Notes under the pieces: model-generated
The model's database searches: none
What the model saw: the letters and a program-made list of their open reading frames with translations, nothing else
What the model was told of the DNA's origin: nothing
Made by a program: the position numbers and the translations under genes
In this document: in pieces, positions 1 to 44,769 of the stretch
How positions within the stretch are numbered: the first letter of the stretch is position 1
Layout: each line of letters begins with the position of its first letter
NCBI GenBank assembly: GCA_042570305.1
Contig: JBHPGP010000006.1
Span: forward strand, 4,242 to 49,010
Source: Candidatus Omnitrophota bacterium
GTDB lineage: Bacteria > Omnitrophota > Gorgyraeia > Gygaellales > JAHJCI01
Direction of reading: 5' to 3'
DNA: 44,769 nt

Positions 1-130
1 GGCTGATTAGAATATCCAGCTTCTTCTCCATGGCACTCAACTGCTCTTGCACTTTATTAATGAAGCTAGCTATACCTGGTTCATCCTGCGATGCGACTAA
101 TAAACTTTTACGCTTAAAAATTTTTTTCAT
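1..130 (-). CDS. 5' part of a hypothetical protein (runs off the left edge); first visible unit of the cassette array
   Basis: ATG at 130 with AGAGAGGG RBS; open frame MKKIFKRKSLLVASQDEPGIASFINKVQEQLSAMEKKLDILIS to the window edge (hand-translated, not in the ORF track). Confidence 0.75.
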   Translation of the reverse strand, partial: MKKIFKRKSLLVASQDEPGIASFINKVQEQLSAMEKKLDILIS

Positions 131-150
131 ATTACCCTCTCTTTTTGTCT

Positions 151-179
151 ACTCTAACACAAACAAAAACTAAATTCAA
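151..179 (-). promoter_or_regulatory. sigma70-like promoter in the repeat flank
   Basis: TTGAAT-17bp-TAGAGT on the minus strand, upstream of the ATG at 130; same module at 1549-1576 and 2504-2532. Confidence 0.55.
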
Positions 180-248
180 GCTACAAAAGAACCCTCTGCA
201 AGCCTGATTCCAGAGGGTCCAAACCTTTACCTTGGAACGGTTGAGTGA

Positions 249-647
249 TTACCGACCCATTGCCATCTTCTTAAAATTAGCTATGGCAGACTTATCTTCT
301 TCGGCTATCTGTGTAAAAGAAACTCCTAAGCGATACCAACCCTCACTTAATGCATTGTTATACTTCACCTCCCCTGTTATATGCATTGGCCTAGCTTCTT
401 CATATGCATCGGCATGAAGGTTGATTAAAGTAAATCTAATTAAAAGGGTAGTCAATGCAAGGATATTATAATTTGTCTTAATGGCCATTCCATTCTCGCT
501 TAAGTCTAACATCTTTGCAGGGAACTCTTTATCACCCATCCAGAGACTGATTTCTATAGGCTCACCCTGCCTATAAAGAAGAAAAAAATCAGCTTTTATC
601 CTTTTAGTTTTTCGTCTCTCAGCACTATTATTATATCTATCGGCCAA
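249..647 (-). CDS. PilZ-domain (c-di-GMP-binding) protein
   Basis: RxxxR (RRKTKR) and DxSxxG (DLSENG) motifs, C-terminal LGVSF; TTG start with GGAGG RBS. Confidence 0.85.
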   Translation of the reverse strand: MADRYNNSAERRKTKRIKADFFLLYRQGEPIEISLWMGDKEFPAKMLDLSENGMAIKTNYNILALTTLLIRFTLINLHADAYEEARPMHITGEVKYNNALSEGWYRLGVSFTQIAEEDKSAIANFKKMAMGR

Positions 648-672
648 GGCCCTTGCCTCCTCTTATTACCTA

Positions 673-702
673 ATTATACCACCGCAATCTCGAAGTTGAC
701 AA
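673..702 (-). promoter_or_regulatory. sigma70 promoter with extended -10
   Basis: TTGTCA-18bp-TATAAT with TGn before the -10; near-duplicate at 1065-1094. Confidence 0.7.
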
Positions 703-785
703 AGAAAAACTAAATTCAAGCCGCAAAAAAGCCCTCTGCAAGCCTGATTCCAGAGGGTCAAGAAATTAGAAACGTCCCCTATTTT

Positions 786-816
786 AAAAAACCCACCCTG
801 CTTTTGACAGGGTGGG
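786..816 (-). terminator. Intrinsic terminator after the cold-shock gene
   Basis: CCCACCCTG-7nt-CAGGGTGGG followed by T6 on the minus strand. Confidence 0.85.
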
Positions 817-837
817 CTGGATTGTATTGAAGCTAAG

Positions 838-1041
838 TTATAGTTTAACTACGTTTGTTGCCTGTGGGCCTTTTGGACCCTCTTCAACTTCAAATTCAAC
901 TGCTTGTCCTTCGGCTAAAGATTTAAAACCTTCGCCCTGGATCGCATTGTGATGAACAAAGCAATCTTTGCCACCATCATCTGGCGTTATAAACCCGTAA
1001 CCTTTCTCATTGCTGAACCACTTAACCTTTCCTTTTGCCAT
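838..1041 (-). CDS. cspA: Cold-shock protein (CspA family)
   Basis: GKVKWF, KGYGFI (RNP1), CFVH (RNP2), KGPQA; 67 aa; paralog identity not resolved. Confidence 0.96.
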
Positions 1042-1064
1042 TATTCGCTACCTCCTTCCCGCCT

Positions 1065-1094
1065 ATTATACCACCACAATCTCGAAATTAACAA
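1065..1094 (-). promoter_or_regulatory. sigma70 promoter with extended -10
   Basis: TTGTTA-18bp-TATAAT; nearly identical to 673-702. Confidence 0.65.
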
Positions 1095-1185
1095 AGAAAA
1101 TTACTCTGCAAGCCTGATTCCAGAGGGCCAAAACTTTCCTTCGTAACAACCACAATCATAACAAGTTCCGTAAAACGCCTGGGGT

Positions 1186-1518
1186 TTATTTATCTTTAAC
1201 CAATAAACAAAATTCTTTTGCAAGAGGCGCTATTTTCCCATCCTCATAAGGAAATTCTTTGCAGTAGGTTGGCTTTAGATTATAATCAACCTTGTGAATG
1301 GAGCATAATCCATCAGCAGTAAGAAAGGAGCAAGTACCATCATCGTAACTTGTATCAACTTTATATCCGGAAGGGAACTTCTTATCTTTCTTTAAGTGAT
1401 AAAACACTCCGCGTAACCTGAGAGACGCAATTCTTCTGGCTTCCTTTAAATCTACCCAAACGCCCTCTTGACAACAATACTCTCTCTGTGAACATTCCAA
1501 ACAGTTAATTTTCTTCAT
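1186..1518 (-). CDS. YkgJ-like CxxCxxCC zinc/iron-chelating protein
   Basis: CLECxxxxxCC, CSFL...LCSIH...KPTYCKEFP cysteine pattern. Confidence 0.8.
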   Translation of the reverse strand: MKKINCLECSQREYCCQEGVWVDLKEARRIASLRLRGVFYHLKKDKKFPSGYKVDTSYDDGTCSFLTADGLCSIHKVDYNLKPTYCKEFPYEDGKIAPLAKEFCLLVKDK

Positions 1519-1548
1519 TTTTCCTTACCCAAGCTGCTCCTTTACAAT

Positions 1549-1576
1549 ATTCTACCCCAAAAAAAACTAAATTCAA
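1549..1576 (-). promoter_or_regulatory. sigma70-like promoter in the repeat flank
   Basis: TTGAAT-16bp-TAGAAT. Confidence 0.55.
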
Positions 1577-1640
1577 GCTACAAAAGAACCCTCTGCAAGC
1601 CTGATTCCAGAGGGCCAAGAAATTATAACCGTCCCCTATT

Positions 1641-1994
1641 CTACATAGACCAGCCGGAAACTACGCCGTCTGTGAAAAAGACTGTTACGTTTTTCCCGTG
1701 GATTTTATATCCCCTGTTAAGAAGCAGATTGCCGCTGGCATTGATTTTATACCCTTTGTCAACAACCATATTTCCGCTTCTCACCAATTCTGATGTAGCG
1801 GTCTCTGAAACGTGTTTGCCTAATATTTTTTCTACTTCATATGTTTCCTTACCGCTTAATTCTTCAGTATCAACTGCCATATTCTCTGTCTCTTTAGGCT
1901 TCGAAACTGTTTCTTTATTAGTTTTACAGCCAGTCAAAGAAAAAACCAAGGCTATGCTTAGGCAAGTTACTAATTTTCTAAATATATTACCCAT
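1641..1994 (-). CDS. Putative lipoprotein
   Basis: Signal peptide with LTGC lipobox; GGAGG RBS; internal duplicated segment (SGN..V/L..GYKI twice). Confidence 0.7.
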   Translation of the reverse strand: MGNIFRKLVTCLSIALVFSLTGCKTNKETVSKPKETENMAVDTEELSGKETYEVEKILGKHVSETATSELVRSGNMVVDKGYKINASGNLLLNRGYKIHGKNVTVFFTDGVVSGWSM

Positions 1995-2060
1995 ATCCCC
2001 CTCCTTTAGTTAAAAAGCCAACCCCCACAAGGTCAATTCCAGAGGCCCGCCCATTTCCTT

Positions 2061-2228
2061 TAATGAGCAGATAACTTACGGAGCAAAGCGACGTAAGTTA
2101 TAGCAAAGCGTCTGCGAATTATCCCGAAGCTTATCCTCAAGGATAGGCCTTACCTCTACCTTTTAAGGGAAGGGCCTTAAGCTAAAATTGTCGCAGAGAA
2201 TTTTAGCTTGTTTAAGCAAGGGACAACT
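2061..2228. repeat. Family B folded palindromic element, copy 1 (168 bp)
   Basis: Nested stems GCAGA/TCTGC, TAACTTACG/CGTAAGTTA, TCCC/GGGA, GCTTA/TAAGC, GCTAAAATT/AATTTTAGC; other copies at 3146, 3984, 14406. Confidence 0.9.
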
Positions 2229-2249
2229 ACAGAAGAACAGAACCGTCCC

Positions 2250-2486
2250 CTATTCTAGGTCTTCGACAGAATCTTCTAAAACCCTAAGAACCTCTTTTGC
2301 CTTTTCAACATCTAGCTTATTAACTAATAACTTCGCTTGCCCCATGCCTAAAGATAAATGAGGACGCAAATTGGCGAGATCGTCTACAGAAACAATAGCC
2401 TCAATTCCTTTCTCGGTAAGGAGACCTTTTGCCGATTCAGCCTCATGCCTATGAAAGAATGTCTTAATATGGACTAAATCTGCCAC
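2250..2486 (-). CDS. DUF2007-like small protein (putative signal-transducing family)
   Basis: EAESAKGLL...GIEA...LLV...DVEKAKEVL pattern; GTG start with AGGAG RBS. Confidence 0.7.
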   Translation of the reverse strand: MADLVHIKTFFHRHEAESAKGLLTEKGIEAIVSVDDLANLRPHLSLGMGQAKLLVNKLDVEKAKEVLRVLEDSVEDLE

Positions 2487-2503
2487 TATTGCTCCTTTGC
2501 CCT

Positions 2504-2532
2504 ATTCTACCCCAAACAAAAACTAAATTCAA
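2504..2532 (-). promoter_or_regulatory. sigma70-like promoter in the repeat flank
   Basis: TTGAAT-17bp-TAGAAT. Confidence 0.6.
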
Positions 2533-2673
2533 TCAACAAAAAAGCCCGCCTATACTAGACTGGACTTTTTCTATTACTGAATCATCCTGAGCGAAGCGAA
2601 GGACCTCTGCAAGTTCAATTCCAGAGGGCCCACCCATTTTCCTTGTAACAACTGTAAAAATCAGAAACGTCCC

Positions 2674-3066
2674 CTACTCTACTATTTCAACATCTTCGAC
2701 TCTAAAATGCTCATCTAGCCATAATGCAAGTATCTTCTTTACTGGAAATTTCCACGCAGTAATAACCTTTACGGCATTACGCAAATGTTCTTTTTGCACA
2801 AATTCATTCTCAGGATTACCTGCACAATCATAGTGTGCCACAATGGCGATAATTTGTGAATTATGTTTCTCTACAGAAATTTCTACTTTTTTCTTTAAAA
2901 GTTCAATTGTGTTCGTATCTTGACCTTCCGATAATATTTTATTAGGTCCTGGTTCTGTAATCATATCAACATAATCAACTTTAAAACTTTTCTCTATATA
3001 TTCTACGACTGGTTTTTGAACACGTCCATCTATGCAATTTATAGCCGTAGCGAATTCTTTAGCCAT
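2674..3066 (-). CDS. Putative beta-class-like carbonic anhydrase
   Basis: CIDGR (CxDxR) and HYDCAG (HxxC) Zn ligands; start moved to ATG 3066 (AAGGA RBS) because the longer ORF reads through repeat A. Confidence 0.75.
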   Translation of the reverse strand: MAKEFATAINCIDGRVQKPVVEYIEKSFKVDYVDMITEPGPNKILSEGQDTNTIELLKKKVEISVEKHNSQIIAIVAHYDCAGNPENEFVQKEHLRNAVKVITAWKFPVKKILALWLDEHFRVEDVEIVE

Positions 3067-3145
3067 ATATTTATCCTTTCTGGTATAATTTACTATAAAA
3101 CAAAGCCCTCTGCAAGCCTGATTCCAGAGGGCCAAACCCCATCCC

Positions 3146-3313
3146 TAATGAGCAGATAACTTACGGAGCAAAGCGACGTAAGTTATAGCGCAGCGTCTGC
3201 GAATTATCCCGAAGCTTATCCTCAAGGATAGGCCTTACCTCTACCTTTTAAGGGAAGGGCCTTAAGCTAAAATTGTCGCAGAGAATTTTAGCTTGTTTAA
3301 GCAAGGGACAACT
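3146..3313. repeat. Family B folded palindromic element, copy 2 (168 bp)
   Basis: Near-identical to 2061-2228 (GCAAAGC loop is GCGCAGC here). Confidence 0.9.
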
Positions 3314-3332
3314 ACAGAAGAACAGAACCGTC

Positions 3333-3662
3333 CTATATTTTGCAACTGCATTTCTTGCTCTCTAATATTTTCTTCTGTCTTTTGTGAGAGTCTATGAATA
3401 TATTCTGTTTTTTAGAGCCAGTAGCAAGCTTGCTGTTAAGATTACTATAATGATTATACCCCCTGCCTTGCATTTCTTTAATGAGTTTTTGATGTCTTGT
3501 ATACAAAGCTGCTAATTTGTTTCTCCATCTAAGGGTCTCTGGGTGCTTAGAGTATCCTTTTTTATTCTTGGTTAAAACAGACCATATAGCGTGCAATTCT
3601 TTATGTTCGCCAAGAAGATGGTTACGGCAAAGTTTTTTTGGAGAAATATCCCAGATTCTCAT
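3333..3662 (-). CDS. Pyrimidine-dimer DNA glycosylase / T4 endonuclease V-like protein
   Basis: MRIW...LCRNHLLGEHKELH...HPETLRW...L..RH..LIKEM..RGY.H; start moved to ATG 3662. Confidence 0.8.
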   Translation of the reverse strand: MRIWDISPKKLCRNHLLGEHKELHAIWSVLTKNKKGYSKHPETLRWRNKLAALYTRHQKLIKEMQGRGYNHYSNLNSKLATGSKKQNIFIDSHKRQKKILESKKCSCKI

Positions 3663-3762
3663 AATTCTATTCCTTATTTTTGAAAAAGGAAACCCTCTGC
3701 AAGCCTGATTCCAGAGGGCGCTTGGGAACACCCTGCCGATTGGCTCAAAGGGTGTCCCTAAT

Positions 3763-3909
3763 TTATTTTCTTTTCTTCTTGCCTAAAAAATAACCTAAAA
3801 TTCCACTGAGAAAAGCAATACCGACCATAGTTAATATTTGACAAAATGGGCAGATTTGAGTTGTACTACATTTACATAATTCCAATAATGGGCTAAGAAT
3901 ACACATCAT
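3763..3909 (-). CDS. Unannotated 48-aa Cys-rich single-pass membrane protein
   Basis: Hand translation MMCILSPLLELCKCSTTQICPFCQILTMVGIAFLSGILGYFLGKKKRK; GAGGAGG RBS; fills the interval between repeats A8 and A9. Confidence 0.7.
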   Translation of the reverse strand: MMCILSPLLELCKCSTTQICPFCQILTMVGIAFLSGILGYFLGKKKRK

Positions 3910-3983
3910 TCCTCCTCTGACCCTACTCTCACCCCGCAAAATCTATCTACACGGTCAATTCCAGAGGGCCCGCCCATTTCCTT

Positions 3984-4105
3984 TAATGAGCAGATAACTT
4001 ACGGAGCAAAGCGACGTAAATTATAGCGCAGCGTCTGCGAATTATCCCGAAGCTTAAGCTAAAATTGTCGCAGAGAATTTTAGCTTGTTTAAGCAAGGGG
4101 CAACT
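3984..4105. repeat. Family B folded element, copy 3 (46-bp internal deletion)
   Basis: Same ends as copies 1 and 2; lacks two internal hairpins between CTTA direct repeats. Confidence 0.9.
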
Positions 4106-4141
4106 ACAGAAAAACAGAACCGTCCCCTATTCTATTAGATT

Positions 4142-4753
4142 TCATTTATTTTCTAACTTAACTATATATTTTTTTACCTTCTTGGAAGAATATCTCAAAG
4201 CCTCAATAATTTCCTTAACTCTCGGTTCAGCTTCTTTATTCTTATCAACTATGACTCGCAACGCCTGGGAACCCAAAGACAATCGAACTATAAGTGACTC
4301 CGTTTTCCGCTGTATTGCATTGAATGTCTTAATATCATCCAATAATATCTGATTTTCCTTAATCATTTTATAAAGAAATTTATCCATCTTCTTCAATTTG
4401 TTGATAGAAAAACTTGTTTTACTCTTGGCTTGTATAAAATTTATAATATCCTGCAGATTTGCTACTTCTTTCCTATTTTTGACGGCGTCTTCACGTCTAC
4501 TGTATAGTTTAGTCTGTTTCAATCTCTCCTTTAAATATTTTATATAGACTTTACATAAATTATCCCACGTAACTAGAACCTTCTCACCTTTGCTTATATT
4601 CTTCTTGCTTTTCTTTGAAAGAAGCAATCGTTCGGTCTTATCAAGCTTTGATGAGATATCTCTCAGCACTTTCAAAAGAATAGTTTGCTGCTTCCGCGAA
4701 CTTTTTTTACTTAATATGTGAGAAATTATTGTTGCTGCTGTAGAAATTGGCAT
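4142..4753 (-). CDS. Hypothetical basic, helical protein
   Basis: 203-aa ORF, Lys-rich, no recognised motif; stop lies about 10 bp from a GGGGACGG motif. Confidence 0.55.
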   Translation of the reverse strand: MPISTAATIISHILSKKSSRKQQTILLKVLRDISSKLDKTERLLLSKKSKKNISKGEKVLVTWDNLCKVYIKYLKERLKQTKLYSRREDAVKNRKEVANLQDIINFIQAKSKTSFSINKLKKMDKFLYKMIKENQILLDDIKTFNAIQRKTESLIVRLSLGSQALRVIVDKNKEAEPRVKEIIEALRYSSKKVKKYIVKLENK

Positions 4754-4820
4754 GTTGTGAAGGTGGGGTCGAATTTATTTTTCTCAAAAATACTTTTGTG
4801 TCTAAATTCCCGGAATTCTT

Positions 4821-5000
4821 TTAGGATTTTTGTTTTTCCTGAACAGTATAAAATGAAGCGGAAAATTGAGTCGGTAATGTAGCAGAAGAATTGAAATATT
4901 TGTTTTCAAACATCTTTTCTTGAAAACTCTGATGATTTTTTTTGTGATCTAACTTGGAACCATTTCTACTGTTCTGAATAGACACTTTTTTTACTTTCAT
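4821..5000 (-). CDS. Possible 59-aa hypothetical protein coupled to the HAD gene
   Basis: ATGA overlap with the stop at 4997, GGAGG RBS at 5006-5010; MKVKKVSIQNSRNGSK...QEKQKS (hand-translated). Confidence 0.4.
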   Translation of the reverse strand: MKVKKVSIQNSRNGSKLDHKKNHQSFQEKMFENKYFNSSATLPTQFSASFYTVQEKQKS

Positions 5001-5902
5001 TGTTCCCTCCTTAAAGCCTCAGGAAGATATCTTCTAATATATTTATTATATTGCGTAACGGACTGTCGACCATAATATATACCTTGAAACTTCATTTCTA
5101 AAAGTAATTTTATTATTCTATCTAACTCACTGCCTTCATTATAATCTGCTTTTGCAATAAAATCAACCCTTTCTGCAGACAGCAATTGTGTGCAAGTTCT
5201 TAAGCTTTCAGTTGTACCTTTATGAACCGCAATAGCAGAACCACCATTTTTCTTTGTTACAGTCATACATGGAACATCAGTTATTCCGTCGCCAATATAA
5301 ATTATGTTTTGAAATGGAATCTTTCTTTTCTGCTCAGGCATATAATTATTTATACTTTTATTCAAGTTCTCTATACCTTTATTAATTCTAAAAATGTATT
5401 GCGTTTTCATAGTATCATTGATGAGATTCTTAATAAAATCTGGTTTGCCATATTCATCATAATGATATTCTGAGGCAAAAATATTATAAAAATGTCTATA
5501 TATAGTTGTCTTTTCTATTATTTCTTTTAAACCAGAAGATATAATATAATGCCTCAAGATTATTCTACCTTTTGTCTTTCTTGCAACATATCTATTTATT
5601 CTTGTAAAGTAATTTCTTACTCCTCTATAATATCTTATATTTTCAGCAAGACTACTTAATACCGCGGATGTAAGAGGGAACTCTCTCCTATGGCACTGTT
5701 CAATCATTAATCTCATATACGTGGCGATCTCATCCGAATAGGTTTTAACTTTTTCTCTTCTTACTCTTCCCCAAAACCTTCTTCCTGTTATGCCTATTTG
5801 GGGTAATACAGTATATTCTTGCATAGGCTGAGGAGTCAAAGTTCCATCAAAGTCATATACGATTGCAAGAATTTTATGTTTGAATCTCTTTACTCTAAGC
5901 AT
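4997..5902 (-). CDS. HAD-superfamily hydrolase
   Basis: YDFDGTL (motif I), IISSG (II), K (III), YIGDGITD (IV). Confidence 0.85.
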   Translation of the reverse strand: MLRVKRFKHKILAIVYDFDGTLTPQPMQEYTVLPQIGITGRRFWGRVRREKVKTYSDEIATYMRLMIEQCHRREFPLTSAVLSSLAENIRYYRGVRNYFTRINRYVARKTKGRIILRHYIISSGLKEIIEKTTIYRHFYNIFASEYHYDEYGKPDFIKNLINDTMKTQYIFRINKGIENLNKSINNYMPEQKRKIPFQNIIYIGDGITDVPCMTVTKKNGGSAIAVHKGTTESLRTCTQLLSAERVDFIAKADYNEGSELDRIIKLLLEMKFQGIYYGRQSVTQYNKYIRRYLPEALRREQ

Positions 5903-5987
5903 AATTTTAACAATTATTCTGAATCTTTATCTTTTAAAAAAATAGGATTCGTTTTGTCTAAAACAGTTCTAGTTATATTTCCCTATG

Positions 5988-6416
5988 CTAATCAATATTC
6001 TGAGCAGTCAAAAATACGGCTTTTGATAAGGCATCGAAGAAGTGTTGGTATTCTTTCGGATCAGTAACGGCATTTATACCATGTTGCGCATTGGCTCTAA
6101 CTAAAAGCTGATTATCTCCTTTTGATCGTACTATAACTGTGATTTTTACGACTTGATATTGAATAAACTTGGCAGCCGAGACAATACCCAGTTCAAAATC
6201 TGCCTTATGAATTACAAAATCTAAATCTTGCAAGGTAGCCATAACACTGCGCAGCATTTTTTCTCTGTCAGAGGTATCGAAAGCTCGAGTCTGAACACTG
6301 CGTAATTTTAACTGATTTTCACTTAAATCCAGAATATGTACAGCTGGTGCAGTTGCACAACCAGAGAAAAAAACACTCATTAAAATAAGTGCGGTAATGC
6401 GAGCTTTATTTCTCAT
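5988..6416 (-). CDS. Lipoprotein, paralog of 6413-6976
   Basis: FSGC lipobox; QTRAFDT...ATLQDLDF...LG resembles neighbour QIRQYDT...LLQDMGF...LG; both end in DP..Y..FF..LSKA.FL. Confidence 0.75.
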   Translation of the reverse strand: MRNKARITALILMSVFFSGCATAPAVHILDLSENQLKLRSVQTRAFDTSDREKMLRSVMATLQDLDFVIHKADFELGIVSAAKFIQYQVVKITVIVRSKGDNQLLVRANAQHGINAVTDPKEYQHFFDALSKAVFLTAQNID

Positions 6417-6976
6417 ATTTTATTTGCCTCCAAAAAAAGAGCTTTTGAAAGTTTTTCAAAGAAGCCTTCGTACACATCAGGATCAATTACATTCTCCATT
6501 CTGCTTACCAGGCCCATCTGGTTCAAAATAACCCTCTGGAATGTAACCCTAACAACAACTTTGTTACCGTCCAAACTTATTTTAGTTACACAGGAAACAC
6601 CTATCGATTGCGCCGCATCTGTATAAGCTAAAGCTGAGCCAGAAGAACCCCCAGCAGCCGCTAATCCATCAGCAAGGGCAGCCAGGAACATTTGACCAGG
6701 ATTACTCGCATCTCGTTCTTTAGTTCCAACCAGAAGGCCGAGCTTAGTATCTATTTCAGTTAAAATAAAACCCATATCTTGCAGTAAGCTCGCACAGGCA
6801 GAAATAACCTGTTGTTCGTCTTGGGTATCATACTGCCTAATCTGCATTTCTCTATGTTCCAAGCTGCTCGAGGATAATTGCAGTAGATTGCTTGGTACGG
6901 TTGTTGCGCATCCTACTAAGAAGAAAGATAAAGTTAAGAGGAAAGGTGCCTTTATAAAATATAAGTTTCTATACAT
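6413..6976 (-). CDS. Lipoprotein, paralog of 5988-6416
   Basis: LVGC lipobox; ATGA overlap with the downstream gene. Confidence 0.75.
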   Translation of the reverse strand: MYRNLYFIKAPFLLTLSFFLVGCATTVPSNLLQLSSSSLEHREMQIRQYDTQDEQQVISACASLLQDMGFILTEIDTKLGLLVGTKERDASNPGQMFLAALADGLAAAGGSSGSALAYTDAAQSIGVSCVTKISLDGNKVVVRVTFQRVILNQMGLVSRMENVIDPDVYEGFFEKLSKALFLEANKI

Positions 6977-6990
6977 TAAACTCTATTCGA

Positions 6991-7395
6991 TTAGAATTGT
7001 GAAGAATGATAACTAAAATCGCGCACTTTACCATCTTGATCAAATTTTATAACAATAGTTAACGTTCTCTGAGAAGTAGACGCTGCTCCTGAAGTACCAC
7101 TGACAGCTCCAAGTATTAACCAAACGCCACCTTCACTGTTTGAATAAGACACGTCGGTAGCAATTTTATCATATACCCAGACTTCTCGCCTTTCTTCATC
7201 GGTTGACACAATATTGGGTGACCCCAATACTTCGATAACTTGAGCGGATGTCATTCCGATGCGAATTTCACGCTGAACCTTCCCTACTGTAACCCTATCA
7301 GCCGCATCTGATTTAACTGATTTTAGATGGGAGCTAGCAGTTGAGCAACCAGACACAAATAAAATACTTAAAAACAAACATAAAATCTTTGACAT
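6991..7395 (-). CDS. SmpA/OmlA (BamE-like) lipoprotein
   Basis: VSGC lipobox; IRIGMTSAQVIEVLGSP...WVY...FDQDGKV. Confidence 0.7.
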   Translation of the reverse strand: MSKILCLFLSILFVSGCSTASSHLKSVKSDAADRVTVGKVQREIRIGMTSAQVIEVLGSPNIVSTDEERREVWVYDKIATDVSYSNSEGGVWLILGAVSGTSGAASTSQRTLTIVIKFDQDGKVRDFSYHSSQF

Positions 7396-7560
7396 TAGTC
7401 CTCCTTTGAAAAAAATAGAGAGCCCCTATTTAGAAACTCTCTTGAAATTTAATAAATTGGCCTCATCCCTCCACCTCTTTGTGGTAACTCTATTATCCTA
7501 CTTGTTCACTCAAAGTAAACTATTATTTAAGGAATTTTTGTGTGGCTAAGGGATTTGTTT

Positions 7561-7738
7561 TAGCGGGGTTTTAGGGTTTTTGGTGAAGAGCACAATTAGA
7601 AACTTTTTGACAAAGGTTGGCAAGGAATTACAGCGAAATGAAGGTCGCTCTGCTCGAAAGTCGTGCTGTAATGAGCTGTAAACCGCAGCCAACGGCAAAA
7701 AGTTTCGTGCTCGAGGCAAAAAGCCTAAAATCTGACTA
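7561..7738. repeat. Family C long interrupted palindrome, copy 1
   Basis: TTTTAGG/CCTAAAA, GAGCAC/GTGCTC, AAACTTTTTG/CAAAAAGTTT, GTTGGC/GCCAAC, TTACAGC/GCTGTAA; second copy at 40876-41042. Confidence 0.85.
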
Positions 7739-7749
7739 GGGAAGCGATA

Positions 7750-10700
7750 TTACTTCTTCTTATGGTATTCCTGGAGGGATTTGACTTTGAGAGACTTCTT
7801 GGAGAGCGCCTCAATGGCATTTACCGTTGCCTCAGCCCCTGCAATCGTTGTTACCAGCGGGACATTGTAAAGGATGGCAGTGCTTCTGATAATCGTCTCA
7901 TCCTTCTTGGTAATCTTTCCCCTTGGCGTGTTGATAATCAGCTGAATCTGGCCGTTTTTAAGGATATCCACGATATGCGGCCTTTTCTCATGGAGCTTTG
8001 AGACTACCTTGACCTTGAGGTCATTCTGCTTTAAGGCATTGGCAGTGCCGCTGGTGGCAAAGAGCTTAAAGCCCATATCCGCCAGCTTCTTGCAAAGGAA
8101 AACTATCTTCCTCTTATCCTCATCCCTGACCGTAATCAGGATATTGCCTTTAAGGGGAATATTCTGCCCTGCTGCCAGCTGGCTCTTGGCAAATGCCATG
8201 CCAAATGTAGAATCAATGCCCATTACCTCACCGGTTGACTTCATCTCAGGGCCTAAAATCGCATCTACGCCGGGGAAGCGGACAAACGGGAAAACCGATT
8301 CCTTGACCGCCACATTATTGGTCTTAACCTCTTTGGTAATGCCCAATTCCTTTAAGCTCTTGCCCAGCATTACGCGGGTGGCAACCTTTGCCCAGGGGAT
8401 TCCGCTTGCCTTGGAAACAAAGGGAACTGTTCTGGAGGCGCGCGGGTTTACCTCTAATATGTAAACCTTGCCGTGCCTGACTGCGTACTGGATATTCAAC
8501 AGCCCCTTGACATTCAGCTCCCTTGCCAGGGCATGGGTATTTTCTCTTATCTTTTTGATAATTGACTCCTGCAGGCTGTGGGGCGGAAGCACCATTGCGC
8601 TGTCGCCTGAGTGAATGCCTGCTTCTTCTATATGCTCCAAAATCCCGGCAATCACGCAATTCTTACCGTCGGAAACCGCATCCACATCCACCTCAATTGC
8701 GTCTTCCAGGAACTTATCCACCAATATTGGCCGCTCAGGGGATGCCTCAATTGCCTTTTGCATAAAATTGCTTAATTCCTCGTTATCATAGACAATCTCC
8801 ATTGCCCTGCCGCCTAAAACAAAGGAAGGCCTGACTACCACAGGAAAACCAATCTCATTGGCGATTTTCCTTGCCTGCTCAAATGAGGTGGCAATCCCGC
8901 TGTCTGCCTGGACCAGCTTTAATTTCTGAAGCATTGACCTGAAGCGCTTCCTGTCCTCTGCCCGGTCAATGGAATCAGGGCTGGTGCCTAATATCTTTAC
9001 CCCTGCCTTGTGCAGCGCTGTTGAGATATTCAAGGGAGTCTGACCGCCAAACTGCACAATGATGCCCATCGGCTTTTCCACGTCAATGATATTTAATACA
9101 TCCTCGACTGTGAGCGGCTCAAAATAGAGCTTGTCCGAGGTGTCATAGTCTGTGGAAACCGTCTCCGGGTTACAGTTTACCATAATGCTCTCAATGCCCT
9201 CTTCCTTTAACACGTAGGAGGCCTGGCAGCAGCAGTAATCAAACTCAATGCCCTGGCCGATGCGGTTTGGGCCGCCGCCTAAGATCAGCACCTTTTTCCT
9301 GGAGCTCGGCTTAGACTCACTGGCTGACTCATAAGTGGAATAATAATAGGGCTGCTTGGCTGTAAATTCTCCGGCGCAGGTATCCACTAATTTATATGCC
9401 GGTTTGACCTTTTTCTTTTTTCTGTAAGCGCGCATCTTCTCCTCCGTGGTGTTCGAAAGATAGGCTAACTGAATATCCGAGAAGCCGTCCTGCTTGGCTT
9501 TTAAAAGCAAGGAAGCCGGAATCCTGGGCGCCTGGTTTTTCTTGGGATTCCTAAACCTGGCAATCCCCTTCTCCTCCTCTACCAGCTGCTGCATATTATC
9601 CAGGAACCAGCGGTCTATCCTGGAAAGCTCATAAATTTCGTCGATTGACATCCCTGCCTTGAGCGCATAGCGGATAAAAAACAATCTTTTATCATTGGGT
9701 ATCTTGATTTTCTGTTTGACCAGCTCTAAATCATGCTGCTGCTCTTTCGGGACATCCCTGCCGTCTGCGCCAAAACCAAAGCGGGAGATTTCCGTCGAGC
9801 GGATTCCTTTCTGAAACGCCTCGCGGAAATTCCTGCCGATTGACATTGCCTCTCCCACTGCCTTCATCGAGGTATTCAACACCACTTCTGCCTCGGGGAA
9901 TTTCTCGAAAGTGAACCTGCAGATCTTGAATACGCAGTAATCAACTGTCGGCTCAAAGAAAGAAGTGGTTTTGCCGGTAATCTGGTTCATCACTTCAGGC
10001 AAGGTATAGCCTACGGCTAATTTTGTCGCGACCCTGGCAATGGGAAATCCGGTTGCCTTGGAAGCCAGAGCGGAGCTGCGCGACAGCCTGGGATTAACCT
10101 CGATAATTACGATATGCCCGTTATTTGGATTTTGGGCAAACTGGATATTTGCCCCTCCGCCGTTCACATCCACCTTGCGGATAATCTTCTTGGATTTGTT
10201 CACGAAATCCGTATATTCCTCGGCAGTCAGGCTCTGCGCCGGAGCGACCACAATGCTGTCTCCGGTATGCACGCCCATCGGGTCAACGTTCTCCATTGAG
10301 GTAATCATAATCACGTTGTCAGCACAGTCGCGCATTACCTCAAACTCGATTTCCTTCCAGCCCAATACTGACTGCTCAACCAGCACCTGTCCTACAGGGC
10401 TGATCTCGATTGCCTTGGAAAGATACGTCTCAAGCTCCTCCTGATTATATGCGGTTGCTCCACCCGCACCTCCTAAACAAAAAGCCGGCCTTAGGATTAA
10501 AGGAAAACCTATGCCCAGGCCTATCTTCATGCCCTGCTCTACGGAAGTGGCAATCCCGCTTTTGGGAACATCAACGCCTATTTCCTGCATTGCCTTTTTA
10601 AATAATAACCTGTCCTCTGCCCGGGCAATTGCCTCGATATTCGCGCCGATTGCCTCGACCCCGTATTTCCTTAATATACCCTCCCTGCTCAAGAAGGTTG

Positions 10701-10995
10701 CCAGGTTCAGACCGGTCTGGCCTCCTAATGTAGGCAGCACTGCATCCGGCCTTTCCTTTTGGATAATCCTGGTCAACACATCAACTGTCAAAGGCTCAAT
10801 ATAAGTCCTGTCCGCCATGCCAGGGTCAGTCATAATCGTTGCCGGGTTTGAATTCACCAGGACCGTATGATACCCTTCTTCCCTTAATGCCTTGCAGGCC
10901 TGGGAACCGGAGTAATCGAATTCGCAGGCTTGCCCTATCACAATCGGGCCAGAGCCAATCATTAAAACCTTGTGGATATCCTTGCGTTTAGGCAT
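7750..10995 (-). CDS. carB: Carbamoyl-phosphate synthase large subunit
   Basis: [24 protein letters not shown], two ATP-grasp halves (EVNPR twice), C-terminal MGS domain; ATG at 10995. Confidence 0.97.
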
Positions 10996-12043
10996 TGACA
11001 AACTCCTTTAAAATCGGATTTACCTCGCCGCTTCCCGGAGAAACCAGCAAAAACTGGCAGCCGAATGCTTTTAGTTTCCTGTTCTCGATTCCCTCTATTG
11101 TTTTATCATTCAGGTTCTGCCAGGTAATCTTGATGTTCCTGCCCTTCAGGCTCGCCTGGTCAATGATAAACCTGTGGTTTTGCACGGTAATCTCTCCCTT
11201 TAGGCATCCGGGCTTAACCACCGGATAATTTACCCCCCGGTGGCCTAAATACATCTTTTTTAACCTCCCGCCCATTGCCATTGCCAGAACCTGACAGCCT
11301 GTGCCTATTCCCAATACCGGCACTTTACCTAAAAGCTCTTTCACTCTCCCTGCAGCAATTCCTAATCCCTTTTCCATCTCGGGGCCGTCAGAGACAATTA
11401 CCCCTTTGGCAGCAAGCGCTAAAATATCATCGGCATTTGCCTGATAAGGTATCAGGCTCACGCGGCAACCCAGCATTTCCAGCTGCCTGAGCAGTCCGTT
11501 GGTAACCCCCAGGTCGACAACGGCAATGTGCCTGCCGCGGCCTGAGGACTTCTTGATTCTTTTTACTGAAACCCGATTCAGGAAATCTTGTTTTTTCTGC
11601 TTTGCCTTTTTTATCTTTGCTCTTAGGCTGCGCGGATTAAAATCGCGCGTTGAGATTATCCCCCACTGTTCTCCTTTATTACGTAATTCCACCATCAGGG
11701 TCCTGGTATCAACCTGCTCTAAGGCAAGCACTTTTTCCTTCTTAAGGAAACTCACAAAATCCTGTTCTGCCTGCCAGTTGCTGGTGAGGCGGGTTTTTTC
11801 TTTAATCACTATTCCGCTCGCCCAGCATTGCCTGGACTCCTGGAATTTCCGGGCTACTCCGTAATTGCCGATTAAGGGATAAGTCATTACCACAATCTTG
11901 CCGGCATTGACTGGCGAGGTGATTAATTCCTGATAGCCCACCACGCCGGTATAAAAGCTTACCTCACCTGTTTTTTCTCCTGCTATTCCGCAGGAAATTC
12001 CCTGATATAGCGAGCCGTTTTCCAAAGCCAGTATTGCTTTCAT
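10988..12043 (-). CDS. carA: Carbamoyl-phosphate synthase small subunit, glutaminase triad degenerate
   Basis: GYQE...[24 protein letters not shown] present; canonical GICLGHQ is GIGTGCQ and QYHPE is QFLLV; ATGA overlap with purF. Confidence 0.9.
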
Positions 12044-13425
12044 TTGTCCTCTCCGCAGGCAGAAACCCCGTCCCAGCACCTCAAGCAAAGCTTACTTTTA
12101 GGTATGCCGATTGCCTCCACAAAATCATCCAAACTGTTATACTTTACTGAGTCGGCCCCAATCTGCTCTCCCACCTTTGCCTCTACCATCTTTAATTTCT
12201 CCGGGGAATCTATTTCCCCCTTCCTGATATAAGAGCGCGCTGCCAGTTCCTCGTATGTCCTGGTTGAGATTCCGTAAATACAGGGGTGCATCAGCGGAGG
12301 GCAAGCCACGCGCACATGCACCTCTTTTGCTCCTGCCTTTTTCAGGTCGCGCACTTTATTGCGGATCTGCGTGCCGCGCACAATGGAATCATCACAGAGG
12401 ATAATCCTCTTGCCCTGCACTGCCTCCCGGATGACGGAAAGCTTTTTCTTTGCCATCCTGTCCCTGGCCTCCTGTGTTGCCATTGTATAGCTGCGGTCAG
12501 CATAGCGGTTATACAAAAATACGTCCTGGTATTGAATCTTTGAGCGCTTATGATACCCAAGCGCATGGCCGATGCCTGACATGGGAACCGGGGAAACGCA
12601 ATCTGCCTGGATTCCGCCCTCTTTTTCATCGCGCTCTGCCAGCTTCTCGCCCAGGTTATTCCTTGCCTCCTTAACATAAACACCGTCGATCTTGGAATCA
12701 ATGCTGGCAATATAAGCCCACTCAAAAGCGCAATAGGCAATGCGCGGCGAGGGAAGCTGCTTTAAGGTGCTAAACCCCTGCTTGTTAATCAGCAGGATTT
12801 CTCCGGGTTTAACGTCCCGCTCTATCTCCATGCCTAAGTTCTCCAAAGCCCTTGATTCGCTGGCTGCCACGAATTTTCCCCTGTCCGTGCCTAAAATCAA
12901 AGGGCGAAAGCCAGAAGGGTCGCGCGCCACATAAATGCCGTCCTTGTTTAAAATCAGCAGTGAAAATGAGCCCTTGATTTTCTCGCTCATCCTGGTAATC
13001 CCCTGCACAATATCCTTTTCTTCGCCAACCAGCTTCAGTAGCAGCTCAATATAGCTATTGGTAGAGAATGAATGCCCGCCTCTTTTGAATTCCCCAAACA
13101 GCTCATCCGCATTAATGATATTGCCGCTAAAGCAGCCTACAAAGCTACCGAGGTCACTATTCAGCCATAAAGGCTGCCGGTCGCGTAAACTCACATGGCC
13201 GATTCCTGAATTGCCCTTAAGCGAATTAAGCTCTGCCTCGGTAAACCTTGCCCCTACCCTGCCCCGGTGGGTAATCAGGTTAATCTCGTCATTACTAAAC
13301 GTAGCAATCCCGCAGTATTCCTGTCCGCGGTGCTGCAGGAAATCAATCCCCAGGTATATATCGCTTACGCAATCCTCTCTTGAATAGATCCCGAATACTC
13401 CGCAATTATCCTTTATCTCTTTCAT
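12040..13425 (-). CDS. purF: Amidophosphoribosyltransferase-like protein with degenerate Gln-binding site
   Basis: CGVFG, QHRGQE, DDSIVRGT PRPP motif and Fe-S cysteines kept; GHVRYST loop, HNG and SDTE altered. Confidence 0.9.
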   Translation of the reverse strand: MKEIKDNCGVFGIYSREDCVSDIYLGIDFLQHRGQEYCGIATFSNDEINLITHRGRVGARFTEAELNSLKGNSGIGHVSLRDRQPLWLNSDLGSFVGCFSGNIINADELFGEFKRGGHSFSTNSYIELLLKLVGEEKDIVQGITRMSEKIKGSFSLLILNKDGIYVARDPSGFRPLILGTDRGKFVAASESRALENLGMEIERDVKPGEILLINKQGFSTLKQLPSPRIAYCAFEWAYIASIDSKIDGVYVKEARNNLGEKLAERDEKEGGIQADCVSPVPMSGIGHALGYHKRSKIQYQDVFLYNRYADRSYTMATQEARDRMAKKKLSVIREAVQGKRIILCDDSIVRGTQIRNKVRDLKKAGAKEVHVRVACPPLMHPCIYGISTRTYEELAARSYIRKGEIDSPEKLKMVEAKVGEQIGADSVKYNSLDDFVEAIGIPKSKLCLRCWDGVSACGEDK

Positions 13426-13456
13426 CTGCGCATCTCCTGAATCCTAAATCCAAAGT

Positions 13457-14395
13457 TTATATATACTCTATCGTACTTGGCGGCTTGGGGGTAATGTCAA
13501 AAAGCACCTTTACCACCCCGGGAATCTCCTTAATCATCCTGTCCCTGATTCTTTCCAGTATCTGCCAGGGCACCTTGGTTACGGATGCGGTCATGGCATC
13601 CTTGCTCTCTACTGACCTGATGACAATGATGTTGCCGAAAATACGCTTTTTGTTTCTCATGCCTGTGGCTTTATCCTTCAACAAAACCGCTAATGCCTGG
13701 AACGGCTTTAATTTTTCTATCTCCTCTTCAACTATGGTCGTAGCCCGCCTTAAAATCTTCACCCTCTCAGGAGTAACTTCTCCGATTACCCTTGTTGCCA
13801 GGCCCGGGCCGGGAAAGGGCATCTGCTTATAGACGCGAGGGGAGAAACCCATCTCTTTGGCTACCTCTCTTACCTGATATTTGAATAGTTCTCGCAGCGG
13901 CTCTACTACCCTGAAGCCGAATTGTTTTTTCGGGTCAATGCCGATCTGGCCTAAGATATTATGCTGGGTTTTAATCCCGGCCTTGGTCTCGATAATATCC
14001 GCGGCAATTGTTCCCTGGATCAATGACTCTGCTTTATTCCTGCGCACTGCCCTGCCCAAAGTCTGGTAAAACTCCTGGCGGAATGCCTTGCGTTTTTTCT
14101 CCGGGTCTTCCTTGCCCTTAAGCGCTTTAAAGAATTCGCTTTTGGCATTCAGGGTATTTAACTTGATGCCCAGAGACTTAAGCTCTCTCCTGGCTTTAGA
14201 CTCATCGCTTTCCCTCATTAACCCGTCGTCAATAAAAAGAATGAATGCCCGGTTACCCAGTGCCTTGTGCGCTAATGCAGCGCAGGTCATGCTGTCTACG
14301 CCTCCGGAGGTAGCCACCAGCGTCCTTCTCGCGCCTACCTCTTTTTTAATCTCTGCCAGCTTCTTCCTGATAAACTCTTTTGTCTTTAACTTCAT
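13457..14395 (-). CDS. guaA: GMP synthase ATP-pyrophosphatase subunit only (no GATase domain)
   Basis: SGGVDS PP-loop, DPEKKRK, QGTI, IKTQHN, PFPGPGLA, DITPKPPSTIE; ATG 14395 after GGAGGAG. Confidence 0.92.
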   Translation of the reverse strand: MKLKTKEFIRKKLAEIKKEVGARRTLVATSGGVDSMTCAALAHKALGNRAFILFIDDGLMRESDESKARRELKSLGIKLNTLNAKSEFFKALKGKEDPEKKRKAFRQEFYQTLGRAVRRNKAESLIQGTIAADIIETKAGIKTQHNILGQIGIDPKKQFGFRVVEPLRELFKYQVREVAKEMGFSPRVYKQMPFPGPGLATRVIGEVTPERVKILRRATTIVEEEIEKLKPFQALAVLLKDKATGMRNKKRIFGNIIVIRSVESKDAMTASVTKVPWQILERIRDRMIKEIPGVVKVLFDITPKPPSTIEYI

Positions 14396-14405
14396 TACTC
14401 CTCCC

Positions 14406-14530
14406 AATGAGCAGATAATTTACGGAGCATCAGCGACGTAAATTATAGGCCGTAGGCCGTCTGCGAATTGTCCCGAAGCTTACGCAGTACTTTTCGAAGA
14501 AAAGTACAAGTGCTTAAGCAAGGGACAACT
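14406..14530. repeat. Family B folded element, copy 4 (diverged)
   Basis: AATGAGCAGATAA...GGGACAACT ends shared with copies 1-3; compensatory stem change and different inner hairpins. Confidence 0.85.
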
Positions 14531-14540
14531 TCATATATAA

Positions 14541-16061
14541 TTACCTTAAAAAATATCCGGGTGTAGTGGGGTTGGCATCAGTGGTCATACTAATGCCCAG
14601 CCTCCTTAAGCCTCCGTCATCGCCTTCCGAAGGCAGATGCGTAAGATGCATCTGGCACCCGTTTAATTTCCCCAATTCCTTCATCCCTGCCTCTGCTGCC
14701 GGATTTGCGGTAGCGCTGATGGAAAGCGCAATCAAGATCTCTTCTACATCCAGGCTTTCTGACTTCATTCCCAGCGTATCCTTTTTTAACGCACTGATAT
14801 TATTCACTACTGCCCGGGGAAGCAGGTCTATTTTATCCGGTATCTTTGCCATTACTTTGACTGCGTTTAAGACCGCAGCCGAAGCCGCATGCAGCAATCC
14901 GGAGCTCTTTCCGGTGACAATCTTGGCATTGCCAAGCTCTATGGCTGCGCCGCAGGATATTCCGTTATTGGACTTTGCCTTTTTCCCTGCCCTGGCTGCT
15001 GCCTTTCTCGCGGCAACCACACAGAGCCTGTTCTCTTCTTTTAACCCCAGCTCTTCCATCAGGGTTTTAGCGCGCTGCGCTGTTTCCTTTTTCTCCAAAC
15101 CCAGCATAAACTCCCTTTGATAGCGGAAATACCTGCGGATAATCTCTTGTTTCGCTGCCTCCTGCACAATCTTATCGTCAACGATTCCAAAGCCTGCCCG
15201 GTTTACCCCCATATCGGTCGGAGAGTTATACATCAGCATAGCCTTACCGCTTCCCACTATCCTCTCTAAGATCCTCTTTAATATAGGAAAGGCCTCTACG
15301 TCGCGGTTATAATTGATTGCCTCCTCTTTATATGTCTCCAGGTGAAACGGATCCACTAAATTAAAATCCCTTAAATCACAGGTAGCTGACTCATAAGCAA
15401 CATTCACCGGGTGCTTCAGGGGCAGATTCCAGATGGGAAATGTTTCGAATTTTGCATAGCCGGAATTAATCCCTTTTTTATGGTCGTGATAAACCTGGGA
15501 AAGACAGGTAGCCAATTTTCCGCTTCCGGGACCGGGGGCAGTAACAATCACAATCGGCTTTTTGCTTGTGATATACTGATTCTTGCCGAGGCCTTTTTCG
15601 CTGACGATATTGTCCACATCCGAGGGATAGCCCGGTATCTCCTGGTGTGTATATACGGCAATACCTTTACGCTCCAGCCTGTTCTTGAACCTTACTGCCT
15701 GCGACTCATTGTTAAAACGGGTAAGCACTACGCTGGAAACGTCCAATCCCCAGTCTTTGAGGTCATCTATCATAAACAAGGCAGCAGTATCATAGGTCAT
15801 CCCGAAATCACCGCGGAGCCTGCCCATTTCTACGTCTTTGGCATAAACACAAAATACAATCTCTATCTTATCCCCGAGCATTTTAAGCAGCCTTATTTTC
15901 GCCCGCGGGTCATAACCGGGTAAGACTCGGGCAGCGTGATAATCCAGGCAAAGCTTGCCCCCGAATTCAAGGTAGAGCTTATGGTCGAACTTCTTCACCC
16001 GCTCCAGGATGAAGCTTGCCTGCTCGGCTAAATACTTCTCGTTATCAAAGCCTTTTTTCAT
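14541..16061 (-). CDS. DUF1846 (UPF0371) family protein
   Basis: GFDNEKY, KLYLEFGGKL, TAPGPGSGKLATCLSQ, GYAKFETFPIWNLPLKHPVNVAYE, SPTDMGVN. Confidence 0.9.
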   Translation of the reverse strand: MKKGFDNEKYLAEQASFILERVKKFDHKLYLEFGGKLCLDYHAARVLPGYDPRAKIRLLKMLGDKIEIVFCVYAKDVEMGRLRGDFGMTYDTAALFMIDDLKDWGLDVSSVVLTRFNNESQAVRFKNRLERKGIAVYTHQEIPGYPSDVDNIVSEKGLGKNQYITSKKPIVIVTAPGPGSGKLATCLSQVYHDHKKGINSGYAKFETFPIWNLPLKHPVNVAYESATCDLRDFNLVDPFHLETYKEEAINYNRDVEAFPILKRILERIVGSGKAMLMYNSPTDMGVNRAGFGIVDDKIVQEAAKQEIIRRYFRYQREFMLGLEKKETAQRAKTLMEELGLKEENRLCVVAARKAAARAGKKAKSNNGISCGAAIELGNAKIVTGKSSGLLHAASAAVLNAVKVMAKIPDKIDLLPRAVVNNISALKKDTLGMKSESLDVEEILIALSISATANPAAEAGMKELGKLNGCQMHLTHLPSEGDDGGLRRLGISMTTDANPTTPGYFLR

Positions 16062-16830
16062 ATACTGCTAACCCCTTGTCTTTTAAATAAGCCTTTGCCT
16101 GCCCGATGGTAATCTCACCGAAATGGAATACCGATGCGCAGAGAACCGCTGCCGCGCCTGCTTTCACCACTGCATCATAAAGATGCTCCAACCTCCCTGC
16201 TCCGCCTGAAGCTGTTACCGGAATAGAGACTGCCTCAGCCACTGCCTTAGTCATCTCTAAATCATAACCTGCTTTTGTTCCGTCAGCGTCCTTGCTGGTC
16301 AGGAGAATTTCGCCTGCGCCTTGCTCCTCTACTCTCCTTGACCATTCTACGATATCCATTCCCGTGGCCTGGTTTCCGCCGTTTATCAAAACCTCAAGAA
16401 GAGGTAAATTGCCGCCGGAAGGATTCTTCCTGCCGTCTATGGCAACTACAATCCTCTCCTTACCGAATTTCTCAGATGCCTGCTTAATCAAATCTGGATT
16501 CTTAACCGCAGCCGTATTTATGGAAACCTTGCTTACGCCCAGGTCGAACAAGGCCTGCATATCCTCAAGATTCCTGATGCCTCCGCCCACCACAAAGGGA
16601 ACAGTAACCACATCCGCAACCCTCTTCACCCACTCCAATCTAGTCGGTCTGGATTCCACTGAAGCGGCGATATCCAGGAAAGCCAGCTCATCCGCGCCCT
16701 CCTTACAGTAGCATTGAGCTGCCTCAACCGGATCACGGGCGTCTCTGAGATTGACGAACTTTATTCCCTTGACTACGCGTGCTTCTTTGATATCCAGACA
16801 GGGTATGATTTTGATTGGCTGTATTGGCAT
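16045..16830 (-). CDS. hisF: Imidazole glycerol phosphate synthase cyclase subunit
   Basis: IIPCLD, VVKG, GADELAFLDI, VGGGI, GAGEILLTS.D.DGT, ASGGAG, ASVFH. Confidence 0.95.
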   Translation of the reverse strand: MPIQPIKIIPCLDIKEARVVKGIKFVNLRDARDPVEAAQCYCKEGADELAFLDIAASVESRPTRLEWVKRVADVVTVPFVVGGGIRNLEDMQALFDLGVSKVSINTAAVKNPDLIKQASEKFGKERIVVAIDGRKNPSGGNLPLLEVLINGGNQATGMDIVEWSRRVEEQGAGEILLTSKDADGTKAGYDLEMTKAVAEAVSIPVTASGGAGRLEHLYDAVVKAGAAAVLCASVFHFGEITIGQAKAYLKDKGLAVYEKRL

Positions 16831-16861
16831 GTGCTTAAAGATTAGGCAATTCTTTGTTCAG

Positions 16862-16906
16862 AAAAAAGGCGTCAATGTAGTTTTGCTACAAAGACGCCCT
16901 TGTCTT
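16862..16906 (-). promoter_or_regulatory. Leader terminator overlapped by an ANTAR-type hairpin
   Basis: Minus strand: AAGAC-AAGGGC-GTCTT (hexaloop A1/G4) overlaps the 5' arm of terminator GGCGTC..TGTAG-CAAAA-CTACA..GACGCC-T6; adjacent gene encodes an ANTAR protein. Confidence 0.75.
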
Positions 16907-16918
16907 AGCAGATGATTA

Positions 16919-16947
16919 ATCATAACACAACTCTAATGCTTGGTCAA
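16919..16947 (-). promoter_or_regulatory. sigma70 promoter of the hisF-carB operon
   Basis: TTGACC-17bp-TATGAT with TG extension. Confidence 0.75.
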
Positions 16948-17054
16948 CACTTTCGTATACTTTTGGTTAAGCTTCGCATAGTCAGGTGTTGATACTGAGG
17001 AGAATACGTTACAAAACTATATTCGACGAATGTATCAAGAAATTCTACAAAACT

Positions 17055-17768
17055 TCAGTCTAATTCGTTAGCCAGGATAATCGCCTCGGCTATCTCGCGC
17101 ATTGTCCGGCGGGTATTCATTGCCTGTTTCTGAATCTTTTTATAGGCCTCGTCTTCTGAAATACCCTGTGATTCCATTAAAATCCCTTTTGCCCGCTCCA
17201 CAAATTTGCGCGTCTTCAGCTCCTCCTCAATCATCTTGGATTTCAGCATCAGGTTTGCGTTTTCAATCACCACCGCCGCCTGGTTGGCAACCGTAGTCAG
17301 GATATCTATTTCCTCTTTGCTAAATTTGTGTTTCTGCGAGGTATAGCTATTCAACACGCCTATCACCCTGTCCTTGACACAAAGGGGAACCGAGAGCAAA
17401 GAACAGAGGTTCTCTTTCCTGGCGATATCCCGGTTCATATAGCGGTTGTCCTGTTTTACATCCAGGACGGCAATTGGCTTGTTTTCTTTTGCCACTAATC
17501 CCGCGATACCGATTCCCAATTTAATGTTCGGCTTCCTGTTATATGCCTCGCTTACGCTCTGCGTTGCCCGTATAACCAGCTCTGCCCTCTCCTCATCCAA
17601 GAGAAGTAAAGAGCAAATCTTGGAGTTCATTACCTCGGCAGTCACCAGCACAATCAGCTTAAGGATGTCCTCGATATACAGACTAGAGGTAATCGTTTGG
17701 CTGACCTTGGAAAGGGCGGCAATCTTCTTCTTATATAAGTTGTCTTTTACGCTTCTCTTTGCAGTCAT
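17055..17768 (-). CDS. GAF-ANTAR RNA-binding antiterminator
   Basis: GAF (GIAGLVA, SLLSVPL, VIGVLN, ANQAAVVIENA) plus ANTAR (RKFVERAKGILM...SEDEAY..IQ..AM..R..M.EIAEAI). Confidence 0.92.
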   Translation of the reverse strand: MTAKRSVKDNLYKKKIAALSKVSQTITSSLYIEDILKLIVLVTAEVMNSKICSLLLLDEERAELVIRATQSVSEAYNRKPNIKLGIGIAGLVAKENKPIAVLDVKQDNRYMNRDIARKENLCSLLSVPLCVKDRVIGVLNSYTSQKHKFSKEEIDILTTVANQAAVVIENANLMLKSKMIEEELKTRKFVERAKGILMESQGISEDEAYKKIQKQAMNTRRTMREIAEAIILANELD

Positions 17769-17781
17769 TTTCAGGCAGGAC

Positions 17782-18198
17782 TTATTCCGCGCTATCCGCT
17801 TCCTGCTCTTCTACCCTGATATTTAAAGCTACGGCGTTTCCTCCCGGCTCAAGTAGATAATCTATTGCCACTACGTTACCAACAGCAATCTCATCCAGGA
17901 AGCCGGCGTTCTCGTACTGCGTAGCCGCGTCAACAAGTATGGAAATCTCCTTTTCTTCTTCGGTCGTATTGTCCATATAAGATACGCTTAAGCTGCTGCC
18001 TTCCAAATCTACGGCAACTACATCACCCAGAAGCCATTCTTCGGTCACAAATTCCTCCTCGGGCTCTTCTATCATCATTTCCTCGGAAGTTATCATTGGC
18101 TCTTCGGAGCCCGTGATTGCCTCTTGAGAAAAAGCCTGCGCCGTAACAAAAGCCAAAATTATTACTGCCAATAGCATAACCAATTCATTGCTCCTCAT
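17782..18198 (-). CDS. Secreted acidic hypothetical protein
   Basis: Signal peptide ending AFS; Glu-rich; GGAGG RBS. Confidence 0.7.
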   Translation of the reverse strand: MRSNELVMLLAVIILAFVTAQAFSQEAITGSEEPMITSEEMMIEEPEEEFVTEEWLLGDVVAVDLEGSSLSVSYMDNTTEEEKEISILVDAATQYENAGFLDEIAVGNVVAIDYLLEPGGNAVALNIRVEEQEADSAE

Positions 18199-18237
18199 AC
18201 CTGCACCTCCTGTTTATCGGGTTTAGCCGTAACTCCA

Positions 18238-18266
18238 ATTTTACCACAGACTTCCTAAGAAGCCAA
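18238..18266 (-). promoter_or_regulatory. Probable sigma70 promoter for 18198 and the GAF-ANTAR gene
   Basis: TTGGCT-17bp-TAAAAT with TG extension. Confidence 0.5.
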
Positions 18267-18296
18267 TTCAAATCCTCCCAACCCCCCTTACCCCCT

Positions 18297-19898
18297 CTAC
18301 CTCAATTCACCAAGCAGCTTTTGCGCATAAGGATGCTGAGGGTAAATCTCCAGTATTTTTTTTATTTCTTTTCTTGCCTCTGCAAATCTTTTCTGAGAAA
18401 AATATATCCCCAGCAAATTTTCATGGGCCAGCAGGTAATCCTGGTCTGCCTTGATAGAGTCTTTATATAATCTCTCTGCCTCTGCGGCATTGCCTTTTCT
18501 CTTATATATAACCCCCAGGTTATTCAATGCATGGGCGTATGTGGGTAAAATTTCTAAAGAGCTGCGAAAATACTGCTCTGCCCTTGCAAAATCTCCTTTC
18601 CTGAAATATTCAACACCGGCATTGTTATGGGCGCGAAAACTATACTTGGTTGAACTGATTATATCCAGGTACATCTTAAGGGGTTTGTGCCAATCGAGGT
18701 TGCGCAGCACTGTCGACGCGCCCAAAACAATCATCACGGTAACCAGAATGGCATTGATAAAAATTCTCACCCTGGCTATAGACCAAAGCCGCAGAATACC
18801 TGCTGAAACAAGCAGGAAAAAACCTCCGGAAGCCAGGTACAGATAATGCTCGGAAATTACATTGTTTATGGGTATGGTGCCGGACACAGGTAAAAGACCG
18901 AGCAGAAACCAGCTTGCGCCAAAAATAATACTTTTATTCTTTCTGCCGGCGTAGAAAACAAATCCTGCCAGTAAAAGCAGTGATAGCAATGCAAGCCATG
19001 CTCCTGGGTCCAGGCGCGATAAGACAACCGGCCGGTCATACTCCATATGCAGGCCTACCGGCCAGAAAAACAGCTTAAGATATATTATGCCTGCCTTAGC
19101 CTGCACAAGCAGGCGTATGATTAAATCCCTGCTGAATGGCTCGGCTTGAGCGCCCTGGGTAAGCAGGTTGATCTTTAAAAAATTAAGCAGCGTAGAGCGC
19201 GCGGCTACGTAAGCAGTAAATATTGCTCCAAATCCTGCCAGGGGCATAAATCTTCTTATCTGCGAGCTGCCGGCTGCCTGCTTTGGGTTATCTTTAATGA
19301 TACACTCGTAAGCCAAAATAAATAACGGCAAAATCAATCCCATTTCCTTAGACAATATACAAAGGATATAGGCAAAGAGCGAACCGGCAAGAAAATATCT
19401 CTTTCCTCGCTGCCTGTAAGAAACATACAGGCAAAATGCAATCATAAAGAAAAATAACATCGAAAGGTCTGTGCGGTTGGAAACATAGTTTACTGCTTCG
19501 CTGTTTACCGGGTGTACTAAAAAGAATGCCGCGCTTAAAAAGCTTAAAGAAGGCTTGTGAAAGATTTGATTTAAAAGCAGGAATAAAAGGATGCCGCTGG
19601 CAAGGTGCAGAATCACATTGCTTAAATGATAGCCAAAAGGCTCAAGCTGCCAGAAATGGTAATCCAGGGCAAAGGACAGCGTGGCCAGAGGCCGGTAAAA
19701 GTTAAGGGTTTCTCCGCTGCCGCTGTGGTAAGAGCTTAGGAATATATCCTTCAGGTAAACAAAGGGCTGGCGGATAAAGATGTTGTTAATTACCGTTACT
19801 TCATCGTCCCAGAACAATACGCCCCAGAGGCTGTTTAGGTATACGCAGAAACCTAAAATCAATAACAGGATTATACCGAAGATTATTCGCCTATTCAT
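18297..19898 (-). CDS. TMTC-like GT-C glycosyltransferase with C-terminal TPRs
   Basis: FWDD, YRPL, YHLSNVILH, HPVNSEAV, SKE, multiple TM helices, TPR repeats. Confidence 0.85.
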   Translation of the reverse strand: MNRRIIFGIILLLILGFCVYLNSLWGVLFWDDEVTVINNIFIRQPFVYLKDIFLSSYHSGSGETLNFYRPLATLSFALDYHFWQLEPFGYHLSNVILHLASGILLFLLLNQIFHKPSLSFLSAAFFLVHPVNSEAVNYVSNRTDLSMLFFFMIAFCLYVSYRQRGKRYFLAGSLFAYILCILSKEMGLILPLFILAYECIIKDNPKQAAGSSQIRRFMPLAGFGAIFTAYVAARSTLLNFLKINLLTQGAQAEPFSRDLIIRLLVQAKAGIIYLKLFFWPVGLHMEYDRPVVLSRLDPGAWLALLSLLLLAGFVFYAGRKNKSIIFGASWFLLGLLPVSGTIPINNVISEHYLYLASGGFFLLVSAGILRLWSIARVRIFINAILVTVMIVLGASTVLRNLDWHKPLKMYLDIISSTKYSFRAHNNAGVEYFRKGDFARAEQYFRSSLEILPTYAHALNNLGVIYKRKGNAAEAERLYKDSIKADQDYLLAHENLLGIYFSQKRFAEARKEIKKILEIYPQHPYAQKLLGELR

Positions 19899-19906
19899 AA
19901 ATTAAC

Positions 19907-22102
19907 CTATATATGCAGGCTGTTGCGCCAGGCATTATCTATCTCTTCCAGCGGCAGGTCTATGTATGAGGTAACTTTCAGCCTCTTTGTTTTTGTGGTC
20001 CGGCCGATGACTCTCAGGGGGATTTTATATTTCCCTGCAGCCTCTTTTATGCTGACGAGATTAGTCTCGGCAGCCGAGATAATTACTCGTGACTGCGTTT
20101 CGCCGAACAACAACGCATCCTGTCTGATCCCTTCAGGCAGGCTGTCAATCTGAGCTCCCAGCATTGCCTCTTGATTTGTAATGCAACACTCGCTCAGCGC
20201 AACTGCCAGGCCGCCGTCAGAACAGTCGTGCGCAGAGTTAACCAGGCCCTGCTGAATCAGCGTAAGTACGCACTTTTGCAAGGCTGCCTCCGCTTCCAGG
20301 CTGAGCCCAGGAATCCTTCCGCAGACTTTACGGTGTATTACCTTCAGGTATTCGCTGCCGCCTAACTCCTGGCGGCACTCGCCAAGAAGAATTACCAGGT
20401 TCCCTTCCTGCTTAAAACACTGGTCGGTTATCCTGTTGATATCCTTGACTACACCAAGCATTCCGATGGTAGGCGTCGGATAAATTGCTCCCTTGGGATT
20501 CTCATTATAAAAAGAAACGTTTCCGCTTACCACGGACACATTAAAGCATTCGCAGGCGTAAATAATGCCTTCCAGGCAGGACTTGAACTGCCAAAAACGG
20601 TCTGGCTTCTGGGGATTGCCGAAATTCAGGCAATCGGTAATCGCTGCGGGCTGAGCCCCTACGCAGACCAGATTCCTTGCTGCCTCGGCTACCGTAATCT
20701 GGGCGCCGCGATAGGGATCAAGAAAACAATACCTGCCGTTACAATCAGTAGTTACCGCCAACCCCGTATTAGAGCCCTTTAATCTCAATACGGCGCTGTC
20801 TCCCTTACCAGGCAACACTACGGTGTTGGTCTGGACCATGTGGTCATATTGCTCGTAAACCCAGGATTTATTGGCAATGGAAGGGGAACTTAATATTTTC
20901 AAAAGTGCCTGATTATAGTCTTCGGGCTGGCTAACCGCGCCGATATCCAGTTTTTCCAGGCTGCTTATGTATTCGGGCTCCTCGTAAGGCATATCATACA
21001 TCGGCGGGCTGGTTAATGCCTCGGCAGGCACGCAGGCAACAGTTTTGCCCTTATCTTTTATCCTCACCAGATTATCATCGCTGACCCTGCCGATTACCAT
21101 TGCGTTCAGTCCCCATTTTGAGAAAATCTTCTCAATTGCCTTTTCCTTGCCCTTTTTCACGCAGAGCAGCATCCTCTCCTGGGATTCAGACATCATCAGT
21201 TCCCAGGGAAGCATATTCTCCTCCCTCCTGGGCACGTCTTTCAAATCTATGGTTATGCCTACTCCTCCGCTTGCGGCCATTTCGCTGGTTGAGCAGGTAA
21301 GGCCTGCAGCTCCCATATCCTTAATCCCTGTTACAAACCCCGTGTCAATTGCCTCCAAGGTCGCCTCAATCAGGCATTTCTCCATAAAGGGGTCTCCAAT
21401 CTGTACGGTCGGCCTCTTTTCCTCGTTTTCTCCGAATTCCGCCGAAGCCAGAACGCTACAGCCGCCTATACCGTCCCTGCCGGTTGAGGCACCCGCATAA
21501 ATAATCGCGTTGCCTTTGCCCTTTGCCTGCGCGCGCATCAGTTTATCCTTCTTTGCCACACCCACGCACATTACGTTTACCAGGCAGTTTCCCGTATAGG
21601 CATCCTCAAAGTAAATCTCGCCCCCCACGGTAGGCACGCCTACGCAATTTCCGTAAAACTGGATTCCGTCAACTACCCCCTTTAACAAATAGCGGTTATA
21701 GGAATTATCCAGCAGGCCAAAACGCAGGGAATCAAGCAGGGCAATCGGCCGCGCTCCGGCAGTAAATATATCCCGCAGTATTCCCCCGATACCGGTAGCA
21801 GCCCCCTGCTTTGGCTCTACCTGTGAGGGATGGTTGTGGCTTTCCATCTTAAAAACAACTGCCCAGTCATCGACAATGATGCCTCCGGAATCTTCCCCGA
21901 TCAGCGTCTTAAAAATACCTTTTTGGGGCAATAACTTCAGCCACCTGCGCGAGCAAAGGTAACCGCAATGCTCTGACCACTCTACGGAAAACATCGCTAA
22001 TTCCGTAAGGGTTGGCGTACGCGCCAGAATCTTGGTGATTCGCTGATAAAGCTCGTCAGTCAAACCCAAAGACGTATAAACCTCTCGAGTTATTTCAACC
22101 AT
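19907..22102 (-). CDS. purL: Phosphoribosylformylglycinamidine synthase subunit PurL
   Basis: [42 protein letters not shown]. Confidence 0.97.
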
Positions 22103-22779
22103 TCTTTTATGGAGCGGAAAATCAGCAGCCCGTCATCTGAGCCTAAGATCTTTTCACTTGAGCGCTCAGGGTGCGGCATCAGCCCGAAAACATTGCCGCT
22201 TTGGTTAATTATTCCTGCGATATTATCCATTGCCCCGTTTGGATTAGCAGCCTGATTGACCCTGCCCTTGCTATCAGTATAGCGTAAGACAATCTGCTGG
22301 TTATCCCTCAAGCGCTTAAGCCCATCAGGGTCAATATAAAAGTTGCCTTCATGGTGGGCAATCGGCATGGAAAGCACCTGCCCCGCCTGATAAAGCCGGG
22401 TAAATGGTGCCCGGTTATTCTCTACTCTCAGTAAGGTACTACGACAGATAAAATGCAAATTTTTGTTAGGGAGCATTGCTCCGGGCAGTAAACCCACCTC
22501 AAGCAATATCTGGAATCCGTTACAAATCCCCAGGACCAGGCCGCCCTTTCCGGCGAACTCTACTATTGCATTCATTACCTTGGAAAAACGCGAGATTGCC
22601 CCCGGTCTTAAATAATCTCCGTAACTAAACCCTCCGGGCAGGATAATACAGTCGAAACCGGAAAGGTTAGTCTCTTCGTGCCAGACATAGCTTGCCTTCT
22701 CTCCCAGCACGTGCTTAACCGCCCAAAAACAATCCTGGTCGCAATTCGAACCAGGAAATATTACGATGCCGAATCTCAT
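22090..22779 (-). CDS. purQ: FGAM synthase glutaminase subunit PurQ (triad intact)
   Basis: [29 protein letters not shown]. Confidence 0.97.
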
Positions 22780-23033
22780 TAAGTTTTACTCTCGCTTATC
22801 CGCAGGCGATAATCCTCGATTATCGGATTGGTCAGGAGCTTCTTGCACATCGCCTGTATTTCCTTTTCTGCCTTTGCCTTGTCCTTCAGATTAAGTTTCA
22901 AACTGATCAGCTTGCCGCAACGCACTTCGCTTAAGTCTAGAAACCCGAGCGACTCCAGGGCATGCTTGATTACCAGCCCTTGCGGGTCCACCACTGTCTT
23001 CTTTAGGGTAACGTAAACCTCTGCCTCCAGCAT
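22779..23033 (-). CDS. purS: FGAM synthase subunit PurS
   Basis: [14 protein letters not shown]; adjacent to purQL. Confidence 0.95.
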
Positions 23034-23035
23034 AA

Positions 23036-23512
23036 TTATTTCTCCTCTTGCTTTTCCTGCTTCTGGGGAGGGCTAAGCCTCTGCTTTACCAAATCACTGA
23101 CTGTCTTGCCGCCTGCCCGGGAGGCAACCCTTACGATTACCTCCTTCATCACCCTGCCCATATCCTTTGGTTCCTTCGCCTTTAGCTCGCCGATGACTTC
23201 GTCGATAATCCCCCTAAGCTCGTCAATGCCGAGGTCAGCAGGCAAATATGACTTCAATATCTCCAGTTCCTGCTTTTCTTTGGCAACCAGGTCATCTCTG
23301 CCGCCCTGCTTAAACTGTTCTATGGAATCCTGGTGCTGCTTGACTGATTTCTTTATCACTGCAATTACCTCTTTATCCTCCAGGGTTTTCTTCTGCAATT
23401 GTATTGCCTGGTTCATCAGGCTTGAACGCAGGAAACTTAAGGTAGATGATTTTAGCTTGTCCTTATCCTTCATTGACTGCTTGTAATCATTAAGTATTTT
23501 TTCCTCTAACAT
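23036..23512 (-). CDS. GatB/YqeY-domain protein
   Basis: KQHQDSIEQF..GGR.DL..KE..E...L..YLP, DMGRVMK; ATG 23512 with AAGGAG RBS. Confidence 0.9.
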   Translation of the reverse strand: MLEEKILNDYKQSMKDKDKLKSSTLSFLRSSLMNQAIQLQKKTLEDKEVIAVIKKSVKQHQDSIEQFKQGGRDDLVAKEKQELEILKSYLPADLGIDELRGIIDEVIGELKAKEPKDMGRVMKEVIVRVASRAGGKTVSDLVKQRLSPPQKQEKQEEK

Positions 23513-23601
23513 GGCAATCTCCTTAAATGAGCCCCCTCTTTGTAAGAAGCTGCGGGATAACCCGGACAAATAACTTAGCCCGCTCCTTGAGCTTCGCTAA
23601 G

Positions 23602-24351
23602 TTATGTCCTCGTTAAGATAAGCCCCAAAATTGAGGCCGGGACAAGATAGTAACCGAAATAATGCAGCTTTAGCTCCTTTACCATACGCCTCAAAATGAA
23701 AAGTCCCGCCAGGCCAAAGAAAAAGCTGGCCCCAAAACTAAACCAGAAGTGCCCCGGATGTTTAAAGGCAAAATCGATTGCCTTTGCCTCAAAGAGAAAA
23801 GAGCCGAGGATTGCCGGAATCCCGGCTAAAAACGAAAATTTAAACGCTGCCTCAGGCTGCACTCCCCTGACTAAAAGGCTGACGATGGTAATGCCTGAGC
23901 GGGAAAGCCCGGGCATAATCGCAAACCCCTGACTGATGCCCAGCCAAAAGGCGTCTTTGAAATTCAAGGCATTTATATCCCTTCCCTCTTTTTTGCACCT
24001 TTGGCTGAAGATCAAAATAACGGCGGTAACTAATAATGCCGAACAGACAAAAGCCGGCTGCCAGAATAGCCCTTCGAAGAATCCCCTGCCGATTAGAGCG
24101 AATGCTGCGGTAATCACTGTAACTAAAAGAATCTGCCCGATCAATACCAGGTCACCAAGCAACCGCCGGATGTCGCGGGCAAAAAAACAAAACAGGGAAA
24201 AGAGCGTGCCCAGATGACAGATAATTACTATCGGCAGTATCTGAGCCTTGTCAATATTGAAGATGTGGCTGAATAAAACCAGGTGCCCGGATGAGCTGAC
24301 TGGTAGAAACTCGGTTAACCCCTGAACCACCCCTAATACGGCGTATCGCAT
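23602..24351 (-). CDS. uppP: Undecaprenyl-diphosphate phosphatase
   Basis: QGLTEFLPVSSSGHL, PGLSRSGIT. Confidence 0.95.
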   Translation of the reverse strand: MRYAVLGVVQGLTEFLPVSSSGHLVLFSHIFNIDKAQILPIVIICHLGTLFSLFCFFARDIRRLLGDLVLIGQILLVTVITAAFALIGRGFFEGLFWQPAFVCSALLVTAVILIFSQRCKKEGRDINALNFKDAFWLGISQGFAIMPGLSRSGITIVSLLVRGVQPEAAFKFSFLAGIPAILGSFLFEAKAIDFAFKHPGHFWFSFGASFFFGLAGLFILRRMVKELKLHYFGYYLVPASILGLILTRT

Positions 24352-24365
24352 ATAAAAACTATTCT

Positions 24366-24749
24366 CTAAAACGCGGAGAAGACTTGCTCTGCCAGGTATT
24401 CCCTGGTGTCTTGCGCAGGGCTGCTAATGGCAATTTCGGTTTTGCCCGTATCAATCTCTCTGAAAAATACCCCTGCGGGTGTGGTATCGCTTGAACTGAT
24501 GTAAACCGCAATCAAATCGCTCCTTCTTGCGTATATGTAACTGCCAATGGCAAACAGCCTTTCTTCAACCGTTTTATAACATCTGGGGTATTCGCAATCC
24601 ACGATCCTGACTATTGCTTCATTTCTGGCTTCTTCAATCTCACGGGTTGAGACCCCCAGAAACCCCCTTGCCCCTTGTTTTAAACTGGAGCAACCTGCCG
24701 CAGCCAGAATACAACAACCCAGTAATCCCGCAAACAATATTCTTCTCAT
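24366..24749 (-). CDS. Lipoprotein of unknown function
   Basis: AAGC lipobox. Confidence 0.7.
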   Translation of the reverse strand: MRRILFAGLLGCCILAAAGCSSLKQGARGFLGVSTREIEEARNEAIVRIVDCEYPRCYKTVEERLFAIGSYIYARRSDLIAVYISSSDTTPAGVFFREIDTGKTEIAISSPAQDTREYLAEQVFSAF

Positions 24750-24786
24750 GCTTTATCTCCCGCTTAAACAGCCGTCTGCCCTGTTT

Positions 24787-25134
24787 TCACTCTCCGCCCT
24801 GGCTTAAATATTTCTCCAATATTGCCCAGGTTTTAGGACCGACCCTACCGTCGGCTTGAAGATTATTTTCGGCCTGGAATTCACGGATTGCCTGTTTGCT
24901 CATCGGACCGATATCGCCGTCAATCTCCCCCTGATAGAAGCCGGCATTACGCAAAGCCGTCTGGATATCTTTATTTGTTGGTTTATAAGTCAGGGGGAGC
25001 TTTGGGATTTGCGGCAGGGTAAGCTCGGTAGAGGTAAATTCCTTGACCTCCTGTGCTTCCTCTTGTCTACGACCACAACCGACTAAGAGGCAAAGCAGAA
25101 ACGGCAAACAAACAATGACTAACCTGGCGGCCAT
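24787..25134 (-). CDS. Lipoprotein with peptidoglycan-binding (PG_binding_1) domain
   Basis: LVGC lipobox; IQTAL..AGFY.G.IDG..GP....AI..FQ....L.ADG.VGPKTW. Confidence 0.85.
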   Translation of the reverse strand: MAARLVIVCLPFLLCLLVGCGRRQEEAQEVKEFTSTELTLPQIPKLPLTYKPTNKDIQTALRNAGFYQGEIDGDIGPMSKQAIREFQAENNLQADGRVGPKTWAILEKYLSQGGE

Positions 25135-25148
25135 AGGTTATTTCTCTT

Positions 25149-25757
25149 TTATGACTTAAGCACTGACTTGCGCAGACAACGGGGGCATTGAATACTAATC
25201 CGGTCAGCACGCAGAAACTCTTCTCTTTCCGGCCCAAGCGTTGGCCCTTCGGATGCAAGATTCAGATTCTTTAAATAAAGGAGCATCAGGCGGGGGTTGG
25301 AAAATGACAGCGGGCCTAATCTTTTTGCTACCCAGAGAATCTGATCATAGGGAGCGATTATCTCTCCGCAGTCACGACAGACAACCAGCTCTTTCTCAAT
25401 CTCTTGTTTTAGTTCATCCCTCTTCTCGGTTGTGGAAAAGTCAAACTTCTGAGTGAGGGCTATTCCCTTCTCGGTTAAGCAATTTGCCTGGCACTGCCCG
25501 CAGAAAATACAAATATCCCAGCGTATTACTAAAATCCTTTTACCGCCCTCATCCTTCATGCTTAATGCCCCGCTGGGACAAACCTGTACGCATGCACCGC
25601 AACCAACACATTCCTCCTTATCGAACTCAGGCCTGCCCCGGAAGCGCGGGAAAGGCACGTGCGGCTCCTTGGGGAACCTGCCTGTGTAGGGCCCTGTAAT
25701 CAACGCCCTGACTGCTTCTTTTAAGATTCTAAATTGGAAAAGGCTGGGTAATTTCAT
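25149..25757 (-). CDS. NuoI/MbhN-like 2x[4Fe-4S] hydrogenase subunit
   Basis: FRGRP, CVGCGACVQVCP, CIFCGQCQANC, plus extra CxxC pairs. Confidence 0.88.
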   Translation of the reverse strand: MKLPSLFQFRILKEAVRALITGPYTGRFPKEPHVPFPRFRGRPEFDKEECVGCGACVQVCPSGALSMKDEGGKRILVIRWDICIFCGQCQANCLTEKGIALTQKFDFSTTEKRDELKQEIEKELVVCRDCGEIIAPYDQILWVAKRLGPLSFSNPRLMLLYLKNLNLASEGPTLGPEREEFLRADRISIQCPRCLRKSVLKS

Positions 25758-25775
25758 TTCTCAGGAACTAATAAA

Positions 25776-26098
25776 TTACTTTTTATCCTCTGCGTACTTA
25801 TCACACACGCTCTTCTCCCAGAGTTTTACCCCTGCCTTATGCGCCCCGCGTGCCAATGCATGGGCGGCAACCGGAGAAGTCAAAACAATAAATATTATAC
25901 ACAAAACTGCCTTTATGCCTGCGGCAGAAAAACCCTTAAATAAAAATAGGCCAAAGAGAATACTGCAGGTGCCCAGGGTAACTGATTTAGTTGCTGCCTG
26001 CAGCCTATTATAGACATCAGGAAATCTAACCAGGCCCAGGCACCCAAAAAAATCAAAACCAATTCCGATGATGATAAAGATATTTGCGATTAACTCAT
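25776..26098 (-). CDS. MrpG/MnhG-like antiporter subunit
   Basis: GLVRFPDVYNRLQAATK, TSPVAAHALARGA; ATGA-coupled start at 26098. Confidence 0.9.
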
Positions 26099-26454
26099 TC
26101 ATCGAAGTTCCTGCCTTCCAGATATTTAGCCAAAGCCAGTGTCGAGATAAAGCTCTGTAGCGCCCAGGCAATTCCTATATCAATATACCAGTCTCTACCT
26201 GTGTGAATTCCCAATATAGCGCAAAAACCCAGAATCAGAATACCCAGGATATCAATAGCCACAATTCTATCCGCTGCAGTAGGACCTCTTAAGATGCGCC
26301 AGAGGCAGAGGAAGGCGCATAACATGAGGACATTAAACACCCTGCCCAGTAAAGGAGACTGCCATTCCAGCAGCGAAGCAAGTGGATGCATAATACTCAT
26401 CCACAAAATAGCCAGAATAATTATTAATCCTATAAACCAGCGTATCTTTTTCAT
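26095..26454 (-). CDS. MrpF/MnhF-like antiporter subunit
   Basis: RGPTAADRIVAID, FISTLALAKYL; start moved to ATG 26454. Confidence 0.88.
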   Translation of the reverse strand: MKKIRWFIGLIIILAILWMSIMHPLASLLEWQSPLLGRVFNVLMLCAFLCLWRILRGPTAADRIVAIDILGILILGFCAILGIHTGRDWYIDIGIAWALQSFISTLALAKYLEGRNFDE

Positions 26455-26461
26455 CGTAAAA

Positions 26462-26956
26462 TCAGTCGAATATTCTTCTGAGTATCCGTTCAAACCTCTG
26501 CACAATCAATTCACTTGCCCTGTCAATATCTTTATCCCTGACATCAATCCAGTGGATATATAAGAAACCCCTCTCTTCGTCAATGTCTACGCTTAATGTC
26601 CCCGGGGTTAAGGTGATGGAATTAGCCAGAAATGTAAGCGCAGTATCAGACTTAAGACTGGTTTTTACCTTAACGATACCCGGGTTAAGCGGCCGATTAG
26701 GATGTATGACGCGCCAAGCCACATCAATGTTTGCCTTAATACACTCCCAGATAAACATCGGCAAATAATAGATGAACCAGAGGTAGCGACTGGCGTGTTT
26801 GAACACATACGGCCTTTTTACAAACAAATCCCCGGTCATAAAGGCGACAAACCCGGCTACTAAAATCCCTGCCAGTATATGCTGTGAATCAACCGGCCAG
26901 CATAAACCCAGCCAGACTAACAGCCCGAGAAAGAATAAGATTATTCTACTTTTCAT
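26462..26956 (-). CDS. MrpE/MnhE-like antiporter subunit
   Basis: ANIDVA, PGIV, LANSITLTPGTL, LYIHW. Confidence 0.92.
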   Translation of the reverse strand: MKSRIILFFLGLLVWLGLCWPVDSQHILAGILVAGFVAFMTGDLFVKRPYVFKHASRYLWFIYYLPMFIWECIKANIDVAWRVIHPNRPLNPGIVKVKTSLKSDTALTFLANSITLTPGTLSVDIDEERGFLYIHWIDVRDKDIDRASELIVQRFERILRRIFD

Positions 26957-28446
26957 TATCTAACTGCCCCCAAGACAATATTACCGTATTCCCTGCCGGA
27001 TAGAACAACATCAACTGCCTGCTGAAGAAATCCCTGCAAGTGAGGGAGTAACAGCAATCCCCCCAGTAGGCAAATCAATGCCAGTCCAGCCATTGAAGCC
27101 TTCATTGGCAAAGGCACCTCTTTTATTTTCTTTAAACCCTCTCTAATCTGTCCGAAGAAGGCATACTTTTGCACCTTCATAAAAGAAGCCAGGGTTAAAA
27201 TACTACCCAAAACCGCCCATAGGGCATATCCTGAGTGCCCGGACTGCACACAGGCGAGGATAATAATTAATTTACTCCAGAATCCATTAAAGGGCGGAAT
27301 CCCGGCAATGGACATAGAGGCAACCAGGCTGGTATTCGCCGTAACCGGCATGCGCTGCCGTAGCCCGGACATCTTCTGCAAATCACGGGTACCAACAGAA
27401 TAGTCGATTGCCCCTGAATTCAAAAACAACAGTGATTTAAACACCGAGTGATTAAACAGATGGAACAAGCCGCCTAAAACCCCCAGGGGGGTAGCCAGGC
27501 TTAAGCCCAGGATTACATAGCCTATCTGGCTGACAGAATGATACGCCAGCAATCTTTTTAAATCCCACTGCCCGATAGCCAGAAACACGCCTACGATTAT
27601 CGAAAGGGTCCCTAAAAACATAAATAACGACAGTAAATTGGGGCCGGCTCCGATGATATTGAAGAACACTCTGATCAAGGCATATACACCCAATACCTTT
27701 ATGACCACTCCCGAAAGCATTGCCGAAATAGGCGCAGGCGCAGAAGGATGCGCATCAGGAAGCCAGGCATGGAAAGGAACCAGCGCCGCCTTCAGGCTAA
27801 AACCCATAAAGAATAGTACGCTGATAAAGCCGATTATATTAGCGTCTCCCTTTGTTGCCAAAACCATTGATATGTCCGCCATGTTTAAGGAAGAGGTAAA
27901 ACCATAAAGCAGGGCAATGCCCAAAAGGATAAAGCTGGAGGCAACTGAACCCATTATCGCATATTTAAAAGACGCCTCCAGCTCTTCGGATTCCGTACCG
28001 AAAGCAACCAGTGCATAACTGGCAATGGAGGCAATCTCCAGGAATACAAACAGATTAAACATATCCCCGGAAATAATTACGCCGTTCATACCAGCAAGCA
28101 TCAGCATAAACAAGGTATAGAACCTGTACTTGGAGGTATACCTTTCCATATAACTTATGGAATAAATCGTCACCAGACACGAAACCAGATTTAAAGTGAC
28201 CAGCATAAAGCCGGATAATCCATCCAGGACCATACAGATTCCGATAGGAGGAACCCAACCGCCGACTTTATAGAGTAAAATATTGCCGGGCTGGGAACCC
28301 AGATTCAAAAATGCAAATAAAGACAACGCCATAAGTCCAAAACTGACTAAATTAGCCAGAATATCCCCTGAACGCCGAGACGCCTTACCAGTCAGAGAAA
28401 TAATAAAGGCTGCTGCTAAAGGAATGGCTACAAATAAAGGTAACAT
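26956..28446 (-). CDS. MrpD/MbhH-like antiporter subunit
   Basis: DMFNLFVFLE, KAALVPFHAWLPDAH, KRLLAYHSVSQIGY, PPFNGFWSK. Confidence 0.9.
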   Translation of the reverse strand: MLPLFVAIPLAAAFIISLTGKASRRSGDILANLVSFGLMALSLFAFLNLGSQPGNILLYKVGGWVPPIGICMVLDGLSGFMLVTLNLVSCLVTIYSISYMERYTSKYRFYTLFMLMLAGMNGVIISGDMFNLFVFLEIASIASYALVAFGTESEELEASFKYAIMGSVASSFILLGIALLYGFTSSLNMADISMVLATKGDANIIGFISVLFFMGFSLKAALVPFHAWLPDAHPSAPAPISAMLSGVVIKVLGVYALIRVFFNIIGAGPNLLSLFMFLGTLSIIVGVFLAIGQWDLKRLLAYHSVSQIGYVILGLSLATPLGVLGGLFHLFNHSVFKSLLFLNSGAIDYSVGTRDLQKMSGLRQRMPVTANTSLVASMSIAGIPPFNGFWSKLIIILACVQSGHSGYALWAVLGSILTLASFMKVQKYAFFGQIREGLKKIKEVPLPMKASMAGLALICLLGGLLLLPHLQGFLQQAVDVVLSGREYGNIVLGAVR

Positions 28447-28456
28447 CTTTTTTCTA

Positions 28457-28795
28457 TTATCCCCTCAGTTGCTTAATCTTGGTAATATCAAAGGTACCGT
28501 ATTTCTCATAGATTCTTATGGCAATGGCAACGATTAAGGCAGTGACTGCCAGGCCGATTACAATAGCAGTAAGCACCAAGGCCTGAACCAAAGGATCAAC
28601 CATATTCAAGACTTCCTGATCCTTGGCCAATATCGGTGCGCGGCCATGCATACGGTAACCTACCAGTATAAACAACAGATTTACCGCATACTCAATAATT
28701 GCTAAACCAATGATAATCTTAATCAGATTTCTCTTTCTTAAGATGCAGTAAATCCCGATACTAAAAAGCACTAAACATAATAGATATAGGCTCAT
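28457..28795 (-). CDS. MrpC/MbhG-like subunit
   Basis: NLIKIIIGL, DPLVQALVLTAIVIG. Confidence 0.9.
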   Translation of the reverse strand: MSLYLLCLVLFSIGIYCILRKRNLIKIIIGLAIIEYAVNLLFILVGYRMHGRAPILAKDQEVLNMVDPLVQALVLTAIVIGLAVTALIVAIAIRIYEKYGTFDITKIKQLRG

Positions 28796-29235
28796 TTCTC
28801 TTCCGGATTCGATAGAATTACCAAAGCCACAAAGATCAGAAATAACCCTGCCCCCACCTTAAGGCAGATGGCAATATTACACAAAGGAATTATTCCCGCA
28901 CTGAACAGATTAAAGGGCTCGCCCTTTTTGATAAAGTTTAAAAAGAAGTACCCCCCTAAGAAACCCAGTAAAGCAATGCCCAGAAACAGGATTCCTCCCA
29001 GGCTTTCTAAGATAGAGGCGCGTAGCTGGTTTAGCCTCTCCAGGGCAGTATCTTTGCCAAACGCCAGCATCAGATGGATAAAAGACAGGGCCATAATCAC
29101 CCCTCCGGGAAATCCCCCTCCGGGAGTAAGGTGACCGTGCAGGACAATATAGATCCCGTAGAGCAATATCAGGCCCACGGTCAGCCGGGTAATTGTCTTG
29201 ACAATTAATGTCATTCCGCTTTGCTTGGCCTTCAT
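28792..29235 (-). CDS. MrpB/MbhF-like subunit
   Basis: HGHLTPGGGFPGG. Confidence 0.9.
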   Translation of the reverse strand: MKAKQSGMTLIVKTITRLTVGLILLYGIYIVLHGHLTPGGGFPGGVIMALSFIHLMLAFGKDTALERLNQLRASILESLGGILFLGIALLGFLGGYFFLNFIKKGEPFNLFSAGIIPLCNIAICLKVGAGLFLIFVALVILSNPEEK

Positions 29236-29757
29236 TTAATCCTTCCTTCTTCCGGTACGCCTCATTACCGCCAATACGCCCATTACCGCAGTGAATAAAA
29301 CCGTTGCCTCACCCAGGGTATCATAGGCACGAAAATCAAGGATTACCGATGATACAAGATTGGTTGCTCCGGTTTTGGATAACCCCTCCCTCAAATAATT
29401 GGCAGCCACCCTAAGCAAGGGCTGTCCGAATACAGGTAAATCCTTTAAGGAAATATAAGCCAGACTTAAAAATACCACAATGAATACCAATGTAGAAATT
29501 GTATTAAAATGCCAGCGCCCATCCCTAATCAATGGCAAATCCCGGTTTATGGTAGCGCGGATGAGGATAATCAAACAGAGTATCTCAACCACTAGCTGGG
29601 TAATTGCCAGATCCGGCGCCTTTAGAATAAGAAAGGCTAAAGAAAGCCCCAGTCCTACCGCTCCTACTGCCACCACGCTGGATAAGAGGTCGTGCGCCTC
29701 TACGGCAATTATTGCGCCAACAATCATAAATAATAGTAACAGGTGCAGTTCAATCAT
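29236..29757 (-). CDS. MbhD/E-like (DUF4040 plus MrpA C-terminal part) subunit
   Basis: APDLAITQ, NLVSSVILDFRAYDTLGEA; ATGA-coupled start at 29757. Confidence 0.88.
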   Translation of the reverse strand: MIELHLLLLFMIVGAIIAVEAHDLLSSVVAVGAVGLGLSLAFLILKAPDLAITQLVVEILCLIILIRATINRDLPLIRDGRWHFNTISTLVFIVVFLSLAYISLKDLPVFGQPLLRVAANYLREGLSKTGATNLVSSVILDFRAYDTLGEATVLFTAVMGVLAVMRRTGRRKD

Positions 29758-31436
29758 TTCAGTACAAAAAACATTACCATCATTCCCAATAAACACCAGA
29801 CCAGGTAAGTAGGTAAAACCCCGTTATGTAAATGGCGCAGTACGCCGTTGATACCGAAAACTATCCTCTGTCCCACATCGTATATATCAAAGCATTTCTC
29901 TTCTGCGAGCTTGTAGAACCTGGACAGAATATTGATTTCTTTTACTGTATTGTAAAATTCAGTTCCGGAAACCTTGCTCTTCTCCAACACGCCTGGCTCT
30001 CCTCCGATATATGGGGCATCCTCACGAAAAGACAAACTTAGCCTGCCCAATTTAAACACTACTAATCCGATAATCAACCCTGCAATGATCAAGAGGGTTG
30101 CCACTCCAGGAGACCAGAACCCCAGAAAACCTGAAGCCGGCAATGCATGGCTTCCGGTCAAGGCAGGAAGAACGAAATACTTTAAAGGAATAGCGAAAGC
30201 GAAAATTCCGAATAACACACAGATCCCTGCCAGTATCAAACAGGGCAGCCACATTGTCCAATTAACTTCCCTGACGCGCTCGCTTGCTGAGTCACCCAGG
30301 CGCTGCCCTAAGAACGTAGCGTGAATCAGCTTCATAAAAGAGGCTAAAGTCAAAGCACTGCCGATCATCGCCGCAACCAGGCAGAGAATCGAGGTAAACC
30401 GTAATGCCAGACCAGTATCGTTTAATTTGGCAACCAGCCCCTGGTAGACCATCCATTTGGAAACAAATCCGTTAAAGGGGGGCACTCCGGATATGGAGAA
30501 ACTGGCGACTAAGCAAGCAAAATAAGTAAGCGGCATCAGCTTGCCCAGCCCGCCGAGCTTATCCAGCTCGCTGGTATTGGTTTTGCTTTCAATATTACCG
30601 CCGGTTAAAAACAAACAGGATTTATATACTGCATGGTTGAGCATATGGAATATCCCGCCTGCAATCCCGATTGGATTGCCCGTTCCGATTCCCAGTACCA
30701 TATAACCCACCTGGGATACCGCATGATAGCCTAATAACCTTTTCAGGTTGTGCTGTACCATAGCCATCATTACCGCGGCAAGAATTGTAAAGGCACCGAT
30801 AAGCATCAGGAATATATTCATTGCCTGATTCATCACGAAGAGGTTTAAGCACACCCGCGCCAGAAGGTAAATCCCCAGCAGCTTATCCAAGGACGCAGGC
30901 AGAAAGGCAACTACCGGAAGCGGGGCATGCTCAGCGCAATCCGGAATCCAGGAATGAAACGGCATTGCCCCTGCCTTTGCAAAGGCGGCTATTGCCAGGC
31001 AGATAAACGCCAGCATTGCCAGCTGAGAGCTTCCGACTGCCAGCTGAATCTTATCCATCTGGAATGTGCCGGTTAAATGATAAATTATGACAATACCCAG
31101 CAGCATCAGGGAATCAGAAGCTCCGACGATAATAAAGGTCTTCTTTGCTGTCTTGTCGCTTGCTTCATCACCCAGGTTAATCAAGAGATACAAGGTAAGG
31201 CCAAGAAAACCCCATAAGATTAAAAGCAGAATCAGGTTATTTGCCAGCACCGCGCCGACCGAAGCAATGGCAGTTAAAACCATCCAGAGGTAATACTCAA
31301 AACGCCTCGGCCTTGCGCGCATAAACTTAAGCGAATAGAGCGTAATCAAGACAAAAAAGACCAGTATGGCAAGGCTGATAAAGCCGTTTAAATAATCGAG
31401 TTTAAATTGCAATAGGTTCGATAAAACTGGCATCAT
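29754..31436 (-). CDS. MrpA/NuoL/HyfB-like proton-translocating subunit
   Basis: KAGAMPFHSWIPD, KRLLGYHAVSQVGY, PPFNGFVSKW, LHNG; ATGA-coupled start at 31436. Confidence 0.88.
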   Translation of the reverse strand: MMPVLSNLLQFKLDYLNGFISLAILVFFVLITLYSLKFMRARPRRFEYYLWMVLTAIASVGAVLANNLILLLILWGFLGLTLYLLINLGDEASDKTAKKTFIIVGASDSLMLLGIVIIYHLTGTFQMDKIQLAVGSSQLAMLAFICLAIAAFAKAGAMPFHSWIPDCAEHAPLPVVAFLPASLDKLLGIYLLARVCLNLFVMNQAMNIFLMLIGAFTILAAVMMAMVQHNLKRLLGYHAVSQVGYMVLGIGTGNPIGIAGGIFHMLNHAVYKSCLFLTGGNIESKTNTSELDKLGGLGKLMPLTYFACLVASFSISGVPPFNGFVSKWMVYQGLVAKLNDTGLALRFTSILCLVAAMIGSALTLASFMKLIHATFLGQRLGDSASERVREVNWTMWLPCLILAGICVLFGIFAFAIPLKYFVLPALTGSHALPASGFLGFWSPGVATLLIIAGLIIGLVVFKLGRLSLSFREDAPYIGGEPGVLEKSKVSGTEFYNTVKEINILSRFYKLAEEKCFDIYDVGQRIVFGINGVLRHLHNGVLPTYLVWCLLGMMVMFFVLK

Positions 31437-32050
31437 TTTAAATCCAGGATACTGTCGGCTACTGACCTGGTGTGGCGGAAAATCTGGGCAGTGAAATCCA
31501 GAAGGTTTAAGAACATATTCCCTGCCCGCGGATCGCATACCCCCGTAATAAGCCTCTTTGTATGCGCTTCCCTGTATTTAACCAGCAACCTGTCAATATG
31601 CGCCTCGTCGCCTAAAATCCTCTTTGCGAAATCCTTGTCGTTCATCTTCAATGATTTTATTATATCGGACAATGCCGCATGCGCTACGCTATATAAGTGC
31701 CTGTATTCAGAAAGGGCGTCATCGCTGAAGAATAGTTTTTCCTGTATCTTTATCTCGATCCTCTCAATCATATCCTTTACATAATCGCCGATTTCCTCTA
31801 AATCGGCGATGATTTCCACCAGCAGGGTGATTTGCCGGTTATCCACTGCCTTGGATTTTTCCTTGGCGGATTCCACCAGGGAAAAACTCAAGGACCTTTC
31901 CATATCATTGAGCTTATCTTCCTCTTTTAAAACGCCTGCCAGCATATCCAGGTCGTGATTCATAAAGCCTTCAAATGTATTGGACAACATCATCAGCGCA
32001 AGCTCAGCCATCTGGTCTATCTTCTCTTTTATGCCGAGAGTGCTTTCCAT
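31433..32050 (-). CDS. PhoU-domain protein within the hydrogenase operon
   Basis: Two helical PhoU-like repeats (EDKLNDME, DLEEIGDY, EAHID). Confidence 0.75.
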   Translation of the reverse strand: MESTLGIKEKIDQMAELALMMLSNTFEGFMNHDLDMLAGVLKEEDKLNDMERSLSFSLVESAKEKSKAVDNRQITLLVEIIADLEEIGDYVKDMIERIEIKIQEKLFFSDDALSEYRHLYSVAHAALSDIIKSLKMNDKDFAKRILGDEAHIDRLLVKYREAHTKRLITGVCDPRAGNMFLNLLDFTAQIFRHTRSVADSILDLK

Positions 32051-32060
32051 TGTCTTTGCC

Positions 32061-33257
32061 TTATTCCCTGCCTAATGCCTTCTTCAGGCGCTCTGTCTTT
32101 TCCTGGGAAAGCTTAATCAAATCCCATCCGCTGAGGATTGTCTTGTTTTCTGGCCGGTTAATCACCGTAACCCTCTCGGTACAGCAATAACAGGGGTCAA
32201 CCGCAGCCAGGGTAATTGTGGCATCTGAGATTGTCCCTCCGATAACCGCAATCTTATTAGAGGCAACATTCATATAGCTGGGGGCACGGACCTTATATCT
32301 TATTGGCCGGTTTGTGCCGTCGCTTCTTACATAATGAAATACCTCTCCCCTCGGTGCCTCAGCGCGGCCGATTCCCTCTCCGGGAGGTATATCCTTGACA
32401 TTAGCATCAATTTCGCCCTTAGGCATCTTATCCAGGCACTGGCGGATAATGCTGATTGACTCATGCATTTCCAGTATGCGCACTACTGTCTTGGCAAAAA
32501 TATCTCCTTCCTGCTGAACAATCACCTTCCAATCAACTTTATCATAGGCGCCGTAAGGATCATCCCTGCGCACGTCAATATCCACTCCCGAAGCACGGGC
32601 TGTTGGGCCAACAACACTCCAGTCAATTGCCTGCTTACGGGTCAAAATCCCAATCCCTTTTAAACGTGCATGGATTACCGGGTCATCCATTACCGCACCC
32701 TTGAACATATCCACGGCACGGCTCAGTTCATCCAATGTCTTTTTTAGCGGGGGTATATGCTCATCAAGGATATCTCTCCTCACGCCCCCCGGCTTCATCA
32801 TTGCATAATGATTTCTATTGCCGCTAATCATCTCAAAACAGTCGAGCAAAGGCTCACGATATCTCCAGGCCCACATCCAGACAGTATTATAACCGATAAA
32901 GTGTCCCGCTAACCCCAACCACAAAAGGTGGCTGTGTATCCTTTCCATCTCAGCAATAATTGTGCGGATATAAAGCGCTCTCTCCGGCACCTCGATCTTT
33001 GCTAAATCCTCTATGGCATTAACGCAGGCAACGGGATGAGAAGTCGAACAAATCCCGCAGATACGCTCCACCACAAACGGTACCTGGTCAAAATGCTTTG
33101 ATTCGCATATCTTCTCAATCCCCCTATGGTTATAACCAATAGTAATTTCGATATCAACCACCTTCTCGCCCTCCACAAACAGCTTAAAAAACTCCGGCTC
33201 TTCCTGAAGGGGGTGATAAGGACCGATTGGTATTACGACTTTATGGCTCACGTTCAC
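32061..33257 (-). CDS. Group-4 [NiFe]-hydrogenase large subunit
   Basis: GPYHP, HRGIEK, L1 ERICGICSTSH, EAPRGE, L2 DPCYCCTER, C-terminal extension. Confidence 0.92.
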   Translation of the reverse strand: MNVSHKVVIPIGPYHPLQEEPEFFKLFVEGEKVVDIEITIGYNHRGIEKICESKHFDQVPFVVERICGICSTSHPVACVNAIEDLAKIEVPERALYIRTIIAEMERIHSHLLWLGLAGHFIGYNTVWMWAWRYREPLLDCFEMISGNRNHYAMMKPGGVRRDILDEHIPPLKKTLDELSRAVDMFKGAVMDDPVIHARLKGIGILTRKQAIDWSVVGPTARASGVDIDVRRDDPYGAYDKVDWKVIVQQEGDIFAKTVVRILEMHESISIIRQCLDKMPKGEIDANVKDIPPGEGIGRAEAPRGEVFHYVRSDGTNRPIRYKVRAPSYMNVASNKIAVIGGTISDATITLAAVDPCYCCTERVTVINRPENKTILSGWDLIKLSQEKTERLKKALGRE

Positions 33258-33675
33258 ACCTCAATGGATATTTCCCTTCCGGCCAATCCTCAGCCAATAA
33301 CAGGCGCTTCAGATTCGGATGCCCCACAAACTTAATCCCCAGCATCTCCCACATCTCGCGCTCAATCCACTCAAAGGCAGGCGATATAACTGCCAGGGAA
33401 TCAATCTGGGGGTTATCTTTATCCTCAATCAGTACGCGCACAGATACTACCTGACCGGTTTTATCGACACTAAAGTGATAGAGTATCTCGAAGCCCGTTG
33501 GCGTATCTGTGCCGCTAGCGATAACATATCTTAATCCCAGCTCACCAAAGAGGACCCTGGATACCTCTCTGATATCCTTCTTATCCACGCTAAAGTATAT
33601 TCGCTGCGGATTGTGCTCATACCAATCGCTTATCTTATCCTGTAATCTGCTCTTAATCTCGTCTAACTTAGACAT
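33241..33675 (-). CDS. NuoC/MbhK-like subunit
   Basis: ILYHF, EREMWEMLGIKFVGHP, DWPEGKYPLR. Confidence 0.9.
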   Translation of the reverse strand: MSKLDEIKSRLQDKISDWYEHNPQRIYFSVDKKDIREVSRVLFGELGLRYVIASGTDTPTGFEILYHFSVDKTGQVVSVRVLIEDKDNPQIDSLAVISPAFEWIEREMWEMLGIKFVGHPNLKRLLLAEDWPEGKYPLRCEREP

Positions 33676-34103
33676 TATGAAATACCTCTGACTTTCTTGA
33701 TTAATTTTACAATGCCCAGAATCATAGCTTCCGGTTTAGGCGGACAGCCGGGTATATACAAATCTACGGGAATAAATTCATCTACCGGGCAGGGAGAATT
33801 ATAACTGTCTTTAAAAATCCCCCGCCCCAGGGAACAGGAACCAAAAGCCACCACTACCCCTGGTTTGGGCATCTGCTCATAAAGTTTCTTTACTCTCGGA
33901 GCTGCCTTTCTGGATAATGCGCCGCTGATTAAAAGCACATCTGCATGCCTGATACTACCCACCAACATTATGCCGAACCTTTCCACATCATATCTGGGGG
34001 TTAATAAATCCAGGATCTCGATATCGCAATTATTACAGGAAGCCCCAACATTTAAGTGGAACACCCAAAGAGACTTGGTTAATGCCTTTAATTTAAGATT
34101 CAT
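33675..34103 (-). CDS. NuoB/MbhJ-like hydrogenase small subunit
   Basis: SCNNCDIE, RYDVERFG, RHAD, GSC, IPGCPPKP. Confidence 0.92.
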   Translation of the reverse strand: MNLKLKALTKSLWVFHLNVGASCNNCDIEILDLLTPRYDVERFGIMLVGSIRHADVLLISGALSRKAAPRVKKLYEQMPKPGVVVAFGSCSLGRGIFKDSYNSPCPVDEFIPVDLYIPGCPPKPEAMILGIVKLIKKVRGIS

Positions 34104-35011
34104 AAGCCGAGTAATGCCAAAATTACCGCAATCATTGCCAGGGCTGTTACGGGACCCCAGAAGAATTTCATTGCCTGGTCTATCCTCACCCGGGGACTGG
34201 TATTCCTGACCAGGATAATCACCACCAGCAATAAGACGTATTTGCCGATTAAGGAATAAATTCCGGTATTTGCCGACCAGAAAAGGCTGATTAAAAACAG
34301 AGGCATCACATAAAGCAGCATTGCCTTCATCAGCTTGAAGATTGCCAGAAGGAATCCGGAATACTCAATCATTGCCCCGCCCATAATCTCCTGTTCCGCC
34401 TCGGAAACATCAAAGGGGACTAGCCCGAGCTTTGCCTGCATGCACAATATTGCCACAATAAAGGCGGCTAAACCAGAGAGAGAGCCGACTACCGCTCCAT
34501 TGGCCGCCTGCAATGCGACAATCTGGCCCAATTTAATACTTGCCCCTGATTTGATAATCACCGTTGCCACTGCCAGAATAAAGGGCAACTCATAAGCCAA
34601 TACCAATTTCATCTCCCTGGATGCCCCGACAGAAGCTAAGGGGTTTTCCGAGGCGCTCGCCCCTAAGATTATGGAAATCGCCGGGATAACCAACAAATAT
34701 AGGACTACAATCAAGTCTCCCAGAAAAGACTGAGCGGGATTCATCAGCAGCTTTCCCAACAGGGTTGCCACTAATGTCACTGCCAGCAAACCGGCAAAGG
34801 GAGCAAATAAAAATGTAATTTTATTATTTTTAGGCAGGATTGTCTCCTTGCCCAGGAGCTTCAGCAAATCAACAAAGTTCTGATACCAGGGCGGGCCAAC
34901 CCTCCACTGCACCCGGGCAGTAACCTTGCGGTCAACCCAGCCGGCAACCAGGCCGACAACCGCGCTGAACAAACAACCCGGAAAGATTAAATAGTTAAAC
35001 AATATTCTCAT
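34100..35011 (-). CDS. NuoH/MbhM-like membrane anchor subunit
   Basis: DRKVTARVQWRVGPP, PFDVSEAEQE..GG..IEYSG, PRVRIDQ; ATGA-coupled start at 35011. Confidence 0.92.
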   Translation of the reverse strand: MRILFNYLIFPGCLFSAVVGLVAGWVDRKVTARVQWRVGPPWYQNFVDLLKLLGKETILPKNNKITFLFAPFAGLLAVTLVATLLGKLLMNPAQSFLGDLIVVLYLLVIPAISIILGASASENPLASVGASREMKLVLAYELPFILAVATVIIKSGASIKLGQIVALQAANGAVVGSLSGLAAFIVAILCMQAKLGLVPFDVSEAEQEIMGGAMIEYSGFLLAIFKLMKAMLLYVMPLFLISLFWSANTGIYSLIGKYVLLLVVIILVRNTSPRVRIDQAMKFFWGPVTALAMIAVILALLGL

Positions 35012-35502
35012 TTCTTCTTGGCCGGCGTGTCTTCCTTGACCCATTTGAGCGAATGCACTGCCAGGTTTTTGCCTACAAAATATATGTTTGCCTCTGGGTC
35101 CTCCTCGATTTCCTTTAACTCTATTGCCTTCTCAGGACAGCTGGTAATACATTTAGGCACGCCCTTGGTTATGCCAGCGCAATAATCGCATTTTGAATCG
35201 AGATACGGAATAAAATCAGCAAAGATTGTGCCGAAGGGACAGGCAAGGCTGCAGCATTTACAGCTCGTGCAGCGCATCTTGTAACGCTTGAGAACCCCGT
35301 CTGGCTGTTTCTCCAGGGCATCGTGATAACAGGCACCAACGCAGGGCGCCTCCTCACATTGCCGGCAATAAAGTGCAAAGGTCGCGTACTCGCGCAAATT
35401 GGTTATACCCTCATTCTGAGGGTGATAAAAATAACTGCACTTTACCACGCAATCAGGGCACTGATTGCAAACCTCTAAATCAATAAAAAGCCTCTTTTCC
35501 AT
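35008..35502 (-). CDS. Multi-[4Fe-4S] electron-transfer protein (HycB/CooF-like)
   Basis: CRQCEEAPCVGAC, CTSCKCCSLACPFG, KCDYC...CITSCP. Confidence 0.85.
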   Translation of the reverse strand: MEKRLFIDLEVCNQCPDCVVKCSYFYHPQNEGITNLREYATFALYCRQCEEAPCVGACYHDALEKQPDGVLKRYKMRCTSCKCCSLACPFGTIFADFIPYLDSKCDYCAGITKGVPKCITSCPEKAIELKEIEEDPEANIYFVGKNLAVHSLKWVKEDTPAKKK

Positions 35503-36312
35503 TTAATCCCAGATATCAGGTAATTCTTTTAATTTATCAAAAGTAAAAACCGGGCCGTCCTTGCACACATAATATCTGCCTACCCGGCAATGCCCGCACT
35601 TACCTAAACCGCAGGACATATTCTTCTCCATAGAAAGATAGATGTTCTCCGGTTTAAATCCCAGGTCAAGAAGCTTCAGGGTAGTAAATTTCATCATTAT
35701 CGGCGGCCCGCAGACAACAGATACCGCCTTCTTTGTGTCAACCGGGAAATCCTTTAATATTGTGGTTACCAGCCCGACATTGCCTTTATAGCCTGGCTGC
35801 GCAGCATCTACGGTTGTCACGACATCGATTTTCTTTGACCATTGGGAAAGCAGCGCTGGGTATAATATATCATTGGGTGTTCTTGCTCCGTACCTTAAGA
35901 TGACCTTTTTATATCGTTTAAGCTCAGCGAGCAGGCTGAAGACCAGCGAACGCAAAGGAGCCAAACCCACGCCTCCACCGACTATCACAACCTCTCTGCC
36001 TTTGAATTCCTCCAAAGGATAGCCTTTACCATACGGCCCGCGCATGCCAATCAGGCTGTTCTTCTTTAAATCGTGTATTTGTTCGGTAACCCTTCCGACT
36101 TTCATAATGGTTATCTCCAGCCTTTCCTTAATATTAGGGTCGGATGAGGGAGTAAACGGAGCCTCGCCGATACCGGCTAAGCACAATTCCACAAACTGCC
36201 CGGTGCTGAAGCTGAAACCCTGCTTGGGCTTAAGCACAATGCTCTTGATGTTAGCGGTCTCCTCGATTATTTCTTGGATGACTGCTTCTTGAGGCTGGTA
36301 TATATTATGCAT
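35503..36312 (-). CDS. FAD/NAD(P)-binding [2Fe-2S] subunit (AsrB/sulfhydrogenase-gamma-like)
   Basis: GEAPF, RGPYG, GGGVGLAPLRS, CGPPIMM, MSCGLGKCGHC...CKDGPVF. Confidence 0.9.
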   Translation of the reverse strand: MHNIYQPQEAVIQEIIEETANIKSIVLKPKQGFSFSTGQFVELCLAGIGEAPFTPSSDPNIKERLEITIMKVGRVTEQIHDLKKNSLIGMRGPYGKGYPLEEFKGREVVIVGGGVGLAPLRSLVFSLLAELKRYKKVILRYGARTPNDILYPALLSQWSKKIDVVTTVDAAQPGYKGNVGLVTTILKDFPVDTKKAVSVVCGPPIMMKFTTLKLLDLGFKPENIYLSMEKNMSCGLGKCGHCRVGRYYVCKDGPVFTFDKLKELPDIWD

Positions 36313-37339
36313 TCTTTGCCAGGTCTTTTAAGACTTCCCTGATATCAATCTTGCCAGGACACGCCTCGATACACCTGCCGCAGCCGTCGCAGGCCGGCAG
36401 GCCTAAATTATCCACGAAAAAATCGAATTTCTTAACAAAGCGGTTTCTCAGGCGCTGCGCCCTTCTCTTTAGGGGATTCGCCCCTCCGGCAACGCGGGCA
36501 TAATTAGCGTAGAGACAGGAATCCCAGACCCGCAGGCGCGGATGTTTATCCTTTTGCCGAATATCGCTTAAGAGAAAACAATGGCAGGTACAGCAGACAA
36601 AATTACAGGCTCCGCATTCTACACAGGTAAGGCAGAAATTCTGCCAGGTATCGGAATCATAACCCTTCCTGACTATCTTCTGCAATATATCCTTCTGGGG
36701 TATATTCTTCTGCTGGAGACTCCTGTCTAGCTCGCCGATGATGTTCTGCCGCTTGGAATTCCTTGCTGCTACCTGCGCCTCTCCTGCCTTAACAAAATAC
36801 TTGCGGTGTTTATTCAGCAGCCCTGAACCCTTTGCGGAACCAACCTCAACCAGATATCCGTCGCTTAAAGGCGAAAGATTCAAATCAAAATACTTCTCCG
36901 GATGCGGCAGGACACCCATGCTCATGCAGAAACAGACTTCCTTAAAGCCTGTGCAATCCCCTGAAATCAGGATAGTATTTTCCCGCCTTAAGGCATATAA
37001 GGGGTCAACCTCGATGCCCTCCTTAAAAACATAGTCCTGCACCCTTAAAGAATCCAGGTCGCAATTCTTCAGGCCGACTACTACGGTAGGAGTAGCTGCT
37101 TTAGAGAAAGCCTCGCTTCCTGAAATGCCCTCGGCTATTTGTTCCTTAGGAGAAAAGAGAAACGGCTTGATGGTTTCTACGGGGCGAAAGGCGTTAAAGG
37201 AGAACTCTACCAGGTCTTTGGCCTCCTGATAGAAAAAATTATCGCCTTTTGCGTATGGCAGGTAAACGCGGGAGGACTTTTTTAATTCGGCTAAAAAATC
37301 ATCCCACTGGGAATTCTGCGAATAATAAATCTCTGACAT
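36305..37339 (-). CDS. 4Fe-4S dicluster subunit (AsrA/sulfhydrogenase-beta-like)
   Basis: CD, C....CFC, DL, CVECGACNFVCCTCHCF, RVWDSC, CDGCGRCIEACP. Confidence 0.88.
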   Translation of the reverse strand: MSEIYYSQNSQWDDFLAELKKSSRVYLPYAKGDNFFYQEAKDLVEFSFNAFRPVETIKPFLFSPKEQIAEGISGSEAFSKAATPTVVVGLKNCDLDSLRVQDYVFKEGIEVDPLYALRRENTILISGDCTGFKEVCFCMSMGVLPHPEKYFDLNLSPLSDGYLVEVGSAKGSGLLNKHRKYFVKAGEAQVAARNSKRQNIIGELDRSLQQKNIPQKDILQKIVRKGYDSDTWQNFCLTCVECGACNFVCCTCHCFLLSDIRQKDKHPRLRVWDSCLYANYARVAGGANPLKRRAQRLRNRFVKKFDFFVDNLGLPACDGCGRCIEACPGKIDIREVLKDLAKNA

Positions 37340-37403
37340 TAACTTTGGAATATCTTAAGGCTGGGAATTATGCTCAAGCACAACTCGAATAAAAGATTGA
37401 AAT

Positions 37404-37432
37404 AGTATACTACTGCCGTCTCTGTATGTCAA
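37404..37432 (-). promoter_or_regulatory. sigma70 promoter of the hydrogenase operon
   Basis: TTGACA-17bp-TATACT. Confidence 0.8.
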
Positions 37433-37487
37433 CACATTCGTATATTTATTTTAATCAAACTGCAGATACTCATCAACAAAATCATCT

Positions 37488-38822
37488 TTAGAGTATCGGC
37501 AGATACTTTTGCGTCTCGTATTGAGTTACCTGGGCCTTGTATTCATCCCACTCCATCTTCTTGTTGCGGATGAAGAAATCGAATAACTGCGCACCAAATG
37601 CCTTCTTGACCAATTCCGAGTTCTCGGTTAATTTGATTGCCTCCAGCAGGTCCTCGGGCAAAGCCTTAATCTTAACCCGTTCTCTTTCCTCCTCGGACAT
37701 ACGGTAAATATTATCGCTTGCCGGAGCGCCAAGCGGATACTTCTTCTCTATCCCGTCGAGCCCGGCAGAGAGCATTGCCGAGAATGCCAGGTAAGGATTA
37801 CAGGCCGGGTCCGGCACGCGGTATTCCAGGCGCATTGATTTTTCCCTGCCCGCTTTAATCATCGGCACCCGGATTAACGCCGAACGGTTCATATGCGCCC
37901 AGCAGATATAAACCGGGGCTTCATATCCGACAATCAACCGCTTATAAGAGTTGACCCACTGGTTGGTTATTGAGGTAATCTCAGGGGCATGCTTAAGCAG
38001 TCCGGCAATAAAGTGCTTGGCAACTCCGGATAGATAACATTTATCCTTGCGGTCAAAAAATGCGTTTTTAGGACCCCGAAAGAGCGATTGATGCACATGC
38101 ATGCCTGAGCCGTTTATCCCAAAGACGGGCTTGGGCATAAATGTAGCGTGTAGTCCGCGCGACTGCGCAACCTCCTTGACTACCAGCCTGTATGTCATCA
38201 CATTATCAGCCATCGCCAGCGCTTCGCTATAGCGTAAATCAATTTCATGCTGGCTGGAAGCTACCTCGTGATGGCTGTATTCTACGATGATTCCCAGATT
38301 CTCCAGAATCTCCACGGTCTGATGGCGCACGTCCTGGGCAATATCAAGAGGAGTAAGGTCAAAATAACCTCCCCTGTCCAGAATAATTGCGTTCTTGGGA
38401 TTGTTAAAGTAAAAATATTCCAGCTCCGGACCCACATAATAGGTAAACCCCATCTTCTTTGCCCTTGCAAGGTTTCTTTTCAGTATATAGCGCGGGTCAC
38501 CGGCAAACGGCTTGCCGTCAGGCGTATAAATATCGCAGAACATCCGCGCAACAGGGCGCTCCTTTGATTCCCAGGGAAGCAGGGCAAAGGTGCTGATATC
38601 CGGACGGGCAGTCATATCGGATTCTTCTATGCGGGCAAAGCCTTCGATGGAGGAACCGTCAAAGCCCATACCGTCTTCAAGCGCGCGCTTTAGTTCATCC
38701 ACGGCAATGGTAAAGCCCTTTAAAAAACCAAGCACATCGGTAAACCACAAACGGATAAATTTAATCTTGTGCTGTTTGACTAATTTCAAGACGTCCTGTT
38801 TTGTCTTAGGTTTTGGCGTCAT
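37488..38822 (-). CDS. glnA: Glutamine synthetase type I
   Basis: FDGSSIEGF, GPELEY, HHEVA, TFMPKP, NGSGMHVHQS, NSYKRL..GYEAP, NRSALIRVP. Confidence 0.97.
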   Translation of the reverse strand: MTPKPKTKQDVLKLVKQHKIKFIRLWFTDVLGFLKGFTIAVDELKRALEDGMGFDGSSIEGFARIEESDMTARPDISTFALLPWESKERPVARMFCDIYTPDGKPFAGDPRYILKRNLARAKKMGFTYYVGPELEYFYFNNPKNAIILDRGGYFDLTPLDIAQDVRHQTVEILENLGIIVEYSHHEVASSQHEIDLRYSEALAMADNVMTYRLVVKEVAQSRGLHATFMPKPVFGINGSGMHVHQSLFRGPKNAFFDRKDKCYLSGVAKHFIAGLLKHAPEITSITNQWVNSYKRLIVGYEAPVYICWAHMNRSALIRVPMIKAGREKSMRLEYRVPDPACNPYLAFSAMLSAGLDGIEKKYPLGAPASDNIYRMSEEERERVKIKALPEDLLEAIKLTENSELVKKAFGAQLFDFFIRNKKMEWDEYKAQVTQYETQKYLPIL

Positions 38823-39982
38823 CTTGCTCTCCGTCCTCTCTCCTGCTTTAAGAATTTTCCTATTCTTGTCATTGCCTCCTTGAGGTTTTCGTAACTCGAG
38901 GCATAGGATATCCGGATATAATCGTGGAATTCTTTACCGAAAGCAGAACCCGGCACCACTGCCACCTTTTCCTGTTTGAGCAGCCTCTGCGCAAAATCCA
39001 GGCAGCCGAATCCGCTATTTTTAACTGAAGCAAACACATAAAAGGCGCCGTCAGGCTTGACGCATTTAAGCCCCAATTTATTCAGGCTGTCCACTACAAA
39101 TTCCCTGCGCCTCCTGTATTCCCGCTTCATCTCCTCCACTGATTTCCTGCCTGTATGCAGTGCCTCGCAGGCAGCCATCTGTCCGGTGATCGGCACACAC
39201 ATGATTGTATACTGGTGGATTTTGGTCATCCCGGCAATTATTTGTTTTGGTCCGCAGGCAAAGCCCACGCGCCAGCCGGTCATTGCATAAGCCTTTGAGA
39301 ATCCGTTCAGGTAAACGGTATTTGACTTTGCCCCGCTGAGTGTGGCAAACGGCGTATGCGCGAAATCGTAAGTCAAATCTCCGTATATCTCGTCGGATAT
39401 ACAGAGCAGTTTGTGCTTTAATATAACCTTCTTGATTTGCTCCAGTTCTTTTCTTCTATAAGAAATGCCGGTAGGATTATTGGGATAATTTAAGATAACT
39501 GCCTTGGTTTTCCTGTCGATCGACTCCTCTAAGGCCTTGGGCGTTATCTTAAAGCCGCTGCCCTTGGTGTTTATATACACGGGAATGCCGCCTGCCAATT
39601 CTACAACCGGCCCGTAAGAAACATAAGAAGGCACAGGAATCAATACCTTTTCTCCCGGGCTGATAATTGCGCGCAGCGCCAAATCAAAGCCTTCGCTTAC
39701 GCCGACGGTAATCAGGATCTCCTCATCCGGAGAATACTCCAGGTTATACCTGCCTTTGAGATAACGGCTTATGCTTAACCTTAATTTATATAGCCCTTTA
39801 TTTGAGGTGTAGGTGGTAAACCCCTGCTCTAAAGAGTATATCCCTGCCTCGCGTATCTGCCAAGGGGTAACAAAATCAGGCTCGCCCACACCCAGGGAGA
39901 TTACCTCCTTCATCCCCAGAACTAAATCAAAAAATTGCCTGATGCCCGAAGGCTGTAGTTGTTCTACCTTTTTAGAAATCAT
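38819..39982 (-). CDS. PLP-dependent aminotransferase class I/II
   Basis: LGVGEPDF, PNNPTG, SDEIY, GFSKAYAMTGWRVG. Confidence 0.95.
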   Translation of the reverse strand: MISKKVEQLQPSGIRQFFDLVLGMKEVISLGVGEPDFVTPWQIREAGIYSLEQGFTTYTSNKGLYKLRLSISRYLKGRYNLEYSPDEEILITVGVSEGFDLALRAIISPGEKVLIPVPSYVSYGPVVELAGGIPVYINTKGSGFKITPKALEESIDRKTKAVILNYPNNPTGISYRRKELEQIKKVILKHKLLCISDEIYGDLTYDFAHTPFATLSGAKSNTVYLNGFSKAYAMTGWRVGFACGPKQIIAGMTKIHQYTIMCVPITGQMAACEALHTGRKSVEEMKREYRRRREFVVDSLNKLGLKCVKPDGAFYVFASVKNSGFGCLDFAQRLLKQEKVAVVPGSAFGKEFHDYIRISYASSYENLKEAMTRIGKFLKQERGRRAR

Positions 39983-39994
39983 TTCGCCCGCTCG

Positions 39995-40480
39995 CTAATA
40001 GGATATCGCGATTCTCCTGTCTCCCTCTCTGCGCCTTAAGACCATACCGCCCTCTTTATATTTCTTCAGGAGAAAATGCGTAGTTGTGCCGCGTACGTTT
40101 TCAAGAGGCGCAAGCTTCTCAGCTACAAAATTAGAAACCGTGTGGATATTCTTGCCTTCTACGACCAGCAGTAAATCATATGTTCCGGAGAGAAGATAAC
40201 AGCTCTTTACCTCTGGAAAAGAATATATCCGCTGGGCAATCTTATCAAACCCCAGGTCCTTCTGTGGTGTTATCCTTACCTCGATAATCGCCCGCACCTC
40301 GGAATCGTCTTCGCGCACAAGCTCCTTGTTGATGATTGTCTTGTAACCGAGAATTACGCCCTGTTTTTCGAATTTCTTGATTGCCTTTTTCACTGCAGAA
40401 CTGGTTTTTTTCAACATCCGGGCAATCTCCTCTGGCGTGATATGCGCGTTCTTTTCCAGAATTTCTAAAATCTCATCCAT
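39995..40480 (-). CDS. Lrp/AsnC family transcriptional regulator
   Basis: N-terminal HTH, GVILGY, SGTYDL; paired with an aminotransferase. Confidence 0.92.
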   Translation of the reverse strand: MDEILEILEKNAHITPEEIARMLKKTSSAVKKAIKKFEKQGVILGYKTIINKELVREDDSEVRAIIEVRITPQKDLGFDKIAQRIYSFPEVKSCYLLSGTYDLLLVVEGKNIHTVSNFVAEKLAPLENVRGTTTHFLLKKYKEGGMVLRRREGDRRIAISY

Positions 40481-40573
40481 TTCTCCCCTCCTTCAATGGC
40501 CCTGACTTCACAGGGTAAATTGAATATCCTGCAAGACCCGCCTTCACCCTTTTCCGGGGTTCTGAGTCAGTAA

Positions 40574-40602
40574 ATTATAACAAAAAAAAGCGTTTTTCAC
40601 AA
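40574..40602 (-). promoter_or_regulatory. sigma70 promoter of lrp-aminotransferase-glnA
   Basis: TTGTGA-17bp-TATAAT with TG extension. Confidence 0.75.
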
Positions 40603-40653
40603 GCTATTTTCAGCCCCTTCTCCCTCTAATATAACCCCTGGCTTGTTCGGGCT

Positions 40654-40867
40654 TGCCAGCTGAGTAGTTAGCGGCCTACTTCGGTTTGCTTTCTCGCGGG
40701 AACGTTCGTTTTTCCCCCGCGAGGAAAAACTTCACTCGAGCTTCGCCCTCGCTCTTGGAAAGAGTTAAATCAAGGCAAACCCTGCCCGCTCGGGCTCCAG
40801 ACGTCCCGCTCGAAATCATGACCCTGAGCGTAAGCGAAGGGCAAACCCAGTAGCCGCTCATCAGGCA
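40654..40867. repeat. Branched palindromic element (family D) containing a REP-like CCCTGAGCGTAAGCGAAGGG
   Basis: AGCGG/CCGCT, CTACT/AGTAG, GGTTTGC/GCAAACC, CTCGCGGG/CCCGCGAG stems; single copy in the window. Confidence 0.55.
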
Positions 40868-40875
40868 GATTGAAT

Positions 40876-41042
40876 GATTTCAGGGATTTTGCCGAAGAGC
40901 ACAATTAAAAACTTTTTGGCAAAGGTTGGCAAGGAATTACGACGAACGAAGGGAGAGTGTTTTGTGCCTGTTGCGCGGGAGTGAGGAGTAAGCCGCAGCC
41001 AACGGCAAAAAGTTTCGTGCTCGAGGTAAAAAACCTGAAATC
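40876..41042. repeat. Family C long interrupted palindrome, copy 2
   Basis: Arms near-identical to 7561-7738, different centre; degenerate right-arm remnant at about 41106-41135. Confidence 0.85.
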
Positions 41043-41155
41043 CAACTACTGAAACAAAAGCGACTTTGAACGAAGAAAGTGACAGGGGGCATTAACAACT
41101 ACAAGACGGCAAAAAAATTCGTGCGCAAAGTAAAAGACATAACGCCTGACTTGAC

Positions 41156-41872
41156 TTAGATTTTACAGATTTTTGGGGGCTGGCGCTTATGTTCCGACGC
41201 CTTAATGCGGGATTTGACTTTATTTACCAGGCGGGCCGGCTGAACCTGCTTCTGTTTCCTGGAGAGCCTAAGCAGTATATCGTCGAGCCGGGCATAACTG
41301 ATCCCCATCTCAGCCTCGTCGGTCTGGCCGGGCCAGAGTCCGGCAGTAGGGGCTTTTTTAATTATTCTTTGGGGAATCTTAAGCGACTGGGCTATTTTTC
41401 TTACCTGGGACTTAAGCAGGCATCCCAAAGGCGCGATATCCTCTGCCCCGTCTCCGTATTTGGTAAAATACCCCATTAATATTTCTGATTTGTTGGAAGT
41501 GCCGCAGACAATGTAATTCAGCTTATTGGCAAAGTAGTAAAGAGCCGACATCCTCAAACGCGCCTTGAGATTACCCAGCGCTATCTGGTTAGAGCCGGGC
41601 AGGATTTTTAAATAGGCCTTATAAACCTGCCCTAAATCAATTGTTTTGACGCGTAATCCCAGGCTCCTGGCAACCAGGCGGGCATCTGCGATATCCTGCT
41701 TTTGGGTTACGCAGGGAAGTATTAAACCCAAAACCCTTTTCTTGCCCAGTGCCCGAGAGCACAGGGCAGCGGTTACTGCTGAATCCAGGCCGCCGCTTAA
41801 ACCCACAATAACGCCTTTTGCTCGCGAGGCTTTCAACTGCTGCCTGATCCAATTAATAATCTTATGCTCCAT
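41156..41872 (-). CDS. nadE: NH3-dependent NAD+ synthetase (no nitrilase domain)
   Basis: GLSGGLDS, GNLKARLRM, GYFTKYGDG, PTAGLWPGQTDE, SEHKR; 238 aa. Confidence 0.95.
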   Translation of the reverse strand: MEHKIINWIRQQLKASRAKGVIVGLSGGLDSAVTAALCSRALGKKRVLGLILPCVTQKQDIADARLVARSLGLRVKTIDLGQVYKAYLKILPGSNQIALGNLKARLRMSALYYFANKLNYIVCGTSNKSEILMGYFTKYGDGAEDIAPLGCLLKSQVRKIAQSLKIPQRIIKKAPTAGLWPGQTDEAEMGISYARLDDILLRLSRKQKQVQPARLVNKVKSRIKASEHKRQPPKICKI

Positions 41873-41887
41873 TTATCTATGGCCCAT

Positions 41888-43171
41888 TTATCTTTGGGCT
41901 GATTTTATTAAAAGGGGTAAAAGCTCAATGCCGTAGATTGAACCCAGAGAGCCAGAGGCCGCTGTTTTCTCGGAATAATCCGCACTGCCGTCAGACACAA
42001 GACCGTTTCCTGAAATCAGCACCGGTACCGGGTCCGCAGAATGCGCGCGAATCTTACAGACAGTAGAGTGGTCCGCAGTCACTGCCAGAATCGCATCATC
42101 AAGGTTCAATTTCTCAAGCAGCGGGGTAAAGAAAAATTTATCAACCGCCTCTATTACCTCTTTCTTCTTGCGGAAATCCCCGTCGTGAGCCGGTTCATCC
42201 GGGCCCTTGATATGGATATAGAGCCCGTCAAACTCGAGGATTTTTCTTAAGGCAATCTTCGCCCAAATAGAGTAATCGACTTGCAAATCGCCGCTGGGCA
42301 GAGGAACTTCTACTATCTCAATGCCGGTAAGCAGGGCAATTCCCTTCTCAACCGGCATCTGCACAAAAGACCCGAGCCTTAAGTTGTGCAGCGATTTTAT
42401 TGATGGAAATTCGGGCAGGTGGTCTCCCGCATCTCGGGAAAGAATAATATTCGCCGGCAGCTTGCCCTGGGAAATCCTTTTCTGGTTAACCTCGGACTTG
42501 GATAAAACCTGATGGGATTTGCTGGTAAACTCATTCAGCAAATCCGCCGCCAGCAAAGCCGCAGGAGAATCCCGGTAATCAGGCATCGGCTCTGCCTGCG
42601 CCACAAGGTTTTCAAATTTTTCTTTGGCTACGCCAAAAACCCCTTCCCTGTCATAAGCAGGGTCTGTATTGCTTATCCATCCTGACAGCTTTTTATCGTT
42701 ATGACGGATAACCAGTACGCCGCGGTGACCGACGGTATTCTTGAATTCGAATGTCGCGCCGGAGAGCTTGACTTGGGAATTGATCTCTTTGGCTAAGGCA
42801 GTTGCCTCATCGGTAGTCAGATTCCTGCCTACCCTGCGGTCAAGGATAGTTTTAGCGTCAGTATCCACAGTAGCGAAATTAATCCGCAGGGCGAGATTCC
42901 CCGGCTCTATTTTTAACCCTTCGGCAAACGACTCCAGCGGGCCTCTGCCTGTATAATATTTTTCCGCATCATAACCCAGAAGGCTGATTACCGCGATGTC
43001 TGACTCCGGGGCAATGCCCTTTCCTACCGGATAGAGGATGCCCATCTTTCCCTTTTGCGCCAAGCCGTCCATAGCAGGAGTATTTGCGGATTGCAGCGGA
43101 GTCTTGTTATCCAGTTCCGGAATCGGTAGGTCCCCTAAACCATCCAGCACTATGTATAGTATCTTTTTCAT
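41888..43171 (-). CDS. apgM: 2,3-BPG-independent phosphoglycerate mutase, ApgM type
   Basis: LDGLGD, KTPL, PESD, YTGRGPLE, HIKGPDEPAHDG, TADHST, HSADPVP; ATG at 43171. Confidence 0.9.
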   Translation of the reverse strand: MKKILYIVLDGLGDLPIPELDNKTPLQSANTPAMDGLAQKGKMGILYPVGKGIAPESDIAVISLLGYDAEKYYTGRGPLESFAEGLKIEPGNLALRINFATVDTDAKTILDRRVGRNLTTDEATALAKEINSQVKLSGATFEFKNTVGHRGVLVIRHNDKKLSGWISNTDPAYDREGVFGVAKEKFENLVAQAEPMPDYRDSPAALLAADLLNEFTSKSHQVLSKSEVNQKRISQGKLPANIILSRDAGDHLPEFPSIKSLHNLRLGSFVQMPVEKGIALLTGIEIVEVPLPSGDLQVDYSIWAKIALRKILEFDGLYIHIKGPDEPAHDGDFRKKKEVIEAVDKFFFTPLLEKLNLDDAILAVTADHSTVCKIRAHSADPVPVLISGNGLVSDGSADYSEKTAASGSLGSIYGIELLPLLIKSAQR

Positions 43172-43172
43172 C

Positions 43173-44769
43173 TTAACACCTGGTGAATCCGCAGGCAAAA
43201 CATTTAACACAACCTTCCTCGTGGCGCAGGGCCCCTCCACAGTCAGGACAAACCCCCACAATATTGGCCACCCCGTGCTTCTGGCTACGGCCCTCTTCCC
43301 GCAGGCTCTGTTCCTGCTGCAAATCCTGATGCTGAGCGACAGCAACAACAGCTGCTTCCGGTTCGCCGGGCTGCTCCCTGACTAACCGCTTCTCAATTAC
43401 CCGAGCCAGGGCATCCGCACAAGAAAAAATCCGCACACCCTTTTCCCAGGAAGGAGAAGGACAGCGGATATTGCGTAACTGCTCAATTATTGATTTAACC
43501 TCGATATCTGTACGTAGCGCCAAAGAGACCAGTCTGCCGATTGCCTCTAGTTGGCTGGCTGCGCAGCCGCCGGCTTTACCCATCTGGGTAAAAACTTCAA
43601 AGGGCCTGCCCATTTCATCTGAATTGATGGTAATGTATAGGTTGCCGCAACCGGTAGCAACCTTCGTAGTGGTACCGGTAGTTACCTCGGGGCGCGGTCT
43701 GGGCATAAATTTAAGCTCTTCTGCCTTAGGCTCTCCTGCTGTTTCCGCTGCCTGCTGCTTACCGGCAATATTCAACACCTGCTCCTGGCGGCTCTTGTCC
43801 CTGTAGACCGTAATCCCCTTGCAGCCTAGTTCATAAGCCAAGAGGTAGCTCTTGTTCACATCCTCAACCGAAGCGTGGTTAGGAAAATTAACGGTTTTAC
43901 TCACTGCGTTATGCGTATATTTCTGAAAAGCCGCTTGTGTGCGTATATGCCACTCCGGTGAAATATCATGGGCGGTTACAAATACGCGCTTTACATCCTG
44001 CGGAATTCCATCTATATTCTGGAGTGAACTGGTCTCGGCAATCTTCTCCATTAATGCCCTGCTGTAAAAACCGCGCTCTTTTGCCACCTCTTCAAACATC
44101 GGCTCAACCTCAACCAGCTTATCATTATCCATAACATTGCGGTAATAAGAAATAGCGAATAACGGCTCTATGCCCGAAGAGGTAGGCCCGGCGATAATGC
44201 TGATTGTCCCGGTAGGGGCAATAGTAGTAAGCGTGGCGTTTCTTAATCGCGAGCCCTCCTGCTCCCAGGCGCTGTCCTTAAAAGCCGGGAACGCGCCCTT
44301 GCGGCTGGCAAGCTCCACAGACTTCTTCTTGGCGCTCTTAAGCACAAAAGACATCAGCTTATCAGCAAGTTTAAGCGCCTCCTCGCTGTTATAAGGTATG
44401 CCAAGCCTGATTAAGAGGCTCGCCCAACCCATTACTCCCAAGCCGATTTTGCGGGTCAGCCTGGTTGCCTTTTCTATCTCAGGCAGGGGGAATTTGTTGG
44501 CGTCAATAACATTATCCAGAAAGTGCACGGCCAGGCCTACAACCCTGTTTAGTCTCTCCCAGTCAATCTCATAACCTGAATTAGTCTTCCTAATCATACG
44601 CGCCAGATTAACGGAACCCAGATCGCAACTCTCATAGGGCAGGATGGGTTGTTCACCACAAGGATTGGTACTCTCAATCCTGCCTAATTTAGGAGTAGGA
44701 TTATCCTTTTCAATCCGGTCGATAAAGATAATCCCCGGTTCTCCGTTTTTGTGCGCCTGTTTAGTAATC
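43173..44769 (-). CDS. nrdJ: Class II (B12-dependent) ribonucleotide reductase, 3' part (starts beyond the right edge)
   Basis: Frame open to the edge: [52 protein letters not shown]-terminal TSCPD-like and zinc-ribbon region. Confidence 0.93.

Follow-up and report, generated by a model that had tools for sequence, protein, structure and literature searches.

The window, meaning the whole stretch of 44,769 nucleotides analyzed here (C6:4242-49010 of the Candidatus Omnitrophota genome designated G000), begins with an array of small genes separated by copies of a short inverted repeat (Table 1). The motif CCCTCTG-N12-CAGAGGG, allowing up to two mismatches, has seven matches in the window, all on the plus strand, against a chance expectation of 0.13, and none of 100 shuffles reached this number. 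Repeat finding adds two half copies, which retain just an arm and the core ...TCAATTCCAGAGG, for a total of nine copies, all of them containing ATTCCAGAGG. The original prediction of nine co-oriented copies spaced 250–587 bp apart is thus borne out (540, 370, 487, 432, 582, 503, 587, and 250), with the qualification that only seven of the nine are complete hairpins.

Table 1. Genes and repeated elements of the array (positions are those of the window).
Feature	Position	Strand	Evidence or remark
Full hairpin, PilZ / zinc-finger gene interval	192..217	-	0 mismatches; model R1, 54.6 bits
PilZ-domain gene, 132 aa	249..647	-	PF07238, E 6.9e-10
Full hairpin, Csp / PilZ interval	732..757	-	0 mismatches
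Cold-shock protein (Csp) gene, 67 aa	838..1041	-	CSD, PF00313, E 8.8e-31
Hairpin copy, YkgJ-like / Csp interval, gene-strand 3' arm damaged (CAGAGTA)	1102..1127	-	2 mismatches
YkgJ-like CxxCxxCC gene, 110 aa	1186..1518	-	Pfam
Full hairpin, lipoprotein gene / YkgJ-like gene interval	1589..1614	-	Motif match
Lipoprotein-like gene, 117 aa	1641..1994	-	ORF
Half copy, gene-strand 5' arm and loop start kept, 3' arm degenerate	2021..2046 (register 2024-2062)	-	Repeat family D2
Composite hairpin-rich insert, ~190 nt	2061..2254; also 3146-3339 and about 3984-4134		Repeat families D3-D6
DUF2007 gene, 78 aa	2250..2486	-	PF09413
Hairpin copy, loop variant GAATTGAACTTG	2603..2628	-	Motif match
Pro_CA_2 (putative carbonic anhydrase) gene, 130 aa	2674..3066	-	Pfam, E 1.5e-48
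Full hairpin, upstream of Pro_CA_2 gene	3106..3131	-	Motif match
Pyrimidine-dimer DNA glycosylase (Pyr_excise) gene, 109 aa from ATG at 3662	3333..3662	-	PF03013, E 1.5e-27
Full hairpin, upstream of pyrimidine-dimer glycosylase gene	3693..3718	-	Motif match
REP element of a family other than the array hairpin (GGGACACCC...GGGTGTCCC)	3724..3760		12 copies in G000
48-aa membrane protein gene	3763..3909	-	ORF
Half copy, upstream of 48-aa membrane gene	3943..3968 (register 3946-3984)	-	Repeat family D2
203-aa gene, most upstream unit with trailer	4142..4753	-	ORF

Each of the eight intervals between copies contains one small minus-strand ORF, as had been predicted, and three of them also hold the ~190-nt insert, pieces of which are dispersed across all ten genomes of the family and which had zero matches in an Rfam search. 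The functions of the genes are indeed unrelated, with Pfam confirming PilZ, CSD, CxxCxxCC, DUF2007, Pro_CA_2, and Pyr_excise domains; the 117-aa lipoprotein-like, 48-aa, and 203-aa ORFs match no Pfam family. The Csp gene carries a separate terminator-like hairpin (792-811). A homolog of the 48-aa membrane protein adjoins a Csp gene in another genome (G008:C146). The YkgJ-like ORF is 86–90% identical at the nucleotide level to copies in three other genera, where carB is 68–78% identical; judging by its sequence, this gene has probably been laterally exchanged. The array DNA is AT-richer than its surroundings, again as predicted, with a G+C content of 0.39 in positions 1-4000 and 0.30–0.33 in positions 4001-6000, compared to 0.44–0.52 in the remaining window. 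Extension to the left, which had been proposed as a way of finding a recombinase, yielded none on contig C6; it added eight further small co-oriented genes, all of them lacking the hairpin, and beyond them a single diverged copy at C6:245-270.

On the gene strand, RNA of the repeat is predicted to fold into hairpins of 9–10 bp (-15.5 to -18.7 kcal/mol) with a U-run directly after, whereas the fold of the opposite strand reaches only -11.9 and has no U-run. As far as sequence and predicted fold are concerned, the transcribed strand therefore has what defines an intrinsic terminator, a G+C-rich RNA hairpin with a U-run immediately behind it. In an alignment fitted to the covariance model, changes on both sides are found in four of the seven stem pairs and 97.9% of cells pair, a result equaled in none of 500 shuffles. 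The end of the loop and the start of the 3' arm together spell TTGCAG, and a -10-like hexamer of the TAGAAT/TAAAAT type (at least 5/6 matching, A2 and T6 required) lies exactly 17 nt after it in 16 of 42 copies, and 16–18 nt after it in 22, counted among copies selected for the presence of the T-run, which are non-independent since many copy one another. Of 19 further spacings tested, 18 gave zero or one such copy, and a spacing of 12 gave three. On consensus alone, the repeat thus carries -35 and -10 boxes 16–18 nt apart before a ribosome-binding site and a start codon, the arrangement of a sigma-70 promoter. Those inspected copies in which the -10 box is not spaced in this way from TTGCAG (in the window, L030, L041, L052, and L054) have a second full promoter downstream, such as TTGTCA-18-TATAAT, which follows the copy at 732..757 (702..673, 11 of 12 consensus positions), or TTGTTA-18-TATAAT, which follows the copy at 1102..1127 (1094..1065). 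The copy at 1589..1614 (-15.5 kcal/mol, then a U-run) is accompanied by TTGAAT-16-TAGAAT at 1576..1549.

Some copies depart from this scheme. The window copy at 2603..2628 and those of L049 and L051 have no T-run due to an insertion of ~58 nt, which in the former directly follows the hairpin and which recurs also at G000:C19. A conventional terminator precedes the hairpin at Csp and at the units of G346, so that the hairpin would be dispensable as their sole terminator. A consensus terminator scan, which accepts loops of up to 8 nt, missed the hairpin on account of its 12-nt loop. The loop of 12–13 nt is longer than is usual for intrinsic terminators. From the anatomy of the gene strand, we infer termination and initiation at the repeat, in which an intrinsic terminator and a sigma-70 promoter are most likely fused. 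The near-invariance of the stem across families is unusual for terminators and could alternatively reflect a protein reading the stem.

Covariance model R1 has 13 matches in G000 (1.27 Mb), five of them outside contig C6. The four of these five that were inspected (C2:37332, C12:4201, C12:7985, and C22:18212) are single copies between co-directional genes, each before a gene, with the TTGCAG-16/17-TAnAnT geometry at all sites except C12:7985. Model matches are found in 49 of the 151 genomes of the class, mostly one or two per genome, and 13 of the 14 best-scoring matches that were fetched contain the whole putative terminator–promoter module. The same gene families carry it upstream in different taxonomic families: homologs of Pro_CA_2 (G000, L049, L051, and L098), a permease (G008, L044/L045, and L101), a 78-aa membrane protein (G346 and L104), a PAS gene (L052 and G346), TsaA-like (G000 C22 and L044), and PEBP-like proteins (G000 C12 and G008 C64). 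By the original account, a repeat scattered singly after many core genes would refute the gene-capture platform, and this is partly the case: the repeat is concentrated at one locus in G000 but also stands singly before other genes.

Comparison with relatives, also proposed originally, reveals that gene content and order differ in every relative carrying the repeat. None of the 14 comparable neighbor pairs (12 loci) is identical among arrays, although some of the differing adjacencies could be assembly choices, since assemblies from short reads are interrupted at these repeats, and several contigs start or finish inside a copy. In the sister genome, carB and ~15 kb beyond it are colinear (65–81% identity).

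We consider it probable, on the strength of these sequence features, that the repeat forms the core of a ~55-nt punctuation module, an intrinsic terminator joined to a sigma-70 promoter, within self-contained single-gene units that are reshuffled by recombination. Written along the minus strand, on which the genes lie, it would read GGGCCCTCTG-loop-TTGCAGAGGG-TTTTTGTTTGGGGTAGAATA-RBS-ATG. A transcript arriving from the upstream gene would form the hairpin and end at the U-run, and RNA polymerase would restart from TTGCAG as the -35 box, with TAGAAT 17 nt on as the -10 box; the form seen in other families would additionally carry in its loop an extended -10 (TGATATAAT) serving a second promoter. 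As the stem must both pair and spell promoter boxes, its sequence would be frozen. The module would be old; it occurs across the class ahead of a recurrent set of small genes, and in this genus many single-gene units follow one another in the same direction on the downstream side of carB, where the DNA is AT-rich and flexible. Module copies would then provide shared homology, and recombination between them, which we infer to be the cause of the shuffling, would reshuffle, delete, and add units. The array is thus best read as a cluster of single-gene transcription units, each self-contained, that is prone to shuffling. Of the original idea of a gene-capture platform, the concentration of the repeat at one locus of this genome and the differing gene content and order are supported, but insertion unit by unit by an enzyme finds no support.

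The array resembles an integron in that gene order differs in all relatives examined, but no capture enzyme was found on C6. That contig encodes no recombinase of the tyrosine, serine, or Y1 type, which extends to all of C6 the absence noted originally for the window. G000 has two tyrosine recombinases (PF00589), on contigs C3 and C29; one is Xer-like and adjoins topA, the other is a phage-type integrase next to tadA, and there is no serine recombinase. The intI gene with attI and Pc beside a first cassette was not found in this genome, which is 74% complete and in which the array reaches the contig start, nor was a recombinase seen on inspection of ORFs in the short array contigs of the sister genome. 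The claim that the repeat is not attC holds: the RYYYAAC...GTTRRRY pair occurs in none of the nine intergenic modules on either strand, and an attC-type imperfect palindrome of 57–141 nt is absent, single-stranded DNA folding only into a short hairpin of 7–9 bp. We can speculate that the module is instead the exchange point of an attC-less cassette system, in which single-gene units, each equipped with a promoter half and a terminator half, are swapped at the 3' arm of the hairpin, either by an unlinked hairpin-reading recombinase or by RecA using the ~50 nt that the units share, from a pool traded among Omnitrophota. This possibility is a tentative one; if true, such trade would have left its mark in the class-wide conservation of the module and in the 86–90% identity of the YkgJ-like ORF to copies in other genera.

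A dedicated site-specific platform, in which the hairpin is a 10-6-10 recombination site (CCCTCTGGAA-TCAGGC-TTGCAGAGGG) and an unlinked recombinase excises and inserts single-gene units as an integron does at attC, appears unlikely. It would be in keeping with a conserved repeat separating co-oriented single-gene units in AT-richer DNA, with the differences in all comparable adjacencies, with arms extensible to 10 bp around a variable 6-nt center, and with the unrelated flanks of the YkgJ-like ORF, which alone is similar in other genera. In cases compared by eye, upstream-linked sequence (trailer, 5' arm, and loop) meets a downstream-linked leader at the 3' arm; homology to L049 stops at the 5' edge of the copy at 3106..3131, and the sole junction within a loop, in L049, abuts a half copy of another REP family. 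The eight-copy array of G346 starts 2.7 kb from the gene of a 189-aa tyrosine recombinase, but the latter shares its stretch with a large serine recombinase and is read as part of a separate mobile island. Both tyrosine recombinases of G000 lie off the array contig, and G008 has just two, Xer-sized and on other contigs. The one DNA sequencing run examined contained Csp fragments only and gave no evidence of circular units or empty sites. Single copies before orthologous genes across families fit a cis-regulatory element instead.

Such an element could be an operator, a dimeric regulator binding CCCTCTG-N12/13-CAGAGGG across the promoter much as HrcA binds CIRCE, and the array would then be a regulon cluster. 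Near-invariant arms across families with varying loop and flanks, overlap with the promoter boxes, and the presence of the element at the same gene families in distant genomes are all consistent with this. However, pair-keeping changes on both sides of the stem and tolerated G-U pairs on the gene strand are expected of a folded strand and not of two protein half-sites, the conserved T-run would have no role in an operator, and no candidate regulator was identified. We regard an operator as rather improbable; it is compatible with the terminator–promoter module as an added layer.

It is very unlikely that the hairpin represents a REP family disseminated by a RAYT (Y1 transposase). REPs are located downstream of genes and may serve as terminators, and G000 has three Y1 transposase genes and at least two true REP families, one beside the Y1 gene on C8 and one flanking that on C2; two of the 12 copies of the REP family represented in the array flank the latter (C2:53541-53876). 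Yet the 900 nt around each of the three Y1 genes contain no copy of the hairpin, which is co-oriented with genes, never forms inverted pairs, is low in copy number (13 model matches), and is conserved before orthologous genes across families. A sigma-54 promoter is hardly credible. The array copies read TGGAAT-N5-TTGCA across loop and arms, which agrees with GG-N10-GC (-24/-12), taken as a consensus and not as a scored model, with exact spacing in this genus, GGAAT and TTGCA being kept while the middle 5 nt vary; rpoN is present, as is one clear gene for an enhancer-binding protein. However, the forms in other families have no GG (CTGTGATATAATATGTTGCA) yet keep the arms, T-run, and -10 box, and an upstream activator lacks room or a conserved site.

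Set beside known systems, the array with its putative terminator–promoter modules has the following in common with integron arrays and CALINs: co-oriented, mostly single-gene, unrelated units with a structured repeat after each gene, AT-richer DNA, content varying among close relatives, and repeats very alike within a genome. It differs from them in the lack of R''/R' boxes, of a long imperfect palindrome, and of a detected intI and attI, in the predicted promoters of its units, and in the single occurrences of its repeat before conserved genes throughout the class. The pdif sites of Xer modules are dif-like (11-6-11), alternate in orientation, and are located on plasmids, whereas the array sites are direct and chromosomal, with arms unlike the dif consensus. 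Common to both are small modules and short inverted-repeat sites; on Acinetobacter plasmids, small gene modules are reported to lie between such sites, with the recombinase encoded elsewhere (PMC6449649).

REP/BIME elements with RAYT are likewise short G+C-rich extragenic hairpins after genes, unlike which the array hairpin has promoter boxes, is co-oriented and low-copy, and does not flank a Y1 gene. The Correia elements of Neisseria give their neighbors terminator and promoter activity, as is predicted for the module; as MITEs, they have inverted repeats at their ends and duplicate a TA, and they are dispersed in hundreds of copies. The ends of the module (TAGGGGACGG... and ...GGGGTAGAATA) are not inverted repeats, and no target duplication was seen, so that the features of a MITE are lacking. 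The CIRCE operator of HrcA regulons, active both as DNA and as an RNA hairpin, is similarly a perfect inverted repeat with a spacer of ~9–13 nt at the promoters of a gene set, conserved across a wide phylogenetic span, but the array repeat has another sequence, another gene set, and a T-run after it. Finally, phage morons are single genes of lower G+C with their own promoter and terminator, inserted side by side, which the array units resemble in their lower G+C and predicted signals; the array differs in having no surrounding phage genes and in one junction element common to all units.

The pattern CCCTCTG-N12-CAGAGGG, with up to two mismatches allowed, occurs seven times in the window, always on the plus strand, against a chance expectation of 0.13. 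The original prediction had counted nine copies of this hairpin; nine family members are indeed present at the predicted spacings, seven as pattern matches and the other two as half copies. Inspection of the ORFs bore out the single minus-strand ORF in each interval, Pfam confirmed six of the proposed gene names, and the array is AT-richer than the core (G+C of 0.39 vs. 0.44–0.52). With copies, spacings, ORFs, names, and composition checked, the observation stands. The assembly of the genome under study (G000) comprises 1.27 Mb in 66 contigs and is 74% complete; the window occupies 4242–49010 of its contig C6. Left of the window, eight further small co-oriented genes are accompanied only by decayed remains of the module, the ~55-nt stretch of hairpin, T-run, and promoter boxes, and a diverged hairpin copy (C6:245–270, on the contig carrying the window) precedes a DUF481-like gene. 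The same arms recur at four further sites in G000. A treble-clef zinc-finger gene (166 aa) that crosses the left edge of the window is broken by a single N at G000:C6:4241. The G+C minimum of the window (0.30–0.33) lies at 4001–6000, a region that codes for a 203-aa protein without a family and a HAD-like protein of 301 aa, besides a 59-aa ORF, and for which a DNA search found no homolog in the sister genome (G008).

An exact scan of genome contigs found the repeat in the sister genome, on contigs titled Candidatus Omnitrophota, and otherwise in two matches from unrelated phyla, which we take for chance. Viral contigs gave no match, and neither the repeat nor the ~190-nt insert described below is matched by an Rfam family. 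The one Rfam hit close to threshold, a sub-threshold match to the cspA thermoregulator (71.1 bits vs. a cut-off of 78), extends over the Csp gene and its upstream hairpin (window 787–1177, minus strand). ARAGORN reported no tRNA or tmRNA gene in the window or in the loci of G346, a genome of another family in the same class, and an origin of the repeat from a tRNA or tmRNA fragment was dropped on that result.

Read in gene orientation, each intergenic region starts with a trailer beginning at or in the stop codon (...TAGGGGACGGTTCTG...), followed in some copies by AAGGAAATGGGTGGGCC and then by the hairpin CCCTCTGGAATCAGGCTTGCAGAGGG, a T-run, a promoter-like stretch, a Shine–Dalgarno sequence, and the start codon. 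Copies of the sister genome and of metagenome contigs most often have a shorter form, hairpin-TTTTTGTTTGGGGTAGAATA-RBS-ATG. The gene-strand RNA folds into a stem of 9–10 bp (−15.5 to −18.7 kcal/mol) with a U-rich sequence immediately after it; the fold of the opposite strand reaches −11.9, without a U-run. Hairpin and U-run on the gene strand are thus, in form, the anatomy of an intrinsic terminator. An element of ~58–80 nt (TCCTTCGCTTCGC...GGCGGGC), found directly after the 3' arm and displacing the T-run, looks like a small mobile insertion targeting the hairpin.

TTGCAG is formed by the last three bases of the loop together with the first three of the 3' arm. Of 42 copies, 16 have a TATAAT-like hexamer (5 or 6 matches, A2 and T6 required) exactly 17 nt further on, and 22 have one at 16–18 nt, a count that describes geometry and not independent events, since the copies were picked for their T-run and many are related. 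Among the other spacings from 8 to 29 nt, 18 of the 19 tested held at most one copy, and spacing 12 held three. Copies without the hexamer that were inspected in the window and in four other loci (L030, L041, L052, and L054) carry another, complete promoter further downstream, such as TTGTCA-18-TATAAT before PilZ and TTGTTA-18-TATAAT before Csp.

The module is older than the array and extends across the class. The array of G346 contains eight co-oriented copies with the same arms and T-run and a different loop (TGATAATATATTG), separating genes as unrelated as those of a serpin, a ZIP transporter, TPR proteins, membrane proteins, and a PAS protein. A covariance model of the hairpin, built from 35 distinct copies, found matches at E <= 0.001 in 49 of the 151 genomes sampled from the class, its E-values being rough. 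Most genomes have one or two matches and some have small clusters; G000 has 13, eight of them on C6. The whole module was present in 13 of the 14 best-scoring foreign matches fetched, with CCCTCTG, an AT-rich loop that is often TGATATAATATG (an extended −10), TTGCAGAGGG, the T-run, and a correctly spaced TAGAAT or TAAAAT. Among 68 matches in the loci searched, four of the seven stem pairs change on both sides and 97.9% of the cells pair; none of 500 shuffles reached this level of covariation, for an alignment whose fitting to the model favours pairing. Compensated arms are also directly visible (CCCTCCG/CGGAGGG, CCCTTTG/CAAAGGG). Such two-sided compensatory changes place the pairing of the stem under selection.

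The module also stands upstream of homologous genes in different genomes and families (Table), which is how a cis element of a gene's control region behaves.

Table. Genes preceded by the module, and positions of inserted or repeated elements in the array and elsewhere (G, genome; C, contig; L, locus)
Feature	Location
Pro_CA_2, module upstream	G000, L049, L051, G436
319-aa permease, module upstream	G008, L044/L045, G380
78-aa membrane protein, module upstream	G346, G271
PAS protein, module upstream	L052, G346
TsaA-like gene, module upstream	G000 C22 (single); L044 (within array)
PEBP-like gene, module upstream	G000 C12, G008 C64
DUF481-like gene, module upstream	
~58–80-nt element after the hairpin	window about 2520–2602; L049:2007–2090; L051:738–810; G000:C19:21081–21234
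Second REP-like family	G000:C8:39352, C13, C30, C55; L049:1208; L030 (minus strand, near gene-strand start)
~190-nt insert	window 2061–2254, 3146–3339, about 3984–4134

Structure, covariation, box spacing, position, and distribution together make it fairly probable that the module fuses a terminator with a promoter, and we infer from these sequence features that it actually ends one transcript and initiates the next. The upstream transcript would have its 3' ends in the U-run, and the next one its 5' ends 5–9 nt after TAGAAT or, for the TGATATAAT form, in the 3' arm instead. The 5' arm would, in the common form, end in the TG of an extended −10, and the 3' arm would begin the −35 of a second promoter. 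A frozen stem sequence would follow if the stem must both pair and spell promoter boxes. Head-to-tail units sharing a junction of ~50 nt would, in addition, offer homology for unequal exchange, and the same homology would make units replaceable by DNA from relatives.

The order of the genes varies little beyond the array and strongly within it. The sister genome has contigs colinear with carB and the following ~15 kb (65–81% identity), one of them ending inside carB. Non-overlapping ORFs taken mechanically from 12 repeat-bearing loci yielded seven gene families present in at least two loci, and none of their 14 comparable neighbour pairs was the same. In G000, Pro_CA_2 is flanked by the glycosylase and DUF2007 genes; in L049, where its unit is 92% identical to that of G000, its neighbours are genes of 157 and 165 aa; and in L051, it precedes an 84-aa gene that G000 has six units farther along. 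The 48-aa gene and Csp, between which five units lie in G000, have adjacent homologs in a hairpin-free island of the sister genome. The YkgJ-like gene (window 1186–1526) has 86–90% nucleotide identity to copies in three other genera, in which carB has 68–78%, and the likeness stops within about 8 nt of the ORF, so that this ORF alone was likely exchanged laterally. In genome G009, another repeat flanks the YkgJ-like gene; with one or two copies per genome, it was dropped. All adjacencies carry the caveat that some joins may be assembly choices, as several contigs of these short-read assemblies start or stop inside a hairpin copy. Recombination between the shared junctions, we infer, would cause the shuffling.

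Several observations concern the surroundings of these genes. A hairpin-free island of the sister genome (L031, G008:C146) holds small co-oriented genes for a Spy-like protein, a 154-aa protein, a 57-aa membrane protein, Csp, a 158-aa protein, and PilZ. The terminator CCCACCTTG...CAGGGTGGG follows two different genes there, as well as Csp in the window (792–811). Just downstream of carB, a stretch of ~165 nt (window 7568–7734) has 73–80% identity to eight sister-genome contigs and is a dispersed repeat.

The rivals weighed were a hairpin-reading recombinase, a regulon operator, a sigma-54 promoter, and a REP family. The first corresponds to the original prediction, in which units would be inserted singly by an enzyme encoded elsewhere. 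In its content the array is cassette-like. C6 carries none of the candidate enzyme genes of G000: the Xer-like gene neighbours topA on C3, the phage-type integrase gene neighbours tadA on C29, and the three Y1 transposase genes likewise lie on other contigs. No serine recombinase was found in this genome. In G346, a tyrosine recombinase of 189 aa, consisting of the catalytic domain only, lies 2.7 kb before the first copy (L096, G346:C4:118000–131500), in a stretch that also contains a 542-aa serine recombinase, four large unknown genes (400–794 aa), and a trypsin-like peptidase, and that we read as a separate island. One DNA sequencing run (0.05 share of words) gave Csp fragments only, with no joints and no circles. 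Enzyme-driven capture is thus the less probable reading, though with an incomplete genome and an array that runs up to the start of its contig a recombinase gene may have escaped the search. As for an operator, selection on the pairing is more in keeping with a folded strand than with a pair of protein half-sites.

As for a REP family, the Y1 genes of G000 go with hairpins other than that of the array. The 12 copies of the family GGGACACCC-loop-GGGTGTCCC are spread over eight contigs, one of them at window 3724–3760; two others (G000:C2:53375 and 53971) flank a Y1 gene (C2:53541–53876), with which they form a classical REP–RAYT pair. The second REP-like family, AAATGGGGTCAGAATTATTTTT...AAAAATAATTCTGACCCCATTT, forms inverted pairs and is also present beside the Y1 gene on C8. 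The sole junction found inside a loop, at about 1205 in L049, is a truncated hairpin abutting a half copy of this second family. The trailers of three intervals hold a composite of ~190 nt with three or four different hairpins, pieces of which are scattered through each of the 10 genomes of the family; it may be a BIME-like cluster or a MITE.

If the reading as a fused terminator and promoter is true, an ultra-small uncultured bacterial class ends one transcript and starts the next with one conserved element of ~55 nt, and at least two lineages line up many such self-contained genes in arrays that change order faster than the genome around them. This would provide a simple model for flexible gene pools organised without an integron, a compact ready-made terminator–promoter part, and, in the covariance model, a marker for such arrays in metagenomes; were a recombinase involved, the array would represent a second kind of gene-cassette system. 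Searches of titles and abstracts on integrons, gene cassettes, and intergenic or palindromic repeats in Omnitrophota (Omnitrophica) found no description of the element. The array is not an integron, and the repeat, as predicted, is not attC, since the modules lack attC boxes and their fold is unlike that of attC. The module is best seen as a putative new variant of repeated intergenic control elements, one that would also organise a fast-changing gene array.

Follow-up and report, generated by a model that had tools for sequence, protein, structure and literature searches.

Glutaminase-less paralogs of amide-nitrogen enzymes in an Omnitrophota operon form a candidate module for ammonia-dependent biosynthesis

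Biosynthesis of nucleotides, histidine, and amino sugars is taken to rely universally on glutamine as its currency of amide nitrogen, and the use of ammonia by the synthases concerned is usually seen as an in vitro side activity. A gene cluster in the Candidatus Omnitrophota MAG GCA_042570305.1 (G000; 66 contigs, 74% complete, contamination 0.55%) raises the question of whether a bacterium may maintain a whole set of such enzymes for ammonia itself. The window analyzed here is the 44,769-nt stretch at positions 4,242-49,010 of contig JBHPGP010000006.1. Within it, six translationally coupled genes, hisF', DUF1846, guaA', purF', carA', and carB' (primes mark the module copies), occupy positions 7750-16830, all on the minus strand. 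Gene content, order, and overlaps are all as the initial annotation had claimed. The features of the locus, in the direction of transcription, are:

19907..22779, minus strand: purQ-purL, glutamine-dependent FGAM synthase, upstream context outside the module (Pfam matches)
17055..17768, minus strand: GAF-ANTAR regulator (PF03861 and GAF domains)
16919..16947, minus strand: sigma-70-like promoter TTGACC-17-TATGAT (with TG extension), upstream of hisF'
16859..16901, minus strand: leader intrinsic terminator between promoter and hisF', a candidate antitermination target (fold)
16045..16830, minus strand: hisF', IGP synthase cyclase subunit without a hisH partner in the operon (TIGR00735, PDB matches)
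14541..16061, minus strand: pyrJ (DUF1846), predicted ammonia-only CTP synthase (PF08903 and PF20921, NF010184, PDB 7F00)
13457..14407, likely start Met5 at 14395, minus strand: guaA', GMP synthase ATP-pyrophosphatase subunit only (domains, PDB)
12040..13425, minus strand: purF', amidophosphoribosyltransferase paralog, glutamine pocket disabled, Cys1 kept (TIGR01134, alignment to 1AO0)
10988..12088, likely start Met16 at 12043, minus strand: carA', CPS small subunit without the catalytic triad (TIGR01368)
7750..11001, minus strand: carB', full-length CPS large subunit (NF003671)
7417..7442, minus strand: intrinsic terminator after carB', the operon end (11-pair stem, then T-run)

The region is one operon, running from the promoter and leader terminator (16947-16859) to the terminator at 7442-7417. 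The overlaps are 17 nt between hisF' and DUF1846 and 8-14 nt between carA' and carB', while purF' and carA' are joined by a shared ATGA if CarA' begins at Met16, the start used in database protein P0007. No hisH is present in the operon or elsewhere in the window.

The initial annotation had proposed that the enzymes encoded here have separately lost their glutaminase side. For CarA', this is borne out by alignment with E. coli CarA, whose triad we take to be C269/H353/E355: the Cys is replaced by Gly, the His is lost (gap or Leu), and the Glu is replaced by Leu. The Cys is missing in 120/120 database relatives of CarA', and in other genomes the triad is gone from all 17 CarA' proteins and reads C-H-E in all 17 canonical CarA proteins. 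The residues at the lost positions vary (G/S/A/T for Cys; Y/L/I/C/S/N/D/F/A for His), which fits site loss rather than a new specificity, and the surrounding H283, G285, N287, Q303, N304, and H305 are invariant. CarA' contains the N-terminal CPSase small-chain domain (PF00988, 136 bits) and the class-I GATase fold (PF00117, 99 bits) and scores 305.7 bits with TIGR01368, below the equivalog cut-off of 307.35; the canonical CarA of G000 scores 522. CarB' matches NF003671 at 1632.6 bits over positions 1-1058, and a full-length CarB follows CarA' in 17/17 other loci.

This pairing is reminiscent of animal CPS I, which also keeps a glutaminase-fold module without the catalytic Cys beside a full synthetase. 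Human CPS1 chains match CarA', and many CarA' proteins carry a Cys-to-Ser replacement, presumably the one found in CPS I. The two differ in that the animal enzyme is one fused chain of 1500 residues whereas CarA' and CarB' are separate bacterial subunits, and in that CarA' has lost the His and Glu too. In the available text of a review (PMC6022934), CPS II is the only type listed for bacteria.

PurF' belongs to a clade separate from canonical PurF (support 100/100) and scores 331.9 bits with TIGR01134, under the cut-off of 350. In the alignment with B. subtilis PurF (1AO0), the equivalents of R73, N101, and D127 (E. coli numbering), which we take to be the glutamine-binding and oxyanion residues, are Ser, Ser, and Tyr, so the reported loss of glutamine-binding residues stands. 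Including Cys1, these positions read C-S-S-Y in PurF' and C-R-N-D in 13/13 canonical PurF proteins; the R73 equivalent is absent in 18/18 PurF' sequences, and the D127 position holds Y/Q/H. The four 4Fe-4S cysteines and the DDSIVRGT phosphoribosyltransferase motif are retained. Cys1 is also kept, a point that had escaped the initial annotation: it follows a 7-residue propeptide (MKEIKDN, then CGVFGI), and both are present in 5/5 C-type PurF' orthologs, while in the S-type PurF' of other Omnitrophota Ser replaces Cys1. Since the R73, N101, and D127 equivalents are changed and Cys1 is kept, the glutamine pocket has been lost but the nucleophile has not, and some amide hydrolysis may persist. PurF lacking Cys1 is described in the literature as still ammonia-using. 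A second PurF paralog of Crenarchaeota, according to the available text of Brown et al. 2011 (PMC3261824), was proposed but not proven to be an ammonia-dependent PRPP aminotransferase; it likewise lacks glutaminase features and lies in a purine gene cluster. The module PurF' differs from it in keeping the N-terminal Cys and losing the glutamine-binding residues instead; the Ser1-type PurF' of other Omnitrophota is nearer in kind by its features.

GuaA' (316 aa) consists of the PP-loop ATP-pyrophosphatase and C-terminal dimerisation domains only, which upholds the earlier observation that it has no fused GATase. The SGGVDS and KPPSTIE motifs are present, and the score is just under the equivalog cut-off. 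The best PDB matches are to subunit B of the two-subunit type (P. horikoshii 2DPL, 283 bits; M. jannaschii 6JP9, 261 bits), which GuaA' equals in length and domains. In contrast to these archaeal enzymes, which have a GATase subunit A as partner, none was found for GuaA' in G000, G008, G032, or G041. No stand-alone GuaA GATase passed its cut-off in G000, G008, or G032, and across G000, G001, G008, G016, G032, and G041 every TIGR00888 match was a fused GuaA copy or a TrpG-like protein, these being MAGs in which absence is not proof; the model does detect archaeal two-subunit controls. We reject a hidden GATase subunit for GuaA', since TrpG, adjoining trpD or trpE, is the sole small class-I GATase of G000 and of G032. 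The ATP-pyrophosphatase subunit of two-subunit GMP synthases can on its own take external ammonia, as stated in the available text of a review (PMC10526850).

The DUF1846 protein (506 aa) matches PF08903 (523 bits), PF20921 (159 bits), and NF010184 (713 bits, above the equivalog cut-off of 631), and it aligns over its full length (residues 2-495, E 3.6e-152) with the S. pneumoniae UPF0371 protein (PDB 7F00). The purified S. pneumoniae protein, PyrJ (DUF1846/UPF0371), makes CTP from UTP with ammonia and not with glutamine, as described in the available text of a 2024 preprint (bioRxiv 10.1101/2024.09.24.614635), and thus the placing of DUF1846 in an amide-nitrogen set gains a biochemical precedent. 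With both domains shared and the alignment running end to end, the module protein is predicted to be PyrJ, an ammonia-only CTP synthase, and would thus be the sixth member to match the glutaminase-less pattern. It differs from its S. pneumoniae counterpart in coming from Omnitrophota and in lying inside an operon of further glutaminase-less enzymes. Among 200 sampled Omnitrophota genomes, 90 carry pyrJ.

Score (325.4 bits with TIGR00735, cut-off 294.55), best PDB matches, and catalytic residues all identify HisF' as a true HisF; the equivalents of D11, E46, K99, D130, and E167 are kept, among them the catalytic Asp11 and Asp130. An acetamidino-sugar HisF2/WbuZ identity was rejected: the WbuZ and AglZ models score under their cut-offs, the hisF model passes, and no sugar-modification genes lie nearby. 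HisF without HisH has ammonia-dependent IGP synthase activity in vitro, and HisF' is encoded apart from hisH. The initial annotation had described an altered HisH interface with no hisH nearby. In G000, the equivalents of T. maritima R5 and D98, the latter presumably the HisH-activating residue, are indeed Lys and Ser, and no hisH was found in this 74% complete MAG. However, the D98 position is Asn in G032 and remains Asp in G008, which makes HisF' the weakest point of the glutaminase-side loss. Because hisH occurs in the canonical operon of relatives G001 and G008, HisF' could still use glutamine through HisH.

Canonical copies of these enzymes do exist elsewhere in the genome. A glutamine-dependent operon is intact on contig C4 of G008, where carA, the carB N-half, guaA, hisH, hisF, purF, and pyrG all score far over their cut-offs; it is present also in G001 and is split across contigs C19 and C12 in G000. 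G000 holds canonical carA, guaA, purF, and pyrG, its hisF being a C-terminal fragment at a contig end, and hisH was found only in G001 and G008. The presence of this operon in the G000 genome means that the module duplicates those five steps as a set of glutaminase-less paralogs. Upstream of the module, PurQ keeps its Cys, His, and Glu; as an intact glutaminase, it indicates that G000 has not given up glutamine-dependent amidation. The carB of the canonical operon is half-size, and CarB' is the sole full-length large subunit, and the sole source of the carbamate-phosphorylating half, found in G000, G001, and G008.

The module recurs beyond the source genome. In profile searches of sampled genomes, from which its distribution is derived, it is syntenic in G001 and G008 and also, within a different class, in G032 and G041, and the pyrJ-carA'-carB' trio appears again in further Omnitrophota (L036, L116, L117, and L118). 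Among the matches listed in a contig search for CarA' relatives, most were canonical CarA of other phyla, and CarA' was found at L036-L038. The module looks to have been transferred horizontally as one unit. The substitutions are family-wide, the CarA' Cys and the PurF' R73 equivalent being lost in every sequence compared. Between G000 and G001, dN/dS of the module genes is 0.024-0.117, and all comparisons put pN well under pS; the module is under purifying selection. Among sequencing runs matched to the region, none of RNA was listed, and one DNA run contained a 0.06 share of its sequence words.

In G032, which belongs to a different Omnitrophota family with a tiny, reduced genome, the module also carries gdhA, nagB, and purL. 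This 96% complete MAG yielded no pyrG, purQ, glmS, hisH, canonical purF, canonical carA, or GuaA glutaminase, the only PurF and CarA found in it being PurF' and CarA'; hisA, hisB, and glnA are present, and a search for an ammonium transporter gave no match. For both G032 and G041, the module, with gdhA and nagB, is the sole set found, and it is kept although no hisH, active CarA, or GuaA GATase was found; hisA, hisB, and purL are present in both, and HisF' is the only HisF found in them. These observations, like the other sequence-level checks suggested in the initial annotation, agree with the dedicated isoenzyme set proposed there. The absences rest on three MAGs (96%, 78%, and 72% complete), five of the seven being explicable by one missing contig with the canonical operon; PyrG was found in 0/3 genomes of the G032 family.

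A dedicated regulator may accompany the module. A GAF-ANTAR gene, syntenic in G008, adjoins in G000 a leader whose intrinsic terminator folds at -25.1 kcal/mol (z -5.26; 0/200 shuffles as stable). G008 has the same promoter hexamers with a near-identical spacer and keeps the hairpin, though with another loop; in G032, too, pyrJ is preceded by a terminator. At L040, L044, and L116, ANTAR homologs (56-59% identity) lie upstream of amidotransferase operons and adjoin genes for GDH or with a Glu_synthase domain. We take the ANTAR target motif to be a tandem pair of hexaloop hairpins that overlaps the terminator. In the G000 leader, where only ~15 nt separate the predicted -10 box from the terminator, neither inspection nor folding revealed a convincing pair, and the whole window had 0 Rfam matches at the gathering score. 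The GAF-ANTAR protein probably regulates the module according to nitrogen status, by antitermination at the terminator in the leader.

Taken together, the domain content, residues, and genomic context favor, at a probability of roughly 0.65, a module that is an ammonia-dependent isoenzyme set bypassing glutamine. Five steps would be glutaminase-independent: IGP synthase (HisF' alone), CTP synthase (PyrJ), GMP synthase (as a lone ATP-pyrophosphatase subunit), PRPP amidotransferase (PurF', whose glutamine site is inactivated), and CPS (CarB' with triad-less CarA', like animal CPS I). Each enzyme would perform its normal synthase chemistry with free NH3/NH4+ instead of ammonia tunnelled from glutamine, and G000 would then possess two parallel sets, the glutamine-dependent operon and the ammonia-dependent module. 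In vivo ammonia use by the module proteins, the regulatory logic, and the saved glutamine synthetase ATP are what we infer from these features.

An unlikely alternative is that the paralogs have acquired new functions in an unrecognised pathway, with a nitrogen donor other than glutamine or ammonia (an amide cut by Cys1 of PurF', or a ligand in the CarA' pocket) or with other acceptors. The conservation of Cys1 and the propeptide in C-type PurF' and the motifs persisting around the former CarA glutamine site would suit such a role, as would the scores of PurF', CarA', and GuaA' just under their equivalog cut-offs. Against this, the proteins keep their motifs on the acceptor side (the PRTase loop and Fe-S cysteines of PurF', SGGVDS and KPPxTIE of GuaA', and the catalytic Asp residues of HisF'), the residues replacing the old glutaminase sites are not conserved, and S-type PurF' has Ser instead of Cys1. 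Moreover, in G032 and G041 the module proteins are the sole candidates found for five essential steps.

We also consider it quite unlikely that the paralogs are extra synthase subunits fed by glutaminases encoded elsewhere (HisF' by HisH, GuaA' by a stand-alone or borrowed GATase, CarB' by an active CarA), which would make the module a second glutamine-dependent set under different regulation. As CarB' is the sole full-length large subunit, the active CarA of G000 could dock on it; hisH lies beside hisF in the canonical operon of G001 and G008, D98 is kept in G008 HisF', and GuaA' belongs to a family whose members normally have a GATase partner. However, CarA' is itself translationally coupled to CarB' and is followed by a full-length CarB in the 17 other loci, no stand-alone GuaA-type GATase passed its cut-off in G000, G008, and G032, and G032 and G041 keep the module with none of the three glutaminases found. 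Least probable by far is a decaying cluster or a binning or assembly artefact adding a foreign second gene set to the MAG: G000 is incomplete and fragmented and three paralogs score below curated cut-offs, but pseudogene decay is rejected by the intact frames and synthase motifs, as the initial annotation had argued, and by the low dN/dS and the family-wide features, and a chimera is unlikely given the 0.55% contamination, a two-operon arrangement shared by three MAGs of this family (in G008, on 100-110 kb contigs), and canonical carA and carA' on one contig in G158, G142, and G042.

The ammonia-dependent reading extends to a broader and more tentative proposal, to which we give slightly less than even odds. 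The module would be a horizontally mobile glutamine-bypass operon that runs carbamoyl-phosphate, PRA, GMP, CTP, and IGP synthesis on ammonia and that in G032 and G041 replaces the glutaminase-dependent enzymes. Combined with PurL minus PurQ, NagB for GlmS, and a GDH encoded in the operon, it would there make the synthesis of nucleotides, histidine, and amino sugars essentially independent of glutamine as nitrogen donor, and CarA'B' would rank as the first enzyme of CPS I type in bacteria. The literature on DUF1846/PyrJ, Omnitrophota amidotransferases, ammonia-dependent CPS, and glutaminase-loss paralogs yielded no description of the module, consistent with the earlier impression that it had not been described as a unit.

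The meaning of the locus lies in a conserved, selected, co-regulated, and apparently transferable operon whose five enzymes are all glutaminase-less, and which exists alongside a canonical operon in one lineage but on its own in another. If the ammonia-dependent reading is true, the direct-ammonia route would count as a genuine physiological strategy in anaerobic habitats that are poor in energy and rich in ammonium. The reading would also give a function to widespread paralogs of CarA, PurF, and GuaA mis-annotated as 'glutamine-hydrolysing', a metabolic context to PyrJ beyond Firmicutes, and a bacterial analogue to animal CPS I, and the operon would offer a ready gene set for engineering glutamine-independent nucleotide synthesis.

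The six long open reading frames on the minus strand at 7750-16830 belong to a metagenome-assembled genome (G000) of 1.27 Mb in 66 contigs, with a completeness of 74% and a contamination of 0.55%, in which the window occupies bases 4242-49010 of contig C6. The nearest database proteins carry the source name Candidatus Omnitrophota. Assigned from Pfam and NCBIfam profiles, these genes overlap or nearly abut and are arranged as follows, a prime marking the members of this glutaminase-less set:

17055-17768, GAF-ANTAR gene, upstream of hisF' across the promoter and leader
16947-16919, predicted sigma-70-like promoter, bracketing the module on its 5' side
minus strand, hisF' (TIGR00735, 325 bits against a cut-off of 294.55)
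minus strand, two-domain DUF1846 protein (NF010184, 713 bits against a cut-off of 631)
minus strand, guaA', 316 aa, PP-loop ATP-pyrophosphatase and dimerisation domains only (guaA_Cterm, 327 bits, below the cut-off of 338.75)
minus strand, purF' (PurF model, 332 bits, below the cut-off of 350)
minus strand, carA' (CarA model, 305.7 bits, below the cut-off of 307.35)
minus strand, carB', complete (CarB model, 1633 bits)
7442-7417, 11-pair terminator past carB', bracketing the module on its 3' side

The hisF' and DUF1846 genes overlap by 17 nt, an ATGA is common to purF' and carA' if carA' starts at Met16 (the start also used by the database protein P0007), and carA' and carB' overlap by 8 nt with a Met3 start.

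The initial annotation had described the amidotransferases of this array as stripped of their glutaminase side, and the residue and domain losses seen in our alignments confirm that observation, with qualifications for PurF' and HisF'. In CarA', aligned with E. coli CarA, Gly occupies the C269 position, H353 has no counterpart and another residue stands at E355; the Cys (G, S, A or T instead), His and Glu are likewise absent from 120 of 120 database relatives among the matches listed (identity 49-100%, with the window's own protein counted among them). GuaA' indeed has no GATase domain; its top matches are subunit B of two-subunit archaeal GMP synthases (2DPL, 283 bits; 6JP9, 261 bits; fused enzymes at most 207 bits), and its SGGVDS and KPPSTIE motifs are intact. 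For PurF', aligned with B. subtilis PurF, the claimed loss of the glutamine site stands at the equivalents of R73, N101 and D127 (E. coli numbering), which are Ser, Ser and Tyr, but not at the nucleophile, as Cys1 is retained after a 7-residue propeptide; the PRTase loop (DDSIVRGT) and the Fe-S cysteines persist too. HisF' is an excellent HisF match (308 bits to a reconstructed HisF) with its catalytic Asp residues retained, and altered HisH-interface residues are present in the window (D98 to Ser, R5 to Lys), but the D98 change is not conserved, the equivalent being Ser in G000, Asn in G032 (an Omnitrophota genome of another class) and Asp in G008 (a same-family relative).

A survey of the same residues covered the compared loci L017-L045, L047, L049, L065, L101 and L116-L127, with 66 other related-locus rows, almost all of them canonical CarA from other phyla, left out. 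Canonical CarA reads C-H-E in 17 of 17 cases, and the CarA' of other genomes has none of the three residues, also in 17 of 17. Canonical PurF reads C-R-N-D in 13 of 13, while PurF' is either of a C type reading C-S-S-Y/Q/H (n = 5; G000, the same-family G001 and G008, and G032 and G041 from the other class) or of an S type with a Met-Ser-Gly start and Ser at the R73 position (n = 13). A maximum-likelihood tree, to which a long-branch warning is attached, sets PurF' apart from PurF with support of 100/100 and recovers the C and S types as clades. In L023 and L027 (G027:C5 and G020:C2), a Ser1-type purF' and a canonical purF stand in tandem directly 3' of purL-purQ. Far from the value near 1 expected of decay, Nei-Gojobori dN/dS between G000 and G001 is 0.048 for pyrJ (the DUF1846 gene), 0.024 for guaA', 0.060 for purF', 0.117 for carA' and 0.035 for carB', at a dS of 1-2.5, which is near saturation; with more distant partners dS is saturated and pN is still far below pS.

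The DUF1846 protein, whose role the initial annotation had left unexplained, fits the same pattern. A 2024 preprint (bioRxiv 10.1101/2024.09.24.614635) deals with Spd_0310, the DUF1846 protein of S. pneumoniae, which it renames PyrJ: defects in pyrG and in the gene of this protein are synthetically lethal when combined and are rescued by cytidine, and the purified enzyme makes CTP from UTP when given ammonia but not when given glutamine. The alignment of the window protein with the UPF0371 protein of S. pneumoniae (PDB 7F00, E 3.6e-152) runs from end to end, and given this full-length match and the ammonia-only CTP synthesis of PyrJ, it is a predicted glutaminase-free replacement for a glutamine amidotransferase.

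Canonical genes, for which a search elsewhere in the genome had been proposed, are present in G000 but split over contigs C19 and C12, both of which end at the junction: C19 carries CarA (522 bits), the N-terminal half of CarB and a fused GuaA, and the C12 side carries a second HisF (tail only), a canonical PurF and PyrG. G008 (92% complete) has the order intact as carA, carB N-half (554 aa), guaA, hisH, hisF, purF and pyrG, with scores of 527, 931, 791, 230, 396, 527 and 865 bits, all far above cut-offs, and G001 has the same order plus a purQ-purL insertion. With both gene sets present together, G000, G001 and G008 thus serve the same five reactions with a pair of operons, of which only one includes glutaminases. 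Active CarA in the canonical operon adjoins just an N-terminal half of CarB, 552-568 aa long, at G000:C19:930-2588, L031 7600-9264 and L032 1589-3247 and also in L040, L044, L049, L116 and L117. A third GuaA-type gene occurs on G000 contig C58 (L005 400-1560 and 1564-2832), where a two-domain GuaA, cut off by the end of the contig, comes after a gene related to GuaB3-family IMP dehydrogenase.

The main alternative to an ammonia-fed module, for G000, is that HisF', GuaA' or CarB' still depend on borrowed glutaminases whose genes lie at other loci. This alternative gains some weight because the canonical CarB is half-size and CarB' is the only full-length CPS large subunit in G000, G001 and G008. 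A separate C-terminal half of CarB was not found in any of the three; the canonical half-CarB either forms a homodimer or leaves active CarA to work with CarB'. Borrowing loses weight because G032 and G041 lack those glutaminases. In G032 (1.0 Mb; completeness 96%) and G041 (completeness 72%), no hisH, PurQ-type GATase, GlmS, PyrG (0 of 3 genomes of that family) or GuaA-type GATase above cut-off was found, and PurF' (317 and 314 bits), CarA' and HisF' are the only PurF, CarA and HisF found; one missing canonical-operon contig would account for five of the seven absences. HisA and HisB do occur, and a glutamine synthetase is encoded in G032. The G032 operon runs pyrJ, hisF', guaA', gdhA, purF', carA', carB', purL, nagB and then trpE-trpG. 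Two stretches of L119 (G032:C43), 12005-13273 and 3002-3742, mark what it adds to the module: gdhA between guaA' and purF', and purL and nagB past carB'. Of six genomes tested, only G032 and G041 yielded a NagB. Ammonia is classically assimilated without ATP by glutamate dehydrogenase, and NagB, run in reverse, can stand in for GlmS in an ammonia-dependent manner; both genes fit the ammonia theme.

The most economical reading, by analogy with characterized enzymes, is that each module protein would carry out its normal synthase reaction with free ammonia. In published work besides that on PyrJ, the ATP-pyrophosphatase subunit of two-subunit GMP synthase uses external ammonia and works independently of the GATase (PMC10526850), E. 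coli PurF without Cys1 is still ammonia-active and crenarchaeal PurF' is proposed, as a hypothesis, to be ammonia-dependent (PMC3261824), and in CPS I, which uses ammonia only, the glutaminase domain is dead (PMC6022934). Less probably, PurF', which retains Cys1, may have switched to another nitrogen donor.

A survey of synteny, as the initial annotation had suggested, found the prime operon syntenic in G001 and G008, where purQ-purL, DUF5666 and the GAF-ANTAR gene precede it. Among 30 relatives only these two have the complete six-gene module, which is also present in G032 and G041, related at the level of 'same phylum' only. CarA' (called at 46% identity or above, with canonical copies clearly apart at no more than 42%) is present in 12 of 200 genomes sampled across the Omnitrophota, eight of which also have canonical CarA (on the same contig in G158, G142 and G042) and four of which have CarA' as their only CarA (G032, G041, G025 and G029). 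DUF1846 is found in 90 of the sampled genomes, among them 11 of the 12 with CarA'. Full-length CarB always follows CarA', and pyrJ is often adjacent (L036, L116, L117 and L118). Module proteins of G000 and G032 are 63-79% identical (five of six at 75-79%) against 44 other reciprocal-best-hit ORF pairs whose median is 49% and which reach 72% at most, a difference that makes the module look horizontally transferred as one unit. The records of L037 and L040, two contigs with Omnitrophota-like operons (carA'/carB or ANTAR-GDH-carA), bear the title 'Clostridia bacterium', which may be a taxonomic mislabel of the MAGs. About 5.5 kb from carA' in G029 is a 453-aa GlmS homolog (G029:C2:163212-164399, in L127) that covers model positions 212-607 only, without the N-terminal glutaminase domain.

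The predicted promoter between the GAF-ANTAR gene and hisF' reads TTGACC-17-TATGAT, and a strong leader terminator hairpin with a T-run lies about 15 nt 3' of it (-25.1 kcal/mol, z -5.26). In G008 the promoter is the same and the hairpin recurs with another loop, and a promoter and terminator also precede pyrJ in G032. Homologs of the ANTAR protein (56-59% identity) in L040, L044 and L116, upstream of canonical or mixed amidotransferase operons, have GDH or GltD-like genes on one side and a Glu_synthase-domain gene on the other. Directly after the GAF-ANTAR gene, L044 (7343-8974) and L116 (5196-6791) encode a 532-544-aa protein with a partial Glu_synthase domain only. Since the ANTAR dual-hairpin motif was not found in the module leader and an Rfam scan of the whole window gave no match at gathering score, antitermination control of the module by nitrogen status is something that we infer.

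Other nitrogen and energy genes are present in G000. The window encodes a 238-aa NAD synthetase (41156-41872) of the ordinary ammonia-dependent NadE type, with an NAD_synthase domain only and no C-N hydrolase glutaminase domain, and, in a row at 37488-40480, a glutamine synthetase, a class I/II aminotransferase and an AsnC/Lrp regulator; contig C19 has another glnA at 14-18.6 kb, together with amtB and a GDH-like ORF. A membrane-bound hydrogenase/Mrp-like complex (25149-37339; NiFe large subunit-like, NuoH-like, several antiporter-like subunits, MbhD/E and MnhB) is adjoined by an Fe-S/NAD-binding oxidoreductase pair.

Neither the module nor a bacterial triad-less CarA nor PyrJ in such a context turned up in a literature search; the supplementary distribution figures of the PyrJ preprint, outside this search, might show Omnitrophota. 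The individual activities of the module enzymes are already known or proposed. What is new is a selected, apparently co-regulated and transferable operon that unites glutaminase-less forms of five steps, that mirrors the canonical operon and that, in one lineage (G032 and G041), appears to replace it.
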